A model generated the notes under the pieces. It was given only the letters and a program-made list of their open reading frames with translations. It was not told where the DNA came from and did not search any database. A program made the translations under genes and the position numbers. DNA of 64,000 bases from a virus (taxonomy: Duplodnaviria > Heunggongvirae > Uroviricota > Caudoviricetes). The stretch lies in the IMG/VR virus record IMGVR_UViG_3300028422_001686. One strand, 5' to 3'. Each line of letters opens with the position of its first letter. Within the stretch, counting starts at the first letter, position 1. Positions 1-64,000 of the stretch are shown here, one piece after another.

Positions 1-2277
1 AAACTCTATATCAATGGAAGAGGGGATTAGTTCTTTTCTAGATAAATAAAGAAAACCAGATGTTAGGTTGTTTTTATTTAAATTTAGATTAAAGTCTTTT
101 CCTATCCATTCTCCCGATGAATTACTTGGCTCATATTCAATTCTTACACTTTTATTATAAGAACAATAAATCTTCATATATTGAGATGGAATTTTTCCGT
201 TAATGCCATCCCCAAATGAGATCTTCCCGTTATCTGAATTTAATGTATATACTGTGTCTTCTTGAGATGAATCTTTAAAGGAGTTTACACGTGTCCAACT
301 AAGATCAAACTTATTTTCATTAGTATCGTATAGGTATAATTTAAAGTTATCCTTATCTAGATAGTTTTCAGTAGAATAATCTAGTACTGGAAATTCTTCA
401 ATCACATACACTTGATTTGGTTCATCAGAAGTTTCATCAACAAAACTTAGGGTTGGAATATCTTCAACGTTAGGGTCTGAATCTAAAACCCCTTTAGACT
501 CAATATAATTGTTATTAAATTCTATATGAGCTGGATAGTCATATGTAAAAGTTGCGTGTCCAATATATTTGAATTTATGTGAGACTAATACTTCAACAAC
601 ACCAGTCTTATAGTTGATAGAATAGTCTCCCTCAGAGCTAATTCCATCTCCATACATAAAGTCACTATATAGACCTTCTCCATACCTCTCTGCTACAAAC
701 TTTTTACTTCTAAATACTTCACTATCAGTAAAAACAATAGGGTATTCACTAAGTGGAATCCTTGGAAGAGTAAAAGAAATCTTATATAAACCTTCTTCCA
801 CTTCCTCGTGATCTTTGATTTCGGGAATCCTCCAATTACTATATTTATTATTGTTGTTTGGCACGACGATAAATTCATACTTACTAGTGTCAATATTGTC
901 TGAGTTTGAAGAGTCTAGTTCCACTCCATTTTTTACGATACCAGAAAGTTTCCCTTTCTTTACAAAAGTTTTAGAGTTTATGGTCAACCCTGTTCTTTTG
1001 TCTATTTTTAATGTTGAAACATAAAATGGAACACCGACTTTAGGTTCATAAAGAAGGTATTGTTTTGATCTTCCGTCACTAGTCTGGAGTGTCTTAAGCG
1101 TAGAGACAACTGAGTCTGAACTGAACAAATAATATCTTTTATTTCTTACATAGTAAGATCCGCTATTTAATACTGGATACCAAGACTCACTGTCATTTAC
1201 AATGAATCTTTTAATATCCTTTAATTTAATCGCATCTCCATGAGCAAAACCAGATCTTAAAAAATCTACTGGAACTTTTGCTGTAGACGGATCCCATAAA
1301 GTAGGAATACTGCACTCATTATTTTGCATACCTTCTGATATCCACTCATCTTCATCCCAAGTAAAGCCTTCAGACTGACTAAAAAGTTCTGCTCTAGTAA
1401 TATTTGTCTTAAAGGTAAAAACAGAGATGGCTACATCATACGAATCAGAGGAGGTGTCCTGTTGGTTGATAGAGAAAAAGGTGTATACTTCAGGATAGAT
1501 TTCTTCTTCGGCTGAAGCGTATCCTATAATTATATCTCCAGTCCCAATAGTATTTGGCGGAATTATTCCATCAAAACGGGTGCTCGAAGAGGACCTTATC
1601 TCTACTGGCTTTTCTTTTACCGAGATAACATCCTCAAAGTAAATACTTTTATATAAAACTGATGTTCCGTAGTAGATACCAGAGCCACTATTTGCTGTTG
1701 AGAAAACTACTTTTGGAGTTACTACTGATGTTGAATGAGATGCGATTAGATAATAAGAGCCATATGTTTTAGCATAGAAGTAAACCATACTTTGACACTT
1801 AACTATCTTTATTGAAGATGTCTTTACCGCATCAATACTAGATCTTGTTTGTTTTGTTACTTCACCATTTTCATATGAAGTTGCTTCAATAATAAATCCA
1901 TACTTATCATCATAGACCAGTTCTAACTGGTCATAGACAAAGCTGTTGTCATCATCATACATCTTTGCCTTTAGTAGAGTTACTCTTGATGACATATACT
2001 GTAAGTGCGCTATATAAAAGTCTATCGCTAAACTAAAGGTTGATGGAAGGACTTCTGGAAGATAGACTGAGGATGTACTGCCATTAATTGTGCCGGTCTT
2101 ACATAGAAGGCCATCAACTTTAAGTATCTGTTCAGCCGATCCGCTCACAGTCTTGACCAACAAGGTGTCTGTAGATAAATCATAGTTTACAGCATCTCTT
2201 AATAGGTTTTCACCAGTTAGTGCGAAAGGGATATTACCAGAATTTTTAGATCGTATTGGTGTAAAATTACTAATCAC
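1..2277 (-). CDS. Baseplate wedge-like protein, runs off the left edge (>759 aa)
   Basis: Not in the ORF track. GTG at 2277 directly after the stop of 2279..3595; every stretch I translated in this frame was open, including the last line. Contains WTRVNSFKDSSQEDTVYTLNSDNGKISFGDGINGKIP, the W..V.sf....Y....G.I.FGDG..G..P motif of baseplate wedge/assembly proteins. Confidence 0.75.
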   Translation of the reverse strand, partial: MISNFTPIRSKNSGNIPFALTGENLLRDAVNYDLSTDTLLVKTVSGSAEQILKVDGLLCKTGTINGSTSSVYLPEVLPSTFSLAIDFYIAHLQYMSSRVTLLKAKMYDDDNSFVYDQLELVYDDKYGFIIEATSYENGEVTKQTRSSIDAVKTSSIKIVKCQSMVYFYAKTYGSYYLIASHSTSVVTPKVVFSTANSGSGIYYGTSVLYKSIYFEDVISVKEKPVEIRSSSSTRFDGIIPPNTIGTGDIIIGYASAEEEIYPEVYTFFSINQQDTSSDSYDVAISVFTFKTNITRAELFSQSEGFTWDEDEWISEGMQNNECSIPTLWDPSTAKVPVDFLRSGFAHGDAIKLKDIKRFIVNDSESWYPVLNSGSYYVRNKRYYLFSSDSVVSTLKTLQTSDGRSKQYLLYEPKVGVPFYVSTLKIDKRTGLTINSKTFVKKGKLSGIVKNGVELDSSNSDNIDTSKYEFIVVPNNNNKYSNWRIPEIKDHEEVEEGLYKISFTLPRIPLSEYPIVFTDSEVFRSKKFVAERYGEGLYSDFMYGDGISSEGDYSINYKTGVVEVLVSHKFKYIGHATFTYDYPAHIEFNNNYIESKGVLDSDPNVEDIPTLSFVDETSDEPNQVYVIEEFPVLDYSTENYLDKDNFKLYLYDTNENKFDLSWTRVNSFKDSSQEDTVYTLNSDNGKISFGDGINGKIPSQYMKIYCSYNKSVRIEYEPSNSSGEWIGKDFNLNLNKNNLTSGFLYLSRKELIPSSIDIEF

Positions 2278-2278
2278 A

Positions 2279-3595
2279 TTAATCTCCAAAGCGTATGTCT
2301 TTTACACTAAAAAGCTCGCCTATATATTCTATAGTGTCAGCTGATGGTTGACCAGGAGCAGTTTTTTCTAGTGGAGACTCATATCTCTCAAGTTCAACCT
2401 CTTTATATAAGAACTCTTTAGATGAACTATCAAAAAACGAGTTTATTATAACATGAGAAGAGACCAATGTGTATGGAAATTCCATCCATGTGTAAGCAAC
2501 CGTTCCTTCTCCAGAGGGGAGACTACTACAAATAATAGAACCATTACTGTAGTCTACATAATAAGAGCCAAGTGTATTCCCAACATTCGCCTCATCTACT
2601 TCTAGGTAGAAAACTCCTGTCTCAGAGAAAGAGAGTGTTCCCTCTTTTATTCTTCCATTTATTGATTCTTCTAATGAAAATGATTTGCATCCAGGTATAG
2701 TCTCTCCAGAAACTAGATGGTCTGAAGTTTGCTTTTTTAAACTTATAGATCGCCTGTTGTCTCTTGAATCAGTGAGGTCTTCTGCCTCAAAATATTGACT
2801 TTGATTAATTTGTTCAACTAAGTCTTTTAGAAAAATAGCATCTTTTCTCAAATCAATATATCTATCTATTCTGTAGTTGTCTTTATTTAAGTAGTCACGA
2901 TATAGGACCAACTTAGACGCTGTAACCTCAACCCGTGGATTTTTAGGTTCAACTTTAATGGTCGAAGTAAAAGTAAAAGACTCTTCAAGTCCGCTTTCTT
3001 TTACCTCAATTAGATTATTTTTGTTCTGTGTTATTGTGTAGAGTTTAGAGTCGACAACTAGGCCTAAACCAGTTAAGGTATTATCTTCTGGTTTAAATGA
3101 TATATTGATCGACTCATTTAAGACGTTACTCAGATCTCCATCAATAGTAATTGAGTTTTCAGTATTAGCAATGATATTGTAGCTACTTCCTGCAACATCT
3201 ACTGTAAACCCAATAAGTGACTCGCTAATCAAGTCACCATTTAAGATAGATATGCTATCTCCAGAGGCTATAACATTTACTCCATCAACAATGTAGTCCA
3301 ATATATAAGTTACCGATATTGTCCTACTACTGTATAAAGAACAGTAGCTTTTTTCTAAATTAAAAATTGACTTAATATTGATTCTCAAAACATCTTCTTG
3401 AGATAGTCCTAGTTCTCTATTAATGGCATTAATTAATCCAGTATATGTGGACGATCCTCTATTTAAAAAAGTATCCAATAATCTTTCTGAGTAAGAAGGA
3501 AGTGTCTCTCCTGGTAGCCTGTCTACATTATATGGAACACCTATCTCATCTAGGTTTGATCTGACTGTAGTGGTTGTTGGAGTATAAGTTGTCAT
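2279..3595 (-). CDS. Baseplate wedge protein (tail protein I-like N-terminus), 438 aa
   Basis: N-terminal LDEIG..YNVDRLPGETLPSYSERLL resembles the gpI-like wedge motif; lies in the baseplate cluster. Confidence 0.6.
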   Translation of the reverse strand: MTTYTPTTTTVRSNLDEIGVPYNVDRLPGETLPSYSERLLDTFLNRGSSTYTGLINAINRELGLSQEDVLRINIKSIFNLEKSYCSLYSSRTISVTYILDYIVDGVNVIASGDSISILNGDLISESLIGFTVDVAGSSYNIIANTENSITIDGDLSNVLNESINISFKPEDNTLTGLGLVVDSKLYTITQNKNNLIEVKESGLEESFTFTSTIKVEPKNPRVEVTASKLVLYRDYLNKDNYRIDRYIDLRKDAIFLKDLVEQINQSQYFEAEDLTDSRDNRRSISLKKQTSDHLVSGETIPGCKSFSLEESINGRIKEGTLSFSETGVFYLEVDEANVGNTLGSYYVDYSNGSIICSSLPSGEGTVAYTWMEFPYTLVSSHVIINSFFDSSSKEFLYKEVELERYESPLEKTAPGQPSADTIEYIGELFSVKDIRFGD

Positions 3596-5610
3596 GTGAT
3601 ATCTACCGATCCATATTTATAATTAAAATAAAATGTTTTATTAGAGAAGTCAATCAAAACATTGTCTCGAACTAATTCTAGAGTGTGAAGGTATCCATCA
3701 GAGCTATGAATCTTTAGCTGTTGATCATTCCCTATAAACATGTTTTCAACTTCATTATCCAATAAGATCCTATTTAGTTTATATTTTGCTAATGCAACTT
3801 TTTTTAAACTTCTAACTATCTTTGTGTCTACTGACCTTTCCCCTGAACTATAGATGGCCATCAGATAAAATACATAATCTCCAGGAAGAACTAGTTCATA
3901 CTCAATAGACCGAGACTTAACTTGGTCTGTTGCTAAGGATGGATAGACTGCAGCATCTGTATTAGTGCTAACTATATCTCCATTTTCTTTTATGTATTCT
4001 ACTACTCCATCTGGTTTCTTTACACCAATTAAATATCTTGTAATCTGTCTACCAACAATTTTTTGAACTCCTTGAAGAGATACAATATTGTCATCAGTAG
4101 AAAGTCCAGCCTCAGTATAGTTTATATCTAAAACCATATCCGCCGAGCCACCATCTTTTTGTAGTTCTTTAATAACTTTTGGGTACTCCTCTCTTTTGTC
4201 ATATATATAAAGATTAGAGCTATCAACTCCATAGACATAATCTTCAAATAAGTCTGGAACAATTGACTTTAATATTACAGGAGTCTCTTCATCTGTGTCA
4301 TAAAGCTGGTATTCTTGCCTTGGCTCCTTAGCTCCCCTAGAACTAAGAACTTCTTCTATAGAGTTTCCAATTAATGTCTTTTTTTGCAGGACAGATCCAG
4401 TACTATTCTCTGCGATAGACCAGTAAGTATTTTTTTTCTGGTCTTCAATATCAATATAACTCAAGTAATTATCAAGAAGTGCCGAGCTGTCTTCTTGGTG
4501 CAGAGTAACACTATAATCTAAATTTGAGTCTAAGTCATGATTAATAAATTCAATATAATTAATTTTCTTATATTTTAGTTTAGTTCGATAAGATGAGTTT
4601 TCTAGTAAATAGATATCCTCTGTCTCAACTCGTCTTTTGGTCGTAATACCATTAACTCTACAGACAATGGATCTAAGTCTTCCATCTAGGTAGGTTGAAA
4701 ACTGACTTCCGTTATAGAAGTTAAACCATATATAACTATCATATGGTGTAAAAACATTTACAACTCTTCTTGTTTTATGGATTAGAGTGTTGTCTAGCAA
4801 AGTAAGTGAATCTAGTTTTATCTTGGAAGACTCAACTCTTGTTGGAAGTGTATCATAATAAAAGTCATCAATACTATTACTAGAACTTGGTTCTGGACTA
4901 AAAATGGTAATGTTATCTCTCGCAATAACCTCTGGGGGAACGATATATTCTTCACCGTCGCCCTTAACGTTACTTTTAAACTCAAATGAGCCATCAAGTT
5001 GAACTTTGTACACATTTGCGAGCTCATTCATATTCGATGTTTGGACAAAGTAATTACTAGTTTGAAGGTCTATTGTCTTCTCTAGTTTATGCAAGTATTT
5101 TCCAAACCCATTAACTATTTGTTGAAAGTTACTAAACTTATCATATCTTGCTCTCGACCATTCAGGAAGATAATTCGCCACCTCTTGAGTTTCAGAGTAA
5201 TAATAAAATTCATTATTTTTGTTACTATAAAACGCACCCTCTTCTGTTGAAAAAGAGAATTTATCAACCCTTTCTTCACCGTCAATATTGTAAGTTGAGA
5301 GTGAACAAACATACTCCTTTCCATAATGAAAAGAGCTGGGGTATATATCTGCAGCCCCATATGTTGCACCTTCTTCACCATATCTCTTTGATGAGTACTT
5401 TATCTTTCTTCTTGAGAAGAAAGTTACACGCATTGTATTCTTATCTGTCAAAAAATAAGCCGATGGCTGAACCTCTACGTCATTTATTATGAGTATAGTT
5501 TCAGAAGGAATAAAGTCTGAAGTGGAGTTTAGCTCTATAACGATATCACTATTTACCGAAACATCAGTCTGCCCCTTTAATGGAAAGATATTTAATAAAG
5601 ATATAGACAT
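3592..5610 (-). CDS. Baseplate structural protein with Ig-like N-terminus, 672 aa
   Basis: N-terminal PLKGQTDVSVNSDIVIELNS resembles SbsA/Big_5 Ig starts; follows the baseplate J gene. Confidence 0.5.
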   Translation of the reverse strand: MSISLLNIFPLKGQTDVSVNSDIVIELNSTSDFIPSETILIINDVEVQPSAYFLTDKNTMRVTFFSRRKIKYSSKRYGEEGATYGAADIYPSSFHYGKEYVCSLSTYNIDGEERVDKFSFSTEEGAFYSNKNNEFYYYSETQEVANYLPEWSRARYDKFSNFQQIVNGFGKYLHKLEKTIDLQTSNYFVQTSNMNELANVYKVQLDGSFEFKSNVKGDGEEYIVPPEVIARDNITIFSPEPSSSNSIDDFYYDTLPTRVESSKIKLDSLTLLDNTLIHKTRRVVNVFTPYDSYIWFNFYNGSQFSTYLDGRLRSIVCRVNGITTKRRVETEDIYLLENSSYRTKLKYKKINYIEFINHDLDSNLDYSVTLHQEDSSALLDNYLSYIDIEDQKKNTYWSIAENSTGSVLQKKTLIGNSIEEVLSSRGAKEPRQEYQLYDTDEETPVILKSIVPDLFEDYVYGVDSSNLYIYDKREEYPKVIKELQKDGGSADMVLDINYTEAGLSTDDNIVSLQGVQKIVGRQITRYLIGVKKPDGVVEYIKENGDIVSTNTDAAVYPSLATDQVKSRSIEYELVLPGDYVFYLMAIYSSGERSVDTKIVRSLKKVALAKYKLNRILLDNEVENMFIGNDQQLKIHSSDGYLHTLELVRDNVLIDFSNKTFYFNYKYGSVDIT

Positions 5611-5617
5611 GGTAATC

Positions 5618-6844
5618 CTAGTTATTGTCGATAATAGTAATAGGGTCTGCCAGTGTTGGCTCTACAATGACTCTTTCATATGGCTTAGTCGAGTATGTCT
5701 TAATCAGATTCTGTACAATTTTAGAGTCTGAATATTGTGATCTTTTATGTATCTTAAATTTTTTAAACCTATCTTGCTTTGTACCCATAGAAAGGATTCT
5801 TTCATCTGAATTAAGGATTACTTTTATTATTTGGTCCTCTACTAGGGTTTCACCGATTGCTAAATTATTTATGTAGTTTGCTATATTCTTTTTTACTTTT
5901 GTTTTTATTTCATTTTTTACATTTTCTTCTAGTGAGGTCCTGTAGGTTAGAAGAATCATTAATTGAACACCAACAACAACTGGAGAATAAGCCCTGTTAT
6001 CTGAACCCTCAGATTGAATAACGCTGATAACATCTTGTGCCATAGACAATAAGGACGAAGGCACATCTGTGGTTACGGCTTTAATTAGCCAGTTTGCTGT
6101 TCCAATTCCACGGGGAAACTTAATTTTTACAACATCTGAAACTCCAGGGAGAGACAACAGTGACAATCTAATCGCTGTATCATTTGCTGCTTCACCAGCA
6201 AGAGCACTCTGTTGAATTTCAAACTTATAATTCTCATCGGACTCTTCTGCTTTTCCATTTGCAATAGAAGACTCATTGTCCACAAGCAAGGTATAATTTA
6301 GCGAGTCTGAGTATCCTGTAAAGTCATGATAAATTAAAGTACTTGGGCCAACATTGTAGTCTTCTCCGTCCCCGTTCGCCTCAGCTGCAAAATAGACTTT
6401 ATCTGAGTTAGCAGGAAGAGTAATTGTTTCTGAATTTATATAAACAATAGATTCATCTTCAATTGACTGTGTATTAAAGAAGCGAACAGACCCAGATGGA
6501 ATAACTATATCTTCTCCATTATTTATAGCTCCAAAATTTGGACTTAAAGTATAAAAAACAAAATTCTTTTCATGCTTCTTTACATTTGCCTTTTTACTTG
6601 TCTTTCTAGTTCTACCAAACACTTCTCCAATATAATCCAGTACTTGGCCAGACGCATTACGAAGGAGAGGAACTCCAATATTGCTATCTAGCTTTTCTGC
6701 TTGAATTGAAAGTTTATCGTTTATTATATCTAAAATTAGTCTTGCTTTAGAGCCAGGTGAAAGATACGTTACATTGGTATTTTGAGATAGCTGTTTTATC
6801 TCTTCCTCTGTAATAGTTACTTTGTCAAAGTCTAAGTACTTCAT
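5618..6844 (-). CDS. Baseplate J-like wedge protein, 408 aa
   Basis: ASGQVLDYIGEVFGRTRK, AEANGDGEDYNV, NGKAEESDENYK, LPGVSDV are typical baseplate J motifs. Confidence 0.85.
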   Translation of the reverse strand: MKYLDFDKVTITEEEIKQLSQNTNVTYLSPGSKARLILDIINDKLSIQAEKLDSNIGVPLLRNASGQVLDYIGEVFGRTRKTSKKANVKKHEKNFVFYTLSPNFGAINNGEDIVIPSGSVRFFNTQSIEDESIVYINSETITLPANSDKVYFAAEANGDGEDYNVGPSTLIYHDFTGYSDSLNYTLLVDNESSIANGKAEESDENYKFEIQQSALAGEAANDTAIRLSLLSLPGVSDVVKIKFPRGIGTANWLIKAVTTDVPSSLLSMAQDVISVIQSEGSDNRAYSPVVVGVQLMILLTYRTSLEENVKNEIKTKVKKNIANYINNLAIGETLVEDQIIKVILNSDERILSMGTKQDRFKKFKIHKRSQYSDSKIVQNLIKTYSTKPYERVIVEPTLADPITIIDNN

Positions 6845-6848
6845 TTTA

Positions 6849-7283
6849 TTACCTTACCATAAAAGCTTCAGTTGTTAATAGATCGTACACTATTCTGATA
6901 GTAATTGTACTATTCTCAACTCCTGTGGTCAATGCCTGTTTAAGGTCTAAGTATACCATAATAGATTCCTTATCTACAGGAGCAACTGCTATTTCAAAGT
7001 CACTTACAGATAGAAAACCATCATATGTTAAAGACAGAGATATCGCAGCTTCCATTCTCGTCCAAGTGCTTTGATTGTTAGCCTCTCCTTTAAAGTCTGC
7101 AACTCCGGCACCCTTGCTCTGACTCAGTTTCCAGTCATTTACTGAAGATTTTATTCTAGTTGTTACCTCCTGAATAAACCCTAAATCCTTTACCTTTTTT
7201 GTGTCAGCCAAGTCTCCATTACTTAAACTATAGTCTCCATCTGAAGTCCACTTTAAATCAACATATTGAGATAAATTTATCAT
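6849..7283 (-). CDS. gp25/GpW-like baseplate wedge (sheath initiator), 144 aa
   Basis: DLKWTSDGDYSLSNGDLA... start, size, and position just upstream of baseplate J. Confidence 0.7.
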   Translation of the reverse strand: MINLSQYVDLKWTSDGDYSLSNGDLADTKKVKDLGFIQEVTTRIKSSVNDWKLSQSKGAGVADFKGEANNQSTWTRMEAAISLSLTYDGFLSVSDFEIAVAPVDKESIMVYLDLKQALTTGVENSTITIRIVYDLLTTEAFMVR

Positions 7284-7290
7284 ATACCAC

Positions 7291-7821
7291 CTAAATTAAT
7301 GCTGCAGCTAATGTTCCTGCAACCATTACAGACTCCATGAGAGGTTTTACCATTGCAGATGTAGGAATTGACCAAACACATGTTGGCATTGGCGTAACTA
7401 TAGTTGAAGGAAAACCAGAAGTTAACAGTGGGTTTAATGTTGTAATTCCAGACAATCTTACCTGGTGAGGTTGTGCACCAATACTTAATGGGCCTTTAAT
7501 AATGTTTGCGCCGCCCTCTCTGAATGAAAAGAAGCCGTAATTACTATTACCTCTTATTGATGCCATATCATCAGTTACTTCAATGATAGGAGAGTCTGGA
7601 AGGCTAGACGTCTTTAAGATCTTAGATAGCGGATGTTCATACTCTTTTTTTTGCAATGGAGCACTATCCCTATCTTTGCTATCTATTAAAGGTTTGTTGT
7701 CTTTTTTTCTTACGACTTTTACTAGATGTCTAGATGGGTCATAGTCTATCACCTTTATCATTGTTCCAGCAAACTCTGATCTTGCAACTGGGGTTTTATT
7801 CATAATATTATTGCCATCCAT
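7291..7821 (-). CDS. Putative baseplate spike (gpV/gp5-like), 176 aa
   Basis: GTMIKVIDYDPSRHLVKV resembles the OB-fold start of spike proteins; lies between hub and gp25-like genes. Confidence 0.4.
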   Translation of the reverse strand: MDGNNIMNKTPVARSEFAGTMIKVIDYDPSRHLVKVVRKKDNKPLIDSKDRDSAPLQKKEYEHPLSKILKTSSLPDSPIIEVTDDMASIRGNSNYGFFSFREGGANIIKGPLSIGAQPHQVRLSGITTLNPLLTSGFPSTIVTPMPTCVWSIPTSAMVKPLMESVMVAGTLAAALI

Positions 7822-7830
7822 ATTTCTCTC

Positions 7831-8061
7831 CTACATAAACCCTAGAGCGCTTTCTGCAGTTAAAACTCTAGTAGCCCCTCTTATTTCTGTCTCGGTCTTA
7901 CTTTTAGGAATATCTGGGTGTTCAAAAATTTTCCCTAAAATTTTAATTGTTCCGACCTCTGTCACATAACCCTCAGCCCCTATGATGTCACCATAAATTG
8001 ATGACAGTTCTGGGTGCCAATCTGGCCTATGATATACTTCTACTTTATCTGTTGTACTCAT
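7831..8061 (-). CDS. Small baseplate-cluster protein, 76 aa
   Basis: Tightly packed ORF overlapping the end of the hub gene. Confidence 0.5.
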   Translation of the reverse strand: MSTTDKVEVYHRPDWHPELSSIYGDIIGAEGYVTEVGTIKILGKIFEHPDIPKSKTETEIRGATRVLTAESALGFM

Positions 8062-11000
8062 TCATCACCTTTTCTAGGGCCGAGTTTAGTTCAACCCCAT
8101 TAGACAATTCATTTACTATATCTGCAGATGTAACCTTCTTGTTCTTTTTAACTACTTCATTCCAAGCAGCATCTCTAATTTTTTCTTTATCTTTAATATC
8201 ATTTACAATATATCTTTCTTTATCTTCTTTTGAAACTAAGTCTGGAAGAAATTCATCGGAAATAAAATTAGTAATGGCCTTTACGTCTCCAAGAATCTCT
8301 TTTCCAAAAGTAGATACAGCGTCCATGGCAGTATTATTTCTAAAGCCATATAGGCCAGTATACCATGGTTTACCTTTTCTTATTAGTGGCATAAAGCCAA
8401 TGGGTTGCCTAAATTCACACCAATTTGTAATTGGACCAGAAACGTAACTTGCAATAAAGTCAGCACCAAAAATACCAGCAACTTTCCCTACCATACCTGC
8501 CATACCTTTTAAAGCAGGAACAGCCGCACTTGCTGTGGTTAACAGAACTTTTGAGAGAGTTCCTCCAGCAGTAGACATACCAGCAAAGTATGGCGCAGCC
8601 GCTTTTACTCCAGCTCCTAATATAGCCACATTGGCTAAGGTTGACGCTGTTGATAATGCAGAGCTAGTTCCACTCAATGCTCCAGTTAAAGCTCCAGGTA
8701 AAACTTGATCGTTACCTTGATTATATCTTATATCAAATTCTCTCTGACTAGCAAAAGTTGAATAAAATCTAAGATTGTTCCTGATAAAAACAGATGCTAT
8801 ATGTTTTTCTATAGCCTTTATCAACATTCCCTCTGTTGCCTCTGATGGAAAGACAATCATTCTAGGTGTAATTTCTGTTAACCAGCCCTTCTCTGGAGTT
8901 AGTGTTTGAACTACATCTCCAGCTTTAATCGACCCATAGATCCCATTATAGTTATCGTAAATAAACACCACATCTTCAGGTTTAATATTACTTCTTCCTA
9001 GAATTACTAGTTTTCCTGTATATGCTTTTTTTAGTGAATTACATAACGTAGATACTGCATATTTTTGTGGCATATATGGATCGTAGTCTTTGTGTGCGTT
9101 ATGATAAAGGACAGTTTTCTTCTTTATAAAGTTCTTGTTTAAATCATCATCTGCCTTTATATCTCCAGACTTTTCATATGAAGAAAATCCTTCTGATCCA
9201 TCTGCATTAATATTAGACCCCGTATCTGGATGAACAACCTCAATATTATTATATACGTCATCTGTATTTGTCATAATTTCATTCAAGACTATATCGTGCT
9301 CGCTAGTAACAAGATGGTAGTTTCTGAATGGCTTTATACAATCTTTTATATTTGTAATATCTCCTTCAGATGAGTCTGTCTTTAAAGACTTCTTGCTTCT
9401 TCTATCTGACATATCTCCGTATAGGTTCTCAAATATCTGCCTATTTGTATCTTCGTAGAGTGTACCATTGTTATCATTGATTGCCGATAAATAGTTAATG
9501 CCACGGTAGAAGTAAAGCTGGTCTGGGTATCCAAAAAATAACGTGCTTCTATTGTCATAGGGGACGACCCTGCAGATAGTCCCAGGGTGTCTTAATGTTA
9601 ATTCTTGAAGAACATCCCAGATAGTTTGTTCATAAATAACGAAACGTGATCCTTTTATATAATCCTTTATCATTCCTGCAGCTACTGCTGCGCCACCAAT
9701 TAAAAGTATAGGCGTGGCTGTTAAACCTACCGCAACACCAATCGCTCCTGCTACTAATGATGCTGTAGTTCCTAGCCCAATGCCTTTAGCGAAGGATCCA
9801 ACTGTACTGCTTACCCACTCTTTACTGCCTACATCTTTTATGGAGGGAGCAAAGATATTATCCATCATTGGACTACTATCATATCCAAGAAAATTTCCAG
9901 TAAATGGGGCGACATTTCCTAGTACATTTTTCTCTTTTCTTCCGAAGTTCTTTAGTTCTTCAGCACCTAAGAGCAAATCCCCAATTATCTTAGTCGTATT
10001 CTTTCCAGAGAAAGTATACTCTTCCTCTACTCCAACACCTTTTAATTCCTGAACAAGTTCAATTCCATCACCAACGCACACTATCTCTATAACGTCTCCG
10101 CCCCCTACTTTAACGACTCTTCCAGAAAACTCTACACTCAGCTTGTTAGGATTAACATCATATCCTAATCTTAACTGAACCTTAGTTCCTTCTGTAAAGA
10201 TTAGTCCATCACGAGGGTCAGAATTTACTTCTTTCTTTTTATCTTCTTCTTTCTTATTTAGCTCATCGATAGTCTTTGTTTTATCACTATAATAGGATCC
10301 TAAAATATCGTCAGATGTATTTGTCATTCTAATTATAAGTGTTGGTGCTGGACCATCTTCAGGTACAGGCATACGGATATCTACAATAGAGTTTAGGTCA
10401 TAAAAGTCAGCAAAAGATTTCCATAAAGAGGACTGTCCCTTTAACCTTCTACTATGCATATCTCCAAAACTTAGAATACTAGTACTTGTTGCCGGTTCCA
10501 TAAAATACAGCTTAAAGGTTGGCATAGACCTTCTCATTGTATAAGTCGTGTCTGTAAAGTTTTCAATAGATGACCTTAAGACAAAATTTTGTTGATTTGG
10601 ATCTAAAGGCATTTGAACTAACATGTTACCTAGGTCGGTGTCTTTTTTTGCAGCTGCTTCATTGGAAGCAAAAGGCGTCATTAGTGGAGATATCTGCATC
10701 TGAGATGTCGGTTTTAATTTTGCCGTATCAGAAATTACGCTATTGTAATAATTATCAAACACCTCTTGATATTTTTTAGATATACTATTTTGTGCAGAAT
10801 TTACATCTTCCTTATACTCATCATCTTGGTTGTAGTAATAGTAGTCTGGCTGTTCATACTTTCCACTATCATTTTTTGGTAGAAGTAGGTCAGGATAACA
10901 CGAGTCATCAACTACATAGTTATACTGTTTAATATCACTACTGCAACAGGTGTATGGATTTTCCTTTCCAGTTTTATTTTCAGTCTTTATTGATCTAAAA

Positions 11001-12619
11001 AGAAGATCTTGGCCAAAAGAATTAGCAAACTCTCTACACAAAAGAGTCCTATTAGAAAGGTTTATTCTTTCCGTAGACAACTCTTCTAGCTGAGACTCTA
11101 CCCAATCCCTACTTTTTTCAAAAATACCTTGCTCAATGGCTTCATCAATAGTACCTATTCCTAGTGGAGAAGTATTCATTAGCGCGGTGCCTAATGCTTT
11201 TGCGTCTAATTGATCAGGGTAGTTATCTTTAGCTTTACTATACTGAACTGATTTTCCATTCATCTTTATGTTATATCTATCTGAACAAATTTTCATTGCA
11301 GAAAGAATAGAGTTGTTTAGTTCAGAGACAGATCCTTTACCTTCAACCCCAAGTGTTGGATTTGAAGAGACAAGGCTCTCACTTAATTTCACATTAAAAT
11401 TAGAACAAAATGGAAGCCCTGGTATTGTTGTAGACTCCTGACCTTCTATCATGCAACTTAAACATTCATTTGGATCAAAAATACCAGAAGTATTATTTCC
11501 CATATCTACATATGTTTCTTTTGTAGTGTCTGAATAGATTTTATATTTAAGGATACTAATAAGTGGATGACGGATATAAATATTAGAAGATTTTTCCTTA
11601 TCCCTGTAGACCACACTATTCCTGTTAACAGTTTCTAGTGCGTTATTTAGAAGCTCCAGTTCTTCCGATGTCTCTACTGGTTTCTCTCCATCTAACTTTG
11701 CATTAGCAAAAAAAGACAAATTTAAGTCTGTTGTTGAGCCTCCTAAGAATTGAAAAGTAGGAGTTGTATGTCCCTGTAAGGGAATCTTTGCAATATTCAT
11801 TTTTATAGAAGCAGCTAAACTTCTAAGTAATAGGGCGCTTGATTTTATAGTATGTGTTTTTGGAACTAGTATTCTTCTATATCTGTAAGCATAGGCGTTG
11901 CCACTATTATCTCTATCTACACTCCACCCTTGTTTCCACAGCTTTGTTTCACTGTCTGTATCTCCAAGACTTGTATATAGTTTTTCTTCTGGTAGATATT
12001 CTTTAAAAAAAATCTCCATATCATCTGATAGAGTCTCTTTTATTTCATTAATATATCTCCCATCCAGGTAAGTTCCATTTTTAACATACTCATCAAACAA
12101 CCTTCCTGGCTTCTTTGATGGGATGCTTGCTCCATTTGGAGAGAGTTCTTTATAATAAAAGTTTGAAGAATATGGATAGTAATTAAAATAGCTCATTGTC
12201 AATCTAACTGAGATCATCTCAGGTGATTGTGAGTCGAATTGTATATCTACACCATTAACAGCAAAGGCGAGAGAAGACCCTTCTCCGATATTATTACCAA
12301 GAGAGGCTCTTGTTTCTTTTTCTATTTTTTCATTTTCGACATAAACGAATGGGTTTTTTCTTATTTGGATAAGCAAAGGAGCTAGTTGTGAGTTTATCCA
12401 TGAGGTAACTGTCTGCTCTCTTTTAGATAAATAATTTATACCTGTTGCAAACCTTAGGTCAACAAAAACAACAATATCCCTTTTACCTGATTTAACTTTT
12501 GTTGCAATCTGTGAACGAAGAGAAAAGGCACCCGTATTGTAATCATCCTTAACAATCTGGATTCTTTCTGGAGGTATTTCAAAAGTAATATTGTTTATAG
12601 TCAGTAGTGATGAGCTCAT
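8045..12619 (-). CDS. Large baseplate hub protein (gp27/GpD-like domain plus extra domains), 1524 aa
   Basis: GTKVQLRLGYDVNPNKLSVEFSGRVVKV fits the hub v.i.lGY...F.G.V pattern; position after the tape-measure locus. Confidence 0.6.
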   Translation of the reverse strand: MSSSLLTINNITFEIPPERIQIVKDDYNTGAFSLRSQIATKVKSGKRDIVVFVDLRFATGINYLSKREQTVTSWINSQLAPLLIQIRKNPFVYVENEKIEKETRASLGNNIGEGSSLAFAVNGVDIQFDSQSPEMISVRLTMSYFNYYPYSSNFYYKELSPNGASIPSKKPGRLFDEYVKNGTYLDGRYINEIKETLSDDMEIFFKEYLPEEKLYTSLGDTDSETKLWKQGWSVDRDNSGNAYAYRYRRILVPKTHTIKSSALLLRSLAASIKMNIAKIPLQGHTTPTFQFLGGSTTDLNLSFFANAKLDGEKPVETSEELELLNNALETVNRNSVVYRDKEKSSNIYIRHPLISILKYKIYSDTTKETYVDMGNNTSGIFDPNECLSCMIEGQESTTIPGLPFCSNFNVKLSESLVSSNPTLGVEGKGSVSELNNSILSAMKICSDRYNIKMNGKSVQYSKAKDNYPDQLDAKALGTALMNTSPLGIGTIDEAIEQGIFEKSRDWVESQLEELSTERINLSNRTLLCREFANSFGQDLLFRSIKTENKTGKENPYTCCSSDIKQYNYVVDDSCYPDLLLPKNDSGKYEQPDYYYYNQDDEYKEDVNSAQNSISKKYQEVFDNYYNSVISDTAKLKPTSQMQISPLMTPFASNEAAAKKDTDLGNMLVQMPLDPNQQNFVLRSSIENFTDTTYTMRRSMPTFKLYFMEPATSTSILSFGDMHSRRLKGQSSLWKSFADFYDLNSIVDIRMPVPEDGPAPTLIIRMTNTSDDILGSYYSDKTKTIDELNKKEEDKKKEVNSDPRDGLIFTEGTKVQLRLGYDVNPNKLSVEFSGRVVKVGGGDVIEIVCVGDGIELVQELKGVGVEEEYTFSGKNTTKIIGDLLLGAEELKNFGRKEKNVLGNVAPFTGNFLGYDSSPMMDNIFAPSIKDVGSKEWVSSTVGSFAKGIGLGTTASLVAGAIGVAVGLTATPILLIGGAAVAAGMIKDYIKGSRFVIYEQTIWDVLQELTLRHPGTICRVVPYDNRSTLFFGYPDQLYFYRGINYLSAINDNNGTLYEDTNRQIFENLYGDMSDRRSKKSLKTDSSEGDITNIKDCIKPFRNYHLVTSEHDIVLNEIMTNTDDVYNNIEVVHPDTGSNINADGSEGFSSYEKSGDIKADDDLNKNFIKKKTVLYHNAHKDYDPYMPQKYAVSTLCNSLKKAYTGKLVILGRSNIKPEDVVFIYDNYNGIYGSIKAGDVVQTLTPEKGWLTEITPRMIVFPSEATEGMLIKAIEKHIASVFIRNNLRFYSTFASQREFDIRYNQGNDQVLPGALTGALSGTSSALSTASTLANVAILGAGVKAAAPYFAGMSTAGGTLSKVLLTTASAAVPALKGMAGMVGKVAGIFGADFIASYVSGPITNWCEFRQPIGFMPLIRKGKPWYTGLYGFRNNTAMDAVSTFGKEILGDVKAITNFISDEFLPDLVSKEDKERYIVNDIKDKEKIRDAAWNEVVKKNKKVTSADIVNELSNGVELNSALEKVMNEYNR

Positions 12620-15600
12620 TAGTAACCCTTTTTAATTAAATCATCTATAGTATATTTTGACATCGATGATCTGTCATCTACTATTCTAACTCTGGTGTCT
12701 CCCTTGTTTGACATTTTTGTGATAGCAGAACTCTCTTTAGCTCCACCCTTAATAGATATTCTTTTCTTTTCCATTTTAGGTAAATCAAAGACAGTTTTTG
12801 GGTGAGATACAGTGTTTTGTTCTTGTTGAAGCTCATGGTCTCTACCTGTATCTTTTACTACCTCTAGTGTTTTTGCATCTGAATCTGTAAGAGTTGCAGC
12901 AAGACCTATCGCAGCAGCAGGAAGGACACCCCACTTCATGAAACGTGTATTTAACTTTTTAAAGACTTTTCCGGCAGAGTCTTTCATGTTCTGAACTCTT
13001 CCTAATACAGTGGGTTTAACTCTACCTTCTTCAAACATTTTTCTAGAGAAGCCTATAACATCATCTATATTCTCGTCATGAGATCCTATCATTCCCTTAA
13101 AGACTTCATCCGAAGTTATTGAAGCATAATATTCTGCTGTTTTAGAATTAAAACCTTTCCCGACAGACTCAATAATATCAGAAATCTCTTCTACTCTTCC
13201 GCCTTTCCAAGACCTCAATCTAGTCCCAATCTCGGTCCCTGTTTCTCCAAAAACAAGTTTATCAAAAGACCCTCTCATGGCCTCCATTCTTTTATTTACT
13301 GAAAGGTTCTTATTTCTTAATGTATCTAGAATATAATCTGCCTCGTTATTTAATAATGCCGAAGTACTTTGATGTTTTGCCTTTAAGATATTTTCTACGA
13401 ATAAGTGGGAGAGGTTTTCTGTCTTTGCTGCTAGATCTGGACTCATTCCACTCATAACATCCTTAGCCACACCAATGTGAATAGCTTTAAACTCATTTGA
13501 AAAGGATCCGATTGCGCCTTTTTCAAGGTATCTTGCAGAAAGATTTGTTTTTACAGTATCAGACAAGGACATAGATAGAACATCTCTTGGAGCCTTATTT
13601 TTGATAGTAAAAGAAGACATTCTTTTTTGTGCTTCCCAGTAGCTTCTAGACATCTGGGTTTGTTGATTAATAAACCTCTTTATTTCCTCTGATGCATCTG
13701 CTCCTTTAACCATATGTAAGTGCAGGGGGTCTCTGTCAAAGTCGACACCAATCCCTTTTCTAAATAATGACTTTTCTTGTTGGGCCCCAGAAAGATAAAT
13801 CTGATTAGGATCTACATCTTTTGAAAACTCTTCTGCAATTCTGATTTGTGTTGGAACTGATGTGGTGAAGCTTTCAGAAGGCTCCCTAGTCAATATCCCA
13901 TACAGGTCACCCCTCCTCGCTCTTTCAAGACCTTCTTCACCCAGTCTCTCTAATATCTTCTTCTCAGAAACAGCTACAACTGGACCAATAGAGTCATCTA
14001 GATGTCCTGCTGCTTTGGCCAGATCTCTACCAGCCTGATCTAGTCCAGGAAGTGATGAGGACGCTTTTCCGTAAACACTTGTGGAAATTTTAGAACTATA
14101 GAGGTTTGCCTCTGCTGTTTTTATGGCTTCTGCATGAGCTGACAAAAACTTTTCTTTTAAAGTATTTATTCTATCTGTACCTTCACCTTTCATTGCTGCA
14201 GTCAGTAGGTCTTTTGTCGCTCTATCTAGTTTTGCTAAAGATTTTTCTGAACCAATTTGTTTTCCTGTCATGTTAGACAGTGCTTCCTCAGAATAAACTG
14301 GAACCCTACTCAGCCCAGGGATTCTGCCTCCGACATCGACATTTAAAATATTTTTTCCTGTATACTCTAACCTCTTGGTTAAGTCTTGATCAAAAAGGTT
14401 CCTCATTGAAAGTGATTCAATAGATGGCCCAACCATTTTGCTATCTCTCATGGCAGATTCACCCTGTAACAGAGTTGACATCGCCTTATGTATATCTGTT
14501 GCCCCTGCGCGATTTCCATAAATATCAGATAGAGTTTCATTAAGCCCCATTGTAGATATATTTAAAGCAGCTCTTTCTGATAAGGTCCCAAGTCCACCAA
14601 ACCCCATCTGACTAAGATGATAGTCACCAGACGCCATATGTCTGAATAAGGCACCAGAGGCATATTCTTCGCCAACTGCTTTAGTAAGTGATCCTTCTTT
14701 TTCTACAGCCAGCTTAAGTGTATTGATAACTTCTGTGTTAGAAATACTTCCTGCATACTTCCCTTCTACCACACCTAGTCTTTTTAATTCTTCAGGTGTA
14801 GCTCCTGCAGCCTCTAGCTTGTTCACATATGACATATAGGCAGAACTTAGATCACGAGAACTTAATGCATCCTTTGTTCCAATAACTTCATCAACTGCAA
14901 TAGAATGAACACTGCTAAACATTCCTTTTATTTCAGACTTTATTAATTCTTTTTCTGTTGCCAGTCTATCTCTTACTCCAGAAACTTTCTGCCACTCCAT
15001 CTGCTCTAAAATACTTTCTGTCGGAGCTAAAGCCTTTACTACAGGCTTCCCTTTTCCTCCAGTAAAAAACTTTGTTCCAGACTCGATACCATAGTCTGAT
15101 TCCATCTGTATTTTTATCTTTCCATCAATGATAGAAACATTTCTAATTTTATCTTTTACTCCACGTCTAACTTTAAACTTAACTTGATTTCCATTTTCGG
15201 CAATAGCAAGAGATTTATTTTCCATAAAAGTCTTGAGCTCTAAATCTGCAGCCTCTCTTTTTGCAACCATTGAAGCCCAATGCTGTTTTAGCATTTCTGC
15301 CTCTTCAGTTTTTACGCTCCTAGTATAGGTCTTAAAAGCCTCCCTCTCACTTCTTCTATAGGTACTTCTTTTGTCTCTTAATGACCCTATAAGATCTAAG
15401 TCTGTATCAACTCCACCGGGTCTAGCCATGGCAGTAAATAGATCGTCTCTATTCATTCCTGTCGCTAACTCTAAATTTTTAAACATTATTTCAGAGCCTA
15501 TAGTCCCCGCATCTTTTACCTTGAAACTATAAGTATTCATATTGTTTTTAATGCGAACACCTCTTGCTAATCTTTGATTAAAAAGGATTTCTTCATCAGC

Positions 15601-16722
15601 GATTTCACCATAATCCTTCCCCATTAATGAAAGGACGTTTTCTAAGTCTGACTTCTCTGAGACAACGAATGTATTCATCTGTCCAATAGTATCAGAAAGC
15701 TCTCCTCCCCACTTTATGGGAGAATGTAGTCCAGATATTTGACTTTGTCTTACAAGCTGATATGATGATGAAGAGATCTCCGCTCCTGGTAGCCCAGAGG
15801 AGATTACCGATTCTGGAAGATTGACTACTCCTGCTGCCATTTGAGAGGCTGAACCTCCAGCCATTCCTGGGATTCTCTGCATTATATCTTTAGTCTTTAA
15901 AAGCCTTCCTTGTGTGCCAAGATCACTAAATGGATCTACAACAGCTTGATTAGCTCTCATCTTTGCTAAAGCTGGATTCTTTTGAGCTGAATCAAAAAAG
16001 ATTCCGGTAGAGTCTTCATATAGGGCAGCCTTCATTCCTGTATCTAATATCTCTTTTGGGGTCGTTTTGCCAGCAATGATCTGAGATAAGGAGTCTCTGT
16101 ATCTCTTAACTAAAGAGACATCTATTCCTTCTACTGCACCGGTTGCTGAGTCTGACAACACTGACCTTACAACATAACCTCTACCTAGATCTTTCCCTAA
16201 GGCCACCTTTCCTTCACCGGAAATTAAAGGAATATCAAACTTTTGCTTCTGCCCATCAATCAATGCCTGAACGGTAACGCCTCTAACATCAGAACCTTTC
16301 ATTCTCCCTATAAACTCTAGAGATCCTCTATCTGCGATACTTTCTAATCTTTCAGAGAAAGATGTTAGTTCTTGCATAAAAGCAGCTGATCTGCCACTAT
16401 AACCACTATAACTCCCCAAGCTTTGATTTAAAGAATTCAATGACCCAAAGGTTTTTGATTCCACAAACCTTCCTGCAGGATTAAAATTGCTTAAAAAAGA
16501 TGTAAAGTCTTGTGACGCAGACGTCGCTACGGAAGATACTTGTTTTGAGAATGATCCTGCTGCAGCTAAATTTTTAGATAAACTATGGTTCCTAAAAGGA
16601 TTTTTATTGATGCTCTCTCTGGCTGTAACATAGGCAGATGCTAATCCACCTGCAACTAATGCTCCACGCCCCATTACTGATGCCCAGTCATGCTTATCTT
16701 TAAATTCTATGTTTTCAATCAT
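12619..16722 (-). CDS. Putative virion-associated single-chain two-barrel RNA polymerase, 1367 aa
   Basis: In order: YGEIADEEILFNQR (cf. beta GYNFEDSILVSER), GTKFFTGGKGKPVV with K551/K559 eight apart (cf. beta GDKMAGRHGNKGVI), GILTREP (cf. beta' LNRAP), GVDFDRDPLHLH (cf. NADFDGDQMAVH). Confidence 0.7.
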   Translation of the reverse strand: MIENIEFKDKHDWASVMGRGALVAGGLASAYVTARESINKNPFRNHSLSKNLAAAGSFSKQVSSVATSASQDFTSFLSNFNPAGRFVESKTFGSLNSLNQSLGSYSGYSGRSAAFMQELTSFSERLESIADRGSLEFIGRMKGSDVRGVTVQALIDGQKQKFDIPLISGEGKVALGKDLGRGYVVRSVLSDSATGAVEGIDVSLVKRYRDSLSQIIAGKTTPKEILDTGMKAALYEDSTGIFFDSAQKNPALAKMRANQAVVDPFSDLGTQGRLLKTKDIMQRIPGMAGGSASQMAAGVVNLPESVISSGLPGAEISSSSYQLVRQSQISGLHSPIKWGGELSDTIGQMNTFVVSEKSDLENVLSLMGKDYGEIADEEILFNQRLARGVRIKNNMNTYSFKVKDAGTIGSEIMFKNLELATGMNRDDLFTAMARPGGVDTDLDLIGSLRDKRSTYRRSEREAFKTYTRSVKTEEAEMLKQHWASMVAKREAADLELKTFMENKSLAIAENGNQVKFKVRRGVKDKIRNVSIIDGKIKIQMESDYGIESGTKFFTGGKGKPVVKALAPTESILEQMEWQKVSGVRDRLATEKELIKSEIKGMFSSVHSIAVDEVIGTKDALSSRDLSSAYMSYVNKLEAAGATPEELKRLGVVEGKYAGSISNTEVINTLKLAVEKEGSLTKAVGEEYASGALFRHMASGDYHLSQMGFGGLGTLSERAALNISTMGLNETLSDIYGNRAGATDIHKAMSTLLQGESAMRDSKMVGPSIESLSMRNLFDQDLTKRLEYTGKNILNVDVGGRIPGLSRVPVYSEEALSNMTGKQIGSEKSLAKLDRATKDLLTAAMKGEGTDRINTLKEKFLSAHAEAIKTAEANLYSSKISTSVYGKASSSLPGLDQAGRDLAKAAGHLDDSIGPVVAVSEKKILERLGEEGLERARRGDLYGILTREPSESFTTSVPTQIRIAEEFSKDVDPNQIYLSGAQQEKSLFRKGIGVDFDRDPLHLHMVKGADASEEIKRFINQQTQMSRSYWEAQKRMSSFTIKNKAPRDVLSMSLSDTVKTNLSARYLEKGAIGSFSNEFKAIHIGVAKDVMSGMSPDLAAKTENLSHLFVENILKAKHQSTSALLNNEADYILDTLRNKNLSVNKRMEAMRGSFDKLVFGETGTEIGTRLRSWKGGRVEEISDIIESVGKGFNSKTAEYYASITSDEVFKGMIGSHDENIDDVIGFSRKMFEEGRVKPTVLGRVQNMKDSAGKVFKKLNTRFMKWGVLPAAAIGLAATLTDSDAKTLEVVKDTGRDHELQQEQNTVSHPKTVFDLPKMEKKRISIKGGAKESSAITKMSNKGDTRVRIVDDRSSMSKYTIDDLIKKGY

Positions 16723-19700
16723 GATAATCTCTTAAGGTCACGGAGGTAGCTTTTTACTTCTTCCTCTCTTGATTGACTTAGGTCTAAACTCGTAGAGTCC
16801 TTCTCTGAATTATATACTGTAATTGTAGGGTTTTCAATACCCATAGATCTTGCGTCCTTGTAAATATCAAGCATATCTGTTTCAACAGGAGCTGCAGCAG
16901 TCTCCATTAACTCATCGAGAGCTTGCTTAACATACGGTTTTCTTTCTAGTAAGTTAACCCTGTCTTCCCACAAATCATATTCGTGAAAGTCTCTACCTGT
17001 GTCGACCAGATATTGAAGTTGGATATCATCCATTTTTATTCTTGGGTCCCATCCAAGCCAATCATCTTTCGGTAATATGCTGGATGTCGTAGCCTCTAAA
17101 GCCCTAGAACTTCTCTCGTTAATTAAAAGGCTTTTTCTAGTTTCTATTTCTTTAATTTCTTTACTTCGACCTTCACTCTCTTCTTGAAGGCTTAGCTCTT
17201 CAAGTCTCTTTCTGTCCCATTGTGCAACATATATTTCTGCCATTTCTGGTGAAGTAAGTGAAAGAATCTCTCCTTTCTCTTCTTCTGTAGCGTCTAAAAA
17301 TCTTTCAAAATATGGTTTTTCATGTTTGGGTATAATGTATTTTAGGTTTTCTCTGTCAGAGTATGGATCAACTCCAGTCATGGTTCTTCTAGACATGAAG
17401 TTAAACTTATTTGCGGAACGCTTATCTCCAGATGCGATAGCCTCTTGTTCAAGTTTTTTATATTTTGCATATTCTAGTCTATCAAAAGCATTTAATATCT
17501 TTTCTCTCTCACTCTTTTCAGTTAGCTCTACACCATCAGCCACATCTTGAGCTGCTAAAGCAACTGCTGGTGCCGCAAAACTCTCTATTGGACTCATCCA
17601 ATCCCTAAAACTTTTAGAGACTTTTTCTCTTCTATATTCACTTACTGCAGAATAAGAAGGAAGAAAGGATGAAGCAGGAGAGAATGGAGTTAGCCTATCA
17701 ATTGGGTTAGATTTTAATGTTTCAGTAAAAACCTTTGCATATGTTCCAATGAAGCTGTCATCAGCCTCCAAGAACTCCTTTTTCTCTAGCTTAGACTCTA
17801 GCTGTTTATTTATTGTATCAACCGCATTCTTTTCCTCTTCAGACAATGCTGTTTTAAATATCTCATTTCTTGTATCTCTAAATTCATGTGAGTACGGAGC
17901 TAGGTCCGCCAAAATTCGATACCTATGTACTAGCGAATATTCTTCTGGATCAACCCCTTTAACATCTTTAAATCGAGAAGCATAACCTTCTCCTGGTAGT
18001 CGATATCCTGCATCTAGAATTCTATGATAAGGTGACCCCTCTTGAAAGTTAGTAAAGTACTCTTCACCTGGCATCCAAGATGGCATAGTATTTCTTATCT
18101 CATTTATCCTTTGCTCGAAATAAGATTCATGACCAAGAAGACGTCTGTATCCTTCTGTTAACCCAGCTGCACCACCTAGGTTTAAATCTGCATACTGTCT
18201 TCTTATTCCAAATAAGTCCTTAGATCTTTGAAGGTATGGTTCTCCCAAAAATAAGTCATGAGACCCTGTTAATCTCTCTTTCATTGTTTTGGCTGCAAGA
18301 CCCCTAAGACCTGCTGCTTCAGTAATGGCATCCCATGTCCGATGCATATACCCTTTAAACGAATATGGGTTGACTGGAGCAGGTGCACCAATTCCACCTA
18401 ATTCCTCAACTGGAGCTATTTTTGGATTCTCAGTTATTCGGTCTTTACTCCACTGATCCGTATGCATATATGCAGGTGGTTTAATAACCCTTCCAACAGT
18501 AGCCTCATAAAGAGTTGACAACATACCAAATCCAGCACCAGAACTACCTGCTACAGGGAAGGGACTAGTGTTGTACGTCTTCTCTTCTTTCCAGTAGGGA
18601 TTAACAAAACTTTTATATGCCTCTTCAAACGGATTAACTTCTATTGAGGGATCTAACTTACTGTCAGGCTTATCAATTAGTCTTCGATACCAGTTAGGTC
18701 TGTAGTACATAATCTGGCCACCCTTAAATGGGCCAGCATTAAACTCCCACCATCTACCCTTTCTAATTGCAACGTCTTTCTCTCCACTGTACTCTTTTTT
18801 TAATTCATCATAACTTTCACTAGAACCTATTCCAGTAAGTAAGAATGGGAGAGCTAGGGCCGCCCCTATTGTTGCACCAACAATAGAACCTCTTTTTAGT
18901 AGTCCATATTCTTTTTTATAAAGATCTAATGGTATCTTTTTAAACACCCCAGGTAGACTCTTTGTTTCCTGTAGGTTTTTTGCTAGAATCCTACCTCCAT
19001 CGCCAGAAGAGAATTCTTTTGCTGCTCCGTAAGAAGCTGCAGCAAAAAAGCCAGTTAATGCACCACTAAATGCACCGCCTGCAAAAGGCAAAATCCCGGT
19101 TGACCCTGGAGCAGATTCTTCTACGCTTCTTCTTAAAGAAGTTAACCCTAGGATGTCAGAGGTCTTTGCATATGATAAGTGTCCAGCCTTGACTACCTCT
19201 GCAGCGGCTCCAATAAGACCTGATTCACCAATTGCGGTTCCTTCTTCTCCTAAAGACTTAACCATCCAGTTTGCTGCACCTAAGGCAAAACCACCAAGTA
19301 CAACCTTTGGAAACAAATTCATAGCATGAGCTTTAGTTAATCCAAAAAGATTCTGTTCTAAAGCCTTAGCGTTTCCCACACCTAGTGATGGAAAAAAGGA
19401 ACCTAGTTTTTGTGCGGCAGATGTTATCCTTGGTGAGATATCAGGAACAACTTCTTCTAGTGCCCATGCTGGATTATCTAAAAGCTTTAAGTACTTAGTT
19501 AGTGTTTCATGTGCATAGGCACTACCAAATCGTAATGCTTTTGATACCCTGCTATTTCCTCCAGTAACAAGATATTCATATCTTTTTGGAAGGACTTTTC
19601 CTCCAACGTCTAATTCATATGACCTCGTAAACTGAGATAAACTTGCACCAAATTCTGTTACATTTCTTCTTGGAAGAAGGCCTGCATTTTTTAATAGAAG

Positions 19701-21521
19701 AGTTTCTTTTCCTGAATATGTAAGACCATATAGCTTACCTTCTCTGAACTCAATGGAATGGATTCCGCTAGAGAGAAGATCTTTTCTTTTTGTCAGAGAC
19801 TCTATGTATTTTCTGTATGTCTCTGAGCCTTTTTCAGAAATACTATATTTAATTCTAGCAGAAGAATAGACATTTTCTGCAAACATATTCGAGATACCAA
19901 AAACTCGAGGCATCCCTTTCGCCGATGCTTCTAATCTTTTAGCTCCTGAATATAGAATGTCACTAAGGTTGGCTTTTTTTCTTCCAAAGAAACTAGATGG
20001 ATTCTCTACTCCTAGATATTTTAATGAATTAATATCAATGTTGGTTTTCGGATTCCAAGCGTATAGACCACCTGAAACACCCAGTGTACCGATGCCATAT
20101 AGCATACTCGGGTTTATTTTATTTGAATCAAGTCTTTCTTCTGCTTGGCGATATGAATATGTTTGAGATTTAAAACCAGAGCCAAAATCAGACCGACTAT
20201 TTCTTGTCTTACCATACCATCCATGTCTTAACCCTTCTGTATGGAGGTAGTTATCATCCCTTCCAGAAAAGCGTGAGGCGGCTGCACCAAAAATAGCCGT
20301 TGCCCCTACAATGCCAGCAAGAACTCGCTTGTCTTTTATTTTTGAGAACAACTTCTGTTTTGTTCCATCTGTCCCCTGTTTATATAACTTAAAGGCCTTG
20401 TCTACAATCTCTTCTTGAGATATACCAAAGTCTACAATTCTTGCTCCTTGTGAAGAAGCTCCATATAGACTAAATCTCCCCCTCCCTGCAAGAGCATCAA
20501 TTAATTCTTTTTCTGTCCTTACGGCAAGTGTTCCAGACCTTACAAGATGCTTACCTGTTTCTTTTATTGATTCTAAACCTGAAGCGATAGCTCTTGCTTG
20601 AGCTTCTACTTTTAGGTTTAGAGCATTTCTATTCCATTCTTTAGCCCACTTAGCAACATCTTTATTCTTAGCTAAAAATGATTTTACATCTAAATTTGGA
20701 TTTCTTAATGCCTCTAGCCTTTTTACTAGAACTGGAGTTAGCTTATTTTGAATGTCTACATCTTGTACAGCAATATGCCTTTCAGTTTCTCCAACAAAAA
20801 ATTTAGATAAAAAATCTACACTTGTTCCAAGAGCAAGATCTCCTGTTGCAGGAATCAACCCTCTTTTTTGACCAAGAGCATTTAGCGTTTTAGCTATCTC
20901 CATGGAGTCAATAAGTGCTCCACCTTTTCTTGCTTCTTTTCTTATGAGAAGATATCTAGATAGTTGTCTCTCTATATCTTGAGCTCTTGCCTGGGCTGCA
21001 CTTAAGCTCCCAGCTGCAACTTTTCTAGCATCAATGGATCTTTCAGAAGCTTGCTCTGAAACCATTTTCATATACTCTGGAGAAAAAGATACTGGTAGAG
21101 ATGAGAAATTAGATGTTGAGAAGTGCCTTAACTCAAATGGGGCATTATGAATAATAATATTTTTGCCTCTATACCCAGGGGCAGTGAGAATTGACTTGGC
21201 GATACTAGAGGCCTTGTCTTCCTGCAGTACAGAGGAGAAGATTTTCCTTCCACCATAATCAGTAAAGGACTTAAAGTTTGAGGCAATATTTAAATTTGTT
21301 CCTGTCTCTCTATAATAGTCTCTAAGGCCACCGGCCCTTTTATGGAAAGATGAAAACGGTGAATTGTTATCAGTAAATAGGTTTAATTCAAAACGTCTAT
21401 TAGATGGAGTCTGAATACCTAGTTGAAGGATAGACTTCTTTTCTGGAGTAATAGTTCTAGACTCAATATCGAGACCGAATTGATTCTCAAAGAATGAGTG
21501 AATTGGCTGCTTCTTTGCCAT
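16719..21521 (-). CDS. Tape-measure-position protein with N-terminal DEDDh 3'-5' exonuclease domain, 1600 aa
   Basis: Follows the tail chaperones; Gly/Ala-rich helical body with hydrophobic segments. N-terminus has LDIE (D18,E20), IIHNAPFE (H125-E130), IDSMEIAK and HIAVQD (H249,D254). Confidence 0.7.
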   Translation of the reverse strand: MAKKQPIHSFFENQFGLDIESRTITPEKKSILQLGIQTPSNRRFELNLFTDNNSPFSSFHKRAGGLRDYYRETGTNLNIASNFKSFTDYGGRKIFSSVLQEDKASSIAKSILTAPGYRGKNIIIHNAPFELRHFSTSNFSSLPVSFSPEYMKMVSEQASERSIDARKVAAGSLSAAQARAQDIERQLSRYLLIRKEARKGGALIDSMEIAKTLNALGQKRGLIPATGDLALGTSVDFLSKFFVGETERHIAVQDVDIQNKLTPVLVKRLEALRNPNLDVKSFLAKNKDVAKWAKEWNRNALNLKVEAQARAIASGLESIKETGKHLVRSGTLAVRTEKELIDALAGRGRFSLYGASSQGARIVDFGISQEEIVDKAFKLYKQGTDGTKQKLFSKIKDKRVLAGIVGATAIFGAAASRFSGRDDNYLHTEGLRHGWYGKTRNSRSDFGSGFKSQTYSYRQAEERLDSNKINPSMLYGIGTLGVSGGLYAWNPKTNIDINSLKYLGVENPSSFFGRKKANLSDILYSGAKRLEASAKGMPRVFGISNMFAENVYSSARIKYSISEKGSETYRKYIESLTKRKDLLSSGIHSIEFREGKLYGLTYSGKETLLLKNAGLLPRRNVTEFGASLSQFTRSYELDVGGKVLPKRYEYLVTGGNSRVSKALRFGSAYAHETLTKYLKLLDNPAWALEEVVPDISPRITSAAQKLGSFFPSLGVGNAKALEQNLFGLTKAHAMNLFPKVVLGGFALGAANWMVKSLGEEGTAIGESGLIGAAAEVVKAGHLSYAKTSDILGLTSLRRSVEESAPGSTGILPFAGGAFSGALTGFFAAASYGAAKEFSSGDGGRILAKNLQETKSLPGVFKKIPLDLYKKEYGLLKRGSIVGATIGAALALPFLLTGIGSSESYDELKKEYSGEKDVAIRKGRWWEFNAGPFKGGQIMYYRPNWYRRLIDKPDSKLDPSIEVNPFEEAYKSFVNPYWKEEKTYNTSPFPVAGSSGAGFGMLSTLYEATVGRVIKPPAYMHTDQWSKDRITENPKIAPVEELGGIGAPAPVNPYSFKGYMHRTWDAITEAAGLRGLAAKTMKERLTGSHDLFLGEPYLQRSKDLFGIRRQYADLNLGGAAGLTEGYRRLLGHESYFEQRINEIRNTMPSWMPGEEYFTNFQEGSPYHRILDAGYRLPGEGYASRFKDVKGVDPEEYSLVHRYRILADLAPYSHEFRDTRNEIFKTALSEEEKNAVDTINKQLESKLEKKEFLEADDSFIGTYAKVFTETLKSNPIDRLTPFSPASSFLPSYSAVSEYRREKVSKSFRDWMSPIESFAAPAVALAAQDVADGVELTEKSEREKILNAFDRLEYAKYKKLEQEAIASGDKRSANKFNFMSRRTMTGVDPYSDRENLKYIIPKHEKPYFERFLDATEEEKGEILSLTSPEMAEIYVAQWDRKRLEELSLQEESEGRSKEIKEIETRKSLLINERSSRALEATTSSILPKDDWLGWDPRIKMDDIQLQYLVDTGRDFHEYDLWEDRVNLLERKPYVKQALDELMETAAAPVETDMLDIYKDARSMGIENPTITVYNSEKDSTSLDLSQSREEEVKSYLRDLKRLS

Positions 21522-21528
21522 CTAAAAC

Positions 21529-22104
21529 CTACATATTGTCTTGTGAATTAATTTTCTCTATATCCAAGATAGATGTATATTCATCAAGTCTTTTTAAAAC
21601 CTGTGATGAATCATCTTTTTTCTTTGAAAGATCTAATTGTTTTCCTGTAACATATTCTGCTTGAGCCAATCTTTCTAGCATCGTATTCCAGGGCATTCTT
21701 TCTATATCTTCTATTGTATATGATGGAAAGACTTTTGCAATAACAGCACTAATCTGTTTTTTTGCATTACTAGTTACATCATCACGAGCTATAGCTAGTG
21801 TTTCAAAGAAGTCATTTTCATCTTTTGGCGTAGATAATTCTAATACAACTTTAGCTAGAACAGTTATGGTTCCAGCTAATAGATCTTCATGGTGATAGTC
21901 GAATGAATGCTCAATTACACATTCATCCCATATCTCGTCTTCAATATCACACTCAAGTTCTGGATAGTAACTTAAAACATATCTATAAGACTCTGCTACT
22001 GAAAAAGGAAGGACCTTAAATAAGATCCTTCCTCTACTTGAAGCATACAGGTATAGCTTATCTAAGTCATCCCTTAATGTGGTAAAGGTCTTTGACTTTG
22101 ACAT
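21529..22104 (-). CDS. Tail assembly chaperone (second), 191 aa
   Basis: Position before the tape-measure locus; FPSYTIEDIERMPWNTMLERL resembles the C-terminal chaperone helix pattern. Confidence 0.55.
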   Translation of the reverse strand: MSKSKTFTTLRDDLDKLYLYASSRGRILFKVLPFSVAESYRYVLSYYPELECDIEDEIWDECVIEHSFDYHHEDLLAGTITVLAKVVLELSTPKDENDFFETLAIARDDVTSNAKKQISAVIAKVFPSYTIEDIERMPWNTMLERLAQAEYVTGKQLDLSKKKDDSSQVLKRLDEYTSILDIEKINSQDNM

Positions 22105-22110
22105 AGTTAA

Positions 22111-22641
22111 CTACAGTTTTCTTACAAGAGATGCGGCATATTCCACTGGCATAAAGTTTGATGCTGTAAGGATATCATCTTTTAATGCAGTAGCAATTCC
22201 TGCATCAAGGCCACCAATAATATCTGGAGTTAGCTTCGGCCATAGAACACCTTTCTGCACAATAGCTTCTTCTTTTTTTTCTTCGTCTAATTTTGCAATG
22301 GCTTTCATTAAGTTTCGCCATTCTTGACGTCTCAATCCTCTAAAGATATAATTCTTTTTTTCACCAAAAGAAGTAAAATAAACTTCGCCAACTTTACTTT
22401 TTAATTCTTCGATTTGGGCTTCTGAAGGCTTATTGTCTAACTTGTTGAACATATCCATAATAGGATCAACTTCTGCCATTTTTTCCTGTACACGGAAATA
22501 AATCTCTCTTTCTTCAGGTGTAAGATCCTTTAGTTCTTCTGGAATCATCTCTTGTGCTGCTTCTACACCAAACTCTTCCTCGTCATCTAGGTTAAAATCT
22601 TCCATAGAAAATTCTTCTGTTGATTGATCATCTGCTAACAT
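22111..22641 (-). CDS. Tail assembly chaperone, 176 aa
   Basis: Acidic N-terminus, YIFRGLRRQEWRNL, IVQKGVLWP; lies between tube genes and tape-measure locus. Confidence 0.6.
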   Translation of the reverse strand: MLADDQSTEEFSMEDFNLDDEEEFGVEAAQEMIPEELKDLTPEEREIYFRVQEKMAEVDPIMDMFNKLDNKPSEAQIEELKSKVGEVYFTSFGEKKNYIFRGLRRQEWRNLMKAIAKLDEEKKEEAIVQKGVLWPKLTPDIIGGLDAGIATALKDDILTASNFMPVEYAASLVRKL

Positions 22642-22655
22642 TTAATACTCCCTTT

Positions 22656-23261
22656 TTATTTTATTTTTCTAGCTATAAAAGAATAAGTTTCGTGAACAGG
22701 AACACCAGAGACATTTATTGTTTTCCCTTTTCCAATTATCTCAACGTCCTGAATCGTTTCTTTTACAGCACTATCTGCATTGTAACCATACCCTATTTTA
22801 ATGTTAAATGGTATATGGTTAAAAAAGTTTTCATCACTCTGCACACTTGTCCCCTTAAGTGTATTATCAAACTTCTTAATTTGATTTTCTTTAAAGGCTT
22901 TTGGGTTTGTATATTTTAAAGCCTTGCTTAAATTTGTTCTATTATCATCACTAAAAGTTTCAGAATTTTTATTTGGGTCACTTGATTTATTTTTGCCTAA
23001 ATTTAATGTGTTCCTACTTTTATAGATCTCAATAATAAGCCAGAGATAATTAGGTTCCCTGAAATTGATATCAAAAGATCCCTGAACTATGTGAGTTCCT
23101 TTTGCTAAAAAATCATAGTACTCTGACCCATACCCATATATAGGTGTTTTATTTGCTGACTCAGTATAGTCTATTCTATCTATATCATCAACCCATATAT
23201 CTCCTATATATAGAGAGACTTGTGATCCAGAGAAATATTCGCCATTAATCTCTACGCTCAT
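22656..23261 (-). CDS. Tail tube-fold protein (tube initiator-like paralog), 201 aa
   Basis: YFSGSQVSLY...IDYTESANKTPIYGYG...KGTHIVQGSF parallels the tube protein 24301..24915. Confidence 0.7.
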   Translation of the reverse strand: MSVEINGEYFSGSQVSLYIGDIWVDDIDRIDYTESANKTPIYGYGSEYYDFLAKGTHIVQGSFDINFREPNYLWLIIEIYKSRNTLNLGKNKSSDPNKNSETFSDDNRTNLSKALKYTNPKAFKENQIKKFDNTLKGTSVQSDENFFNHIPFNIKIGYGYNADSAVKETIQDVEIIGKGKTINVSGVPVHETYSFIARKIK

Positions 23262-24214
23262 TAATACAATCCCCTTGAGTTTTGTAGGTATTTTTGTACT
23301 AAATTTTTATCTAATAGTTCGGTGCTAGCTTCAAGTCTACTTGCACGAGTAGTACTGTCGGTATACCTTGAACTTTTTTCCTTTACATTTTTAATGGACT
23401 TTGCTAGTCCTTCTAGCATTTCTGCTTGTGATGAAAACGTCCCTCCAATGTTTACCAAAGGAAGAACAGTCTCCGCATAATAGTTAACTGAGTTATATAA
23501 AACCGGTCTATCTACAGAGATCTCTTGTCCTTCGGTATTTATATCTACATTAATAACGTGCATCACTGAATATTGACCATACTCATTTGCGAATACAAGG
23601 GCAAGGTTAAAAGGTTTTAACTGATCTAAATGAGACATCATTGCTTGAGCATGAGATGTAGCTTCTTTTGAAGAGCTTTTCATTGCAGCATCATTCCCGA
23701 ATAGTCGGATAAACTGAAATAGTTGTGATTCTTCTATTGTATTAAAGACCATAGATCCGGCGACAGTTCTCGCTCCCCTGGTATAGGCTTTTGAGTGAGA
23801 TCTTCCAAGTGTTCTAACAGCATTTTTTTCCCTGAAAGAAGAGTAGCTAAAGGTATGTAAGTTTCCAAGATTGTAGACATTCTCTTGAAAGGACTCTTTG
23901 TTTTTGTTTCCATCAATATCAGAAATGTAATCTGCTCCAGCCGAATATTCTCCTCTGCCAAGCGCAGACTGTTCTTGTGTAAGGAGGCCTGTTCCATCAG
24001 TTCCTATCGACGGAAAACCCCCTATACTTGATTCTGACTGGAGCCTCGTCTTGTTTATGATATTACCATATATATTAAGTGAACTTCTCAGCTCTTCTTG
24101 ATCTTTTTTTCTTTGATCATTAAGTCTTTTTCTTGCATTATCTAAATTGTAATATGCATAGACAGATACATCGGTTCCTGAAAATGTAGTCATTGGCATA
24201 GCTGGTACAGACAT
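23261..24214 (-). CDS. Tail tube-fold protein (paralog with insertion), 317 aa
   Basis: FSGTDVSVY...FSYSSFREKNAVRTLGRSHSKAYTRGARTVAGSMVFN aligns by eye to YSGVDITP...ISYAVNREKAAVYTMGKADPRAFSRGKRAIAGSLIF of the tube. Confidence 0.75.
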   Translation of the reverse strand: MSVPAMPMTTFSGTDVSVYAYYNLDNARKRLNDQRKKDQEELRSSLNIYGNIINKTRLQSESSIGGFPSIGTDGTGLLTQEQSALGRGEYSAGADYISDIDGNKNKESFQENVYNLGNLHTFSYSSFREKNAVRTLGRSHSKAYTRGARTVAGSMVFNTIEESQLFQFIRLFGNDAAMKSSSKEATSHAQAMMSHLDQLKPFNLALVFANEYGQYSVMHVINVDINTEGQEISVDRPVLYNSVNYYAETVLPLVNIGGTFSSQAEMLEGLAKSIKNVKEKSSRYTDSTTRASRLEASTELLDKNLVQKYLQNSRGLY

Positions 24215-24224
24215 TTAAGCTCCT

Positions 24225-24260
24225 AAAAACAGAAAAGGAGAGAGGTTTTACCCTCTCTCC
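24225..24260 (-). terminator. Intrinsic terminator after tail tube gene
   Basis: GGAGAGAGG (24237-45) / CCTCTCTCC (24252-60) 9-bp stem with a T-rich tail on the minus strand. Confidence 0.8.
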
Positions 24261-24300
24261 CAATAATAGTAATCTATTAAGCTTTTTATTGCAAGACTTA

Positions 24301-24915
24301 TTAGTTTTCTATACTTTGTTTGATCTCTTTAAGGCGATCAGAACTAGTAGCGTCATACTCCCATCCTGTTAAAGCTCTTGCTACAAAGCTATATGCTTGC
24401 TCAGTCACAAGATCATCGATAGAAACACCTGAATTTTCATTCAATACTTCTACACCATAGATCTTCATAATTGACTGTGCTCCATATTCGTTTGCAGCAG
24501 CAAGAACGATATCAAATGGAGGAATCTGATCAGCATACCATGGAGTCGATGTCACCTGATTAAAATCAGATGAAGCAGCATTAACTCCTACTGCAGCCTC
24601 AGAATCAAAAAGGCTGTCGGCACTTACACCACTTCTACTTCCAAGACCTGTCTCATCCTTGTCAGCAGAGAACATTGAATTTTTAAAACGATCCAATAGA
24701 GCATGTCTATCAAAAACAATAAAAATCAATGACCCAGCAATCGCTCTTTTCCCTCTTGAGAAAGCGCGAGGATCAGCTTTACCCATTGTGTAAACAGCTG
24801 CTTTTTCTCTGTTTACAGCATAAGAGATAGCTTGAATCTCTCCAATAGGTTGACCTTGAAAAATAGGAGTAATATCTACACCACTGTAATTGTTATAACT
24901 TCTGTAGTTTGACAT
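24301..24915 (-). CDS. Major tail tube protein, 204 aa
   Basis: Directly after the sheath, followed by a terminator; tube-type motifs such as IPPFDIVLAAANEYG. Confidence 0.8.
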   Translation of the reverse strand: MSNYRSYNNYSGVDITPIFQGQPIGEIQAISYAVNREKAAVYTMGKADPRAFSRGKRAIAGSLIFIVFDRHALLDRFKNSMFSADKDETGLGSRSGVSADSLFDSEAAVGVNAASSDFNQVTSTPWYADQIPPFDIVLAAANEYGAQSIMKIYGVEVLNENSGVSIDDLVTEQAYSFVARALTGWEYDATSSDRLKEIKQSIEN

Positions 24916-24927
24916 GTAACCCTCCTA

Positions 24928-26982
24928 TTAAGCTGCCAAAGATGTGATAATTCTAACTTTTCTCATTTCGAGAGCAGGATAGAATACAAGTTCAACAAGA
25001 GTTTCACCCAAGATTGTTTGAGATCTAGTAGCAGATACTCTAACTTGAAAACGTTGAATTGTTCCGTCTTCTTGAAGAGCTGCCAGTTCTCTTTGGATAC
25101 CTGTTTCCATTGAAGCTCTAGCTACAGCAGTGTTTGGTCCACCGATGTAAGGATTCGCTACAAGTCTTACAGCATCAACACAATCTTTAGTAATTCTCTT
25201 AGTTGTTAAACGTTGATAGTCAGAGTCATTTTTAGCTGCTGTAGCAGCATCAGAAAACCTTAACACTCCGCCTTTTTCTTTAACACTAACATACTTATAC
25301 TTAGACAAAAGATTAAGCTTAGTTTTGCTAATCTTAATTGGAGCTGAAACTCCAGTAAGCTCCTTATTAAGAGGAGAAATCTTACTTGGAAGAGTTGAAA
25401 TAAAACCAGCATAATATGCTGCCATGCTAGCTGCATATCCATATCCAGTTGTATCAATTGGGTTATAGTAAGTCAAATAGAATTGAGCAATACTTATATA
25501 TTTACCAATATCAACTCTGTGTCCATTTCTGTCAGTAATAATGTTAGGGTCGGTTTCTAGATTTGCCCCTGATGGGATAAAACCAGAGTATGTTGCGAAG
25601 AATCCTGGCTCTTGGTTTACTTTACCAGCCAAGAACTTATTGCCAAGAAGACCTGAACCATTAACAATAATTTTTCCATCGCTATCAAGGGTTGGCTCTT
25701 TACCAATCCAAAATGCAATATCTTTTCTAGAACTAGAACGTGGAGGACGAACGCCAATTACACCATCCACTTCATTGTCATAAACTGAAAGCACAAAGCA
25801 AAAATTAGCTAGCTGATAAGCAAAGTTAACTTCTTGAAAATCATCAGAGCTTAGTGCTGACCCATCAATTTTAGTGGTAGCAGAAGCTAAACCAACTGAT
25901 GGATAAATTTCAGCTTGACCATCAAGATTAATGTCCCAAAAATAGAAGAATTCGCCTTCATATTCTTCAACATAAACTTTACCTAAAGCATCACCAGGTG
26001 TTCCAGCAATAGGATATCTTTGACCAGCAGGAATAGCTACGTCACTTGATAGAACAACAGAGTCACCATCAACAACGTTTTTGTCATCAAGATATACATT
26101 TTGTGGAATAATTATATCAATATTTTCACTCTCAAGAGAACGATAGGCTTCATCAAGGGCTTCATAGAGCTCCATTCTTGAAGGATTTAGACCATCAGAA
26201 CCAGAACGAATAGATAATGGTTCAATAGTATAATTAACTTCAATGGCTTCACCATCATTTCCTAGTCCAGCATTAATAGCAAGAGTTCCGTCAACAAAAG
26301 TATATTCTGCTGAGTCAACTAATACGCTATTAATATAAACTGATACAATTGTTGCATTTTCATCAACAGCAACATCAGATCCATTTACATCATCATAGAG
26401 ACCACCATCTAGAACTTTTTCAAATACAAGAGCAGCTGCTTCTGTAAAGGAAACATATTCATCGATATCTTCTCCGCCTGTAAAGGATCCAGATACTACA
26501 ACACTACCAGTGTTCAAAACTTGACCACCAGGATTATTGTCGTAAACGATATTGTCATTAGAATCTTTTACAATTAGCTGTCCAATAGTTCCACCTAAAG
26601 TTGCAGGTGAAGTATATTTGAGCAGATAATTGTCTCCAGCACTAGCGTCTTTTTCCGCTGTCTCAATGAAAGTAGGATTTAACTCTTGATCATCAGTACC
26701 TACTCCATAAAGGATTGCAGATCTTGTATTGATACGATAGAGCATTGTGTTCGTACTTCCGCCAGCTTTAGCCTCATACATCCCTCTAATTAGAGTTCCA
26801 GACTTTCCAAAAGCTTGTTCACTTTCTTGGGCTCTTACAACAGGGATCATCTTTCCAGATGTGCCACTTTCAGATGTACCAAGAACAAGCGTAATTGGAG
26901 CAGATGTGGATTCGCTAATTTGAAGGCCACCGTCCTGAAGTTCACTTACAGACCCGGGGAGGTATTCAAATTTGTCTGACAT
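24928..26982 (-). CDS. Tail sheath protein, 684 aa
   Basis: LVLGTSESG N-terminus; C-terminal YQRLTTKRITKDCVDAVRLVANPYIGGPNTAVARASMETGI is typical of contractile sheaths. Confidence 0.9.
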   Translation of the reverse strand: MSDKFEYLPGSVSELQDGGLQISESTSAPITLVLGTSESGTSGKMIPVVRAQESEQAFGKSGTLIRGMYEAKAGGSTNTMLYRINTRSAILYGVGTDDQELNPTFIETAEKDASAGDNYLLKYTSPATLGGTIGQLIVKDSNDNIVYDNNPGGQVLNTGSVVVSGSFTGGEDIDEYVSFTEAAALVFEKVLDGGLYDDVNGSDVAVDENATIVSVYINSVLVDSAEYTFVDGTLAINAGLGNDGEAIEVNYTIEPLSIRSGSDGLNPSRMELYEALDEAYRSLESENIDIIIPQNVYLDDKNVVDGDSVVLSSDVAIPAGQRYPIAGTPGDALGKVYVEEYEGEFFYFWDINLDGQAEIYPSVGLASATTKIDGSALSSDDFQEVNFAYQLANFCFVLSVYDNEVDGVIGVRPPRSSSRKDIAFWIGKEPTLDSDGKIIVNGSGLLGNKFLAGKVNQEPGFFATYSGFIPSGANLETDPNIITDRNGHRVDIGKYISIAQFYLTYYNPIDTTGYGYAASMAAYYAGFISTLPSKISPLNKELTGVSAPIKISKTKLNLLSKYKYVSVKEKGGVLRFSDAATAAKNDSDYQRLTTKRITKDCVDAVRLVANPYIGGPNTAVARASMETGIQRELAALQEDGTIQRFQVRVSATRSQTILGETLVELVFYPALEMRKVRIITSLAA

Positions 26983-26992
26983 TTTTTACTCC

Positions 26993-27730
26993 TTATTTTG
27001 TTTGTTTAACGAGTCTGATTGCAATCTTATTAATAGCATACTCATCTACACTAGTAATTTTTTCTGTCCTAACATAGTAGTAATGAGGTCTGTTTTGATA
27101 CATTTGGTGTCCAGCCCGAATTGAATCACCATATTCAAAACCATCAAAATAATAATGACTAAACCCTTTTAATGCAAAATAGAGTCTATTTTTAGTCATC
27201 AAATCTTCAAACCACCTACTAAGTTCTTCAGCTCGCTTATTGGTTTTAGCACAAACCCTAAAACAAATCATATTATCAAAAGCCTGGGAGTAGATAAGCT
27301 TAACTTGATTTGGGTTTTCTGCACTGTTTTTTATTATATTTTTTAATACTGGCTTTAACATCCTTCTCTCTTTAGAGAAGGGTGTATTCCCGCCAGCTGT
27401 TGATGCAGGGCCTCTTCTAGATATAGAATAAGCCACAACACCAGACATATCATACTGTTCATACTCAGAGTCTTGCATAATTTCTTCTTCATTCCACATG
27501 GGGACAAATCCGATTTTATTTTCTGCATCCTCTTGATCTAGTTCAATTACTTCGCCAACACATTTTATAAAATCCTCAATATCTCCACAAGGGAATGTCT
27601 CATCTCTTGATGCAGCGACTTTAGATATTGACCTGACATCTTTTGACTGATTATATATTTCTGAAACTATAGCCTCTTTTGCCTCAAGTGCTTCTGCGGT
27701 TAAATTTTCATTATATTCAAATAAAGTCAT
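26993..27730 (-). CDS. Tail completion/terminator-like neck protein, 245 aa
   Basis: Position before the sheath; DNMICFRVCAKTNKRAEELSRWFEDLM resembles tail-terminator folds. Confidence 0.5.
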   Translation of the reverse strand: MTLFEYNENLTAEALEAKEAIVSEIYNQSKDVRSISKVAASRDETFPCGDIEDFIKCVGEVIELDQEDAENKIGFVPMWNEEEIMQDSEYEQYDMSGVVAYSISRRGPASTAGGNTPFSKERRMLKPVLKNIIKNSAENPNQVKLIYSQAFDNMICFRVCAKTNKRAEELSRWFEDLMTKNRLYFALKGFSHYYFDGFEYGDSIRAGHQMYQNRPHYYYVRTEKITSVDEYAINKIAIRLVKQTK

Positions 27731-28323
27731 ATATTTTTGTTTCTTCTTGGTGTTGACGCAACTCTAATCCTATAATACTCTATTCGACCATGACTGTCCA
27801 ATCGATTCGTTGCAGCAGTACTAATATTGTAATATCCTGTTGCAGTAATAGGAGAAATAATATCTCCATCTTCTGTTAGTTCTATAAGAATTATCTCATC
27901 TCTACTTTTAACCTCAAAACTAGAGTTATCTAGTAATTGCTCAGGTATTTCTTTTGATGCAATATAAACTATTCTGACATCTTTATCTTCTGAACCTATT
28001 TCTGAGTCTCTGAATCTTGGCCTATCATTATTGATTGAAGACTCCTCTCTTATGAAGCCTCTTACTAGATAGTCTTTGAATATTCTGCCCGTCCCTTCAC
28101 AGATCTTACACTGGATGTCTATGTCTGGTTCTTTAGTGTAACTGTTTTTAACACAATCACAAACAATGTCTGACACCCTTCTGTATACAAAGTATTGAAA
28201 AACTAGATCTTCATCCATTAAGCCATAGAACTCATCACGTAAAGAAATTCCACCCGTAACATTTGTTCCACTTGAGTAGACGTTTATTTTATTTTCGTTA
28301 ATGTTATTCTCATAAATATTCAT
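27727..28323 (-). CDS. Head-closure/neck protein with Cys cluster, 198 aa
   Basis: CDC...CKICEGTG cluster; neck position. Confidence 0.5.
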   Translation of the reverse strand: MNIYENNINENKINVYSSGTNVTGGISLRDEFYGLMDEDLVFQYFVYRRVSDIVCDCVKNSYTKEPDIDIQCKICEGTGRIFKDYLVRGFIREESSINNDRPRFRDSEIGSEDKDVRIVYIASKEIPEQLLDNSSFEVKSRDEIILIELTEDGDIISPITATGYYNISTAATNRLDSHGRIEYYRIRVASTPRRNKNI

Positions 28324-29054
28324 TATCGTATTGGCCTTATATTTTCAGAATAGACTTTTCCCCATAGAACTGTCTTTCCAGTAACCCCTTTTGCAGATCT
28401 TTCAATAGTAAACCACTCTCTACCTTTTAATGGTTTGTTTACATCAAGTCTGCCCTTCTCTACTAGTCTTGATGCTTGTGGCAAGTATGGCATATTCTCA
28501 TTTGATTCTAATCCCAAACAATTTATAGCAGGGTCAGAGCACTTTCTAATTGCAAATTCATACTTAAATAGTTCACACTCAAGAGTTTCTAGTGTAGCTC
28601 CTACGCCGATATTTGATGAAGACGAGACCTCTCTTTCAATTGTAAAGTCACCGAGCTTCTTTAGTGTTCTTCCGGCCAAGCCCTTAAAGTCATCACTGTT
28701 GTAAATAGCTGTAATTGCTGCCTTTAGTGACACCCACTCTCCAGCATACATTAGCCACTTACTTGATACTTCACATCTGTCTCCAATGCCATCAGCAATT
28801 TGAGAATATTTTAGAATTAATTGATTAATTGCATCATCTGACACCTTGTCTATGTAGGATCCAGCTATTCCCCTCACTACTAGGGCGGAGGAATACATGG
28901 GCGACATTTCTGTTGTAAAGTAGCTTTCTTTCGTCGACAAGAGCTCTGTTCCATCAGTGCTTTTAATTCCAGGAAGAACAGATATTCTTATAAGTTGATT
29001 AAGGGATAAGCTCATTCTGATATCCATCCTTTGTGCTTGAAATATATTGACCAT
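28323..29054 (-). CDS. Head-tail adaptor-like neck protein (likely start ATG 29015)
   Basis: Position; KKLGDFTIEREVS resembles adaptor C-termini. Confidence 0.45.
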   Translation of the reverse strand: MVNIFQAQRMDIRMSLSLNQLIRISVLPGIKSTDGTELLSTKESYFTTEMSPMYSSALVVRGIAGSYIDKVSDDAINQLILKYSQIADGIGDRCEVSSKWLMYAGEWVSLKAAITAIYNSDDFKGLAGRTLKKLGDFTIEREVSSSSNIGVGATLETLECELFKYEFAIRKCSDPAINCLGLESNENMPYLPQASRLVEKGRLDVNKPLKGREWFTIERSAKGVTGKTVLWGKVYSENIRPIR

Positions 29055-32016
29055 TATCTATGTCAACACTAAACATAGTCTCTAAATATGTATCGTCATA
29101 ATATAGTACGGTTCCAACCTTTAAAAGCTTCTCATACTTAGGTTTAACTCTTCTATTTGTTGATTCACCTTCAGATAGAGCATAAAACTCATTTAAAAAG
29201 CTACTACTACCAAAATCATCCCAATTTTCAGTGATTGTTATGTTGGAGATTGTTGTTGTCAGAGCTATAGCTAGGTCAGACCTACCACCCTTATACACAG
29301 TCAATTCAGAGGTTCCACCTAAAAGGGATCCTGTATTAGTTAAAAAAGCTGATGATGAAGAGACTACATAGGAATTAGCTACAACTCCTGGAAAAATTGC
29401 TTTAATAATAATGCAATCGCCATTACATTGAGCTAAGCATTTATGTCCTGCATCTGCAGTTGTTGCTCCATAATCTCTTGTTTCATTGATCTTTTTAGTT
29501 AAGTTCAAAATTGTAGAAAATAGTGATGGCCCAACTTCAAATTCAAGTCGACTTGATGGAGATACTGATGCGGTTAAAATAATGCCATTTACAGTTACAG
29601 TGTCTCCTGCAGAAAGATTTGATGTTAAAACTACGGTTCTAGTTGCCCTCTCCCCAGAGATAAATGCTTTTGGAACAAAATTATCTGTTGAAGTTATGGC
29701 AGTAGAATCATTTATTGCTTTAATTATGTTATCTCTATGCTCGTCTGTTGTTGCTGGAGAAAGACTGTTTATTGTTCTTGTTATTGTAGTACTATCTACC
29801 GTAAATGTAAGCAAGCCGCCTATAATACTACCTGTAGAATCAATGGAGATTAATGCTCTACCAATTGGAGCAACATATAGTGTTTCACCAGGGTTAAAGT
29901 TTGTATCTACCTCTACAGCTCCAATGGTTCCAGATACCTTACCATTCGATCTTATCCATCCAGCCTGATCATGTGCTATAGAAGGAGAATCAACGACTCC
30001 ATAGACCTTCATATAGGCTGCAGCCTCAGGAACGACAGGGTCTTCATCTATGTCGATAGCATAAAGATTAACAGGGTCAACATCTGAATAAACAGACACT
30101 AACTCTTTATTCGATTTAATACCTACAGGGTACCCCGCAGATAGTGAGACTCCAATATTATTTGTTAACCACGATAGGTTTCCATTTATTCCTTCAGAAA
30201 TATCTCCAAAGAGGCTTCCAGAATACCCTTGTGTAGTATCCAGTTTATCAGGAATAACATTTAGGTGTGTAGCGCTTGATACATTTGACCCAAGAAGAGA
30301 GGCTGTATTTCCAGATTCTCCAATAATAAAAGAGTCTGAGTTTAGTTCTAGTATTCCTGGAGCTGTTATTTCCAGATTTAGATCAGATATAATAGACTGA
30401 ATATCTCCAGCCAAAACAAGTGATTTATAAAAAGTAACATTATCTTGGTTAAAAGCTATTACAGCCTCATCGAGTGCATTATTTATTGTAAGATTTTTTG
30501 TTTCATCTAGTACTAAGAATCCATCTGCTTGATTATTATACACACCTTGAAGAGTACTTCCAGATGGTGCTGATATTGTTAATGTCTGGCCAGACTGAAC
30601 TATCTCAACTCCTACGCCAGGAGACACAAGAACATCACCCACAATCTTTGCTGATTCACCACTTTTCTGTATTGAGCTTACTGTCCCATGTGGATTAGCT
30701 GCAGACAAGTGATTGCTTACAGCGGCATGATCAGTTCCATCTCCAAGTCTATGATTTCTGTTCTCGGCTGACTCATACAAAAGTCCATATGAACCTATTG
30801 TTACATCATTTGCGACAACATTACCTAGTCCATTAACAGAAAAAACTGTTACATTTGAAGAGTTTTTTATATCTACATACTTGGCAGATTCACTTCCAAC
30901 AGGGACATTGATGTCAACCTTTAAGTGTGAGCCATCTAGTGCACTGTGCTCTAGCTCTAAATAACCAAGTCTAGTTGCATTCTGTACTCCAACACTATAA
31001 GACTCATTTATGGCTCCAAAAAGACTTTTTTTAGCTGTAGTTAAGACTTCACTTCCAGTTTGGGTTAGATTCGCTGACCCCCTGCTATCCTGAAAGTTAA
31101 GATCTCCACTAAGATTTTGAAGTCTAGGTGCACTAAGATAAGTTGCACTTTTTAGGTATCCATATGACTCAACGTTTCCTGTAGAGGAAATGCTTAAGTT
31201 GACTGCCGACCCTGGGCCGACTGTTAAGCTATCGACATCTAAAAAATCAATACACTCAATACCGCCATGAACTTGTATTGCTGGAACTGTAGTTGTCCCT
31301 GAACCATTGCGAACTATGAAGGGGCCTCTGGCGAGTGATGTTATTATTTCTACTGGTGCAGACTGGTCATAGATATCTTGAAAACTAACAGTAGACACAA
31401 GAGTATTCACCTCATTAATTGCTCCAACGATACTTTGAGATAGTGTGTTTAGGGTATAAGTACCAGTCTCTGATAAAGAGATATTTGCAACTAAATTGCC
31501 GTCTTTTAAAAATAGATCTCTTCCTGACTTTAATAGGGCATCTTTTGTCGACCCAGTTGTTCCAAATGTAAGATTTGTAGTCCCTGATGTTATACCATTG
31601 TAGGCTACATCCATCTTAGCGGATCCACGATAGATGCTCATCGAAGTTGGGTTCATCTTAATGTTGCCACTACTGTCTAGTTCAAACTCACCATTAGACC
31701 CAAATACAAGATTGTTTCCTGGTGTTACTGTTATTGATCTCCCATTTTCATAGGCTAGCTGAAGTGTTGTCGCTGTAACATTGTCTTCTAAAAGTTTTAC
31801 TCTTTCAAAAAGACCATGGTCAACATCGATAAGACTTAGTGGTGAATAAATTGTTGCATTAAGAAGTAGGGCTTGAGTATCTGTTATTGCCTCTGCCAAC
31901 TGATTTGGATCTTCTGCTAAGATATCATCTCCAGTGATTGAACCACTATCATTTGTTCTTAAAACCCATTCATCGGGTGTACCAGAATCTATATTCTTTA
32001 TTCTAAATTGACTCAT
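28999..32016 (-). CDS. Virion fibre protein, 1005 aa
   Basis: Beta-rich Ser/Thr/Gly sequence; two fibre-type motifs LNTLSQSIVGAINEV and LTTAKKSLFGAINES; TLQLAYENG, SFQDIYDQ, TLQGVYNN repeats. Confidence 0.65.
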   Translation of the reverse strand: MSQFRIKNIDSGTPDEWVLRTNDSGSITGDDILAEDPNQLAEAITDTQALLLNATIYSPLSLIDVDHGLFERVKLLEDNVTATTLQLAYENGRSITVTPGNNLVFGSNGEFELDSSGNIKMNPTSMSIYRGSAKMDVAYNGITSGTTNLTFGTTGSTKDALLKSGRDLFLKDGNLVANISLSETGTYTLNTLSQSIVGAINEVNTLVSTVSFQDIYDQSAPVEIITSLARGPFIVRNGSGTTTVPAIQVHGGIECIDFLDVDSLTVGPGSAVNLSISSTGNVESYGYLKSATYLSAPRLQNLSGDLNFQDSRGSANLTQTGSEVLTTAKKSLFGAINESYSVGVQNATRLGYLELEHSALDGSHLKVDINVPVGSESAKYVDIKNSSNVTVFSVNGLGNVVANDVTIGSYGLLYESAENRNHRLGDGTDHAAVSNHLSAANPHGTVSSIQKSGESAKIVGDVLVSPGVGVEIVQSGQTLTISAPSGSTLQGVYNNQADGFLVLDETKNLTINNALDEAVIAFNQDNVTFYKSLVLAGDIQSIISDLNLEITAPGILELNSDSFIIGESGNTASLLGSNVSSATHLNVIPDKLDTTQGYSGSLFGDISEGINGNLSWLTNNIGVSLSAGYPVGIKSNKELVSVYSDVDPVNLYAIDIDEDPVVPEAAAYMKVYGVVDSPSIAHDQAGWIRSNGKVSGTIGAVEVDTNFNPGETLYVAPIGRALISIDSTGSIIGGLLTFTVDSTTITRTINSLSPATTDEHRDNIIKAINDSTAITSTDNFVPKAFISGERATRTVVLTSNLSAGDTVTVNGIILTASVSPSSRLEFEVGPSLFSTILNLTKKINETRDYGATTADAGHKCLAQCNGDCIIIKAIFPGVVANSYVVSSSSAFLTNTGSLLGGTSELTVYKGGRSDLAIALTTTISNITITENWDDFGSSSFLNEFYALSEGESTNRRVKPKYEKLLKVGTVLYYDDTYLETMFSVDIDNGQYISSTKDGYQNELIP

Positions 32017-32019
32017 CTA

Positions 32020-32256
32020 TTACTCCTTATCAGTCTTAAGAGCTAAAAGAACAAATACCTTTGATGCCAACATACTATTAATGTCAGTTCCATCACCCAT
32101 AAGAAGTGTTTCGATACTTTTTTTGCAATGACTACATTTAGGTAAAGGAATAGCTTTTCCTTGAACTATTTTTAAGGAATCCAAGTTTATTTCATTTAGC
32201 TCTCCACATGTATTGCACTTTTGAATTATAGTATCTTTGGTTATTTTAGTAATCAT
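32020..32256 (-). CDS. Small Zn-ribbon protein, 78 aa
   Basis: CNTC and CSHC pairs; lies between two fibre genes. Confidence 0.6.
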   Translation of the reverse strand: MITKITKDTIIQKCNTCGELNEINLDSLKIVQGKAIPLPKCSHCKKSIETLLMGDGTDINSMLASKVFVLLALKTDKE

Positions 32257-32258
32257 AA

Positions 32259-33590
32259 TTAGTTACCTACTGTTATGTAATGTCCTCTTACACTTGCCGA
32301 TCCTACTTCTGGAGTATCGAAAACAAAGAAGAAGCCATACTCATCTACATGTGTTACAGACAGATTGCTAATATTTGACTCTTCATCTATTGAAAGAGTA
32401 ATAGAAGAAGGAGTATTTGCCATCTTTGTTTTAAAATTAACTCCAGCTCCATAGAAGATGCCGCCAGCATTATTAGAATAAGTTGTAAGTCCGAAATACC
32501 CTTCTTCTTGAACCCCAGATTTTAACTCATGGTTTCCAGTTAGGAGTCGGGCGTCTTCATCTATTTTAAATAGAAGACTTGTAGATACTTCATTATCTCC
32601 ACTATCATTATTCTTCGTGATAGTAAATGATGACTCACTGCTACTGTCTCCATTGTCCAACTTAACTAAAAAAGAACTTGCAGATGTGTCTATTCCATTC
32701 TCACTTAAGCTAGAAACTGAATTTAAAACTACAGTGTTTGTGTTAACTAAGCTAGATGATATTGACCCAGCAGAGAGAACGTCTCCCGACTCATTTATTG
32801 AAACGACTTCTGAGCCAAGACCATTATATATATAGAAGTGTGCATCTAGAGCCTCACCATCTAAGGCATCATCAGCGTCCAGTCTCACCCAAAAATTTCC
32901 TCTTGAACTAACTCCCACATCTTCACTAAAATCTATAAATGATGCATTCTCGTAGTCTAGAACAGAGATCTTGGTTCCTTCAATCATTGATATATCATTT
33001 TTAGCATTGATCAATCCATTGATAGTTATCTCTCCATTAGAGACTAGTGATCCAACTGTTACAGATCCAATTAAATTTGAGTCCAACCCAACCTGTAATC
33101 CTTTTGCTATAGTTATGTCGCCTTCTAATGATTGTGACCCTGACTTCATAACATATCTAGAATCTAGAGAATAGCCATTAACTATTCCTCCTGTCATTAT
33201 TGCATCAATGTTTACCTGATGTTGAACAAGTGCATTTTGAACATTAGATGCAGAGAGGTTTCCAATTGGTGTTACGCCAATTACATAGGCATGATGCTGT
33301 GAGGGATCTGTCGGAAGAGTATAAGTTCGATGTGCATTAAAAGAGGTATACAAACTTCCTAATGCAGTATCTAGTGCTTCAAGGCAGACTTTATATGATG
33401 TGTCATCTGAAATATAGTTCGTAGAGTCATATGAAATCTCTTTTCCAGCTCCTGCCAATAACTCTTGAACAGATCTAACTGAATCTTGTAGGTCAACAAC
33501 ATGTGCCGCCTTTACTAGATCTACCCCGTCTACCTTTATATATGTTGGGTTTGCAAATGAATCAATTGATTGAGGAAATACTGAGCTCAT
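32259..33590 (-). CDS. Virion fibre/decoration protein, 443 aa
   Basis: VKAAHVVDLQDSV N-terminus, LSASNVQNAL motif, beta-helix-like middle. Confidence 0.6.
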   Translation of the reverse strand: MSSVFPQSIDSFANPTYIKVDGVDLVKAAHVVDLQDSVRSVQELLAGAGKEISYDSTNYISDDTSYKVCLEALDTALGSLYTSFNAHRTYTLPTDPSQHHAYVIGVTPIGNLSASNVQNALVQHQVNIDAIMTGGIVNGYSLDSRYVMKSGSQSLEGDITIAKGLQVGLDSNLIGSVTVGSLVSNGEITINGLINAKNDISMIEGTKISVLDYENASFIDFSEDVGVSSRGNFWVRLDADDALDGEALDAHFYIYNGLGSEVVSINESGDVLSAGSISSSLVNTNTVVLNSVSSLSENGIDTSASSFLVKLDNGDSSSESSFTITKNNDSGDNEVSTSLLFKIDEDARLLTGNHELKSGVQEEGYFGLTTYSNNAGGIFYGAGVNFKTKMANTPSSITLSIDEESNISNLSVTHVDEYGFFFVFDTPEVGSASVRGHYITVGN

Positions 33591-33602
33591 CTTTCTGCTC
33601 CT

Positions 33603-33788
33603 TTATAGGAATGAATTAATCAATGAAAAAATAAGTAATTTAAATTCTAATATTTTATCTGCGAATATGATACCATAAAATGGTAAAAACGTTAGTATAT
33701 AAAACATAATCTTATTCAAATTAAAATATTTTTTCTTTATGTTCTTAGCCTTGTAGAGACTTATTTTTGTTTTGGCTTTTATTTTCAT
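33603..33788 (-). CDS. Small basic membrane protein, 61 aa
   Basis: Lys-rich N-terminus then a hydrophobic segment; ATGA overlap with the upstream 30-aa ORF. Confidence 0.4.
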   Translation of the reverse strand: MKIKAKTKISLYKAKNIKKKYFNLNKIMFYILTFLPFYGIIFADKILEFKLLIFSLINSFL

Positions 33789-33877
33789 CTTGTTCTTTTC
33801 TTTTTACTTTTTCTAACTTGAGCTATCTTACAGATTAAGTGTTTTTCTTTCTTAGTCAAAGTCTTCTTACTACTCAC
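33785..33877 (-). CDS. 30-aa basic peptide MSSKKTLTKKEKHLICKIAQVRKSKKKRTR
   Basis: Below track cutoff; GTG start overlaps the end of the previous ORF with GAGG upstream; its TGA overlaps the next ATG. Confidence 0.35.
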   Translation of the reverse strand: MSSKKTLTKKEKHLICKIAQVRKSKKKRTR

Positions 33878-34541
33878 TTACTACCTCATGTAAAACGGCA
33901 TTAATTCCAATATTCTTACTTTCTGTATCATTATTAATATATTCAACCTTAATGACCATTCCATAATGCAACTCTGCATCATAATTACTAGAATCAGCAT
34001 AAAATAGGTCGCTAACACATACATTAAATCCAAACTGATTCAATATTGCGCCTGCATATCCAGAATATGTTCCAGAGTCGTCATCACAAACTAAAAAGTT
34101 TGCATTATCATTTCCGCCACAGTTAATAATTTCTAATTCATCAATCTTACATGTAACATACGGAACTGACATAGTTAATGTTGTTGTTGATTCTCCCGCA
34201 CACTCCCCTCTAAATCCGTGCTTTCTTCTATACAGTTTACTGCCATCATCTAAAACTTTTTTAGCAAAGGCATATTGCTGTGGAACCTCGTCTACTTTGA
34301 CATGTGTTGGAGTGTTTTTCTTTAGAATATTTATTGCCGTATTAGCGTCAGAAATGTCTACGCCATAATTATTTAAGACGATAGATCCACTTATTATATT
34401 AGAGATAACAGAAGTATTATTACCCCAAACTTCATAGTCAGTTATGGGGATCTCATATTCATTTTCTCCAGAACTTAGCTCTCTAAGAAGGATCTCACAT
34501 AGTAATATTTCTTCTTCTGTCACATTCTTTATAATCATCAT
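33870..34541 (-). CDS. Virion accessory protein, 223 aa
   Basis: N-terminus IIKNVTEEE resembles IVKNTTSSV of the neighbour; beta-sandwich-like C-terminus. Confidence 0.5.
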   Translation of the reverse strand: MMIIKNVTEEEILLCEILLRELSSGENEYEIPITDYEVWGNNTSVISNIISGSIVLNNYGVDISDANTAINILKKNTPTHVKVDEVPQQYAFAKKVLDDGSKLYRRKHGFRGECAGESTTTLTMSVPYVTCKIDELEIINCGGNDNANFLVCDDDSGTYSGYAGAILNQFGFNVCVSDLFYADSSNYDAELHYGMVIKVEYINNDTESKNIGINAVLHEVVSE

Positions 34542-35371
34542 ACAATTGTTTCCTCTATCCTTATAACTATTGTTACGTTATCAACTGAAACAGCAACTCC
34601 AGATCCATATTGTCTTATGAACTTTAAGCCTAAAAGATCTCCCTTAGTAACATTAAACTCTATCTGACTTTGTGAATCCGCAAAAGCAGTAAGTACAGAT
34701 GAATCCCAATATGCACCAATATTATATGAGCTGGAGTCAACGCTAAGACTTATATCCCCTAACTTTGATCCCTCATCTTCAAATCCAACTTTCCATAACT
34801 CGAACCCTATGCTTACAGTCTCATCTGGCGTAGAGTCAGTAATGGCAACACCTGTAACCGCTATAGTTGCAGCTACAACTTTTCCATTAAAGGGGCATAG
34901 TAGTGGGGCACAATTATTATTTTTGTATCCAGTTGAATCGCTTCCAGACCTCTTACTTCCATGAATATTTGCATATAAGTATTGAGAGTAGTTCATCTTT
35001 CCTATATGCTGGAATTGGGGCATAAATTGCTGGAGAGTTATGGGGTTAGATCTTGCTTCCTCAATTGCTTCTTGAACTGTTGTTGCTTGAAATCCATTTG
35101 ATCTTACAGGGATAGTATTTTCACTTTCAAAAACTGTAGCTAAAGCATATGTTTCTTTGAGCTTAGCTAAGCTTAAATATGGAGATATATCACTTTCTCC
35201 ATCATTTAGGATAGCCCCTTCTTCTTCGATAGCAGCAACAAACGATTCATCATTTAATAACCTTGGGATATCTACACCCTCTACAGTCGTCTGCTCTCCT
35301 GGTTCTAGGCGCACTCCTCCCCATTTTTTTACTGATGAAGTTGTATTTTTAACTATGAACGATTTACTCAT
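34538..35371 (-). CDS. Virion accessory protein, 277 aa
   Basis: RSNGFQATTVQEAIEE motif shared with the neighbour. Confidence 0.55.
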   Translation of the reverse strand: MSKSFIVKNTTSSVKKWGGVRLEPGEQTTVEGVDIPRLLNDESFVAAIEEEGAILNDGESDISPYLSLAKLKETYALATVFESENTIPVRSNGFQATTVQEAIEEARSNPITLQQFMPQFQHIGKMNYSQYLYANIHGSKRSGSDSTGYKNNNCAPLLCPFNGKVVAATIAVTGVAITDSTPDETVSIGFELWKVGFEDEGSKLGDISLSVDSSSYNIGAYWDSSVLTAFADSQSQIEFNVTKGDLLGLKFIRQYGSGVAVSVDNVTIVIRIEETIV

Positions 35372-35877
35372 ACACCACCATTTAATGAAGAGCTAAAAAC
35401 AATTTGCATATGTGGTTTTGAAATTGCTCCAGATGTAATTCTGATCTCGATATTAGCTCCTGATTGAATAGAAAAAAGTGGAGACAAGGCAGTCCCTATG
35501 AGTTCTACTTGTTTTTCTCCATTAAAGATGACTTCGTATATAGGCACTGTTCCTGATATCTGATTATCAAAAAACCCAATAGTACATATTGCGGATGTTG
35601 CTGCAGTTCTTGCAATTACAGCTATAACATTGGATCCTCTTGGGAATACAAGAGGTGCCTCTTCAGAGTCAATGCCAACATAAAACTCAAGATGTCTGCC
35701 AACGTTTGCATTTCCATTATACTGAGATAAGACTAGAAATACGTCATTTGAAACGGCTAATGCCAAAGCTTCTTCAATTGCATCTTGAGCATTTTTTGAA
35801 GAAAAACCATTATCTCTATCTGGTTCAGATAAAAATGGAACTGATTCAGCTACAGGTGTTGTAAAAGGGCCAGCCAT
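35368..35877 (-). CDS. Virion accessory protein, 169 aa
   Basis: RDNGFSSKNAQDAIEE motif. Confidence 0.55.
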   Translation of the reverse strand: MAGPFTTPVAESVPFLSEPDRDNGFSSKNAQDAIEEALALAVSNDVFLVLSQYNGNANVGRHLEFYVGIDSEEAPLVFPRGSNVIAVIARTAATSAICTIGFFDNQISGTVPIYEVIFNGEKQVELIGTALSPLFSIQSGANIEIRITSGAISKPHMQIVFSSSLNGGV

Positions 35878-36266
35878 TAACTTAACTCCCCAAATGCTAC
35901 ACTTCCAGTACCACTAGACATGATAAACCAGATCTCAGTATTCTCACCTATTGGAACCATAATTAATTGACTTTTAAACAGATCAAAACTTTGAGTTGAA
36001 TTTGAAAACCCCCACTTAACTCCAGTGCTAAGGGCTTCCATTATTACATATTTCCTATTTGCTTTTTTTGCCGTACTAACCATTCCCTCAACTGGAGTAA
36101 CATCATCGAGAGTTAGTATTGTATCAAGGCCACCGTTGTCATGTGTGTCTCTAATATAGACTTCTTGAGTAGAGGAGACACCAGCGAAATTAGTTTCACT
36201 ACCATCCTGATTACTCCCTATAAGCTTAAGGGTATCACTTGATTGTTCTTCACCTAAATCGCCCAT
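35877..36266 (-). CDS. Virion accessory protein, 129 aa
   Basis: Packed ORF with RBS in the decoration cluster. Confidence 0.5.
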   Translation of the reverse strand: MGDLGEEQSSDTLKLIGSNQDGSETNFAGVSSTQEVYIRDTHDNGGLDTILTLDDVTPVEGMVSTAKKANRKYVIMEALSTGVKWGFSNSTQSFDLFKSQLIMVPIGENTEIWFIMSSGTGSVAFGELS

Positions 36267-36283
36267 ATCTCCTCACTAATTAA

Positions 36284-36979
36284 TTAGACTAATTCACCTA
36301 CAATAGTAGAATACAAGTCTTGAGCCGCTTTGTCTCTGTTTAATTTTACGATCTCTACTACTTGGCCTTCAGTTAATGAAAGAGCTTCAGCATCAATCGT
36401 AAACTCTACACCTGGTTTAGATGTTGAGTTGAAATCCACAAACAATGTATTTGTAGATCCAAGATCTCCAGCTTTAACTTCAAACCTCATTTTTCCTGAT
36501 GCAGAACCAAAAACTCTAGTTAGCCTCAAAGTGCTTCCAGCAGGAACTGTATAAGTATGAGTAACTGATGCATCAGTCGCTACCTCGGATCCTTGACTAA
36601 AATCTACTACAGCTGTTCCAGGGTTATTTGCTGAAACATAAACAGGTAGTGGGTTAGCTGTTGAAATTTTTGCCCCACTAGAGTCTCTTAGTGCAACATC
36701 AATTGCCACTGCATTGTCTTCACCGCTAGTTGCAGTTACTCTTTGTGTTTGAGTATCTACTCCTGGTGTCGCTGAAGCAACGTGAGCAATCAAAGCTGTA
36801 CTTGATGGATCAACATTATTTGAGCCATCATACACGCCATCTGTTTTTACAGCAGCATTACCATTGGCATCAATCTCTTGCCCTTGGTCGGGGTTGTTAA
36901 AGTCTACATTCTTAACTTGCACTCTTTCATCAGGATCTGCTTCTGATCTGATAGGGAGTGAGCTGTCATAATCTGCCAT
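36284..36979 (-). CDS. Virion decoration protein, 231 aa
   Basis: C-terminal HTYTVPAGSTLRLTRVFGSAS beta-sandwich, paralogous to 37170..37901. Confidence 0.55.
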   Translation of the reverse strand: MADYDSSLPIRSEADPDERVQVKNVDFNNPDQGQEIDANGNAAVKTDGVYDGSNNVDPSSTALIAHVASATPGVDTQTQRVTATSGEDNAVAIDVALRDSSGAKISTANPLPVYVSANNPGTAVVDFSQGSEVATDASVTHTYTVPAGSTLRLTRVFGSASGKMRFEVKAGDLGSTNTLFVDFNSTSKPGVEFTIDAEALSLTEGQVVEIVKLNRDKAAQDLYSTIVGELV

Positions 36980-37173
36980 TATTCCTCCTCAGTTTTAAGG
37001 TCATATAGCCTTTCATATTCTTTAAGGCTATCCTCCAATTCCTTGTCTATTTTCATTAGACTTTCTTCTGTAATTCTTTTTCTTAGTTTTAGGCTTAAAA
37101 TTTTCTTATGAAGTAACTGTTTTTTGTATTTAATTTTATTTTTTTTACAGTCTTTTCCTATCAGAGCTTTCAT
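36979..37173 (-). CDS. Small basic coiled-coil protein, 64 aa
   Basis: Overlaps both neighbours. Confidence 0.45.
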   Translation of the reverse strand: MKALIGKDCKKNKIKYKKQLLHKKILSLKLRKRITEESLMKIDKELEDSLKEYERLYDLKTEEE

Positions 37174-37901
37174 AGCTCCTCTCCATATATCCTAGCATTC
37201 ATCGGCTTCCCGGTCAATTTATGGGCAACCCCAATAATCTCTATTGTGTCTCCAGAATTAACTGGAAGACCCAAACTAAAGCAATCAAACTTAACATTTC
37301 TAGATGTCCAGGCTGTTCTCTGTGCATCGATATTATTGCTAGAAATTCTTAGATAAAATGTCACATCTGTCATTGCTGAAGCAGTTGCGGAAAGTAATGT
37401 AAATGTTTTATTTGCCCCAACAGTATAAGTTACAACAACAACCTCTTCTTCAGCGATAGTATTTACTTCTCCAAAAACAGAAAGTGTATCTGTTGATGAG
37501 GAGCTTACTACTCGAAGAACCCCCTCTTCTGTAACTGAAAGAGGAGTTGGCTGTTCTTTATTACCATTTACATAACCATAAACCCCGACACTATCACCGT
37601 CTTCAGCATCAACTTCTATCTCAAGTTCTGTAATACTCAAAGAGATTCTAGAATCAACTAAGAGTCTCCCATCATCTGATATACGAATAGATTTAAATGC
37701 ATCAGAATTATCAATCCCTCCAATAAGAAGGCCTTCTCTGACGTCTGGGGGAGAGTATTCTCCCTCTCTAAAAATGCTGTCAACTGAAAAGGGAGTATCT
37801 AGTGTAACCCGTAGAGCTCTGGCATTATCACTATAGACATAGTCATGAAGCCATCTAGATACAATGTCTGCTGGTTTTGACTTGTCTATATCCCAACTCA
37901 A
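37170..37901 (-). CDS. Virion decoration protein, 243 aa
   Basis: C-terminal VTYTVGANKTFTLLSATASA paralogous to 36284..36979. Confidence 0.55.
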   Translation of the reverse strand: MSWDIDKSKPADIVSRWLHDYVYSDNARALRVTLDTPFSVDSIFREGEYSPPDVREGLLIGGIDNSDAFKSIRISDDGRLLVDSRISLSITELEIEVDAEDGDSVGVYGYVNGNKEQPTPLSVTEEGVLRVVSSSSTDTLSVFGEVNTIAEEEVVVVTYTVGANKTFTLLSATASAMTDVTFYLRISSNNIDAQRTAWTSRNVKFDCFSLGLPVNSGDTIEIIGVAHKLTGKPMNARIYGEEL

Positions 37902-37916
37902 GATTCACCCCATATA

Positions 37917-39206
37917 TTAAATAAATGATATAGTTAAAGTTTTTCCAGATACCTCAATGGAATAGTTTTCTTTTTTCTCTAAACTTGAGGGATAAATTCT
38001 TTGAGAGTAAATTCCTATTTTATTTTGGATAGATGTCTCGTCTATATCTTTATTAAAAGTTATTACTATTTTTGTTTGTTCTTCACCGTCTATAATCGTA
38101 TAGCTTCCAATAGAGGGGATTGCTGTCCCCACTAAATTTGCAGTTAAAAAGCTACTTAAAAAAGATGTGTTTATAAGTACTTGGATTACCGCCAATTGAG
38201 TTGCGGCATTTATATGTATTAATGCACTCCCGTCTAAATCTTGAACAGACTCTTCACCAAGATTTGCATCATATAAAACATTTAAAATATATCCATTGTA
38301 AGCATCAGTTCTTTCTTTTGTTATAACTTGGATTCCACCTAGAAGTGTAGAACCAACTCTTCCGATAGGATTAAGTGAACTGGCATATTCTGGATTTATA
38401 CTTACAATTGAAAATGAGTCTGAGTTTGCAGACTCGACTCCACCTGCAACTGGGAGACCAATAATAGATCCTGAAAGTTTATCTTCTGGAGTTTGTATAG
38501 CTCCAGATCCTGTTGAGAACCCCCATGCTACAACAGACCCAATTAGATCTTTTGGTAAAACTTTAATAGTACATGTTTCGCCTATTAGATAGCTTCCCCT
38601 AAACTTTAGAGAAAAGCCATTATCAATTTCTGTTAGACGAGAACTCGTCTTGAATGGCCCGAAAACCTTATTGTCGGACTGTCTAGTCACATTGTAGATA
38701 GCTTCATTCTCTGCGCCAGCAATTAATATTTCTACAGTATAGTTTTCTTCTGACTGACCACTATAAACACCTTCAGCAAAAATTCTACCTTCTAGTGTTC
38801 CCTTTGGGTCAAATGTAGAAAGAATAGAAGTTCTTGAACTAACAAGACAGACATAGTGTGTATTAGGTTTCAATATACCTTTTGGAATAAAGGAAACTTT
38901 TGTCCTATATAACTCTCTTGGTGAAACATCTCCATAATCTTTGATTGATGTTGGCGTCTCAACTCCCAGTTCGAGTCTTGTATAGTTAACTGAGTCTAAC
39001 TCGATAGACTTATTTAGTAGGTCAGAATCGGCAAGGAGTTCTTCGATAGATCTATTTTCAGACCTTTCTGTCTCCACAATAATACAGGATCCAGTATTAA
39101 TAGATGCTTTTTCTAGGGGAATATCAGAGATCAGATATGGAATAATGCCAACTGAAACCCCAGTGCTATCTACGACTGGAGACACTATAGTATTTATTTG
39201 AGCCAT
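37917..39206 (-). CDS. Ig-like domain virion protein, 429 aa
   Basis: FIPKGILKPNTHYVCLV and IVITFNKDIDETS are SbsA/Big_5-like strands. Confidence 0.55.
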   Translation of the reverse strand: MAQINTIVSPVVDSTGVSVGIIPYLISDIPLEKASINTGSCIIVETERSENRSIEELLADSDLLNKSIELDSVNYTRLELGVETPTSIKDYGDVSPRELYRTKVSFIPKGILKPNTHYVCLVSSRTSILSTFDPKGTLEGRIFAEGVYSGQSEENYTVEILIAGAENEAIYNVTRQSDNKVFGPFKTSSRLTEIDNGFSLKFRGSYLIGETCTIKVLPKDLIGSVVAWGFSTGSGAIQTPEDKLSGSIIGLPVAGGVESANSDSFSIVSINPEYASSLNPIGRVGSTLLGGIQVITKERTDAYNGYILNVLYDANLGEESVQDLDGSALIHINAATQLAVIQVLINTSFLSSFLTANLVGTAIPSIGSYTIIDGEEQTKIVITFNKDIDETSIQNKIGIYSQRIYPSSLEKKENYSIEVSGKTLTISFI

Positions 39207-39209
39207 TTA

Positions 39210-39548
39210 TTATGCCTTTGCTTTGCGCTTTTTGCCCTTAGTCTTAGACTGAGATTCTACAATCTCTATCTCTTCGGGTGTTTCTACTACAACTTCTTTG
39301 GGAGTAGATAACTCTTCTAATCCTTCAGTGCAGATTATATCACCTGTTTGAATGGCATACAAGAGTACTTTTTTAGCCCACTCTGGCTGCTTATTCCAAG
39401 CTATTTCTACTGGGCCAGGATTATTTTGCGTTAACACTAAGCATTCTGCAGCAAAGCCTCTACCTCCACCTGAAGGTTTTAGGTATTCAAAATAGATTGG
39501 GTGCTGCAATCCCCATATCATTTTATGATCTGCAAGTTTAATTTTCAT
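39210..39548 (-). CDS. Hypothetical protein after the capsid gene, 112 aa
   Basis: RBS AAAGGGG; basic C-terminal tail. Confidence 0.55.
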   Translation of the reverse strand: MKIKLADHKMIWGLQHPIYFEYLKPSGGGRGFAAECLVLTQNNPGPVEIAWNKQPEWAKKVLLYAIQTGDIICTEGLEELSTPKEVVVETPEEIEIVESQSKTKGKKRKAKA

Positions 39549-39574
39549 TTGTACCCCTTTTAATCCTTGCTATA

Positions 39575-39604
39575 CAAAAAAGGGGGCCGTTTTACTTGCC
39601 CCCT
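39575..39604 (-). terminator. Intrinsic terminator after major capsid gene
   Basis: AGGGGGC (39581-87) / GCCCCCT (39598-604) stem followed by a T run on the minus strand. Confidence 0.8.
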
Positions 39605-39645
39605 CGTTTATTTTAACTCATTGAATTAAAATTGTCACCCTAAGA

Positions 39646-41028
39646 TTAAACAATCGCAACTCTCTCAGGGATTTGCTCTAGTCCACCAGAAACTGTTGGG
39701 TTGCCATCTTTATCGAGGGCTGCAACAGGAATGTGAGGGATAGAAGGCTGAGAGCTGATAGCATTGCTAACGTTAACAGCATTCTTAATAAGAGCTACAC
39801 CTTGACCTTCATTCAAGATACCAAGATTGTATCTTTCACGAATTTTGATCTTACGGATATCACGAGCAGGATCTGCCCATTCTTCAGTTGTAGGATCTTC
39901 GTCAACTAGAATAACACCAAGTTCATTAGCATCAAAGATAGAGATGTGGCATGTTTTAGTGTTAACATCATAGTGAGCAAAAGGAGTAACAACTACGTTC
40001 ATAACGTTAGGAAGGTATCCTGGAAGCTGAGGAGCAGATGTCAAAAGTTGATTTCTCAACTCAACGTCAGTATCAGGTCCAATATTTTCATATTTACCTT
40101 CTGACAATCCACCAGCAGCTGTTGCCCAAGGATTTCCACCTTTAGCATTTCCTCTCCAAGTAGCATACATAATGTTTGTATTTGCATTGAAGAACATAGA
40201 ACGGATGTTAGGATCTTTACAGAACATTGTGAAGCACAATGGGTGAAGCAACATAGTGTTACCATTGAAACCACGAGCTAGGACTTGTCCCCAGATATCG
40301 AAAAGGTCATCAGTAGTAACAGAACCATTAGCAGCACCATTGAAATCACGTCCATGGGTTACACCAAGAACTGATTCTGTAGGATTTCTGTTATCGAAAT
40401 AAACAACACCGAGGTTGCTGATCATATTAAAGATCTTTACTTCTTTATGACGAGCCAAGCAACGACCAGCTGCACGAAGGTGCATATTGATTACGTCGAT
40501 TTGTGAGTAACGAACCATTTCATCAGTAATCTTAACGGCAATACCGCTTTTACCGATGTTCGCTACCATGGCTGATCCACCCTGAGAGATTTTAGCTTCT
40601 GGGTATTCACCAGCTTCTGGGATATCTAGTTCGGCTACAGACAGTGCTGAAGCAGAAGGAAGAACTAGGGTTTGTCCCATTGTGAAGTTGATTCTTTGAA
40701 GAAGGCTTGTACCAATCAACATAGGCTCAATAGCTTCACGAACAACAGTTGTAACTACTTTAGGAAGTAGAACAGGAGCATCTGGAGTAGCATACATGTC
40801 TTTTAGAGCCCACTGTACACCTTCAGCATCAACACCATTGTTGTTCCAAATGAAGTCAATACGACTAGAAGCATCCTTATATGTCTTCAAGACGCGCTTT
40901 TCAAAAGCATCATTTTCTTCATTTTCTTCTTTTTTTACTGTGTCTTTATAGAGAGTTGAAAGTGCAACATGGTTAGCATCTTTGTTAACCTGTACTTTAT
41001 AACCGTCTTTTTCTTTAAAGATTCTCAT
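39646..41028 (-). CDS. Major capsid protein (HK97-fold), 460 aa
   Basis: LLPKVVTTVVREA, IPEAGEYPE, IGKSGIAVKITDEMVRYSQIDVI, IKIRERYNLGILNEGQGV; followed by a terminator. Confidence 0.9.
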   Translation of the reverse strand: MRIFKEKDGYKVQVNKDANHVALSTLYKDTVKKEENEENDAFEKRVLKTYKDASSRIDFIWNNNGVDAEGVQWALKDMYATPDAPVLLPKVVTTVVREAIEPMLIGTSLLQRINFTMGQTLVLPSASALSVAELDIPEAGEYPEAKISQGGSAMVANIGKSGIAVKITDEMVRYSQIDVINMHLRAAGRCLARHKEVKIFNMISNLGVVYFDNRNPTESVLGVTHGRDFNGAANGSVTTDDLFDIWGQVLARGFNGNTMLLHPLCFTMFCKDPNIRSMFFNANTNIMYATWRGNAKGGNPWATAAGGLSEGKYENIGPDTDVELRNQLLTSAPQLPGYLPNVMNVVVTPFAHYDVNTKTCHISIFDANELGVILVDEDPTTEEWADPARDIRKIKIRERYNLGILNEGQGVALIKNAVNVSNAISSQPSIPHIPVAALDKDGNPTVSGGLEQIPERVAIV

Positions 41029-41051
41029 TTGTAATTCTCCTTTCTATCTTA

Positions 41052-42242
41052 TTATCGGATGTTCAAGTTGAAACGAACGATACCAGTATACTTGTCACCA
41101 CCTGCAAGATAGATATTACTTGGGATACCGCCATTAGCGGAACCAGGTTGAGCAGCAAATGGAATAACTTCACCAGTCTTACCACTTACAACACTTCCAT
41201 GCAAACGAGAGTCATATGCTGTTTTAACACGATCCAAAAATTGTTTTGGAAAGTTAGTATCAACTTTATAAACTTGACCAACAATATCTAGAGTTTTATC
41301 GATAGCAGCAGCGATGTTAGCTGATTCGTCACCAGCAGTTGTGTCACCGATAGCAGAAGCTGAGTAAACAACAAAACGAGAGTTCTCATCTACGACAACG
41401 AAATCACCAGGTTTAGCTTCACCTCTCCAAGTTGCCATAGCAGCAAAAGGAGTAGAGTAATAAGTTTCTTCGTAGAGATAGTTAACGATAATTTTGTCAC
41501 CAACTTTCAAGTAGTCAGCAGCTGCCCACTCAATTCCATCAACGCCATCAACGAAAGACCATTCAACATCTTTGCGTCCGTTAATACGAACTTCAATAGA
41601 ATGAGGAACGACTGTGTCGTGATCAAGTGCGAAAGATGAAGTAGCAACAGTGATTTCCTCTTCTTTAATAGCGGCTGTACGCTTAAGAGGTTCTACTGGG
41701 TACTCAAGATAGTATTTTGTCAAAATAGCTACACCGGTTTGACGGTTATAGTTATGGAAACGATAAGTAGCTGGGTTTGTTGGGTCAGATCCAGCAAGTG
41801 CATAAGCATCATAAGATGCAACACCGCCACAACGACCTACAGATAAACCTGCAGCATACATCGCGTCAATAACATAGTCACCGGCTACTGCACGATTACC
41901 ATCAGCTTTTACGATACCATGTTGCTCATCTAGAGAGCTGTAAACAGGACCGAAAGAAGAAGCAGGGCTAGCTGCTTTCTTAGCCAAAAGTAAACGAAAA
42001 CCAGCGGGAACCATATAGCTGTTAGAATCTAAAGCAACTGGCGTATGGCTACCAATAACAATATAATCTTCATTATTTGCTTCGTAGCGAGCCAATGGAA
42101 GATAAGGTGCTGGATAGTTCAATCCAAAGCGCATACCTTCACTGATTTCGTAGTTGGGTGTCCAAGGCTGAGAGTATTTAGTAATGCCCTTATGTGTTGG
42201 CTGATACCCACCTACAGGGAAATTTCCTGAAAAGTAATCCAT
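41052..42242 (-). CDS. Capsid cement/decoration protein, 396 aa
   Basis: Position between scaffold and capsid genes; GDFVVVDENSRFV and IVGQVYKVD motifs. Confidence 0.65.
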   Translation of the reverse strand: MDYFSGNFPVGGYQPTHKGITKYSQPWTPNYEISEGMRFGLNYPAPYLPLARYEANNEDYIVIGSHTPVALDSNSYMVPAGFRLLLAKKAASPASSFGPVYSSLDEQHGIVKADGNRAVAGDYVIDAMYAAGLSVGRCGGVASYDAYALAGSDPTNPATYRFHNYNRQTGVAILTKYYLEYPVEPLKRTAAIKEEEITVATSSFALDHDTVVPHSIEVRINGRKDVEWSFVDGVDGIEWAAADYLKVGDKIIVNYLYEETYYSTPFAAMATWRGEAKPGDFVVVDENSRFVVYSASAIGDTTAGDESANIAAAIDKTLDIVGQVYKVDTNFPKQFLDRVKTAYDSRLHGSVVSGKTGEVIPFAAQPGSANGGIPSNIYLAGGDKYTGIVRFNLNIR

Positions 42243-42264
42243 TGTTAAACTCCTTAATTTTTTA

Positions 42265-45051
42265 CTAGTCTAGAACTTTAATTTTTTGTTTTCTCATCCA
42301 AGCATCAGCAAATGCCCTTCCTCTACGTTCCACCAACACACTGTATTGTCTGTATAGTGAAGACTCCTTGGCTTCTTCCCTTTGTTTATTTGTCTCAAAA
42401 GTTGCATTCTCATTTGAGTCAAGAACTGGGTTTTCCACCTTGGCTGGTGTAGAAGGAACGCTCTCTTTTTTCACAGATACCAAGTTAATAAATTCGTTCT
42501 GCAGTGTATCCAGGCTTTTTCCTGAGAACTCGTCTAAAAATTTAGCTCGATCATTTTCTTCTATTTCTCCCTTCTGGATCTTAGAATCAATAATCTTTTC
42601 TGCTACGAAAGAAGACATTTTGGCCTTCTCTTGCTTGAATGAATCTTCTAGGACATTTATCTCTTCATTTGCAGCAACTAATTGAGCTTCTAAGATTGAT
42701 ATCTCTTGGGCTCTATCATTTAACTGCTTCATGAGATCACTAACGTCATTAGCAGAGTCACTAGTTACGTTAACATTAAGCCCGGCTTCGCTAGCCTTCT
42801 TATTAAGGGCATCTAAAACCTTAACAAGAGATTCGCTGTCAAGCTCAGTTCTCGTAACTACTTCTGTATTATTACATGTATTATTTGCAGTGTCAAAATT
42901 TTTGTTTAGCTTATATCCCTGTCTTGAAGCCTTTTTCTTGGCTGAATCAAGAATTCTCTTTTTTACACTATCTGCGACGTTTAAAACCTCAAGGGTTTCC
43001 ACAATGGCTGCATAGTGGTCTTCATTGACTAAAGGAAAGAAACCTTTTTTACCACAACAATCTGAAGCCTTAAGTTCTTTAAAGGCATCTTCTGATATTG
43101 CAGATTCTTCTGGGAGGAACTCCTTCATTACATCGTAAACTTCTTCTGCAGACATGTCTTCTAGGGTTGTTTCTGTGCTATTTAGTTCAGTTAGAACCTC
43201 TGCTAATTCATCCTCAGTAAGACCTGAATACAAGAATAAAGTCTCTTCATCTTTATCTGCGATTTTTTGTAGAATCTCTTTAGCGTCTTTTTCAGAGATA
43301 TTAATGTTTTGACTTGCTGAAATTCTTTTAATCAACTCGTCAATTGCCTCACTAATTTCTTCAACAGTTTTGCTGTCAAGAAATTTCTCAATAGTTTGAG
43401 TTGAATCAGTAATGCCCAAAGCAGCCTTCCCTTCTTCTTCCATCTTTTTTAGACGTGTATAGTAATCAGGAATTTCCATTAAATGGGACTTAGCAATTGC
43501 CTTGCTAATATTCTCATTGTCGTTATGTTCTTTTTCTACTTCCGTCCCCATCTTCAATTCATCTTCATTAAAAACTGAGTCTGGAATGTTCCAGTATTTT
43601 AAGTTTTGAGCAAAGAAAGATAGAGCATCGTTTCCAAGGTCAGAAATAGCATCTTCTCCCTCGTATGCATCTTTATAGGCCTTAATCAAGACAGAGTCAT
43701 TTTCTCTTTTTTGGCTATTTTCTCTAGATGTTTTTTTCTTCTTTTTTACATTTTTAGCTCTTGTTTGGGTTGGAGAACAATCAGAAGAGCCTTCATTTCC
43801 ACTTTTAGTAGCTGCATCATTCTGTGTTCCCTCATCTTGATTCTGACCCTCTTCGTCTTTTATCTCAACAAAGCCGTGGTTTTCAATAAGGAAATCTTGG
43901 ATTCCTTTTTGTAGGTCTAATTGATCGTTATTATCCCCTTCACCTTCTACTCCATTTTCAGAAAGATAAGCAGCAATAGCTTCTAACACAGACTCTTTGT
44001 CAAATTCTTCTTCTTCTGTGTTAATCCATTGAGATACTGTTACTTCTTTATCAGCCTTGCCTTCTTCATAACGGGCAATTCTGAAGTAAGATGAAACTAC
44101 AGCATCTTTAATTAATGCTTTTAGTTCCTCTTTTGTCTTATTTACCTTCATTGCATTCTCCATTTTTTCTATGCTATCCTTAACTTCTACTAAATTAACT
44201 TCTTCTTCTGTAAAAAGAGGGATTAAAGAGTTGTCTTTAGCTGCAAAAACTTGAATAGCCGTATTAATACTGTCTTCAAAATTATTATATTTACTGTTTC
44301 TTTCTGCCGAATTAACGTGGATAATCTGTACTTCTTGTTCATTTACAATACTGAACGTGTGTGCATTTGGGTCTGCAGGACTATTTACGATACCAAGGTG
44401 CTCATAAGACATTGCACCAGGAACAACAACACAAAGATTGTCCTTATATTCATTCCCTCTTTGGTGCTCACAGAATCCATCCTTCATCCAGTTAGTACCA
44501 CAAACTGAACAATATGCATCTGGAGATATCATAGAGGTTGAAACTGTCATATATCTTTGGTCCAAGATTCTTTCTATAGTCTCTGGATCGTCAATTTTTA
44601 GTGTTCCGCGAATGAAACCAGTACCTGTATATCCGTCTCTATGACAATATTCTCTGATCATATGTTGAACAAAGTCGGTTGTTGCCTGTAGAGAATCACT
44701 ATAACGACTAAGGTTCTTTAGAAATGAGTCTTTTTCAAAAAGGTCTGCAGAAGAATTTACATATTCTGCCTCAATCACTCGTCCAACAGGTGTTGACTCA
44801 TCTTCATGTCCAATGATAACAGGTTTTGGAAAATTCTGGGTGAAAGTTTTGGCTCCATCTGACATTCTAGTTGGAAGGTAGAACCCATAGTTTCTTGTTA
44901 CAATCCCTGAGTGAGTCATCTCAATTTGAGTAATTAATGAGTGGCCAGATTTTGAACTAGAATCTTTTGTTTTAAAGTACTTCTTGTTTCCTTCTTTCAA
45001 GGAAATTGTACCCTGAAGGGCATCAGTTAATCTTAAATGGTTATTTTTCAT
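42265..45051 (-). CDS. Prohead protease-scaffold fusion, 928 aa
   Basis: PVIIGHEDESTPVGRVIEA (His), YMTVSTSM (Ser), YEHLGIVNSPADPNA fit HK97-type maturation proteases; long acidic coiled-coil scaffold follows. Confidence 0.8.
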   Translation of the reverse strand: MKNNHLRLTDALQGTISLKEGNKKYFKTKDSSSKSGHSLITQIEMTHSGIVTRNYGFYLPTRMSDGAKTFTQNFPKPVIIGHEDESTPVGRVIEAEYVNSSADLFEKDSFLKNLSRYSDSLQATTDFVQHMIREYCHRDGYTGTGFIRGTLKIDDPETIERILDQRYMTVSTSMISPDAYCSVCGTNWMKDGFCEHQRGNEYKDNLCVVVPGAMSYEHLGIVNSPADPNAHTFSIVNEQEVQIIHVNSAERNSKYNNFEDSINTAIQVFAAKDNSLIPLFTEEEVNLVEVKDSIEKMENAMKVNKTKEELKALIKDAVVSSYFRIARYEEGKADKEVTVSQWINTEEEEFDKESVLEAIAAYLSENGVEGEGDNNDQLDLQKGIQDFLIENHGFVEIKDEEGQNQDEGTQNDAATKSGNEGSSDCSPTQTRAKNVKKKKKTSRENSQKRENDSVLIKAYKDAYEGEDAISDLGNDALSFFAQNLKYWNIPDSVFNEDELKMGTEVEKEHNDNENISKAIAKSHLMEIPDYYTRLKKMEEEGKAALGITDSTQTIEKFLDSKTVEEISEAIDELIKRISASQNINISEKDAKEILQKIADKDEETLFLYSGLTEDELAEVLTELNSTETTLEDMSAEEVYDVMKEFLPEESAISEDAFKELKASDCCGKKGFFPLVNEDHYAAIVETLEVLNVADSVKKRILDSAKKKASRQGYKLNKNFDTANNTCNNTEVVTRTELDSESLVKVLDALNKKASEAGLNVNVTSDSANDVSDLMKQLNDRAQEISILEAQLVAANEEINVLEDSFKQEKAKMSSFVAEKIIDSKIQKGEIEENDRAKFLDEFSGKSLDTLQNEFINLVSVKKESVPSTPAKVENPVLDSNENATFETNKQREEAKESSLYRQYSVLVERRGRAFADAWMRKQKIKVLD

Positions 45052-45100
45052 TTACATTCTCCTCTATAGAATTATAAGGTCTTATGCCCCTAATGTAAAA

Positions 45101-47083
45101 TCATGATTTTCTTTTTACTCTTCCATTAGAATTTGGGTGAAATGGAGGTAGTTGTGATACAGTAATCGAGTCTAAGCTTATGGTTTTATTGTATTTTGAA
45201 CATATCTCGCAGTTATCGTTAAGATCTAAAGCAGCCTCTTTTTCTCCGCTGTGCTTTAAAGCGGCAACAATTCCTGCATTTTTTGCCCTCATAAACTCTG
45301 TTCTATCTATTCTTTTTGCTGAAGCTTGAAGTGAATCAAAAACTTCATCAATATTCTTTCCTTGATCAATACCCCTAATTACTTTACCTTTTAGTTCAGT
45401 TCTCAAACCTCTTAAGCACTTATCAACATATGATTCTAGTGAAGAGAAAAGGTTCTTCGATTCTTGTGAGTCAAGACCGCTTACCTCTGATGAAGTTTCA
45501 AGATATCCATCCCTAAATGCTTCAGCCATACTAGATGCATATCTGTTTTCTGTATGGTCCATATACATATCAATTAAGGTTCCAATCCAAAGTTTATCAT
45601 TTCCAGCCGCACCTACTTCTTTTTTTAAAGCACTTACGGCTAATGCTGCTCTATCTTGAAAAACACTTTTAATAGAGTCTTGCTGTGACTTTTGAGGTCC
45701 AGTATTTGTTCCATGCTGATTTGTTGGAGCATTACTATTCTTAGCACTAGAAGCTGCTGCACTAGAAGCTGCTGCTACTTTTTGTGTCTCAAGTGTTATC
45801 TCTTTCTGGTATTGAAGATACATGTCTTCGGCTTCACTTTCCTTTAATGGTTCACGCCCACAAGCAGCTCTTGCCTCTGTACGGCTTATGATATCTCCAT
45901 TATAAAGAACTTGAGCATTTGTATTCTTCTTCATTTGTTGTTCTATATCAATTTCTTCAAATCTAAATTCAACTAAATTCTCATCATCAAATACGTCTAC
46001 GCTAAGATCTGACTCAAGTAACAGGTCAAGAATAACAAAGAAGTTCATTATTTCTTCCATTTGGTCCTGGAAGTCTTTGACAGAGTCAATCATAGCACTA
46101 GATAAACTGGCAGCAGTTGCTCTATTTGCAGAAGATCCCTCTCCCATATCTACAGGAGAAACACCTAAACCAGTATACACTCTGTTTTTAAAATAATTAA
46201 GATAATTGTCTACTGCGAGAGCCTTGCCCTCTACACCAATATATTTAATATCATGTCTTTCTGGAGTTACAATACCACCTTCTGATGGCATTTGATCCAG
46301 TTCAGCACGAACGAGGTCTACTTCTGATACAACTGAACCATCTGGCAGCTGAACATCAGTAGCAGGTTTTGTTTCAGTTCCAACCTTATAGTGGAAGATA
46401 GGAAATAAAGTTTGATAGATAAGTAGTTCTACGTTCTCTTCTATTCTTCTTAGAGCTCTAATATCGTCTATTACAGATACAACCTGTGGAGTCCCAAAGT
46501 CAAATCCAGTCTTTCTGTTGGCATAAAAATGAATTACATTATCTACTGGATGGTCCCTATATCTTCCATCAGGCATTCTTTGTCTATAATGAGTAATTTT
46601 CCTGTTCTTATCACGTAGTACAAAAAGGTTTTCTGGCCCCATTCCAAAATAAGCTAGGGCTTTTCCTTTACCAGTAACTCTATGTCTTTCTTTAGGGTCC
46701 CTGACTATTACCCAAAAATAGTTAGATCTTGATATAAGGGCAGCTCCAGTCTCTCTTAACAAGGTTCTCCATGGAGTTCCAGAGGAATACTCTAATTGAC
46801 GTATTCTCTTCTGCACATACTTAATTGTATCATTATTTTTACCTACCAGCTTCTCCCCTTCTTTAAACATAAGGGAGGTCTTCTTCTGGAAGGCTTGTTT
46901 AACAAAAGATTCAACGTCTTCTAGGACGCCAATCTCTGTAAAGTTATATTCTGGTTGTGATATTTTTAGTCGACTACTATAGTCTAAGACTGGTTTAGAT
47001 CTGGCAACTTTTTTTACATCAACTTTAACATTTGTTGCAGAATCATTTTTTCTAATGAAATGGATTCTATTGTTTATTGTCAT
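45101..47083 (-). CDS. Portal protein with C-terminal MuF-like domain, 660 aa
   Basis: NVIHFYANRKTGFDFGTPQV, YFKNRVYTGLGVSPVDMG, ISRTEARAACGREP; ends CEIC...LPPFHPNSNG. Confidence 0.85.
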   Translation of the reverse strand: MTINNRIHFIRKNDSATNVKVDVKKVARSKPVLDYSSRLKISQPEYNFTEIGVLEDVESFVKQAFQKKTSLMFKEGEKLVGKNNDTIKYVQKRIRQLEYSSGTPWRTLLRETGAALISRSNYFWVIVRDPKERHRVTGKGKALAYFGMGPENLFVLRDKNRKITHYRQRMPDGRYRDHPVDNVIHFYANRKTGFDFGTPQVVSVIDDIRALRRIEENVELLIYQTLFPIFHYKVGTETKPATDVQLPDGSVVSEVDLVRAELDQMPSEGGIVTPERHDIKYIGVEGKALAVDNYLNYFKNRVYTGLGVSPVDMGEGSSANRATAASLSSAMIDSVKDFQDQMEEIMNFFVILDLLLESDLSVDVFDDENLVEFRFEEIDIEQQMKKNTNAQVLYNGDIISRTEARAACGREPLKESEAEDMYLQYQKEITLETQKVAAASSAAASSAKNSNAPTNQHGTNTGPQKSQQDSIKSVFQDRAALAVSALKKEVGAAGNDKLWIGTLIDMYMDHTENRYASSMAEAFRDGYLETSSEVSGLDSQESKNLFSSLESYVDKCLRGLRTELKGKVIRGIDQGKNIDEVFDSLQASAKRIDRTEFMRAKNAGIVAALKHSGEKEAALDLNDNCEICSKYNKTISLDSITVSQLPPFHPNSNGRVKRKS

Positions 47084-47085
47084 AT

Positions 47086-49041
47086 TTAAGCCTTAATTGT
47101 ATTTGCCCATTCTTTTACTTTATCAAAGTCAAAATTTACTTTTGCGCCAGTAGAGCATATATTTAGTGGAACAACTGTAATCCCACTATCTCCGCTTCCA
47201 TATTCACTAGCGCCAAGACTACTTGATGCCTTTAATATCTTGCCTTCACTTAATGAATCTGTAATAGAATTATTCATTGAGGTTAGGCCAGAATTATCCG
47301 AGCTTGCCATAATGGAAGATGATGAGCCTGTCTCTGTGTCATATAACTCTAGTTCAACATCAGATCTTGCAACAATCAGATTTCCATCACTATCCTTGAT
47401 ATAGTTAAATGCATTACCTGATCCTCTTTTTAAATAGTCAAATAATTCACTTACTCCATTATCAATTGCACTTTCATCTTTACATATTTTATCTAAATTG
47501 TCGAGGCTAAATAGTAAGTCGATAATCCCCTTTAATCTTACAAGCTTTTGAATTTCTGCAAGAAAGATTAGCTTTTCCTCGGATGTTGCAGCTGATCCCA
47601 GCAATACTCTTTCAAGTTCCTGTTGTACACCCTTAAGTGTATCTCTAACGGTTCGCCTTCCCTCAATTACTGCAGTTCTAAGTGTCTGGAGTCCCGAATA
47701 TAGTGTGTCTGAAAAGCCATTCAATGCTTGTCTAGCATCTGTAACAGCAGTGGATGTAGCAGCTACATATTTATTAGAAGAAAATGCAGTAGAAGATAAC
47801 TTGTTTCCCCTCCTATCTTTCAGTTTACTATCAACTAGAAGTATTTGTTTATCGACAGTTGCGATTCTGTCATTTACTGACTCGATCTCACTTCCGATAC
47901 TTCTAGAAATTACATTTGGAACATGGATAGTTCGTTTTGATCCAAGAGATGTCTGAGAAATAGAAGAACCTACTATAATTGGGGGTGAATCCTCTAATGT
48001 ATAATAGATCTCAGATCCAGGAGTCTTTTCTGTCCTTAAAAGCCTATTAAGATACGTAAGGCGTTCTGAAAGCTCACCTCTTCGTTTTATCAAAGAAATC
48101 CTAGTGTTATTCAACTCTGCTATTTCACTATTATTTGCTTTTTTTAAGGCTGAGCCGACATCTAGTTTCGCTAATGTATTATCTAAAGATCTAACAATAC
48201 ACTCGATTGGTCCTATAATTATATTTATATACTTCTCTAGTAAGTCAGAAACACCGCTGAGCATTGGTGAAAATATTGGACCAATTAGGAAATCAATCCC
48301 ACCCCTTAGTCCGTCTAATGATGCGCTTGTATATTTCTGAATTAAAAGTGTCAGCAATGCAAGAATTCCATTTAGGTCTGGAAGGCAATGAACATTTAAA
48401 AAATCAAAAAGTGAGCAGATATCCCCAACTACTTCTGTGTTTTTAAGTAGATTCTTAATTGAGTTCAAGTGTTCTCGTATCTTTGACAGGTAGTTCTGCC
48501 ACATAGACGTGAACTCTGGTGAAAGACTAAAGCTATCTCCAGTCCATCTGAACTCACAGGGGATACAACTACTAAGTTTGTCACTTTTATAGGACAAAAC
48601 TGTTGCGGATCCAGACGACTTTTTAGATGATTTTGCTGTTTTTGGGTCATAAGTACCACCCCCAGAAGAGATAATCTTACTTACTTCTGCTCTCACACCT
48701 GCCTTGTCGGCCTTAGTCACTGCATAGTTAGAGCTATTTTTCCCTATTTCAGTATAACTATCGCCATCTTCTTCGTCTAACTCGCTATCCTCATAGTCTT
48801 CAATAGATACTTTAGATAATCTTGTCACTGCATTCTTGCCCGCAGTTATATTTGTTTTTGCCTCTTTTAATAGGCCTGTAACACTCGGTAGAATAGCGTT
48901 TTCATCATCTTGTGCTTTTGCCATGATGTTCTTGTTGTATGCATTTATAATGGTATCACAGGCTTGTTTAAGCCCCATAACACCTTCTGGCGTTAAAGCA
49001 ATAGAAATTGTATTATCTGTTGTTTCAGCCATATTATGCAC
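47086..49041 (-). CDS. Uncharacterised helical virion protein, about 650 aa (likely start 49032)
   Basis: Long ORF in the structural operon with amphipathic helices, coiled coil and CIPC. Confidence 0.55.
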   Translation of the reverse strand: MHNMAETTDNTISIALTPEGVMGLKQACDTIINAYNKNIMAKAQDDENAILPSVTGLLKEAKTNITAGKNAVTRLSKVSIEDYEDSELDEEDGDSYTEIGKNSSNYAVTKADKAGVRAEVSKIISSGGGTYDPKTAKSSKKSSGSATVLSYKSDKLSSCIPCEFRWTGDSFSLSPEFTSMWQNYLSKIREHLNSIKNLLKNTEVVGDICSLFDFLNVHCLPDLNGILALLTLLIQKYTSASLDGLRGGIDFLIGPIFSPMLSGVSDLLEKYINIIIGPIECIVRSLDNTLAKLDVGSALKKANNSEIAELNNTRISLIKRRGELSERLTYLNRLLRTEKTPGSEIYYTLEDSPPIIVGSSISQTSLGSKRTIHVPNVISRSIGSEIESVNDRIATVDKQILLVDSKLKDRRGNKLSSTAFSSNKYVAATSTAVTDARQALNGFSDTLYSGLQTLRTAVIEGRRTVRDTLKGVQQELERVLLGSAATSEEKLIFLAEIQKLVRLKGIIDLLFSLDNLDKICKDESAIDNGVSELFDYLKRGSGNAFNYIKDSDGNLIVARSDVELELYDTETGSSSSIMASSDNSGLTSMNNSITDSLSEGKILKASSSLGASEYGSGDSGITVVPLNICSTGAKVNFDFDKVKEWANTIKA

Positions 49042-49486
49042 CTATATCCTGGACTGATTGAGCAGACGCTGCAGCCTCTTCTGCCGAAGTGCCATTCATT
49101 AATGGAGCTACTCCTGGTCCAGTTGCCTGAAGGGACCTATCTCTTGCTTCTAAATTCGTTTGAGAATACTCAACTGGTTTTGTTGCACTCGCTGGCGGAG
49201 GTGATGCTGGAGCTGTACTTACACCAGGTCCACTTGAGGATGTAGGTGCAGAACATATATGAGTATGTCCAAGTACTGCTTTATTTATATTTGCATTTGT
49301 GGTTGTAATGTTTGCGTTTAGCTTTGATTCAAGCTCGGATATTCTTGTATTTAGTTGACTTAGCATTAGCTTGTAGTCATCAACATGAACATAGTCATTT
49401 CGTAAAAACAGGTTATGAATCTTTCTATACATCTTCAGCCATCTTTCATTAATTGAAGACCTACTTTGAATATTACTAAGCGGCAA
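49034..49486 (-). CDS. Hypothetical protein with coiled coil and HxH motif, 150 aa
   Basis: LGHTHICSAPTSSSGP resembles spike-apex HxH motifs. Confidence 0.5.
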   Translation of the reverse strand: MPLSNIQSRSSINERWLKMYRKIHNLFLRNDYVHVDDYKLMLSQLNTRISELESKLNANITTTNANINKAVLGHTHICSAPTSSSGPGVSTAPASPPPASATKPVEYSQTNLEARDRSLQATGPGVAPLMNGTSAEEAAASAQSVQDIGA

Positions 49487-49955
49487 GACTTACCCCTCCA
49501 TTTGAATTAATAGATTTTTGAGATAAGTACTTATTAATTCTCTCGTTATATTCAATTACCTGCTTATACATTTCATAGGTAATTTTTCCACTAGCATATC
49601 CGAATAAGGTCTCTTCTGCTTGCGCCAGAGCCTCATTTTCAGCAGAGTATGGATTGTATTCGATATAAAGATCTTTCGATCTCTTATCCACTACACTTTG
49701 GATTCTTTCTATTTCACCTAAAATATCTTCAAATTCATCAAGAAGATAGTCTGCATCTGACTTTACCTCGTCATCAACACTATAGACTTGATTATTAATT
49801 AGTGGAGATGAAGAGGCATCCGTGCTTTTTTGTGCTGTATATTTTATGTTATTTGTTGCAGTTAAGCGGTCTAGATCTCTTTTTTTGAGATTCTTTGTCA
49901 CCTTTGGTGTAATAACTGAAATTTGAACATCAAAATTTTCTGTTATCGTTGCCAT
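49476..49955 (-). CDS. Hypothetical virion protein, 159 aa
   Basis: Overlaps both neighbours. Confidence 0.55.
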   Translation of the reverse strand: MATITENFDVQISVITPKVTKNLKKRDLDRLTATNNIKYTAQKSTDASSSPLINNQVYSVDDEVKSDADYLLDEFEDILGEIERIQSVVDKRSKDLYIEYNPYSAENEALAQAEETLFGYASGKITYEMYKQVIEYNERINKYLSQKSINSNGGVSLAA

Positions 49956-50419
49956 TATACACCTATTGGGTTTTCTTCTGCCTCTACACTAATTGATACA
50001 TCAGTAATTGTTTGCTCTCTTGTTCCAGTAGGGATAGTAACTTGAACCCAGAATGGATAATATGAATTATCTCCTTCCTCTGAAGTTCCAATGCTGGAAA
50101 ATTGCGCCGTATTTCCTGACTCAACTGATAACCACTCATTTCTTGCTGGCTGAGTATCACTTTGGACAATCTTGAACCCAATAAAAGCTTCAGGATAACT
50201 AATATCTCCCACTCTAACTTTTTCGGATGGAGTTGCCTTTACTTGGATATTTGTATAATAGAGATTGGTATCCGTGTTACGCAGATAAAGTTTTTTCTCT
50301 ACTGTCTCACCATTTACGCCATCATTAGATGTCTTTATGGGGTTTGTTTGCATTCCATTTCTTGAAATCTCTTTATAGAGATCATTTTTTTCATCGTAAT
50401 CATAGATTCTTAAGCTCAT
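49955..50419 (-). CDS. Hypothetical virion protein (beta-sandwich-like), 154 aa
   Basis: EKKLYLRNTD...YPFWVQVTIP pattern; first gene after the terminase terminator. Confidence 0.55.
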   Translation of the reverse strand: MSLRIYDYDEKNDLYKEISRNGMQTNPIKTSNDGVNGETVEKKLYLRNTDTNLYYTNIQVKATPSEKVRVGDISYPEAFIGFKIVQSDTQPARNEWLSVESGNTAQFSSIGTSEEGDNSYYPFWVQVTIPTGTREQTITDVSISVEAEENPIGV

Positions 50420-50430
50420 TTTAGCCCCTA

Positions 50431-50467
50431 AGAAAAAAGGAGATCGAGAAAAGGGGACTCGATCTCC
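50431..50467 (-). terminator. Intrinsic terminator after large terminase
   Basis: GGAGATCGAG (50439-48) / CTCGATCTCC (50458-67) perfect 10-bp stem followed by TTTTTT on the minus strand. Confidence 0.85.
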
Positions 50468-50482
50468 AGATAAGACGTCTTA

Positions 50483-52480
50483 TTATATCGTTTTTCTGGA
50501 AGGTAGTGATCTGGCCCTTTTTCCTAGAAAACCACCTTTTTTACCAATTGAGGAGCCCATTGCTCTTGTAAATCCTCTTTTTGGATCACTATTAAAAGCT
50601 TCTGGACTATATACACGTGAAGGTAACCCATTAATCAAGCCATTAGTTCCATTTGGCAAGAGCGATCTTCTGTCTGCATTTGATCTATATCCTGCTTCTG
50701 GCTTTTTAGGTGTAGCTTGAGATTCAGCATTACTTTTTGTTGCTTCCTCTCTAGACTTTACGCCCTCTTCGTGACCTTCGTTAATTCTCCCACTAAAGCC
50801 TATTTTTGTCGAGTAAATTCTGGTCGTAAGATCTGACATTTCCATTTCAAATGCAAGCATAGATAAAACAAAAGCATCCAGATCATGGTCTCCAGCAGGA
50901 CCAGCTTGATAAACAGGAGAACCATCTTGCCTTTTTCTAATTTCAGTATAACCATGAAGTTGATTTTCTAAATCTATGTCATACTCAGAAAGAAGAACTT
51001 GTTCATTCTCAAATTTCCTAACAAGAGACTCTACCGCAAATGGCTTAGTTAGTTTATATGCTGGCATCTGTGTTACAGGATCATATATCTCAAGTTTCTC
51101 TGCAGAATTTATAGCCTTAACTTCTTGCAGTTTTGAGTCTATTCTTGATGTTTCAGAGTTTCCGTATTTAGCATTAACACCAATTCTTTTTAATACTTCT
51201 ACCTGAGTAGCACCGTAGCCCTGATCCACGTAGATGTATGATGGTCGCCATTTTCTATTTAAGTGAACAATTTTTTCAATAGCGGCCGTCTGAGTCCATC
51301 CTTCTTTTTGAACCAAAGCCTTCTCTACAGGTCTGAAGGATCCAGTAACAGGATTAAACTCAGTAATATAAATTCTTGTTCCATTTTCTGTGTCATTCCA
51401 GTCTGCGCCAAGCGTATAAGTACATCCTTTCTTTGGAACAAGACCTTCATACCTATATTCTCTTTTTGCTCTATCAATATATGCAGATTGAAATACACCT
51501 GTAGCTTGCTCTCCCCATTCAGCTAAAATCTCATGAGCCCAAGCTTCCTCAGTCCTATATTCTTCTCTAAGTTCATCCTCCATTTCTGGCCCCCAGAAAG
51601 GGTTAACCATAGATGGAAAATGAAACTGCTTATATCTCATGTTATTTTCACACCAACCATAAAAAGCTTCTCTTTTTCCTGAAGGTGTAGATGCACAAAA
51701 GAGTGACACATGATTATGTTCCATTAGAAGAGCTGTAACAGTGTCAATATCTCCTTGTGAAAGATAGTCGGCCTCATCAAGAATGACAAAGTCTGCTTTC
51801 TGACCACGGACCGTAGTAGCATTTTTAGCACCAGAGGAAAACCCTAGGACCCTTGCACCATTGTGTAGCTCGATCATATGGTATGGAGTGGCAACGTCTC
51901 TTTTAACTTGAGCTGCCAATTTCTCATTCTTCATATAGAGAGCCTTGCATCTATCAAAGAAGTTTTTTACTTGAGATTGATAAGGGGCGAGGAATAAGAT
52001 GGTAGAAAACCCATCTAGATATTTCTTTAGTTTTTTATCCCAACGTTTAACCTTTGGGGAGTTTGTAAAAAGAAAGTGCAGTGCTTTAATACACATAGCA
52101 TCGGTCTTTCCTGTACGACGACCTTGTCTAAGAGCAACACGTTTTGAAGAGCATCTTAATACATCAGATTGGTATTTTATCTTCCCATCACTAGACTCTC
52201 TAGGATCCCAATCTACATTTTTCTTTGCCCATAGGACAGGATCATAAAGTGCTTGAACTTCACTTATTTCATCTGGGCTCATACCTTTAACGACTTCATC
52301 GTAATATGGGACAAATTTATTATTTTCAGGGATACCTTCACAGACAATAATAAAGTCACCCTTCTTATAGGAGGGTTTTTTAGTAGAAGCGCTGCGCTTA
52401 CCATCAGTCTTTGCTAACCTGGTTCTTACGCAAGTTTTACATGTGTCTGTTAATTCTTCGTATGGCCTTTTGCATGCCAT
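50483..52480 (-). CDS. terL: Terminase large subunit, 665 aa
   Basis: Walker A LRQGRRTGKT, Walker B FVILDEAD, motif III ASTP, nuclease LGADW and DHDLDAFVL. Confidence 0.95.
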   Translation of the reverse strand: MACKRPYEELTDTCKTCVRTRLAKTDGKRSASTKKPSYKKGDFIIVCEGIPENNKFVPYYDEVVKGMSPDEISEVQALYDPVLWAKKNVDWDPRESSDGKIKYQSDVLRCSSKRVALRQGRRTGKTDAMCIKALHFLFTNSPKVKRWDKKLKKYLDGFSTILFLAPYQSQVKNFFDRCKALYMKNEKLAAQVKRDVATPYHMIELHNGARVLGFSSGAKNATTVRGQKADFVILDEADYLSQGDIDTVTALLMEHNHVSLFCASTPSGKREAFYGWCENNMRYKQFHFPSMVNPFWGPEMEDELREEYRTEEAWAHEILAEWGEQATGVFQSAYIDRAKREYRYEGLVPKKGCTYTLGADWNDTENGTRIYITEFNPVTGSFRPVEKALVQKEGWTQTAAIEKIVHLNRKWRPSYIYVDQGYGATQVEVLKRIGVNAKYGNSETSRIDSKLQEVKAINSAEKLEIYDPVTQMPAYKLTKPFAVESLVRKFENEQVLLSEYDIDLENQLHGYTEIRKRQDGSPVYQAGPAGDHDLDAFVLSMLAFEMEMSDLTTRIYSTKIGFSGRINEGHEEGVKSREEATKSNAESQATPKKPEAGYRSNADRRSLLPNGTNGLINGLPSRVYSPEAFNSDPKRGFTRAMGSSIGKKGGFLGKRARSLPSRKTI

Positions 52481-52872
52481 CAGGATCCCTTTTTTAGTAT
52501 GCTTGGTATTGGCGGCCTACCACGCCTTTTCTTTTTACTTTCTACTATCTTTTGAAATTTTGGAATAAGTTCCTTGTCTATATTTTCTCTGTGAATAGTA
52601 TGGTGACAATTATAGCAGAGTGTTAAACCATTTGCTACATCAAATATTTTTTCTGGATATTCTGACTTCCTTAAAATATGGTGTGCTTCTAGTCCGCCTC
52701 CACGGGCATCGCAAATCTGGCATGTAAACTTATCTCTTAAAAATACCTTTTTTCTCCAAGCTACATACAGTCTATGTTTGTAAATCTTCTTGCTTGTTAT
52801 TAAGTTTCGTATTTTGTTAATTGATAATTTTTGCACTTCGCGCGCGGCGCTCCGAGCCTTACCCCTTTTCAA
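52480..52872 (-). CDS. HNH endonuclease adjacent to terminase, 130 aa
   Basis: RDKFTCQIC...LEAHHI...NGLTLCYNCHHTIH. Confidence 0.9.
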   Translation of the reverse strand: MKRGKARSAAREVQKLSINKIRNLITSKKIYKHRLYVAWRKKVFLRDKFTCQICDARGGGLEAHHILRKSEYPEKIFDVANGLTLCYNCHHTIHRENIDKELIPKFQKIVESKKKRRGRPPIPSILKKGS

Positions 52873-52914
52873 CCACTTAACCTCTTGTTTTCATTACCTT
52901 TTTACATGTATAAA

Positions 52915-53808
52915 CTAGTTATGCATATACATAGCTTCTGACCCCATCATTTTTCCAGACATGCTCGTATCTCTACCCAACAATGCCAAAGACTGGTTCA
53001 TAGCTTTCATAGACATCTCATTCATTTTCAGTGGAGATGACCCATATCTTTTTACATTTTTCTCTTCAAATGCTGGTTTTACAATGGAGTTCATAATGTC
53101 TTCGCTACCTGCAAATGCTGTAACTGCAACACTAGCTGCAATTCCAACAGGTGTAGCCATCTTTGCTAGCCCTAGTCCACTCATTAAGCTCGACCCTACT
53201 TTTCCAGCCAAAGTCATAGCTCCAATCCCTAATCCAGCAGCTGTTACACCACCGATTACTTTTTGGGATCTTGTTCCATCCATTTCACTAGCTAGTCCAT
53301 ATGCATCTAGTCCAACAAAAGCAGCTGTTGCTGCAGGGCCGAGGTATTTTCCAGCTTTTTTGAAGGCTCCGCCTATATTTCTTGTATCTTGTTTTAGTAT
53401 TCTGCCAGCTTTTTGAAAATTGGTTTCATGTGGGCCTACAAATGTCCTAGCATGTCTTCCAGCCATGGATTCAGGAGGACCCATCATTCCTGGGGCTTGA
53501 GAAGCAGCTTTAAATGGACTTTCTCCAATCACTGATCTTAATCTAGGATTGGTTTCTGCTAATCTATGAGCTCCGGCAGCTGTATAGTAGTCTTTATCGA
53601 GACTATTGATTGCTTTGCTGGCTAAAGATCTTGTATATTTTTTACCAAGTCTTTGTGTTTTCCTTAAAGTAGGTTCTCTTGGTCCAAACTGTGTAAAATT
53701 TGAACCAGTTAAGCCCTTTCCTTTTCTGAAAGGGCCGTATTGTCTTTGTTGACTTGGATCATAGCTATATTGGTTATACCCAAATTGCTGCTTAGTTTCT
53801 AGTCCCAT
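52915..53808 (-). CDS. Gly/Ala-rich protein with C-terminal hydrophobic helices, 297 aa
   Basis: Basic N-half; ATAAFVGLDAYGL, VTAAGLGIGAMTLAG, GIAASVAVTAFAG. Confidence 0.65.
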   Translation of the reverse strand: MGLETKQQFGYNQYSYDPSQQRQYGPFRKGKGLTGSNFTQFGPREPTLRKTQRLGKKYTRSLASKAINSLDKDYYTAAGAHRLAETNPRLRSVIGESPFKAASQAPGMMGPPESMAGRHARTFVGPHETNFQKAGRILKQDTRNIGGAFKKAGKYLGPAATAAFVGLDAYGLASEMDGTRSQKVIGGVTAAGLGIGAMTLAGKVGSSLMSGLGLAKMATPVGIAASVAVTAFAGSEDIMNSIVKPAFEEKNVKRYGSSPLKMNEMSMKAMNQSLALLGRDTSMSGKMMGSEAMYMHN

Positions 53809-53815
53809 CTAGTTA

Positions 53816-54208
53816 CTAGTCTCCCCAGCCTAATCCCCATGGATTAACAAAGTCAGCTGCAGCGGCACCTACTGCTGCTGTTCCTGCAGCGGCTACGCCC
53901 ATACCAATTCTAGCAGCATTGTCACCGTGTTTCCATTGAGCTCCAAGACCTTTACCTACTCCCATAGCTGCATCTTTAAGAGATGCTCCAGCTCTGAAGT
54001 CTTTATATCCAGACTTAAATGTGTCTCCCATTTGTGAGCCCGCATTCTTTGTCCAGGTACCTACGTTTCCTGCACCAGTTCTAGCAGAAGAAAATGTTTT
54101 GTTAGCGGCATTGGTACTCCAGCTTTTAGCTGTAGATCCCCAACCACTTAATGTGCTTTTTACTTTATTAAAAGCATTGTTAGCATTTAGTTTGGCGAAC
54201 ATACTCAT
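53816..54208 (-). CDS. Gly/Ala-rich small protein, 130 aa
   Basis: Amphipathic repeats and C-terminal IGMGVAAAGTAAVGAAAA. Confidence 0.65.
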   Translation of the reverse strand: MSMFAKLNANNAFNKVKSTLSGWGSTAKSWSTNAANKTFSSARTGAGNVGTWTKNAGSQMGDTFKSGYKDFRAGASLKDAAMGVGKGLGAQWKHGDNAARIGMGVAAAGTAAVGAAAADFVNPWGLGWGD

Positions 54209-54213
54209 GTTAA

Positions 54214-55206
54214 TTACCCCTCTATGTAATCTGCTGACTCTATATCATCATCTCTTAGAGCAGCTAGTTTATCGATCTTAGCTTTTATATCAGCTGCAGT
54301 ATTAAAGATAGATAAGTCTCCAGATTCTTTCATAGATTGCTCTCTTTTGAACTTATCTTTCCTTGTACCCATCATAGATTCTAGCAGGTTTTTTCTCCAG
54401 CGCCAAGCTCGTTCAATGTGGTTATAGGCTGGATGTTCTTGTATTTGTTTTTCTAGTTCACCACTAGGAGAGGCTCCTACAATGTTTTCTATGATACCAG
54501 TAGGGTGAAGTTCACCCAGCAGTTTAAACGCGCGCATTTCTAGGACATGGGTAGCGGCTAGCATTTGGACTACAGATACTTCTCCCATATCGGTCTCAAG
54601 GACCGAGAACTCGTCTATGTATCTTTTAGTATAAAGGTCCATTAGCATAGATTCAATAGGACATGGTAAGTCTTCAGGTAGTTTACCTATTTTATAGAAT
54701 GGACATTGTTTTTTAAAGGAACATTCTTCTGCTTGACAGGTCATTGGAATAGAAGTTCTTAGACCTGTAGCAGCAGACCTCATCCCGGCGCGGACCACGG
54801 TTAGTTCTTTCTCATTTAATTTTAATGACTTGGGAACATAATTGTCTAGAGATGGTGTTAGGCCTCCTGAATAGTAACTATCTGAAACTAAATCTGAGGA
54901 CATATAGCTTTCAGCTGCTTCTCTTAGGTCTATTTTAGAGGTATTAACCTTATCAGTTATGGATTGATCAGAGTATTCTCTTTTTGCGATAGCAAATTCT
55001 TCTTTTTTTTCATCATCCGATAGAGAAAGAAGAGGTTCATCATCTTCGTATTCGGCGCTTTTAGCGTCCTCTCTTTCCATTATTTGATCTAATTTATCTA
55101 ATATGTCTTCTTTAGTTAATGGTTGTCTCTTAATCTTTTCTGAAAGGGTGTTTACATTGACTTCTTTAAAGTCTGCTCCCTTCGTTTTTGTACCTACTCT
55201 TCCCAC
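54214..55206 (-). CDS. Candidate terminase small subunit, 330 aa
   Basis: First gene of the operon; IQEHPAYNHIERAWRWRKNLLESMMGTRKDK resembles P27-type small terminase C-termini; C-x4-C-x5-C...C cluster. Confidence 0.5.
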   Translation of the reverse strand: MGRVGTKTKGADFKEVNVNTLSEKIKRQPLTKEDILDKLDQIMEREDAKSAEYEDDEPLLSLSDDEKKEEFAIAKREYSDQSITDKVNTSKIDLREAAESYMSSDLVSDSYYSGGLTPSLDNYVPKSLKLNEKELTVVRAGMRSAATGLRTSIPMTCQAEECSFKKQCPFYKIGKLPEDLPCPIESMLMDLYTKRYIDEFSVLETDMGEVSVVQMLAATHVLEMRAFKLLGELHPTGIIENIVGASPSGELEKQIQEHPAYNHIERAWRWRKNLLESMMGTRKDKFKREQSMKESGDLSIFNTAADIKAKIDKLAALRDDDIESADYIEG

Positions 55207-55399
55207 TTTTTATCCCCTTTTATAAGAAGTGTTTTTAGGTAATTGTAACATATTGTATTTATATAAGTAAAGTAGAGTGTAAGAAATGAATAAATAAAGT
55301 AAGTATAAATGTTAGTAATTCCTCTTATAGGGGGCGTTTTTTTGAAAAAAATAAAAATTCAACTTTTTGTTTTTAAGGTTTTTGGATTTAGAGAGAAGT

Positions 55400-55534
55400 A
55401 GGTACCGGGGGTCTAGATAAAGAGAAGGGTTAAACTGTATGGTTTCTAAAAAGGAAGAGCTGTGTATGTCTAGGGTAGGTAGTTTGATTCTATTATATAG
55501 AATCTCTTATTAATCCATTCGAGGTACCGGGGGT
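55400..55534 (+). repeat. 13-bp direct repeat AGGTACCGGGGGT x2
   Basis: Copies at 55400-55412 and 55522-55534 in the AT-rich divergent intergenic region. Confidence 0.9.
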
Positions 55535-55556
55535 ATCTCATAACTAAGGAGTATTT

Positions 55557-55820
55557 ATGGAAATTTTAATGAGTGCAGTAATTGGTCTTTTGATGATTCT
55601 TTGTACAGGTATGTGTATCTATTATTCTGTTAAGTTTGGTAAAGATCTTATTAGAGTATGGCAAGAAAGAAAGGCATTTAGTCAGGTAGTAAGAGAAGAT
55701 GGTGTGGTAGGTAAGGTATACGTAGTATTGTTTGTAGCATTACGTGTGTTGTATATCGTAGGGACTATTATCTTAGTAGTAAGTCTTATTATTAATTTCT
55801 TTAAATGGGTTACTAAGTAA
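55557..55820 (+). CDS. Two-TM membrane protein, 87 aa
   Basis: RBS AAGGAG; two hydrophobic segments. Confidence 0.75.
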   Translation: MEILMSAVIGLLMILCTGMCIYYSVKFGKDLIRVWQERKAFSQVVREDGVVGKVYVVLFVALRVLYIVGTIILVVSLIINFFKWVTK

Positions 55821-55848
55821 TTAGTAGTCCTATAGTAAGGAGGTAGTT

Positions 55849-56007
55849 ATGTTAAGTATAAGGGATGTATTTGTAGGTTTATTATTTATTATCTTTGTGG
55901 CTGGTTTATGTAAGGACTTTGATAATAAGAATAAGGGTATTAGTGTGTCATATAGTGACCATAGGGGTACTACAGCGGCGAAGTTTGCTAAGTATGGTCT
56001 TAATTAA
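55849..56007 (+). CDS. Small membrane protein, 52 aa (MLSIRDVFVGLLFIIFVAGLC...)
   Basis: RBS AAGGAGG; below track cutoff. Confidence 0.65.
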   Translation: MLSIRDVFVGLLFIIFVAGLCKDFDNKNKGISVSYSDHRGTTAAKFAKYGLN

Positions 56008-56020
56008 TAAGGAGGTATAT

Positions 56021-56224
56021 ATGGAAGGGTTTGAAGTAGAGTATGAAGGTGTTGAAGGTGTGAGTAAAGAGATGGCTTATTATCTAACTAAGGCTTTAGG
56101 TATAAAGGTAGAGAAGGTAGTAGTTACTAGGGCTCTTATATGTAAGGCTATGAGAAAGTACTTAGATGAGAAGGGTGACTTACCTTTAACATGGAAGGTA
56201 CTGTTATCAAAGATGGTTAAGTAA
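56021..56224 (+). CDS. Hypothetical protein, 67 aa (MEGFEVEY...)
   Basis: RBS AAGGAGG at about 56009; the track ORF 55895..56224 is over-extended. Confidence 0.7.
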   Translation: MEGFEVEYEGVEGVSKEMAYYLTKALGIKVEKVVVTRALICKAMRKYLDEKGDLPLTWKVLLSKMVK

Positions 56225-56260
56225 TTAGTTTTATTGGTTAAAGTAAATTAGTTTTTTATT

Positions 56261-57577
56261 ATGTGCCTATTAAGGATTAATGGGTGTTTTTTGGAGGTTT
56301 TTATGTGTAATGAAATTAAATGTTTAGAGTGTGGTACTTTTAATAATATTGTTGAAGGTACAGAGTATTGTAGTTTGTGCGTTAAAGGAGTTAACGTATT
56401 TAAGGAGGTTAATATGGAGGGTAATGATTTTATTGCTCAATGGTGGTTAGAGAATGGTTCTCTTGTAGAGACTGTTATTTCTAAAGATGATGCTCTTGAG
56501 AATCTTGTTGAATGGGAATTTGATGAGACTAGACAGGCTGATTTTAGAAATGTTGGTAAAAGATCTAAGTCTTTTGAGATGGAAAGAGAGGATATTTCAT
56601 ATAAGGCTAATTGGAATGATGTTGTTGATTATTGTGAGTGTGGAGAGGAAGTTAAAGGTGGATTTTGTGCTGTTTGTGGACAAACTGTAGAGAAAGATGT
56701 TGGTATTCATGAGGAAGCTTATAACCGTTTTATGGGAGCTATTTCTACTGGTGATCAAAGTGAATGTTTTCGTTCTACTTTGTTAGAGGAAGGTTGGGCT
56801 CCTGGTTTGGTTAGAAGTGAATTTGGTTTTGTTTCTATGGAGAGTTTGTATTCTCTTGAGAAAGCTGAAGAGAAAAGACTTAAAATGGAAGCAGAGTGGT
56901 TAAGTGGTGTTGTTGTTAAGAGAAATGAAGTTGTTAAAGCTAAGCTTGATATGGGTAAAGTTATTCTTGATAAGTATCTTGAATTTGTTGTAGCAGACAT
57001 CAAGTTTGAAGGAATGTGTAAGTTAATTAATGCAGCGACTTCTGAGTGGATGAAGAAAATGGAAGCTGAGTTTGGTAGTTCGTTTGTTTATTCTAATTTG
57101 TATATTCGTAATTGTCCTGTTAGTGCTGAAGTTCTTGATGGTTTTCGTGCAGTTGAGAAGGAAATTGCTTATTTAACTAAGCTTATTTCTATGGATATTG
57201 ATGTTGCTTTTAATGAAAGTTTGTTGAATAAAGCTAAGGCTGAGAAGGCTAAGTTTCTTTCTATTGTTGGTCTTAAACAAAATGCTTATGTATTTAAGCG
57301 TTTTAACCAAGCTTTCTGGGCTAAGAGAAGAGCTCTCCTTTCATCAAGAAAGGAAGCTCGTTTTAATTCTGGTTTAGAGAAAATGAATGAATTTATTTCT
57401 GTTATTGGTAATATGGAGAATCTTGTTGATATCAAGAAATACATTCTTTCTCTACCGGTAGAAGGTGCTAAATCTCTTTTGATTACTTCTTATGCTATGA
57501 GAAAGAGACAAAACATTCTTCCTTTGAGAAAGGAAGTTTTTGCTATTCTTAAATATAAAGTAAATTCTGCTGCCTAA
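56261..57577 (+). CDS. Early protein with two Zn-ribbon motifs (likely start 56303, 424 aa)
   Basis: GGAGG before ATG 56303; CLEC...CSLC and CEC...CAVC motifs. Confidence 0.75.
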   Translation: MCLLRINGCFLEVFMCNEIKCLECGTFNNIVEGTEYCSLCVKGVNVFKEVNMEGNDFIAQWWLENGSLVETVISKDDALENLVEWEFDETRQADFRNVGKRSKSFEMEREDISYKANWNDVVDYCECGEEVKGGFCAVCGQTVEKDVGIHEEAYNRFMGAISTGDQSECFRSTLLEEGWAPGLVRSEFGFVSMESLYSLEKAEEKRLKMEAEWLSGVVVKRNEVVKAKLDMGKVILDKYLEFVVADIKFEGMCKLINAATSEWMKKMEAEFGSSFVYSNLYIRNCPVSAEVLDGFRAVEKEIAYLTKLISMDIDVAFNESLLNKAKAEKAKFLSIVGLKQNAYVFKRFNQAFWAKRRALLSSRKEARFNSGLEKMNEFISVIGNMENLVDIKKYILSLPVEGAKSLLITSYAMRKRQNILPLRKEVFAILKYKVNSAA

Positions 57578-57738
57578 TAGGCATAGGGTTAGGCTTTTTA
57601 TGGGTTTTATTGAGGTGCTTGCTCTCCTTGGTGGAGAGCTTAGGCTTGTAGCTTGTGACTTTTTGTTATTGGCTTCAAGCTTTCACCTCGATAGGGTAGC
57701 ATGGATTTTTATGTATTTCAATATTAAATGGAGGAATT

Positions 57739-58020
57739 ATGAGATTTTTAATTAAAGATTTAATGGATGCTATTAGAGAATATATGGTAAATGATTCTAT
57801 TCAAGATGATTTAACATATGTTCTTATTGATTTAGATCGTTTTTATTGTAAGGGAATTAAAGAGATTGATTTTAATTATTCTCTTGAGCATACTAGGACT
57901 AGTTTTTATATTCAGTGGTCTTTGGTTCATGTAAATGGAGAGTTTTATGCAGATCAAAGTACTGCTGATATTGATAGTTTTATCTATTGGTATGCAATTA
58001 ATAATGCTCCGTCCAAATAG
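57739..58020 (+). CDS. Hypothetical protein, 93 aa
   Basis: RBS GGAGG. Confidence 0.7.
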   Translation: MRFLIKDLMDAIREYMVNDSIQDDLTYVLIDLDRFYCKGIKEIDFNYSLEHTRTSFYIQWSLVHVNGEFYADQSTADIDSFIYWYAINNAPSK

Positions 58021-58082
58021 TTCTTCTTTCTACATAATGTTTCTGGTTTAGATTTTATATCTATACTCCGAATAAAATAATA

Positions 58083-58430
58083 ATGTTTTGTTTTTATACT
58101 ACAAGAGAGGTAGTTATGGTTTTAATAAAAAGATTCTTCTTTGCCTCTAGGAAAAAGAAAGTTTATTTTGAAGATGAGGTTTATGATAAGAAGTTATCTT
58201 ATTTAGATCTTACTTCAGAAGAATTAATTAGTATGATTGATTCTAGATTAGAAGATTTAAGGTCTCTCCGGCCGGATAGTTCTTATGCTCATGATAGAGA
58301 TAATATAATGTTAAGACTAGCTGGGCGTAAACATTTTTTAGAGAAAGATGGAGATGATCAAGGCTATAGAGAAAAGGCCATTGATATTATCCTTATTGCT
58401 TCATCATTCTATCAACATTACAGGAGTTAA
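58083..58430 (+). CDS. Hypothetical protein (likely start 58116)
   Basis: GAGAGG before ATG 58116. Confidence 0.65.
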   Translation: MFCFYTTREVVMVLIKRFFFASRKKKVYFEDEVYDKKLSYLDLTSEELISMIDSRLEDLRSLRPDSSYAHDRDNIMLRLAGRKHFLEKDGDDQGYREKAIDIILIASSFYQHYRS

Positions 58431-58433
58431 CTT

Positions 58434-58607
58434 ATGTGTAAATGTATTATCTGTAATTCTTATTTAACAAAACAAGAAGCTCAAAACTATGATGATGTTT
58501 GTCTTGATTGTTTTCAAATTGCTGAAGAGAAAGTTCGTATTGAAGCAGAAAGAATGATGGATCAAATTAAAGCTGAGGAGGAGTTAAGATGTTCATTACA
58601 GTATTAG
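58434..58607 (+). CDS. Small Zn-finger protein, 57 aa (MCKCIICNSY...CLDC...)
   Basis: RBS AGGAG; CxxC...CxxC; below track cutoff. Confidence 0.65.
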   Translation: MCKCIICNSYLTKQEAQNYDDVCLDCFQIAEEKVRIEAERMMDQIKAEEELRCSLQY

Positions 58608-58696
58608 GTATTTCAGTGGCGCTTGTAAGTTTATTTGCATTTCTTACAGAGATGTCAGGTAGTAAAAAAGTTAAAGTATCCTCTCGGGGATTTTAG
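58589..58696 (+). CDS. 35-aa hydrophobic peptide MFITVLGISVALVSLFAFLTEMSGSKKVKVSSRGF
   Basis: GAGGAGGAG upstream; one TM helix plus basic tail; the ORF forms the left arm of a long fold-back. Confidence 0.5.
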   Translation: MFITVLGISVALVSLFAFLTEMSGSKKVKVSSRGF

Positions 58697-58760
58697 ATAC
58701 TTTTTGTTGTAAGTACCTGATTATATGTTCTGTAAGAAAGTAAAAAAAGGCCGCCAATTG
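58614..58760. repeat. Long imperfect inverted repeat (about 147 nt)
   Basis: TTTCTTACAGA/TCTGTAAGAAA, TCAGGTA/TACCTGA and AAAGTATC/GATACTTT nested symmetrically. Confidence 0.8.
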
Positions 58761-58797
58761 ACTGTTATTCTTACTTCTATTGGTAAAGGAGTTAAAT

Positions 58798-58956
58798 ATG
58801 ACACAATACTTTTGGATTTCTTCTACTGGTACAACATTAGGAGGACCATATACACAACAAGAAGCTCTTCAAATTAAGAAAGATTATCCTGAAAGACGTA
58901 TATGTTTTTGGGATGATGATTATGAAGAGTGGGTTGATGTTACTGTTTTAGATTAA
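58798..58956 (+). CDS. 52-aa protein, GYF_2-like
   Basis: RBS AAAGGAG; YFW.....LGGPYTQQEALQI...CFWDDDYEEW. Confidence 0.6.
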   Translation: MTQYFWISSTGTTLGGPYTQQEALQIKKDYPERRICFWDDDYEEWVDVTVLD

Positions 58957-59282
58957 AAGTTATCCCATAGAAGGTACAAGATGTATCCTTCACCTCCATA
59001 AAAAGAGGAGATTCTTACATTAAATGTGTTTAAAGGGTCTCCTCTTTTCCATTACTTACATAGGCAATTGTAAGAAAAACGTGTAAGTAGTTGATATAGT
59101 GTAAGTATTTTATCTTTCTATATCCTATCTTTCACAACTTTAATTCAATCAGTCATTTTAGTTTTATTAGATAGTTACTTTATCTATTTAACTTTTATAA
59201 ATAGGTTTATTTTAAATTGTTTTATCTATTACTCTTTGTTTTTATTAATATGTTTATTATTTTGGATAGTTAGGAGGTTATT

Positions 59283-59549
59283 ATGATTTATATAATATTT
59301 GCTTTAGTAATGGGTTATATAACTGGTATGGCTATTGCTTATTATGTAAGTAAGAGACATGATAGTGAGTTAAAGTGTTATGTTACTAGAATAGAACAGA
59401 TTATTAGTAACAATGCGGTGTTTTTTGATGAAGCTACTCCGTTTGAAGAGATTCATGAATTTACTATGAAATTGTCTAATCAGAGAGTTAAAGACTTATG
59501 GGAAGAGTATTATGCTTTGTCTCATAAAGTTAATAAGTTACTTGATTAG
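59283..59549 (+). CDS. Membrane-anchored protein, 88 aa
   Basis: RBS AGGAGG; N-terminal TM. Confidence 0.7.
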   Translation: MIYIIFALVMGYITGMAIAYYVSKRHDSELKCYVTRIEQIISNNAVFFDEATPFEEIHEFTMKLSNQRVKDLWEEYYALSHKVNKLLD

Positions 59550-59859
59550 GGAGGTTGTTATGTATGAAATGACTTTTAATGAAGCATTTGAATTGATTAA
59601 AGAACTTATTGTTGGTATTCATTTTGATAAAGAAAATTCTGGTTTTGATAAAGGTGACTTAAATGGTTTACCTACTATTGCTATTAGATATAAGTCTATT
59701 ACTTTTGTTAGTGTTGAAGGAACTAAAGATGTATTACCTTCTATGTATGTATTTAGAGGATTAAAGGTATATGAAACTAAGGCCGATAGTGAAGAGTTTG
59801 TTAGAATTATGTCTTTCTTTAGTGATGTTATTAGATCTGCAGGTGTTGTAATACAATAA
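59512..59859 (+). CDS. Hypothetical protein (likely start 59560)
   Basis: GGGAGG before ATG 59560. Confidence 0.65.
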   Translation: MLCLIKLISYLIREVVMYEMTFNEAFELIKELIVGIHFDKENSGFDKGDLNGLPTIAIRYKSITFVSVEGTKDVLPSMYVFRGLKVYETKADSEEFVRIMSFFSDVIRSAGVVIQ

Positions 59860-59877
59860 CCGGGCCGGTTTTTTATT
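59858..59877 (+). terminator. Short hairpin AACCG-GGC-CGGTT plus T run (terminator or promoter element)
   Basis: 5-bp stem, 3-nt loop, T tract, intergenic. Confidence 0.4.
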
Positions 59878-59893
59878 AATTAGGAGGTATTTT

Positions 59894-60181
59894 ATGGAAT
59901 TAGAAGAATTAAGAAAAAAGGCAATTGAATTGTACGAAGATATTATGTCTAAGAGTACAAAAGGAATGATTTTTACTCCTGGTATAACAGAAGAGCAAAG
60001 ATTAAATGAAGAAAAAGGAATGAGAAATGAAGTTATATTGGCTCTTGAAAAAATCATTGAAAAAGTATTTGAAAAAACAGACTCTATTGAATGTCCTTTT
60101 TGTGGATGTAAAAAAATAGATAATAAAGAAAGTAGTCATTGTTGGAAATGTGAAGAATGTAAACGAGATTTTCTTTATTAA
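59894..60181 (+). CDS. Protein with C-terminal Zn ribbon, 95 aa
   Basis: CPFC...CEEC; RBS AGGAGG. Confidence 0.7.
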   Translation: MELEELRKKAIELYEDIMSKSTKGMIFTPGITEEQRLNEEKGMRNEVILALEKIIEKVFEKTDSIECPFCGCKKIDNKESSHCWKCEECKRDFLY

Positions 60182-60216
60182 TTAGGAGATATTTACAAAG
60201 TTTTAAGGAGATTTTT

Positions 60217-60477
60217 ATGTATCAATTAACATTGAATAATGGAAAATATACTATCTACCTTAATGATAGTTCTGATAATGATAGATTTGTATTTAAATGT
60301 GAAAGATACAAAGAACCTTGGCGAAATTTAACAGGTGATAACTTAATGTTATCTCTTGTTTATAGAGTTCAGGAACTTGAAGAAAAACTGAATGAAATTG
60401 AAAATTGTTTAGTTTGTGGAGCTATTGCTGATCCTATGGAAATTGTTGAAAATTGTTTAAAAATGATTAATAAATGA
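60217..60477 (+). CDS. Hypothetical protein, 86 aa
   Basis: RBS AAGGAG. Confidence 0.7.
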   Translation: MYQLTLNNGKYTIYLNDSSDNDRFVFKCERYKEPWRNLTGDNLMLSLVYRVQELEEKLNEIENCLVCGAIADPMEIVENCLKMINK

Positions 60478-60484
60478 GGTCTTT

Positions 60485-60646
60485 ATGAAAAAAAATACTA
60501 AGATTAAATTATTAATTGTATTTTTGAGTTTTGGTTATATTTGGTACATGAATACATATAACAAAGAATTTGTTGATTGTGTTTCTAAAGCTAAAGCTGA
60601 ACAAATGAAAACAGGTAAGTTCTTTGTTTATGTTAAATGTAATTAA
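60485..60646 (+). CDS. Small membrane protein, 53 aa (MKKNTKIKLLIVFLSFGYIW...)
   Basis: GAGG upstream; below track cutoff. Confidence 0.55.
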   Translation: MKKNTKIKLLIVFLSFGYIWYMNTYNKEFVDCVSKAKAEQMKTGKFFVYVKCN

Positions 60647-60657
60647 AGAAGGTTTTT

Positions 60658-60945
60658 ATGCGACTTATTATCATAGAACAAGCTATTAATAATAGAGTTA
60701 TTAAAAGAATGAATAAATTGATAGTAGAAGATCATTATAGGAAGTTAAAGGCAAGTGAACGTAGGTTGGGTAAATATAATGAATTTACTATTAAAATAGC
60801 TAATTATAAGAAAAGTAGAAATCTTATTGTTGGTGAACAAGGTCTTTTTACGTATGATTTTTTAATAAGTCATAAATATCATGATTTAACTATTGAAGAA
60901 AAGGTTAAGCTTAAGTTGTTAATACAATTAGTCAAAGAATTGTAA
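60658..60945 (+). CDS. Hypothetical protein, 95 aa
   Basis: GAAGG upstream; packed ORF. Confidence 0.65.
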   Translation: MRLIIIEQAINNRVIKRMNKLIVEDHYRKLKASERRLGKYNEFTIKIANYKKSRNLIVGEQGLFTYDFLISHKYHDLTIEEKVKLKLLIQLVKEL

Positions 60946-60959
60946 TTAAGGAGGATTAT

Positions 60960-61046
60960 ATGCATATTACTGATACTGGTCCATGGATTTTGGGCATTTC
61001 ATTATTGATCAGCTTTGCTTGGTTTTATTTTAAATATTTAAGATAG
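60960..61046 (+). CDS. 28-aa TM peptide MHITDTGPWILGISLLISFAWFYFKYLR
   Basis: RBS AAGGAGG; fills the gap exactly. Confidence 0.55.
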   Translation: MHITDTGPWILGISLLISFAWFYFKYLR

Positions 61047-61055
61047 GAGTTATCT

Positions 61056-61256
61056 ATGAAAACAATCATTGAATTAGTACTTGATAATCTTAAGACTGTT
61101 TTATGTATTGATGAATATAATGCAGTATTAGTTTCAATGGTTGATGATGTTGTTAAGACCGATGAACAAAAGCGGGCTTTATTTGATTGTACTTCTATTG
61201 AAGAACAAGTAGGTCTTATTGAAGATATTTTAATTAATAAACAGAACAAGGAGTAA
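61056..61256 (+). CDS. Hypothetical protein, 66 aa
   Basis: RBS AGGAG. Confidence 0.65.
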   Translation: MKTIIELVLDNLKTVLCIDEYNAVLVSMVDDVVKTDEQKRALFDCTSIEEQVGLIEDILINKQNKE

Positions 61257-61259
61257 TTT

Positions 61260-61469
61260 ATGTTTCATATCATTTTAATGATTGTTATTGCTGTTGTTAT
61301 GTTGTTTCTTGTTTATTGTGGTGTACTTGAATTATTTTATTATATTTTAAGTATTAAACAAAATAAAAGATCAATCTGGGGCCGTTTTACGGATTTTGTT
61401 CAGATGATTGCTATGATTTTGTTACCTGTTTATATTTTGTATCAAATTTATAAGAAGGTAACTATTTGA
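61260..61469 (+). CDS. Two-TM membrane protein, 69 aa
   Basis: RBS AAGGAG; two hydrophobic helices. Confidence 0.65.
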   Translation: MFHIILMIVIAVVMLFLVYCGVLELFYYILSIKQNKRSIWGRFTDFVQMIAMILLPVYILYQIYKKVTI

Positions 61470-61482
61470 TAAAGGATTATTT

Positions 61483-61758
61483 ATGAAAAAAAGAGGTATA
61501 AATGGACATGTATTAGAACCATCATGTAAAGAATGTAGAGAAGATAGATGTGATGGTAGTACTTTAGCCTGTAGTTTTACTCGATGTATGTTGTGTGGAG
61601 CTGAAGATGATACACCTGAAGGAGAAAAACAATTTGATAAATTGTGTAAATCTTTAATTAAAGAAGATTGTTTAAGATGTATCAAATTAGATTTTAATTG
61701 TACAGGAGGTTCAGAAGAAGAATGTAAAGAAATGGGTGGTTTTATTAAATATAAATAA
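61483..61758 (+). CDS. Cys-rich protein, 91 aa
   Basis: 11 Cys, two similar CxxC...C.G....C units. Confidence 0.65.
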   Translation: MKKRGINGHVLEPSCKECREDRCDGSTLACSFTRCMLCGAEDDTPEGEKQFDKLCKSLIKEDCLRCIKLDFNCTGGSEEECKEMGGFIKYK

Positions 61759-61791
61759 TTTGTAGTTTTTCTGTTTAATTAGGAGATCATT

Positions 61792-62064
61792 ATGAAAATT
61801 ACCGATATTAAATTAACTCTTTTTGCTAAATCTAGTATTTTAGCAAGTGGTTATGTTACATTTGAAGATTTTATTAAAATCAAATGTAAAATTATGAATG
61901 GTAAAAATGGTTTATTTGTAAAATTTGGTGATTCTCATAAATCTGGAAATAAATGGTATGATTCTGTTATTATAAAAGATAGAAAAATAAGTGATTTAAT
62001 TCAAAAACAGGTTTTAAAGGCTTATGATAAGTTACTATTGGAAAATCAAATTAATTTTAAATAG
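61792..62064 (+). CDS. spoVG: SpoVG-family nucleic-acid-binding protein, 90 aa
   Basis: MKITDIKL...GYVTFEDF...KIMNGKNGLFV...KWYD...IQKQVLKAY matches the SpoVG pattern (MEVTDVRL...SITLD...VIDGNNGLFV...IQDAVLNEY). Confidence 0.8.
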   Translation: MKITDIKLTLFAKSSILASGYVTFEDFIKIKCKIMNGKNGLFVKFGDSHKSGNKWYDSVIIKDRKISDLIQKQVLKAYDKLLLENQINFK

Positions 62065-62073
62065 GAGATTATT

Positions 62074-62406
62074 ATGAAACATTCAAGATTTTCAACTCGT
62101 GGAATGGTTGGTACTAAAGGATTTCGTTCTCCAAGTACTGATGAAAAGAAAGCTATGATGAAAAAGCTTTCTGAAGATTTCAAAAAAGCTTATGTTGATA
62201 TTCATAATAAAGATTATGATGGTGTTAAATTGAATCAAGATGGCACTATCAATTTAGAAGAGACTTCTAATGCAGATATGAGTGCAATTAATGAAGCACT
62301 TAAAATCAGAAATAAAATGATCTTTGACTTGTTTAAAGACAAGTTTAAAGTCATGATTCCGTTGGCAGAAGATGGCAAAGAGGTAAACGAAGCTATGTCT
62401 GCTTAA
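62074..62406 (+). CDS. Hypothetical protein, 110 aa
   Basis: RBS AGGAG. Confidence 0.7.
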   Translation: MKHSRFSTRGMVGTKGFRSPSTDEKKAMMKKLSEDFKKAYVDIHNKDYDGVKLNQDGTINLEETSNADMSAINEALKIRNKMIFDLFKDKFKVMIPLAEDGKEVNEAMSA

Positions 62407-62443
62407 TATTAACCTTATAGTATTTGTAAACAAAGGAGGCTCT

Positions 62444-62929
62444 ATGAGCTTAACAAATGACGTAAGATTGACAGGACGTATTGCAAAAGTTCTGTCTACA
62501 GGTACTACTAATTCTGGTCGTTCAGCGATCAATCTTGTAGTGGCTACAACTGAGTATTGGAAAGATAAAAATGGACAATCTCAGAAAAGAACTGAATTTC
62601 ATCGCGTAACTTTCTTTGGTGCTCAAGCAAGACACCAATATATGAAAGTTGGGCGTTTAATTACTTTATCTGGTAAATTGAGAACATCACAATTTACTAA
62701 AGCTGGTAGTTCTGAAGTTCACTATTCAACTTATATTGAAGGTGAAAGATTTCAGTTACCTGAGAGTCAAGCTCAAGTAAATCTTCGTGAACAAAGTAAA
62801 GGAAATGTTAATAATGTTCCACATTATAATGCTGGTCAACATTCTAACAATCAACAAAATGGAGGTTATCAAACTAATATGGATTTAGATTGTCCACCTG
62901 AATATGTTACTGAAGAAATCCCTTATTAA
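62444..62929 (+). CDS. ssb: Single-stranded DNA-binding protein, 161 aa
   Basis: NDVRLTGRI, ATTEYWKDKNG, TEFHRVTFFG, VGRLITLSGKLRTSQF; Q/N-rich linker; acidic EEIPY tip. Confidence 0.92.
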   Translation: MSLTNDVRLTGRIAKVLSTGTTNSGRSAINLVVATTEYWKDKNGQSQKRTEFHRVTFFGAQARHQYMKVGRLITLSGKLRTSQFTKAGSSEVHYSTYIEGERFQLPESQAQVNLREQSKGNVNNVPHYNAGQHSNNQQNGGYQTNMDLDCPPEYVTEEIPY

Positions 62930-62973
62930 TAATTATTAAGTTTACTATTGGTCCTTATTTTTAGGAGGTATTT

Positions 62974-63276
62974 ATGGCCGATAAAAAGAAAGATGGAATT
63001 CTTGCTAAAAGTAAGAATAAATTAAAAAAGCTTTTTGATGATGCTAAGGCATATCAAGAAGACCTTGGTCTTACAAATTTTGAAGCTATTATGGTTATAG
63101 CAGTTGTTGTTATTTTGGCTGTTCTTTTTGTTTTGAATGCTCTTGAATTTGGAGTATTTATTGCTGCTATTGCTCTTCTTATTGATAGTATTTTTATGAC
63201 TCTTGTCACTTGTATTACTATTCTTATTAAAAGAGAAGTTTTCAAAATGAAAGATAAGGTTGTTACTGCTCAATAA
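62974..63276 (+). CDS. Two-TM membrane protein, 100 aa
   Basis: RBS AGGAGG; long hydrophobic hairpin. Confidence 0.7.
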   Translation: MADKKKDGILAKSKNKLKKLFDDAKAYQEDLGLTNFEAIMVIAVVVILAVLFVLNALEFGVFIAAIALLIDSIFMTLVTCITILIKREVFKMKDKVVTAQ

Positions 63277-63297
63277 TTTTGATTTTTGATATTTGTT

Positions 63298-63345
63298 TTA
63301 AACCCTTAGGTATATTTAATGATTATTTATATCTAGGGGTTTTGT
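63298..63345 (+). terminator. Probable terminator
   Basis: AAACCCTTAGGTATA...TATATCTAGGGGTTT imperfect stem followed by T-rich sequence. Confidence 0.5.
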
Positions 63346-63387
63346 ATTTTGGAGGCTATGGAAAAAGTTTAAAATTAGGAGTTTAAT

Positions 63388-63762
63388 ATGGATGATGTAA
63401 TGGATAAATTTAAGAATCTTGATTATTCTGAATTATTTATTGTTATTGTAGTCTTTGTAATGATAGTTTTAGCTATCTTTATGGGAGCTCAAGCATTATC
63501 TGGTGTATTTCTTGGATTTCTTACCTCAGTAGGTATTGGATTCTTGTTATTATATGCCAGACAAGGCGCGCCTAGAATTTGGAATTTTATTGTAAATGGT
63601 AGTGCAATTATTGATATATTGATATCTGCCGCTGTTGTTGCAATTTTAACTCCATCTACTGTTACTGGTATTATTGGTGGTGCAGCTGCTGGCATTTTTG
63701 TATCAGGTATGTTGTTGTTATTTAGAAAACTTATTGGTCCTGTTAATCTTGAGAATAAATAA
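63388..63762 (+). CDS. Multi-TM membrane protein, 124 aa
   Basis: RBS AGGAG; about four hydrophobic segments. Confidence 0.75.
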   Translation: MDDVMDKFKNLDYSELFIVIVVFVMIVLAIFMGAQALSGVFLGFLTSVGIGFLLLYARQGAPRIWNFIVNGSAIIDILISAAVVAILTPSTVTGIIGGAAAGIFVSGMLLLFRKLIGPVNLENK

Positions 63763-63795
63763 TAATATCATTTTTAAATGATTATTGGAGGATTT

Positions 63796-64000
63796 ATGAA
63801 GTTCTTATTGTTGATTGGAATGCTATTTGTTTTTGTAGCATGTGATGATAGTACATCGGAATCAATTAAAAAGGTTGTTGATGATGGAGATGTAAATACT
63901 CCTTCTTCCAAGACTATGTATCTTTTATATTTAAAAGGTCTTAGTTATGAGCGTTCTAATGGAACAGTTGGAAAGACTGGTTTTGATGGAAAGATGACTT
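63796..64000 (+). CDS. Lipoprotein, truncated at the right edge
   Basis: RBS GGAGG; MKFLLLIGMLFVFVAC-DDS signal peptide with lipobox. Confidence 0.7.
   Translation, partial: MKFLLLIGMLFVFVACDDSTSESIKKVVDDGDVNTPSSKTMYLLYLKGLSYERSNGTVGKTGFDGKMT

Follow-up and report, generated by a model that had tools for sequence, protein, structure and literature searches.

The 1367-amino-acid protein P0001, encoded in the tail module of a phage of 188 kb, is most likely a DNA-dependent RNA polymerase. Its fold, modelled at high confidence, is that of a cellular RNA polymerase core carried on one chain, with the catalytic residues intact. From the location among tail genes and from a polymerase fold with intact catalytic residues, it was concluded that the phage probably brings a transcription enzyme of its own into the cell together with its DNA. 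Coordinates refer to the window, the whole stretch of 64,000 nucleotides that was analysed, unless the genome is named.

12619 to 16722, minus strand: P0001, candidate single-chain two-barrel RNA polymerase, assigned from its open frame and family

A search of 1.84 billion proteins yielded a family of 52 representatives, with lengths of 1350 to 1600 amino acids in nearly all cases; the 35 full-length homologues had pairwise identities of 16 to 60%. There was no match between P0001 and the Pfam RNA polymerase models, even at E values of up to 1, and no match naming the protein was obtained when PHROGs were searched with P0001 or when PDB sequences were compared with P0001 or its family profile (phmmer, hmmsearch). 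Similarly, tblastn against 50,697 phage records, and scans of viral and genome contig collections with P0001 or the family profile, returned nothing that identified the protein, and the family HMM had no match in the ME3 and MaMV-DC genomes. The source phage is uncultured and has a contractile tail.

The structure of amino acids 120-1260 was predicted with AF2 from an input alignment of 44 sequences, which represent one narrow family, and the resultant model had a pLDDT of 85 and a pTM of 0.84. When it was compared with the PDB using Foldseek, the 50 best matches were all RNA polymerase beta' or beta subunits, AR9 nvRNAP, poxvirus Rpo132 or QDE-1 (best E-value 1.5e-4). Exhaustive comparison with 48,161 PDB chains gave a top 15 made up of two-barrel RNA polymerases, and the nearest ESM Atlas models were one-chain proteins with both PF00562 and PF00623 (TM 0.46/0.52, 660 aligned). 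Rigid superposition of QDE-1 covered both barrels (409 residues, rmsd 4.5). The original prediction of a single-chain two-barrel polymerase, with the beta-like half first and the beta'-like half second, was thus supported by a confident model on which three independent structure searches agreed. The double-psi barrel that it called for was also present: a designed double-psi beta-barrel fitted barrel A with an rmsd of 1.9, exactly on the stretch that carries RxP and DxDxD.

14584 to 16365, minus strand: beta/Rpb2-like half, amino acids 120-713
13018 to 14457, minus strand: beta'/Rpb1-like half, amino acids 756-1235
13708 to 14082, minus strand: double-psi beta-barrel A, amino acids 881-1005, which holds the DxDxD metal-binding loop
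13453 to 13566, minus strand: candidate bridge helix, amino acids 1053-1090 (EKGxIGxxSNxFxxIH), with long helices at model positions 934-971
13369 to 13395, minus strand: E-N-I-L-K-A-K-H-Q, amino acids 1110-1118, possible base of a trigger-loop-like element, with E1110, K1114 and K1116 invariant

Three features of the superfamily were found, namely barrel A with DxDxD, RxP, and a second barrel with two conserved basic residues. Long conserved helices were located at amino acids 1053-1090 and 1095-1113, and the beta' alignment, which yielded no residue-level equivalence, reached amino acid 1235. The first of these helical stretches, in which K1068, G1072, S1075 and H1082 are conserved, may correspond to the bridge helix. 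The ENILKAKHQ element, which paired in the alignment with VEGLLKTSH of the Acinetobacter phage protein ME3_36, may form the base of a trigger-loop-like element.

All four motifs that had been read in one 1367-amino-acid chain were found in the open reading frame at 12619-16722.

15571 to 15612, minus strand: YGEIADEEILFNQR, amino acids 371-384, the motif with D376/E377
15589 to 15600, minus strand: A-D-E-E, amino acids 375-378, with E377 conserved as acidic and D376 variable
15037 to 15078, minus strand: GTKFFTGGKGKPVV, amino acids 549-562, lysine-pair motif of the beta-like barrel, K551 and K559 being eight residues apart
13879 to 13887, minus strand: R946-E-P948 motif, 45 residues upstream of D994
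13729 to 13743, minus strand: D994-F-D-R-D998, metal-binding loop, at exactly the coordinates first read

The residues named in the last three motifs stood up well to comparison among the homologues. K551 and K559 were both invariant (35/35) and lie in and beside strands 432-434 and 442-447 of the model (AF2 model numbering). D994, D996 and D998 were each invariant (35/35), with GDxDGD in divergent family members, and their loop is bounded by model strands 855-858 and 880-885 (AF2 model numbering). In the R946-E-P948 motif the arginine was conserved in 34, the glutamate in 32 and the proline in all 35 homologues; together with the Asp triad, it satisfied the filter [RK]xPx{20,100}DxDxD, which is that of Supplementary Data 4 of PMC10770324. 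The D376-E377 motif was only partly upheld, since position 377 was acidic in 34 of 35 homologues and E, D, A, P or K was found at position 376. The sequence pattern suggests that A-D-E-E is equivalent to beta E813/D814. Within P0001 alone, D.D.D occurred twice and K-x7-K 15 times. Across the 35 homologues, identity of at least 90% was observed at only 38 of the 1367 positions, and seven of the nine residues named beforehand were among these 38 (hypergeometric P = 2.5e-10). The motifs are therefore not chance occurrences in a single sequence, because they are conserved across 35 homologues.

The locus is arranged in the order sheath, tube-like genes, three giant genes and then baseplate, and the sheath and Baseplate_J supported the earlier assignment of the phage to the contractile-tailed myophages. 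P0001 had been placed between tape-measure and hub genes; in agreement with this placement, of its two flanking giants, one holds the tape-measure position and the other is of the hub/lysin type.

16719 to 21521, minus strand: P0056, upstream giant of 1600 amino acids, whose stop overlaps the P0001 start (ATGA)
8045 to 12619, minus strand: P0057, downstream giant of hub/tail-lysin type, 1524 amino acids, whose start overlaps the P0001 stop (TAATG)

It is P0056, not P0001, that fills the slot right after the chaperone-sized genes. In BLASTP searches P0056 matched ME3_35 (3e-57) and gp145 of Bacillus phage 0305phi8-36 (3e-19), the latter being a virion protein by mass spectrometry. P0057 matched PHROG 20474 (5e-45) and, by BLASTP, the 'baseplate hub protein' ME3_37 (4e-31) and the 0305phi8-36 hub/lysin protein gp147 (1.5e-15). 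Both neighbours of P0001 are orthologues of these 0305phi8-36 proteins. The gene order around P0001 was kept in four of the four relatives examined. P0001 and a tape measure do not form one polypeptide; there are stops on both sides, and amino acids 120-1260 are globular. The forecast that such a protein would be annotated as hypothetical or tape measure proved apt, with 'Minor tail protein' on the best viral structure match and 'hypothetical tape measure protein' on the 0305phi8-36 counterpart.

No RNA polymerase or sigma-70 region 2 was recognisable elsewhere in the phage genome, and the Pfam RNA polymerase models had no match across the whole genome at E values of up to 10. The PF00940 profile (T7-type RNA polymerase) was silent everywhere, including in the controls, and hence was uninformative. 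Exact 9-mers enriched in intergenic DNA were limited to A/T runs plus one tRNA-like word, with no shared promoter word. The direct repeats at 54000-64000 are ribosome-binding regions. A candidate for a second, cytoplasmic phage polymerase, P0055, lies at 92187-95000 of the genome. It was put forward on the basis of motifs, a weak hhalign match (E 0.064) and language-model neighbours below 0.9; it had no match in Pfam, the PDB, phage tblastn, the word index or viral contigs, and its single-sequence AF2 model (pLDDT 33) was unusable.

Three segments lie outside the polymerase-like halves of P0001.

16618 to 16671, minus strand: N-terminal Gly/Ala-rich hydrophobic segment, amino acids 18-35, with G18, L22 and G25 conserved
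12883 to 12939, minus strand: C-terminal hydrophobic segment, amino acids 1262-1280, with P1268 and G1273 invariant and A1270 nearly so
12622 to 12783, minus strand: C-terminal module ending G-Y, amino acids 1314-1367, alignable with the C-terminus of 0305phi8-36 gp146

Neither of the conserved hydrophobic segments is a clear transmembrane helix, because in a 19-residue Kyte-Doolittle scan both were below the transmembrane threshold (amino acids 18-35 scored less than 1.5). ME3_36 begins with a segment that resembles amino acids 18-35. The match of the C-terminal module to gp146 had an hhalign E value of 4.6e-4 and a probability of 33%.

The nearest precedent is gp96 of Thermus phage P23-45, reported in 2024, a tape-measure-fused virion RNA polymerase that works with the non-virion RNA polymerase gp64 (PMC10770324). 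Like P0001, gp96 is a single-chain two-barrel protein whose gene takes the tape-measure position within the tail module; it has a DFDxD loop preceded by RxP, and its chain also contains hydrophobic segments. In both phages the genome may carry a second, divergent two-barrel polymerase. Comparison with the P23-45 enzymes (structures 8h2m and 8h2n, with 8f5m for P74-26 gp62) aligned only the DxDxD stretch at the sequence level, a restriction that also applies between families in PMC10770324. P0001 differs from gp96 in that it is a separate gene, whereas gp96 is the head of a 5002-amino-acid tape measure, and its phage, unlike P23-45, is contractile-tailed and belongs to the 0305phi8-36 group. 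The alignment of the P0001 model takes in the N-terminal parts of Rpb1/beta'; gp96, in contrast, has been described as clampless. Activity and packaging have been demonstrated for gp96 and are predicted for P0001.

Cellular beta/beta' (Rpb2/Rpb1) and the one-chain PF00562 and PF00623 fusions gave the best structural matches, both half by half and over the whole chain. Such fusions occur in phages and Chloroflexota (ESM Atlas clusters). Barrel order, lysine pair, RxP and Asp triad are the same in these proteins and in P0001, which is one chain with approximately 1140 core residues and no accessory subunits evident. Phage single-chain two-barrel RNA polymerases also include gp66 of crAss-like phage phi14:2, which is virion-packaged and encoded with other giant virion proteins on both sides (10.1101/2020.03.07.982082), and YonO of SPbeta, a non-virion enzyme of approximately 100 kDa (PMC5467207). 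The gp66 phage is podovirus-like, unlike the contractile-tailed P0001 phage. Neither gp66 nor YonO was among the structure matches listed for P0001, and PF05183 (YonO/RdRP family) matched its B. subtilis control but had no match in P0001 (E up to 1) or the phage genome (E up to 10).

In the cultured Acinetobacter phage vB_AbaM_ME3, the P0001 slot between the orthologous ME3_35 and ME3_37 is occupied by ME3_36 (AND75197.1, 'hypothetical protein', 1603 amino acids). ME3_36 has REP followed 43 residues on by GGDHDQD. By hhalign it aligned with P0001 over the stretch spanning barrel A through the KxxH element (E 2.5e-5), and its match in the BFVD Foldseek search had an E value of 3e-10. It differs in being approximately 240 residues longer and was invisible to BLAST and the family HMM. 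No literature naming ME3_36 a polymerase was found. In phage 0305phi8-36, a set of three giants separates the tail chaperones from the hub/lysin protein; gp146 is the middle one, and shares with P0001 the C-terminal module of approximately 56 residues, which ends RGY in gp146. Unlike P0001, it has 2537 amino acids and neither DxDxD nor the polymerase core. This 'hypothetical tape measure protein' is present in virions by mass spectrometry. Moorella phage MTATph1 CDS0027 was rejected as a homologue, as it had no DxDxD and no meaningful hhalign match. The polymerase is not a constant part of the tail module, because gp146 and CDS0027, the middle giants of the closest cultured relatives, are both without DxDxD.

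The explanation that we favour, and hold to be reasonably probable, is that P0001 is a single-chain two-barrel polymerase that is made late with the tail giants, built into the virion, ejected, and used to transcribe the first phage genes. The N-terminal half, as the beta/Rpb2 counterpart, would contribute the two invariant lysines, and the C-terminal half, as the beta'/Rpb1 counterpart, RxP together with an Asp triad expected to bind the catalytic Mg2+. P0001 would be synthesised late alongside the two giant tail proteins and take its place in the virion within or next to the tail lumen or the baseplate; it would then enter the cell with the DNA and transcribe the first phage genes without the host polymerase, after which P0055 may take over. 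What the data show are the motifs with their conservation, the predicted fold and the gene context; we infer that the enzyme is catalytic, which type of template it uses, that it is packaged and ejected, and that it hands over to a second enzyme. How a compact 130-kDa globular enzyme would fit inside the tail tube is not obvious, and the gene position does not tell tail, baseplate or head apart as the virion site.

It is unlikely that P0001 is an active two-barrel RNA polymerase that, though expressed together with the tail genes, stays unpackaged in the cytoplasm, for example to serve late genes. The fold and catalytic residues would suit such an enzyme, and YonO is a non-virion single-chain example (PMC5467207). 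However, translational coupling links P0001 to a structural giant on either side, its slot is that of a virion protein confirmed by mass spectrometry, with which it also shares the C-terminal module, and this gene order is kept in all relatives examined. A late-only polymerase would, moreover, appear too late to be of consequence unless it travelled on to the next cell. There is a similarly small chance that P0001 is a two-barrel enzyme that is delivered by the virion but serves chiefly for something other than messenger synthesis, such as genome pulling by transcription, replication priming, or RNA copying like that of QDE-1/RDR2. Against this, the closest matches of each half are DNA-dependent enzymes; the possibility also overlaps the favoured explanation rather than excluding it.

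It is quite improbable that P0001 serves as a structural tail protein, for instance as a tape measure or a plug of the lumen, in which the polymerase-like fold has outlived catalysis. Its position is that of gp146, with which it has a common C-terminal end, and the minor tail label on its best viral match points the same way; against this, the residues expected in catalysis are invariant at 16-60% identity while most of the chain varies, and the model is compact and mixed alpha/beta, unlike a long helical tape-measure rod. A tape-measure reading of P0001 was rejected because the AF2 model is globular (pTM 0.84). That the fold is a prediction artefact, with motifs from some other metal-dependent enzyme, is very doubtful, since the small, narrow alignment and modest Foldseek E-values are set against concordance among three different search methods and libraries, halves that match two different RNA polymerase subunits in the right order, and a designed barrel that falls exactly on the RxP/DxDxD stretch.

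Returning to a virion-delivered transcription enzyme, we tentatively propose that in a 0305phi8-36-like branch the middle ejected tail-lumen giant was replaced by a complete beta/beta' polymerase, with the old C-terminal anchoring module kept. After contraction this enzyme might exit via the tube and stay anchored by its two hydrophobic segments at the entry pore, where by transcribing the incoming DNA it would help to draw the genome in and make messenger for the second polymerase. With its nuclease-bearing and wall-degrading neighbours, it could form an injected 'enter, cut, transcribe' cassette.

Virion RNA polymerases allow a phage programme to start without the host enzyme, and bear on host take-over, rifampicin-type sensitivity and escape from early-transcription defences. 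To our knowledge, the demonstrated cases of two-barrel enzymes associated with the tail come from a single Thermus siphophage family (2024). If the proposed function is correct, large contractile-tailed phages would also use this strategy, here with a stand-alone polymerase gene whose family goes unrecognised in every sequence search, and a distant copy in cultured Acinetobacter baumannii phage ME3 would make it directly testable there. P0001 would also provide a compact beta/beta'-like core of approximately 1140 residues for minimal-RNA polymerase studies. The finding suggests that more polymerases are hidden behind the labels 'hypothetical', 'minor tail' and 'tape measure' in large phages.

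The putative polymerase gene was an open reading frame encoding 1367 residues (P0001; 12619-16722, minus strand). Four motifs had been proposed to form a two-barrel RNA polymerase active site, and all were located in the P0001 sequence within a few bases of where the original prediction placed them:

aa 371-384, minus strand: YGEIADEEILFNQR
aa 549-562, minus strand: GTKFFTGGKGKPVV, with K551 and K559 eight apart
aa 946-948, minus strand: R946-E-P948 motif
aa 994-998, minus strand: D994-F-D-R-D998 acidic loop

Short motifs in a single sequence are little proof: patterns of the D.D.D type occurred twice, and of the K-x7-K type fifteen times, within P0001.

A word-index search returned three homologues of P0001. 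When 1.84 billion representatives were searched exhaustively with a profile, 52 family members emerged, nearly all of 1350-1600 residues; none had an informative name in any source. In an alignment of 35 full-length members (16-60% pairwise identity), only 38 of the 1367 positions were at least 90% identical. Seven of the nine residues named in the original prediction (K551, K559, R946, P948, D994, D996 and D998) were among these 38 (hypergeometric P = 2.5e-10); the position of E377 was acidic in 34 of the 35 members, and D376, also proposed as catalytic, was variable. The acidic loop of divergent members had the classical polymerase form, GDxDGD. Further invariant positions were R717, R784, K1041, S1075, E1110, K1114 and K1116, and two stretches downstream of the loop, EKGxIGxxSNxFxxIH and ENILKAKHQ, were under strong conservation.

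P0001 was unrecognised by Pfam, PHROGs, the PDB (with phmmer or the family profile) and tblastn of 50,697 phage records, and the Rpb1_2, RdRP and sigma-70 region 2 profiles were unmatched across the whole phage genome. From 44 family sequences, AlphaFold2 gave a confident model of residues 120-1260 (pLDDT 85, pTM 0.84). The best 50 Foldseek matches to this model in the PDB were RNA polymerase chains only, namely bacterial beta' and beta, the phage AR9 non-virion RNA polymerase, poxvirus Rpo132 and QDE-1. A Foldseek-independent search of 48,161 chains placed RNA polymerases at all of ranks 1-15. A designed double-psi barrel superposed with an rmsd of 1.9 on residues 881-1005, the stretch that carries RxP and DFDRD (barrel A), and the closest ESM Atlas models were one-chain proteins with Rpb2_6 and Rpb1_2 Pfam domains (TM 0.46/0.52, 660 residues). 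The model was compact and of mixed alpha/beta type rather than a helical rod.

The virus record that contains the window is 188,132 bp long and complete according to CheckV, and in it the polymerase gene lies among tail genes:

24928-26982, minus strand: tail sheath
after the sheath, minus strand: three tube-like paralogues
between these paralogues and P0056, minus strand: two chaperone-sized genes
directly before the polymerase gene, minus strand: giant P0056, 1600 aa
directly after the polymerase gene, minus strand: giant P0057, 1524 aa, PHROG 'endolysin' (5e-45)
after P0057, minus strand: small baseplate genes, then a Baseplate_J protein

The start of the polymerase gene overlapped the P0056 stop (ATGA) and its stop overlapped the P0057 start (TAATG). 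The adjacent paralogues after the sheath (201, 317 and 204 aa; 22656-24915, minus strand) each matched PHROG 9206, 'major head protein'. From their position they look tail-tube-type and, since the equivalent Moorella phage genes also bear this label, the label is probably wrong.

Elsewhere in the genome, a 350-bp divergent junction (window 55207-55556; genome 78315-78664) separated a 77-kb minus-strand structural block from a plus-strand block of ~100 kb. GC skew changed sign at this junction; over the next 9 kb the GC content was only 25-33%, which is very AT-rich, and the gaps between genes were long. The word GTTCAAATC, which resembles a T-arm from tRNA-type genes, had seven copies in the whole genome, all intergenic and on the plus strand.

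Gene order was conserved on four contigs of 20-209 kb with family members of different branches, as was the 4-base overlap between the polymerase gene and the first giant. On these contigs, the flanking giants carry nuclease (SNase) and wall-degrading domains. The N-terminus of P0056 (16719-21521, minus strand) starts with DEDDh-exonuclease-like motifs (LDIE, HNAPFE); in relatives, the Pfam SNase domain was on the first or third giant (L001:303-5990, L006:4062-10004, L005:15106-20979) and Glyco_hydro_108 and PG_binding_3 were on the third. A putative homing endonuclease was inserted 3' of the polymerase gene in two of the four contigs. Small opposite-strand genes with a weak match to a homing endonuclease (I-HmuI NUMOD-like) lay between the polymerase and third-giant genes of some relatives (L005:14311-14784, L007:14566-15048 and L008:14431-14913, all minus strand); because of such insertions, this pair evidently tolerates separation.

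The portal placed the phage, at ~30% identity, with Moorella phage MTATph1, Bacillus phages 0305phi8-36 and WH1 and Acinetobacter phage ME3, all of which have the three-giant arrangement. By BLASTP, P0056 matched ME3_35 (3e-57) and 0305phi8-36 gp145 (3e-19), the latter identified in virions by mass spectrometry according to its annotation. The matches to P0057 were ME3_37 (4e-31), labelled 'baseplate hub protein', and gp147 (1.5e-15).

The identity of the middle giant varied by lineage. In 0305phi8-36 it is gp146, which is labelled 'hypothetical tape measure protein', was identified in virions by mass spectrometry and has no DxDxD; only its last ~56 residues, ending RGY, were shared with the polymerase family (hhalign E 4.6e-4, probability 33%). 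This module, encoded within gp146 at L013:7623-15236 and at window 12622-12783 for the polymerase, may serve to dock the middle giant in the tail. The Moorella counterpart showed no sign of the polymerase family. ME3_36, a 'hypothetical protein' of 1603 residues, had REP and, 43 residues on, GGDHDQD; it aligned to the family profile from barrel A through the KxxH element (E 2.5e-5, probability 75%) and ranked second among viral structure matches to the P0001 model (Foldseek E 3e-10), after an uncultured phage's 'Minor tail protein' of 1423 residues (E 3.7e-13). Large proteins of two cultured Microcystis myophages also appeared among the BFVD matches (A0A075BUT7_2 of MaMV-DC, Foldseek E 9e-7; A0A7J4_2 of Ma-LMM01, 0.04); the family HMM found nothing in MaMV-DC. 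Mainly because the occupant of the same gene slot is a virion protein where measured, we infer that P0001 is packaged in the virion.

A whole-genome scan for the acidic motif found one further large protein, P0055, 14 kb into the non-structural block:

genome 92187-95000 (L003:5188-8001), plus strand, ~5 kb beyond the window end: P0055, 937 aa

P0055 had HRDPCLFP followed 60 residues on by DSDGD, and hhalign aligned both motifs and a subsequent KxxIGxxxxxxxxIH weakly with the family profile (E 0.064). Its closest named language-model neighbours, which serve as a lead only, were phage RdRP-family clusters (scores 0.84), and it had no detectable homologues. These sequence features tentatively suggest that P0055, which lies in the early/middle gene block, is a candidate for a second two-barrel RNA polymerase, one of non-virion type. 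If it is real, the pair would parallel gp96 and gp64, the polymerases of Thermus phage P23-45.

The analysis established the motifs of P0001, their conservation, the predicted fold, the synteny and the orthology of its neighbours; its activity, location and timing are all inferred. K551 and K559 of the beta-like barrel would be presented to the incoming nucleotide, the Asp triad of the beta'-like barrel would hold Mg2+, and the conserved helices past barrel A would form the bridge helix and trigger-loop base. P0001 would be made alongside the tail and travel inside the virion, and contraction would release it to transcribe the first genes. The core is flanked by conserved, Gly/Ala-rich hydrophobic segments (aa 18-35 and 1262-1280), with no clear transmembrane helices by hydropathy, that might keep P0001 close to the entry pore; such holding was proposed for gp96 by Chaban et al. 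(PMC10770324).

P23-45 gp96 (PMC10770324) is the closest functional precedent. In contrast, P0001 is a separate gene of a contractile-tailed phage of a different lineage, its predicted structure appears to resemble gp96 less closely than cellular beta/beta', and its family is invisible to sequence searches. No literature was found that names this family or ME3_36 a polymerase, and the ME3 and Microcystis phages were absent from the survey in Supplementary Data 4 of PMC10770324. The reading of P0001 as a polymerase should genuinely interest the field, and ME3 allows it to be tested directly.

Follow-up and report, generated by a model that had tools for sequence, protein, structure and literature searches.

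A candidate two-barrel RNA polymerase and a giant protein with an N-terminal exonuclease fold in the tail module of an uncultured myovirus

Virion RNA polymerases (RNAPs) are a route by which some phages escape dependence on the host transcription machinery and interference from it. The only experimental demonstration of a tail-associated two-barrel RNAP comes from Thermus siphoviruses of the P23-45 group. The locus described here raises the question of whether a phage with a contractile tail might deliver such an enzyme as well. It lies in a 64,000-nt stretch (the window) of the IMG/VR virus record IMGVR_UViG_3300028422_001686, in which two very long minus-strand genes, P0001 and P0002, were initially annotated as encoding an exonuclease-bearing tape-measure protein and an RNAP, ejected together. 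The best explanation found here, with a probability of roughly 60%, is that P0002 is an RNAP in a tail slot, forming with the exonuclease-headed P0001 a virion-type cassette delivered by the tail.

The source genome, 188 kb and complete, belongs to an uncultured myovirus in the lineage of Bacillus phage 0305phi8-36 and Acinetobacter phage ME3, and probably derives from a hydrothermal-vent metagenome. The window is its tail module, with the following main features:

24928-26982, minus strand: tail sheath (phrog_16991, E 9e-67)
22656..26982, minus strand: sheath and three tube-like paralogues (PHROG matches; order as in ME3 and 0305phi8-36)
22111-22641, minus strand: one of two tail-chaperone candidates (176 aa and 191 aa), matching ME3_33, "putative tail chaperonin" (E 2e-15)
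21529-22104, minus strand: the other tail-chaperone candidate, with a weak match to ME3_34 (E 0.018)
16719..21521, minus strand: P0001, a giant ORF of 1600 aa, with a predicted DEDDh exonuclease N-terminus and a region like gp145 and ME3_35
16719..16722, minus strand: ATGA stop/start overlap of P0001 and P0002, the TGA stop lying over the ATG start (read from the sequence)
12619..16722, minus strand: P0002, 1367 aa, candidate single-chain two-barrel RNAP (ORF and translation)
8045..12619, minus strand: baseplate hub P0003, 1524 aa (BLASTP to the ME3_37 hub, E 5e-33; phrog_20474, E 5e-45)

Sheath, tubes, chaperones, P0001, P0002, and hub follow one another just as their counterparts do in ME3 and 0305phi8-36. 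Homologues of the chaperonins of these two phages lie on one side of the P0001/P0002 pair and the baseplate hub on the other. A position after the tail chaperones and before the hub was part of the initial annotation, and the homology to ME3_33 and ME3_37 bears it out. Three giant ORFs had also raised the suspicion of a crAss-like podovirus; this reading was dropped because sheath, tube, and baseplate matches are present.

The ATGA overlap, likewise noted at the outset, was found again on reading the minus strand, and at the other end of P0002 its TAA stop shares one base with the hub ATG at 12619 (TAATG). Pattern scans of IMG/VR gave 0 and then 3 loci, whereas a survey of contigs encoding homologues found the two genes paired, overlapping by 4 nt, and next to the hub in all six related contigs examined. 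Because it recurs in this way, the overlap is not attributable to chance, and the synteny and overlap on which the original claim drew are supported. P0001 and P0002 are, judging by their sequence, translationally coupled genes. All four of the upstream giants that were checked for the exonuclease domain carry it (E 1e-48 to 1e-141).

The tape-measure slot is thus occupied by two genes. Neither product has a Pfam or PHROG match to a canonical tape-measure domain, and PF10145 has no match anywhere in the genome.

P0002 has no significant match in Pfam, PHROGs, or the PDB by phmmer or hmmsearch, whether queried as a single sequence or as family profiles. Even at relaxed thresholds nothing appeared in Pfam for P0002 (E<=0.1), or for PF05183 in the whole genome (E<=1); tblastn with P0002 and P0041 gave no match among 50,697 phage records; and a search of the genome with the A3 alignment HMM gave no P0002 paralogue. 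The sole RNAP row in the PDB sequence search of the family was Rpc1, at E 1.9, in the metal-loop region. Matches to "DDDDK" in these searches are enterokinase-tag artefacts. Since no RNAP family is matched at the sequence level, P0002 is assigned from motifs and from a predicted structure whose Z scores are middling; the features concerned are located as follows:

13018..16245, minus strand: predicted RNAP core, residues 160-1235, with the beta-like half ahead of the beta'-like one (AF2 and fold search)
15046..15072, minus strand: beta-type barrel signature K551-F-F-T-G-G-K-G-K559 (K551 and K559 invariant in 36 aligned sequences)
13729..13887, minus strand: beta'-type barrel signature R946-E-P-x-E950 ... 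D994-F-D-R-D998, with the putative Mg-binding triad (alignment)
12622..12942, minus strand: C-terminal hydrophobic helix (1261-1279) and conserved tail ending K/R-G-Y

The AF2 model of residues 160-1300 has a pLDDT of 83.8 and a pTM of 0.82. In an unbiased fold search of 48,161 chains its top match was Pol I A190 (Z 11.3), and both barrels were aligned with ZmRDR2 (Z 11.0, 433 residues) and QDE-1 (Z 10.7, 419 residues), the RDR2 and QDE-1 alignments covering model residues 24-1074. Beta-type subunits match the N-terminal half (model residues 1-550, Z 9.1), and the non-virion RNAP gp62 of P74-26 scores Z 8.8. All of the top Foldseek PDB matches are beta' chains; re-scored Foldseek matches to beta', Rpb1, and NRPD1 reach Z 11-12.7, those to beta' and Rpb1 lying over model residues 597-1080. 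A BFVD search gave a crAss-type "RdRP" (E 1.5e-5) and NCLDV RNAP subunits among its matches, as well as both halves of an ME3 protein taken to be ME3_36 (E 4.4e-10 and 9e-3). The predicted structure therefore combines beta-like and beta'-like halves in one fold, the two-barrel (double-psi beta-barrel) arrangement, and the model and fold search uphold the two-barrel RNAP identity first proposed for the 1367-aa protein. About 1070 residues form the globular core and some 290 are non-polymerase; a folded core of this size could not sit in the lumen of a typical tail tube.

The P0002 family comprises 54 representatives at E<=0.001 (1.84 billion proteins searched), with full-length members of about 1350-1600 aa. 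The weakest "member", P0058, is a false positive that lacks all of the motifs and matches unrelated coiled-coil proteins. In alignment A3, which still includes P0058, P948 and D996 are invariant and R946, E947, E950, D994, and D998 nearly so; in a 35-member sub-alignment, whose homologues are only about 20-40% identical, all three aspartates are invariant. The sequence D994-F-D996-R-D998 has the DxDxD form of two-barrel RNAPs. Its fourth position is R or K rather than G in close relatives, and more distant family members read GDFDGD, GDYDGD, or GDHDGD. K551 and K559 correspond to the two basic residues of the beta-type barrel, with an active-site role suggested by motif analogy. Hydrophobic helices on both sides of the core are conserved.

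The upstream giant has a different enzymatic character, confined to its N-terminus:

20472..21521, minus strand: predicted 3'-5' exonuclease domain of the DnaQ-like DEDDh type, which spans residues about 1-350 and includes a helical insertion (AF2, fold search)
18828..20324, minus strand: four hydrophobic, Gly/Ala-rich TM-like segments, residues 400-418, 736-754, 810-828, and 880-898 (Kyte-Doolittle scan)

The AF2 model, which covers P0001 ahead of residue 470, has an overall pLDDT of 71, mostly 75-96 over residues 1-350. A PDB sequence search with the N-terminus gave no match; in an unbiased fold search, all of the best 50 matches were DEDD exonucleases, and Foldseek agrees. Pol III epsilon aligns over 157 of 174 residues (Z 12.5, rmsd 2.8). 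Residues D18, E20, N126, E130, H249, and D254 are invariant, and the motifs DxE, NxxFE, and Hx4D are found in 11 of 11 sequences, distant loci included. ExoI (D18, E20) and ExoIII (H249, D254) are present, while in ExoII, whose consensus is N-x(2-3)-[FY]-D, N126 is kept and E130 replaces the Asp, again in all 11, a conservative change. Predicted structure and fold search uphold the exonuclease originally assigned to the 1600-aa protein. Like Pol III epsilon, TREX1, RNase T, and REXO2, the domain has ExoI (DxE) and ExoIII (H-x4-D) motifs and an ExoII of the form N-x-x-F-acidic, with fold Z scores of 12-13, but it differs from other DnaQ-like DEDDh enzymes in the ExoII Glu, in a helical insertion of about 70 residues, and in being fused to a virion-type membrane-segment protein of 1250 residues within a tail module. 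No description of a DEDDh exonuclease in such a fusion was found in the literature.

Further along, P0001 residues 627-1416 match ME3_35 (E 2e-45) and 0305phi8-36 gp145 (E 3e-14) by tblastn; an Atlas search with residues 430-1600 gave nothing informative. According to its GenBank note, gp145 is a virion protein by mass spectrometry. Both 0305phi8-36 and ME3 share with the source phage the chaperonins, giant 1, giant 2, and hub in the same order, but ME3_35 and gp145, while homologous to P0001, lack the exonuclease domain.

For the second giant the relationships are more remote. ME3_36 of the cultured myovirus ME3, annotated only as hypothetical, lies in the same slot and is a remote homologue of P0002: the two families align over the catalytic region with an hhalign probability of 97.4% (E 1.1e-11). 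BLASTP of P0002 against ME3_36 and against 0305phi8-36 gp146 was not significant, and only profile-profile comparison linked them; tblastn of ME3_36 against the 50,697 phage records found only itself. Unlike P0002, gp146 (2537 aa) has no DxDxD motif. Its annotation as a tape measure was made on grounds of length, and its presence in the virion was verified by mass spectrometry. The P0002 C-terminal tail aligns weakly with the last 55 residues of gp146 (hhalign E 7e-4, probability 27%), and the ME3_36 family alignment A5 showed no detectable relation to gp146.

The closest functional parallel is gp96 of P23-45, a virion two-barrel RNAP fused to the tape measure, also found in P74-26, G20c, and TSP4 (Chaban et al., 2024, PMC10770324). 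Like gp96, the candidate RNAP P0002 is a sequence-cryptic two-barrel protein with a DxDxD triad and associated hydrophobic or membrane segments, placed in the tape-measure slot between the tail chaperones and the tip or hub, for P0002 a position conserved in six contigs. P23-45 is a siphovirus, whereas the source phage has a contractile tail. The gp96 RNAP is the N-terminal ~1200 residues of a single tape-measure protein of 5002 residues; P0002, in contrast, is a separate ORF of 1367 aa with no ruler part, so that RNAP and long ruler do not share one polypeptide, and it is coupled to a separate exonuclease-bearing giant. The virion presence and activity of gp96 are proven, those of P0002 putative. 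No sequence relation between the two was detected, and gp96 is absent among the fold matches listed, which include its relative P74-26 gp62 (Z 8.8).

Other two-barrel enzymes are comparable in part. Members of the QDE-1/RDR2/YonO clade are, like P0002, single chains in which a beta-like barrel precedes a beta'-like one and in which the peripheral domains of cellular RNAPs have no clear counterpart, but P0002 differs from the YonO/QDE-1 sequence family in having no Pfam PF05183 match. In crAss-like phi14:2, gp66 is a virion-packaged RNAP with a DFDxD loop (10.1101/2020.03.07.982082); unlike P0002, it is a podovirus enzyme whose gene does not lie in a tape-measure slot flanked by chaperones and hub. 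A jumbo-phage survey credits an RNAP, among group-3 phages, to 0305phi8-36 and c-st only, and the supplementary files of the P23-45 paper (PMC10770324) have no "Acinetobacter" or "ME3" entry. As for the novelty originally suggested, a pair of giants in this position, gp145 and the "hypothetical TMP" gp146, has been described for the 0305phi8-36 lineage (PMC2147016), but no description of the enzyme content of such a pair in a contractile-tailed phage was found in the literature.

Because a cryptic RNAP of cell type and an exonuclease-headed giant sit in the tape-measure slot, the phage probably injects its own transcription enzyme. Virion packaging and ejection of the pair are inferred from this position and from the homology of P0001 to gp145. 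P0001 and P0002 would be assembled with the tail or hub and would leave the virion upon sheath contraction, their hydrophobic segments perhaps helping to build, or anchoring at, a trans-envelope channel. P0002 might then begin host-independent transcription of the incoming DNA, while the P0001 exonuclease would work on the ends of nucleic acids, whether to make a template single-stranded or to attack those of the host. Template, timing, and any tape-measure role of the pair are conjectural. The initial annotation had the tape-measure role divided between the two giants, but nothing shows this; P0002 is no ruler, since it is predicted to fold as a compact globular enzyme that leaves only some 290 residues outside the polymerase. 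A bolder version, in which the tape measure is replaced or supplemented by a tail-delivered enzyme cassette throughout the lineage of contractile-tailed large phages, ME3 included, is less probable: in the clade of the source phage a channel protein bearing the 3'-5' exonuclease and a two-barrel RNAP would be co-injected, resection of the entering DNA would yield a single-stranded template for the RNAP, and the RNAP would then switch on a second, non-virion RNAP.

P0002 extends the idea of a tail RNAP to a sequence-unrelated family, in a contractile tail module, apart from a ruler, and with a conserved exonuclease partner. If the co-injection reading is true, it would mark the first case of a contractile tail delivering a virion RNAP, and of a nuclease and a polymerase being ejected as a pair. 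Ejection would in turn raise the questions of how a globular enzyme of ~120 kDa travels through or is stored in a contractile tail, how tail length is measured in this lineage, and what a co-injected 3'-5' exonuclease does. The remote homologue in ME3, a cultured Acinetobacter phage, makes these questions testable at the bench. Since neither Pfam nor PHROGs detects the family, annotation pipelines would call such proteins hypothetical or minor tail proteins.

Several other readings of P0002 were weighed. It might be an active RNAP that is never packaged or ejected, a late product of the tail operon working in the cell, for example in late transcription. The P0002 family has no virion record and the core is globular, and there is something of a precedent in the YonO/RdRP-like two-barrel RNAP of 0305phi8-36, orf99, which lies outside the structural module (PMC2147016, PMC7824862) and for which a putative gene-expression role was proposed (PMC2147016). 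This seems unlikely given how strictly P0002 is embedded and coupled, with a virion-protein homologue on one side and the hub on the other, in six of six contigs; its conserved terminal hydrophobic helices and C-terminal tail also resemble the gp146 slot protein, and a separate candidate for a non-virion RNAP is already present in the plus-strand arm. Somewhat more doubtful is a structural or ejection protein with an RNAP-derived fold and no RNA synthesis, serving as a DNA-binding pilot, plug, or translocation device and using the acidic loop to bind metal or DNA. The R or K at the fourth triad position in near relatives and the lack of sequence similarity to active RNAPs would fit such a role, but homologues sharing 20% identity retain the three Asp, the two Lys, and the R-E-P-x-E strand, so that catalysis would be expected rather than a scaffold, and the fold search recovers both barrels.

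Least probable among these is that P0002 resembles QDE-1 or RDR2 in using single-stranded or RNA templates, and that its products are not early mRNAs but primers or dsRNA that serve replication or interfere with the host, with the exonuclease producing the single-stranded substrate. RDR2 and QDE-1 are the best whole-protein structural matches (Z 11.0 and 10.7) and the 3'-5' exonuclease partner is conserved, but the Z scores to DNA-dependent Pol I, Pol II, and beta' are equal within error, and phi14:2 gp66 and P23-45 gp96 and gp64 are reported to transcribe phage DNA (PMC10770324; 10.1101/2020.03.07.982082).

If P0002 is a tail-delivered RNAP, the divergent arm proposed as its early target is of interest. 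This arm was described from the outset as C-poor, and strongly so it proved to be, with C at about 9.5-10% (genome 78-87 kb). The divergent intergenic region spans 350 bp (window 55207-55556) and carries two 13-mers. No shared promoter-like motif was found in it by k-mer counts over 54 plus-arm intergenic gaps, which gave only AT-rich words, and sigma-70-like sites are not enriched at 55.0-64.0 kb (37, against 46.6 +/- 7.8 expected), a count that does not discriminate between host and phage polymerases as the transcriber of the region. Neither sigma70_r2 nor the Pfam RdRP has a match in the genome. The plus-strand arm does encode a second YonO/RdRP-like polymerase candidate, L004 (genome 92187-95000), which has no match in the ME3 genome, the 0305phi8-36 genome, or PDB sequences. 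Its motifs are RDP...MDSDGD and KGKG, and its Atlas neighbors fall in phage RdRP clusters. P23-45 likewise has a second, non-virion two-barrel RNAP elsewhere in its genome, to which L004 would be the counterpart, and this candidate therefore suggests a cascade from a virion to a non-virion RNAP like that of P23-45.

The genes of the tail module that matter here are arranged as follows.

5618-6844, baseplate wedge protein (PHROG scan)
8045-12619, minus strand, P0003, the baseplate hub, an ORF of 1524 aa
12619-16722, minus strand, P0002, the putative RNA polymerase (RNAP), an ORF of 1367 aa
16719-21521, minus strand, P0001, a giant with a predicted N-terminal exonuclease, an ORF of 1600 aa
22656-24915, three tube-like paralogues (PHROG scan)
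24928-26982, tail sheath (PHROG scan, E 9e-67)

As read from the sequence, the P0001 stop and P0002 start share ATGA, and the P0002 stop and P0003 start share TAATG; because both junctions overlap, the three giants form a single tightly coupled unit. The window spans positions 23109-87108 in a complete IMG/VR virus record of 188,132 bp, which has terminal repeats (144 bp by count) and 34.5% G+C. A hydrothermal-vent metagenome is among the DNA runs containing the stretch, and may be the source sample.

P0002 was not recognized by sequence methods (Pfam, PHROGs, PDB). When 1.84 billion representatives were searched exhaustively with a profile, 54 proteins came up at E<=0.001 and formed a closed family; almost all of the full-length ones have 1350-1600 aa, and there is no named RNAP among them. 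In an alignment of 36 members, with 13-34% identity to P0002, K551, K559, P948, D996, S1075, and E1110 are invariant, and the nearly invariant residues include R946, E947, E950, D994, and D998. These fall in two motifs, K-F-F-x-G-G-K-G-K and T-R-E-P-x-E ... V-D-F-D-R-D, which are exactly the catalytic signatures that define the two-barrel RNAP superfamily, as summarized in PMC7824862. All three Asp of the triad are invariant in a 35-member sub-alignment, and distant relatives have GDFDGD, GDYDGD, or GDHDGD at the second motif, resembling cellular beta' and QDE-1.

The AlphaFold2 model of residues 160-1300 (pLDDT 83.8, pTM 0.82) has as its best Foldseek PDB matches RNAP beta' chains, together with the AR9 non-virion RNAP, Pol I, and QDE-1 (top E 9e-5). 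A Foldseek-independent fold search of 48,161 chains, with Z values that are middling on the tool's calibration, matched human Pol I A190 (Z 11.3, 356 aligned), maize RDR2 (Z 11.0, 433 aligned, model 24-1074), QDE-1 (Z 10.7, 419 aligned, model 24-1069), the beta-type subunits Pol I A135 and plastid PEP (Z 9.1, model 1-550), and P74-26 gp62, the P23-45-group non-virion RNAP (Z 8.8, 358 aligned, model 89-1065). Foldseek's own list, rescored, gave Z 11-12.7 over model residues 597-1080, and BFVD returned viral RNAPs. Since each half independently matches the fitting subunit type, single-chain enzymes match over both halves, both motifs are the superfamily's catalytic signatures, and BFVD yields viral RNAPs, the assignment of P0002 as a cryptic two-barrel RNAP, by predicted fold and motifs, is strong, with a probability of about 0.9.

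Other BFVD matches to this model (m2f7dac970175) with the same fold were a 1423-aa "Minor tail protein" from Siphoviridae sp. ctnpt50 (E 1.8e-11) and a Microcystis phage MaMV-DC protein (E 3.9e-7); going by such models, myovirus cyanophages may carry a two-barrel RNAP. A second protein of the cultured Acinetobacter phage ME3 (798 aa, A0A172Q0S6) also matched (E 4e-3, prob 1.0), and ME3 may carry two.

The N-terminal 460 residues of P0001 are common to six homologues of ~1600 aa, among which D18, E20, N126, E130, H249, and D254 are invariant. The AlphaFold2 model of this part has an overall pLDDT of 71 and is good across residues 1-350. In an unbiased fold search the top 50 rows were all DEDD exonucleases, Pol III epsilon aligning at Z 12.5 (rmsd 2.8 A, 157 of 174 residues), and Foldseek concurs. 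All 11 sequences compared have Glu where the ExoII consensus has Asp. By predicted fold and conserved residues, this is a DEDDh exonuclease. Four hydrophobic Gly/Ala-rich segments follow it, and residues 627-1416 are homologous to ME3_35 and to gp145 of Bacillus phage 0305phi8-36.

The initial annotation had divided the tape-measure role between the two giants. Nothing was found in favor of this: given the pLDDT and pTM of its model, P0002 is predicted to be a compact globular enzyme and no extended ruler. Should this phage have a tail ruler at all, it is more likely to lie in the remaining 1100 residues of P0001.

In a tblastn comparison with a phage collection, P0001 matched ME3 gp35 (E 2e-45) and 0305phi8-36 gp145 (E 3e-14). 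The annotated order in both phages is sheath, tube proteins, two "tail chaperonins," giant 1, giant 2, and baseplate hub. The giants had been placed between tail chaperones and hub, correctly, since the flanking genes are homologous to those of ME3: ME3_33, a "putative tail chaperonin," is the counterpart of a 176-aa ORF upstream of P0001 (E 2e-15), the ME3_37 hub is that of P0003 (E 5e-33), and the gene order is shared. The second chaperone candidate has weak similarity to ME3_34 (E 0.018). P0003 has strongly hydrophobic segments at residues 956-988 and 1320-1346 and no recognizable lysozyme or peptidoglycan-binding Pfam domain, unlike its relatives, in which GH108 and PG_binding_3 are present.

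Neither ME3_35 nor gp145 has the exonuclease domain. The ME3_36 and P0002 families are homologous over the catalytic barrel and following helices (hhalign 97.4%, E 1.1e-11), the former with motifs R-E-P-A-Q-G ... G-D-H-D-Q-D and K-F-F-S-V-G-S-K, and a BFVD search with the P0002 model picked up both halves of an ME3 protein presumed to be ME3_36. ME3, as a cultured phage, gives an entry point for experiments. In 0305phi8-36, gp146 lacks a DxDxD motif; its likeness to P0002 is confined to the last ~55 residues, ending R-G-Y (hhalign E 7e-4, prob 27%). This C-terminal tail is kept throughout the P0002 family; Hardies et al., in aligning the homologues of gp146, succeeded over this stretch alone (PMC2147016). 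They assigned gp146 as the tape measure, chiefly via a correlation with tail length (PMC2147016). Both gp145 and gp146 are entered as virion proteins by mass spectrometry in the 0305phi8-36 GenBank record.

Synteny of the homologues, on which the proposed cassette had been staked in advance, is kept in all six related contigs surveyed (57-209 kb, chosen across the family's diversity). In each, the P0002 homologue overlaps the 3' end of the upstream gene by 4 nt (1820-2410 aa where complete; cut by the locus end in one contig) and is followed by a hub-sized gene (1435-2030 aa). Chaperone-sized and tube-sized genes precede the pair in the five contigs reaching far enough upstream, and hmmsearch placed the exonuclease domain in all four translatable upstream giants (E 1e-48 to 1e-141). 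Because coupling, neighbors, and exonuclease domain recur, the enzyme pair is a conserved module of the clade.

Two of these four giants also have a staphylococcal-nuclease domain (SNase, PF00565), found on the hub instead in other relatives. A homing-endonuclease-like (NUMOD/HNH) ORF sometimes lies between the RNAP and hub genes, and one 2410-aa upstream giant has a faint intein match. The loci of these features, in relatives' contigs, are L011:14311-14784, L015:14548-15030, L011:15106-20979, L016:4062-10004, and L017:4113-10004. Nuclease domains seem to be recurrent cargo of the tail module.

In the literature searched, no description was found of an RNAP, or of an exonuclease-bearing protein, encoded at the tape-measure position of any phage with a contractile tail. 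A positional pair of giants is known in the 0305phi8-36 family, but its enzyme content is undescribed in that literature. Outside its group 1, a survey of jumbo phages names 0305phi8-36 and phage c-st as the only ones with an RNAP (PMC7824862). The principle of a tail-slot RNAP is already published for the Thermus siphovirus P23-45 (PMC10770324), in whose supplementary files there is no "Acinetobacter" or "ME3" entry.

What the comparisons show is a pair of enzyme folds whose catalytic residues are conserved, a coupling kept within the tail module, and a partner homologous to a virion protein. P0001 and P0002 would join the tail or hub during assembly and later be ejected, the hydrophobic segments taking part in a channel across the envelope, a role suggested before for tape measures and also for gp96, the tape-measure-fused virion RNAP of P23-45. 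P0002 would begin host-independent transcription and might turn on L004, a second RNAP candidate, while the exonuclease might ready template ends or attack host nucleic acids. The chief physical obstacle is that the predicted globular core (~1070 residues), once folded, would not fit inside the lumen of an ordinary tube; it would need to be stored unfolded, or be placed in the hub or head. The same storage problem is unresolved for P23-45, according to its authors (PMC10770324).

L004 is a 937-aa ORF in the plus-strand arm (genome 92187-95000), ~5 kb past the window's right end, with motifs R-D-P ... M-D-S-D-G-D and K-G-K-G. It has no Pfam, PDB, or phage-BLAST match; its nearest language-model neighbors are phage clusters with PF05183 RdRP (scores 0.84), and the Atlas's low-quality model of it matches RNAPs only. 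It is probably a YonO/orf99-like non-virion RNAP. P23-45 encodes two polymerases, of which one sits in the tail slot and the other with the early or middle genes (PMC10770324), an arrangement that P0002 and this candidate would resemble. No sigma70 region 2, Pfam RdRP, or P0002 paralogue was matched in the 188-kb genome.

Two divergent arms meet at window 55.2-55.6 kb. The C-poor divergent arm reported earlier is real, and graded: on the plus-arm coding strand (window 55300-64000, on to genome 179 kb), C is ~9.5-10% and GC skew +0.31 to +0.42 at genome 78-87 kb, reaching ~9.5% and +0.42 beside the divergence point, and the skew falls to +0.06 to +0.08 by 168-177 kb, with +0.06 close to where the arms converge. 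For the minus arm, the skew on the coding strand is only +0.1 to +0.2. The C-poor arm had been read as an early region served by the ejected RNAP; no link from the gradient to P0002 was found, and its flipping at both arm junctions also fits a replication- or transcription-linked mutational skew. No shared promoter word was found in the plus-arm intergenic gaps, and sigma-70-like sites are not enriched at window 55.0-64.0 kb. The 13-mer AGGTACCGGGGGT has exactly two copies in the 188-kb genome (window 55400-55412 and 55522-55534), both inside the 350-bp divergent intergenic region directly upstream of the first plus-arm gene, and is a candidate regulatory element (promoter, operator, or origin). 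Farther along, at genome 103-167 kb, loci L003, L005, L007, L008, and L009 encode DNA Pol III alpha, a primase-helicase fusion, a GroEL-type chaperonin, a CUB-domain subtilase, and a Ro60/TROVE protein that includes a vWA domain.
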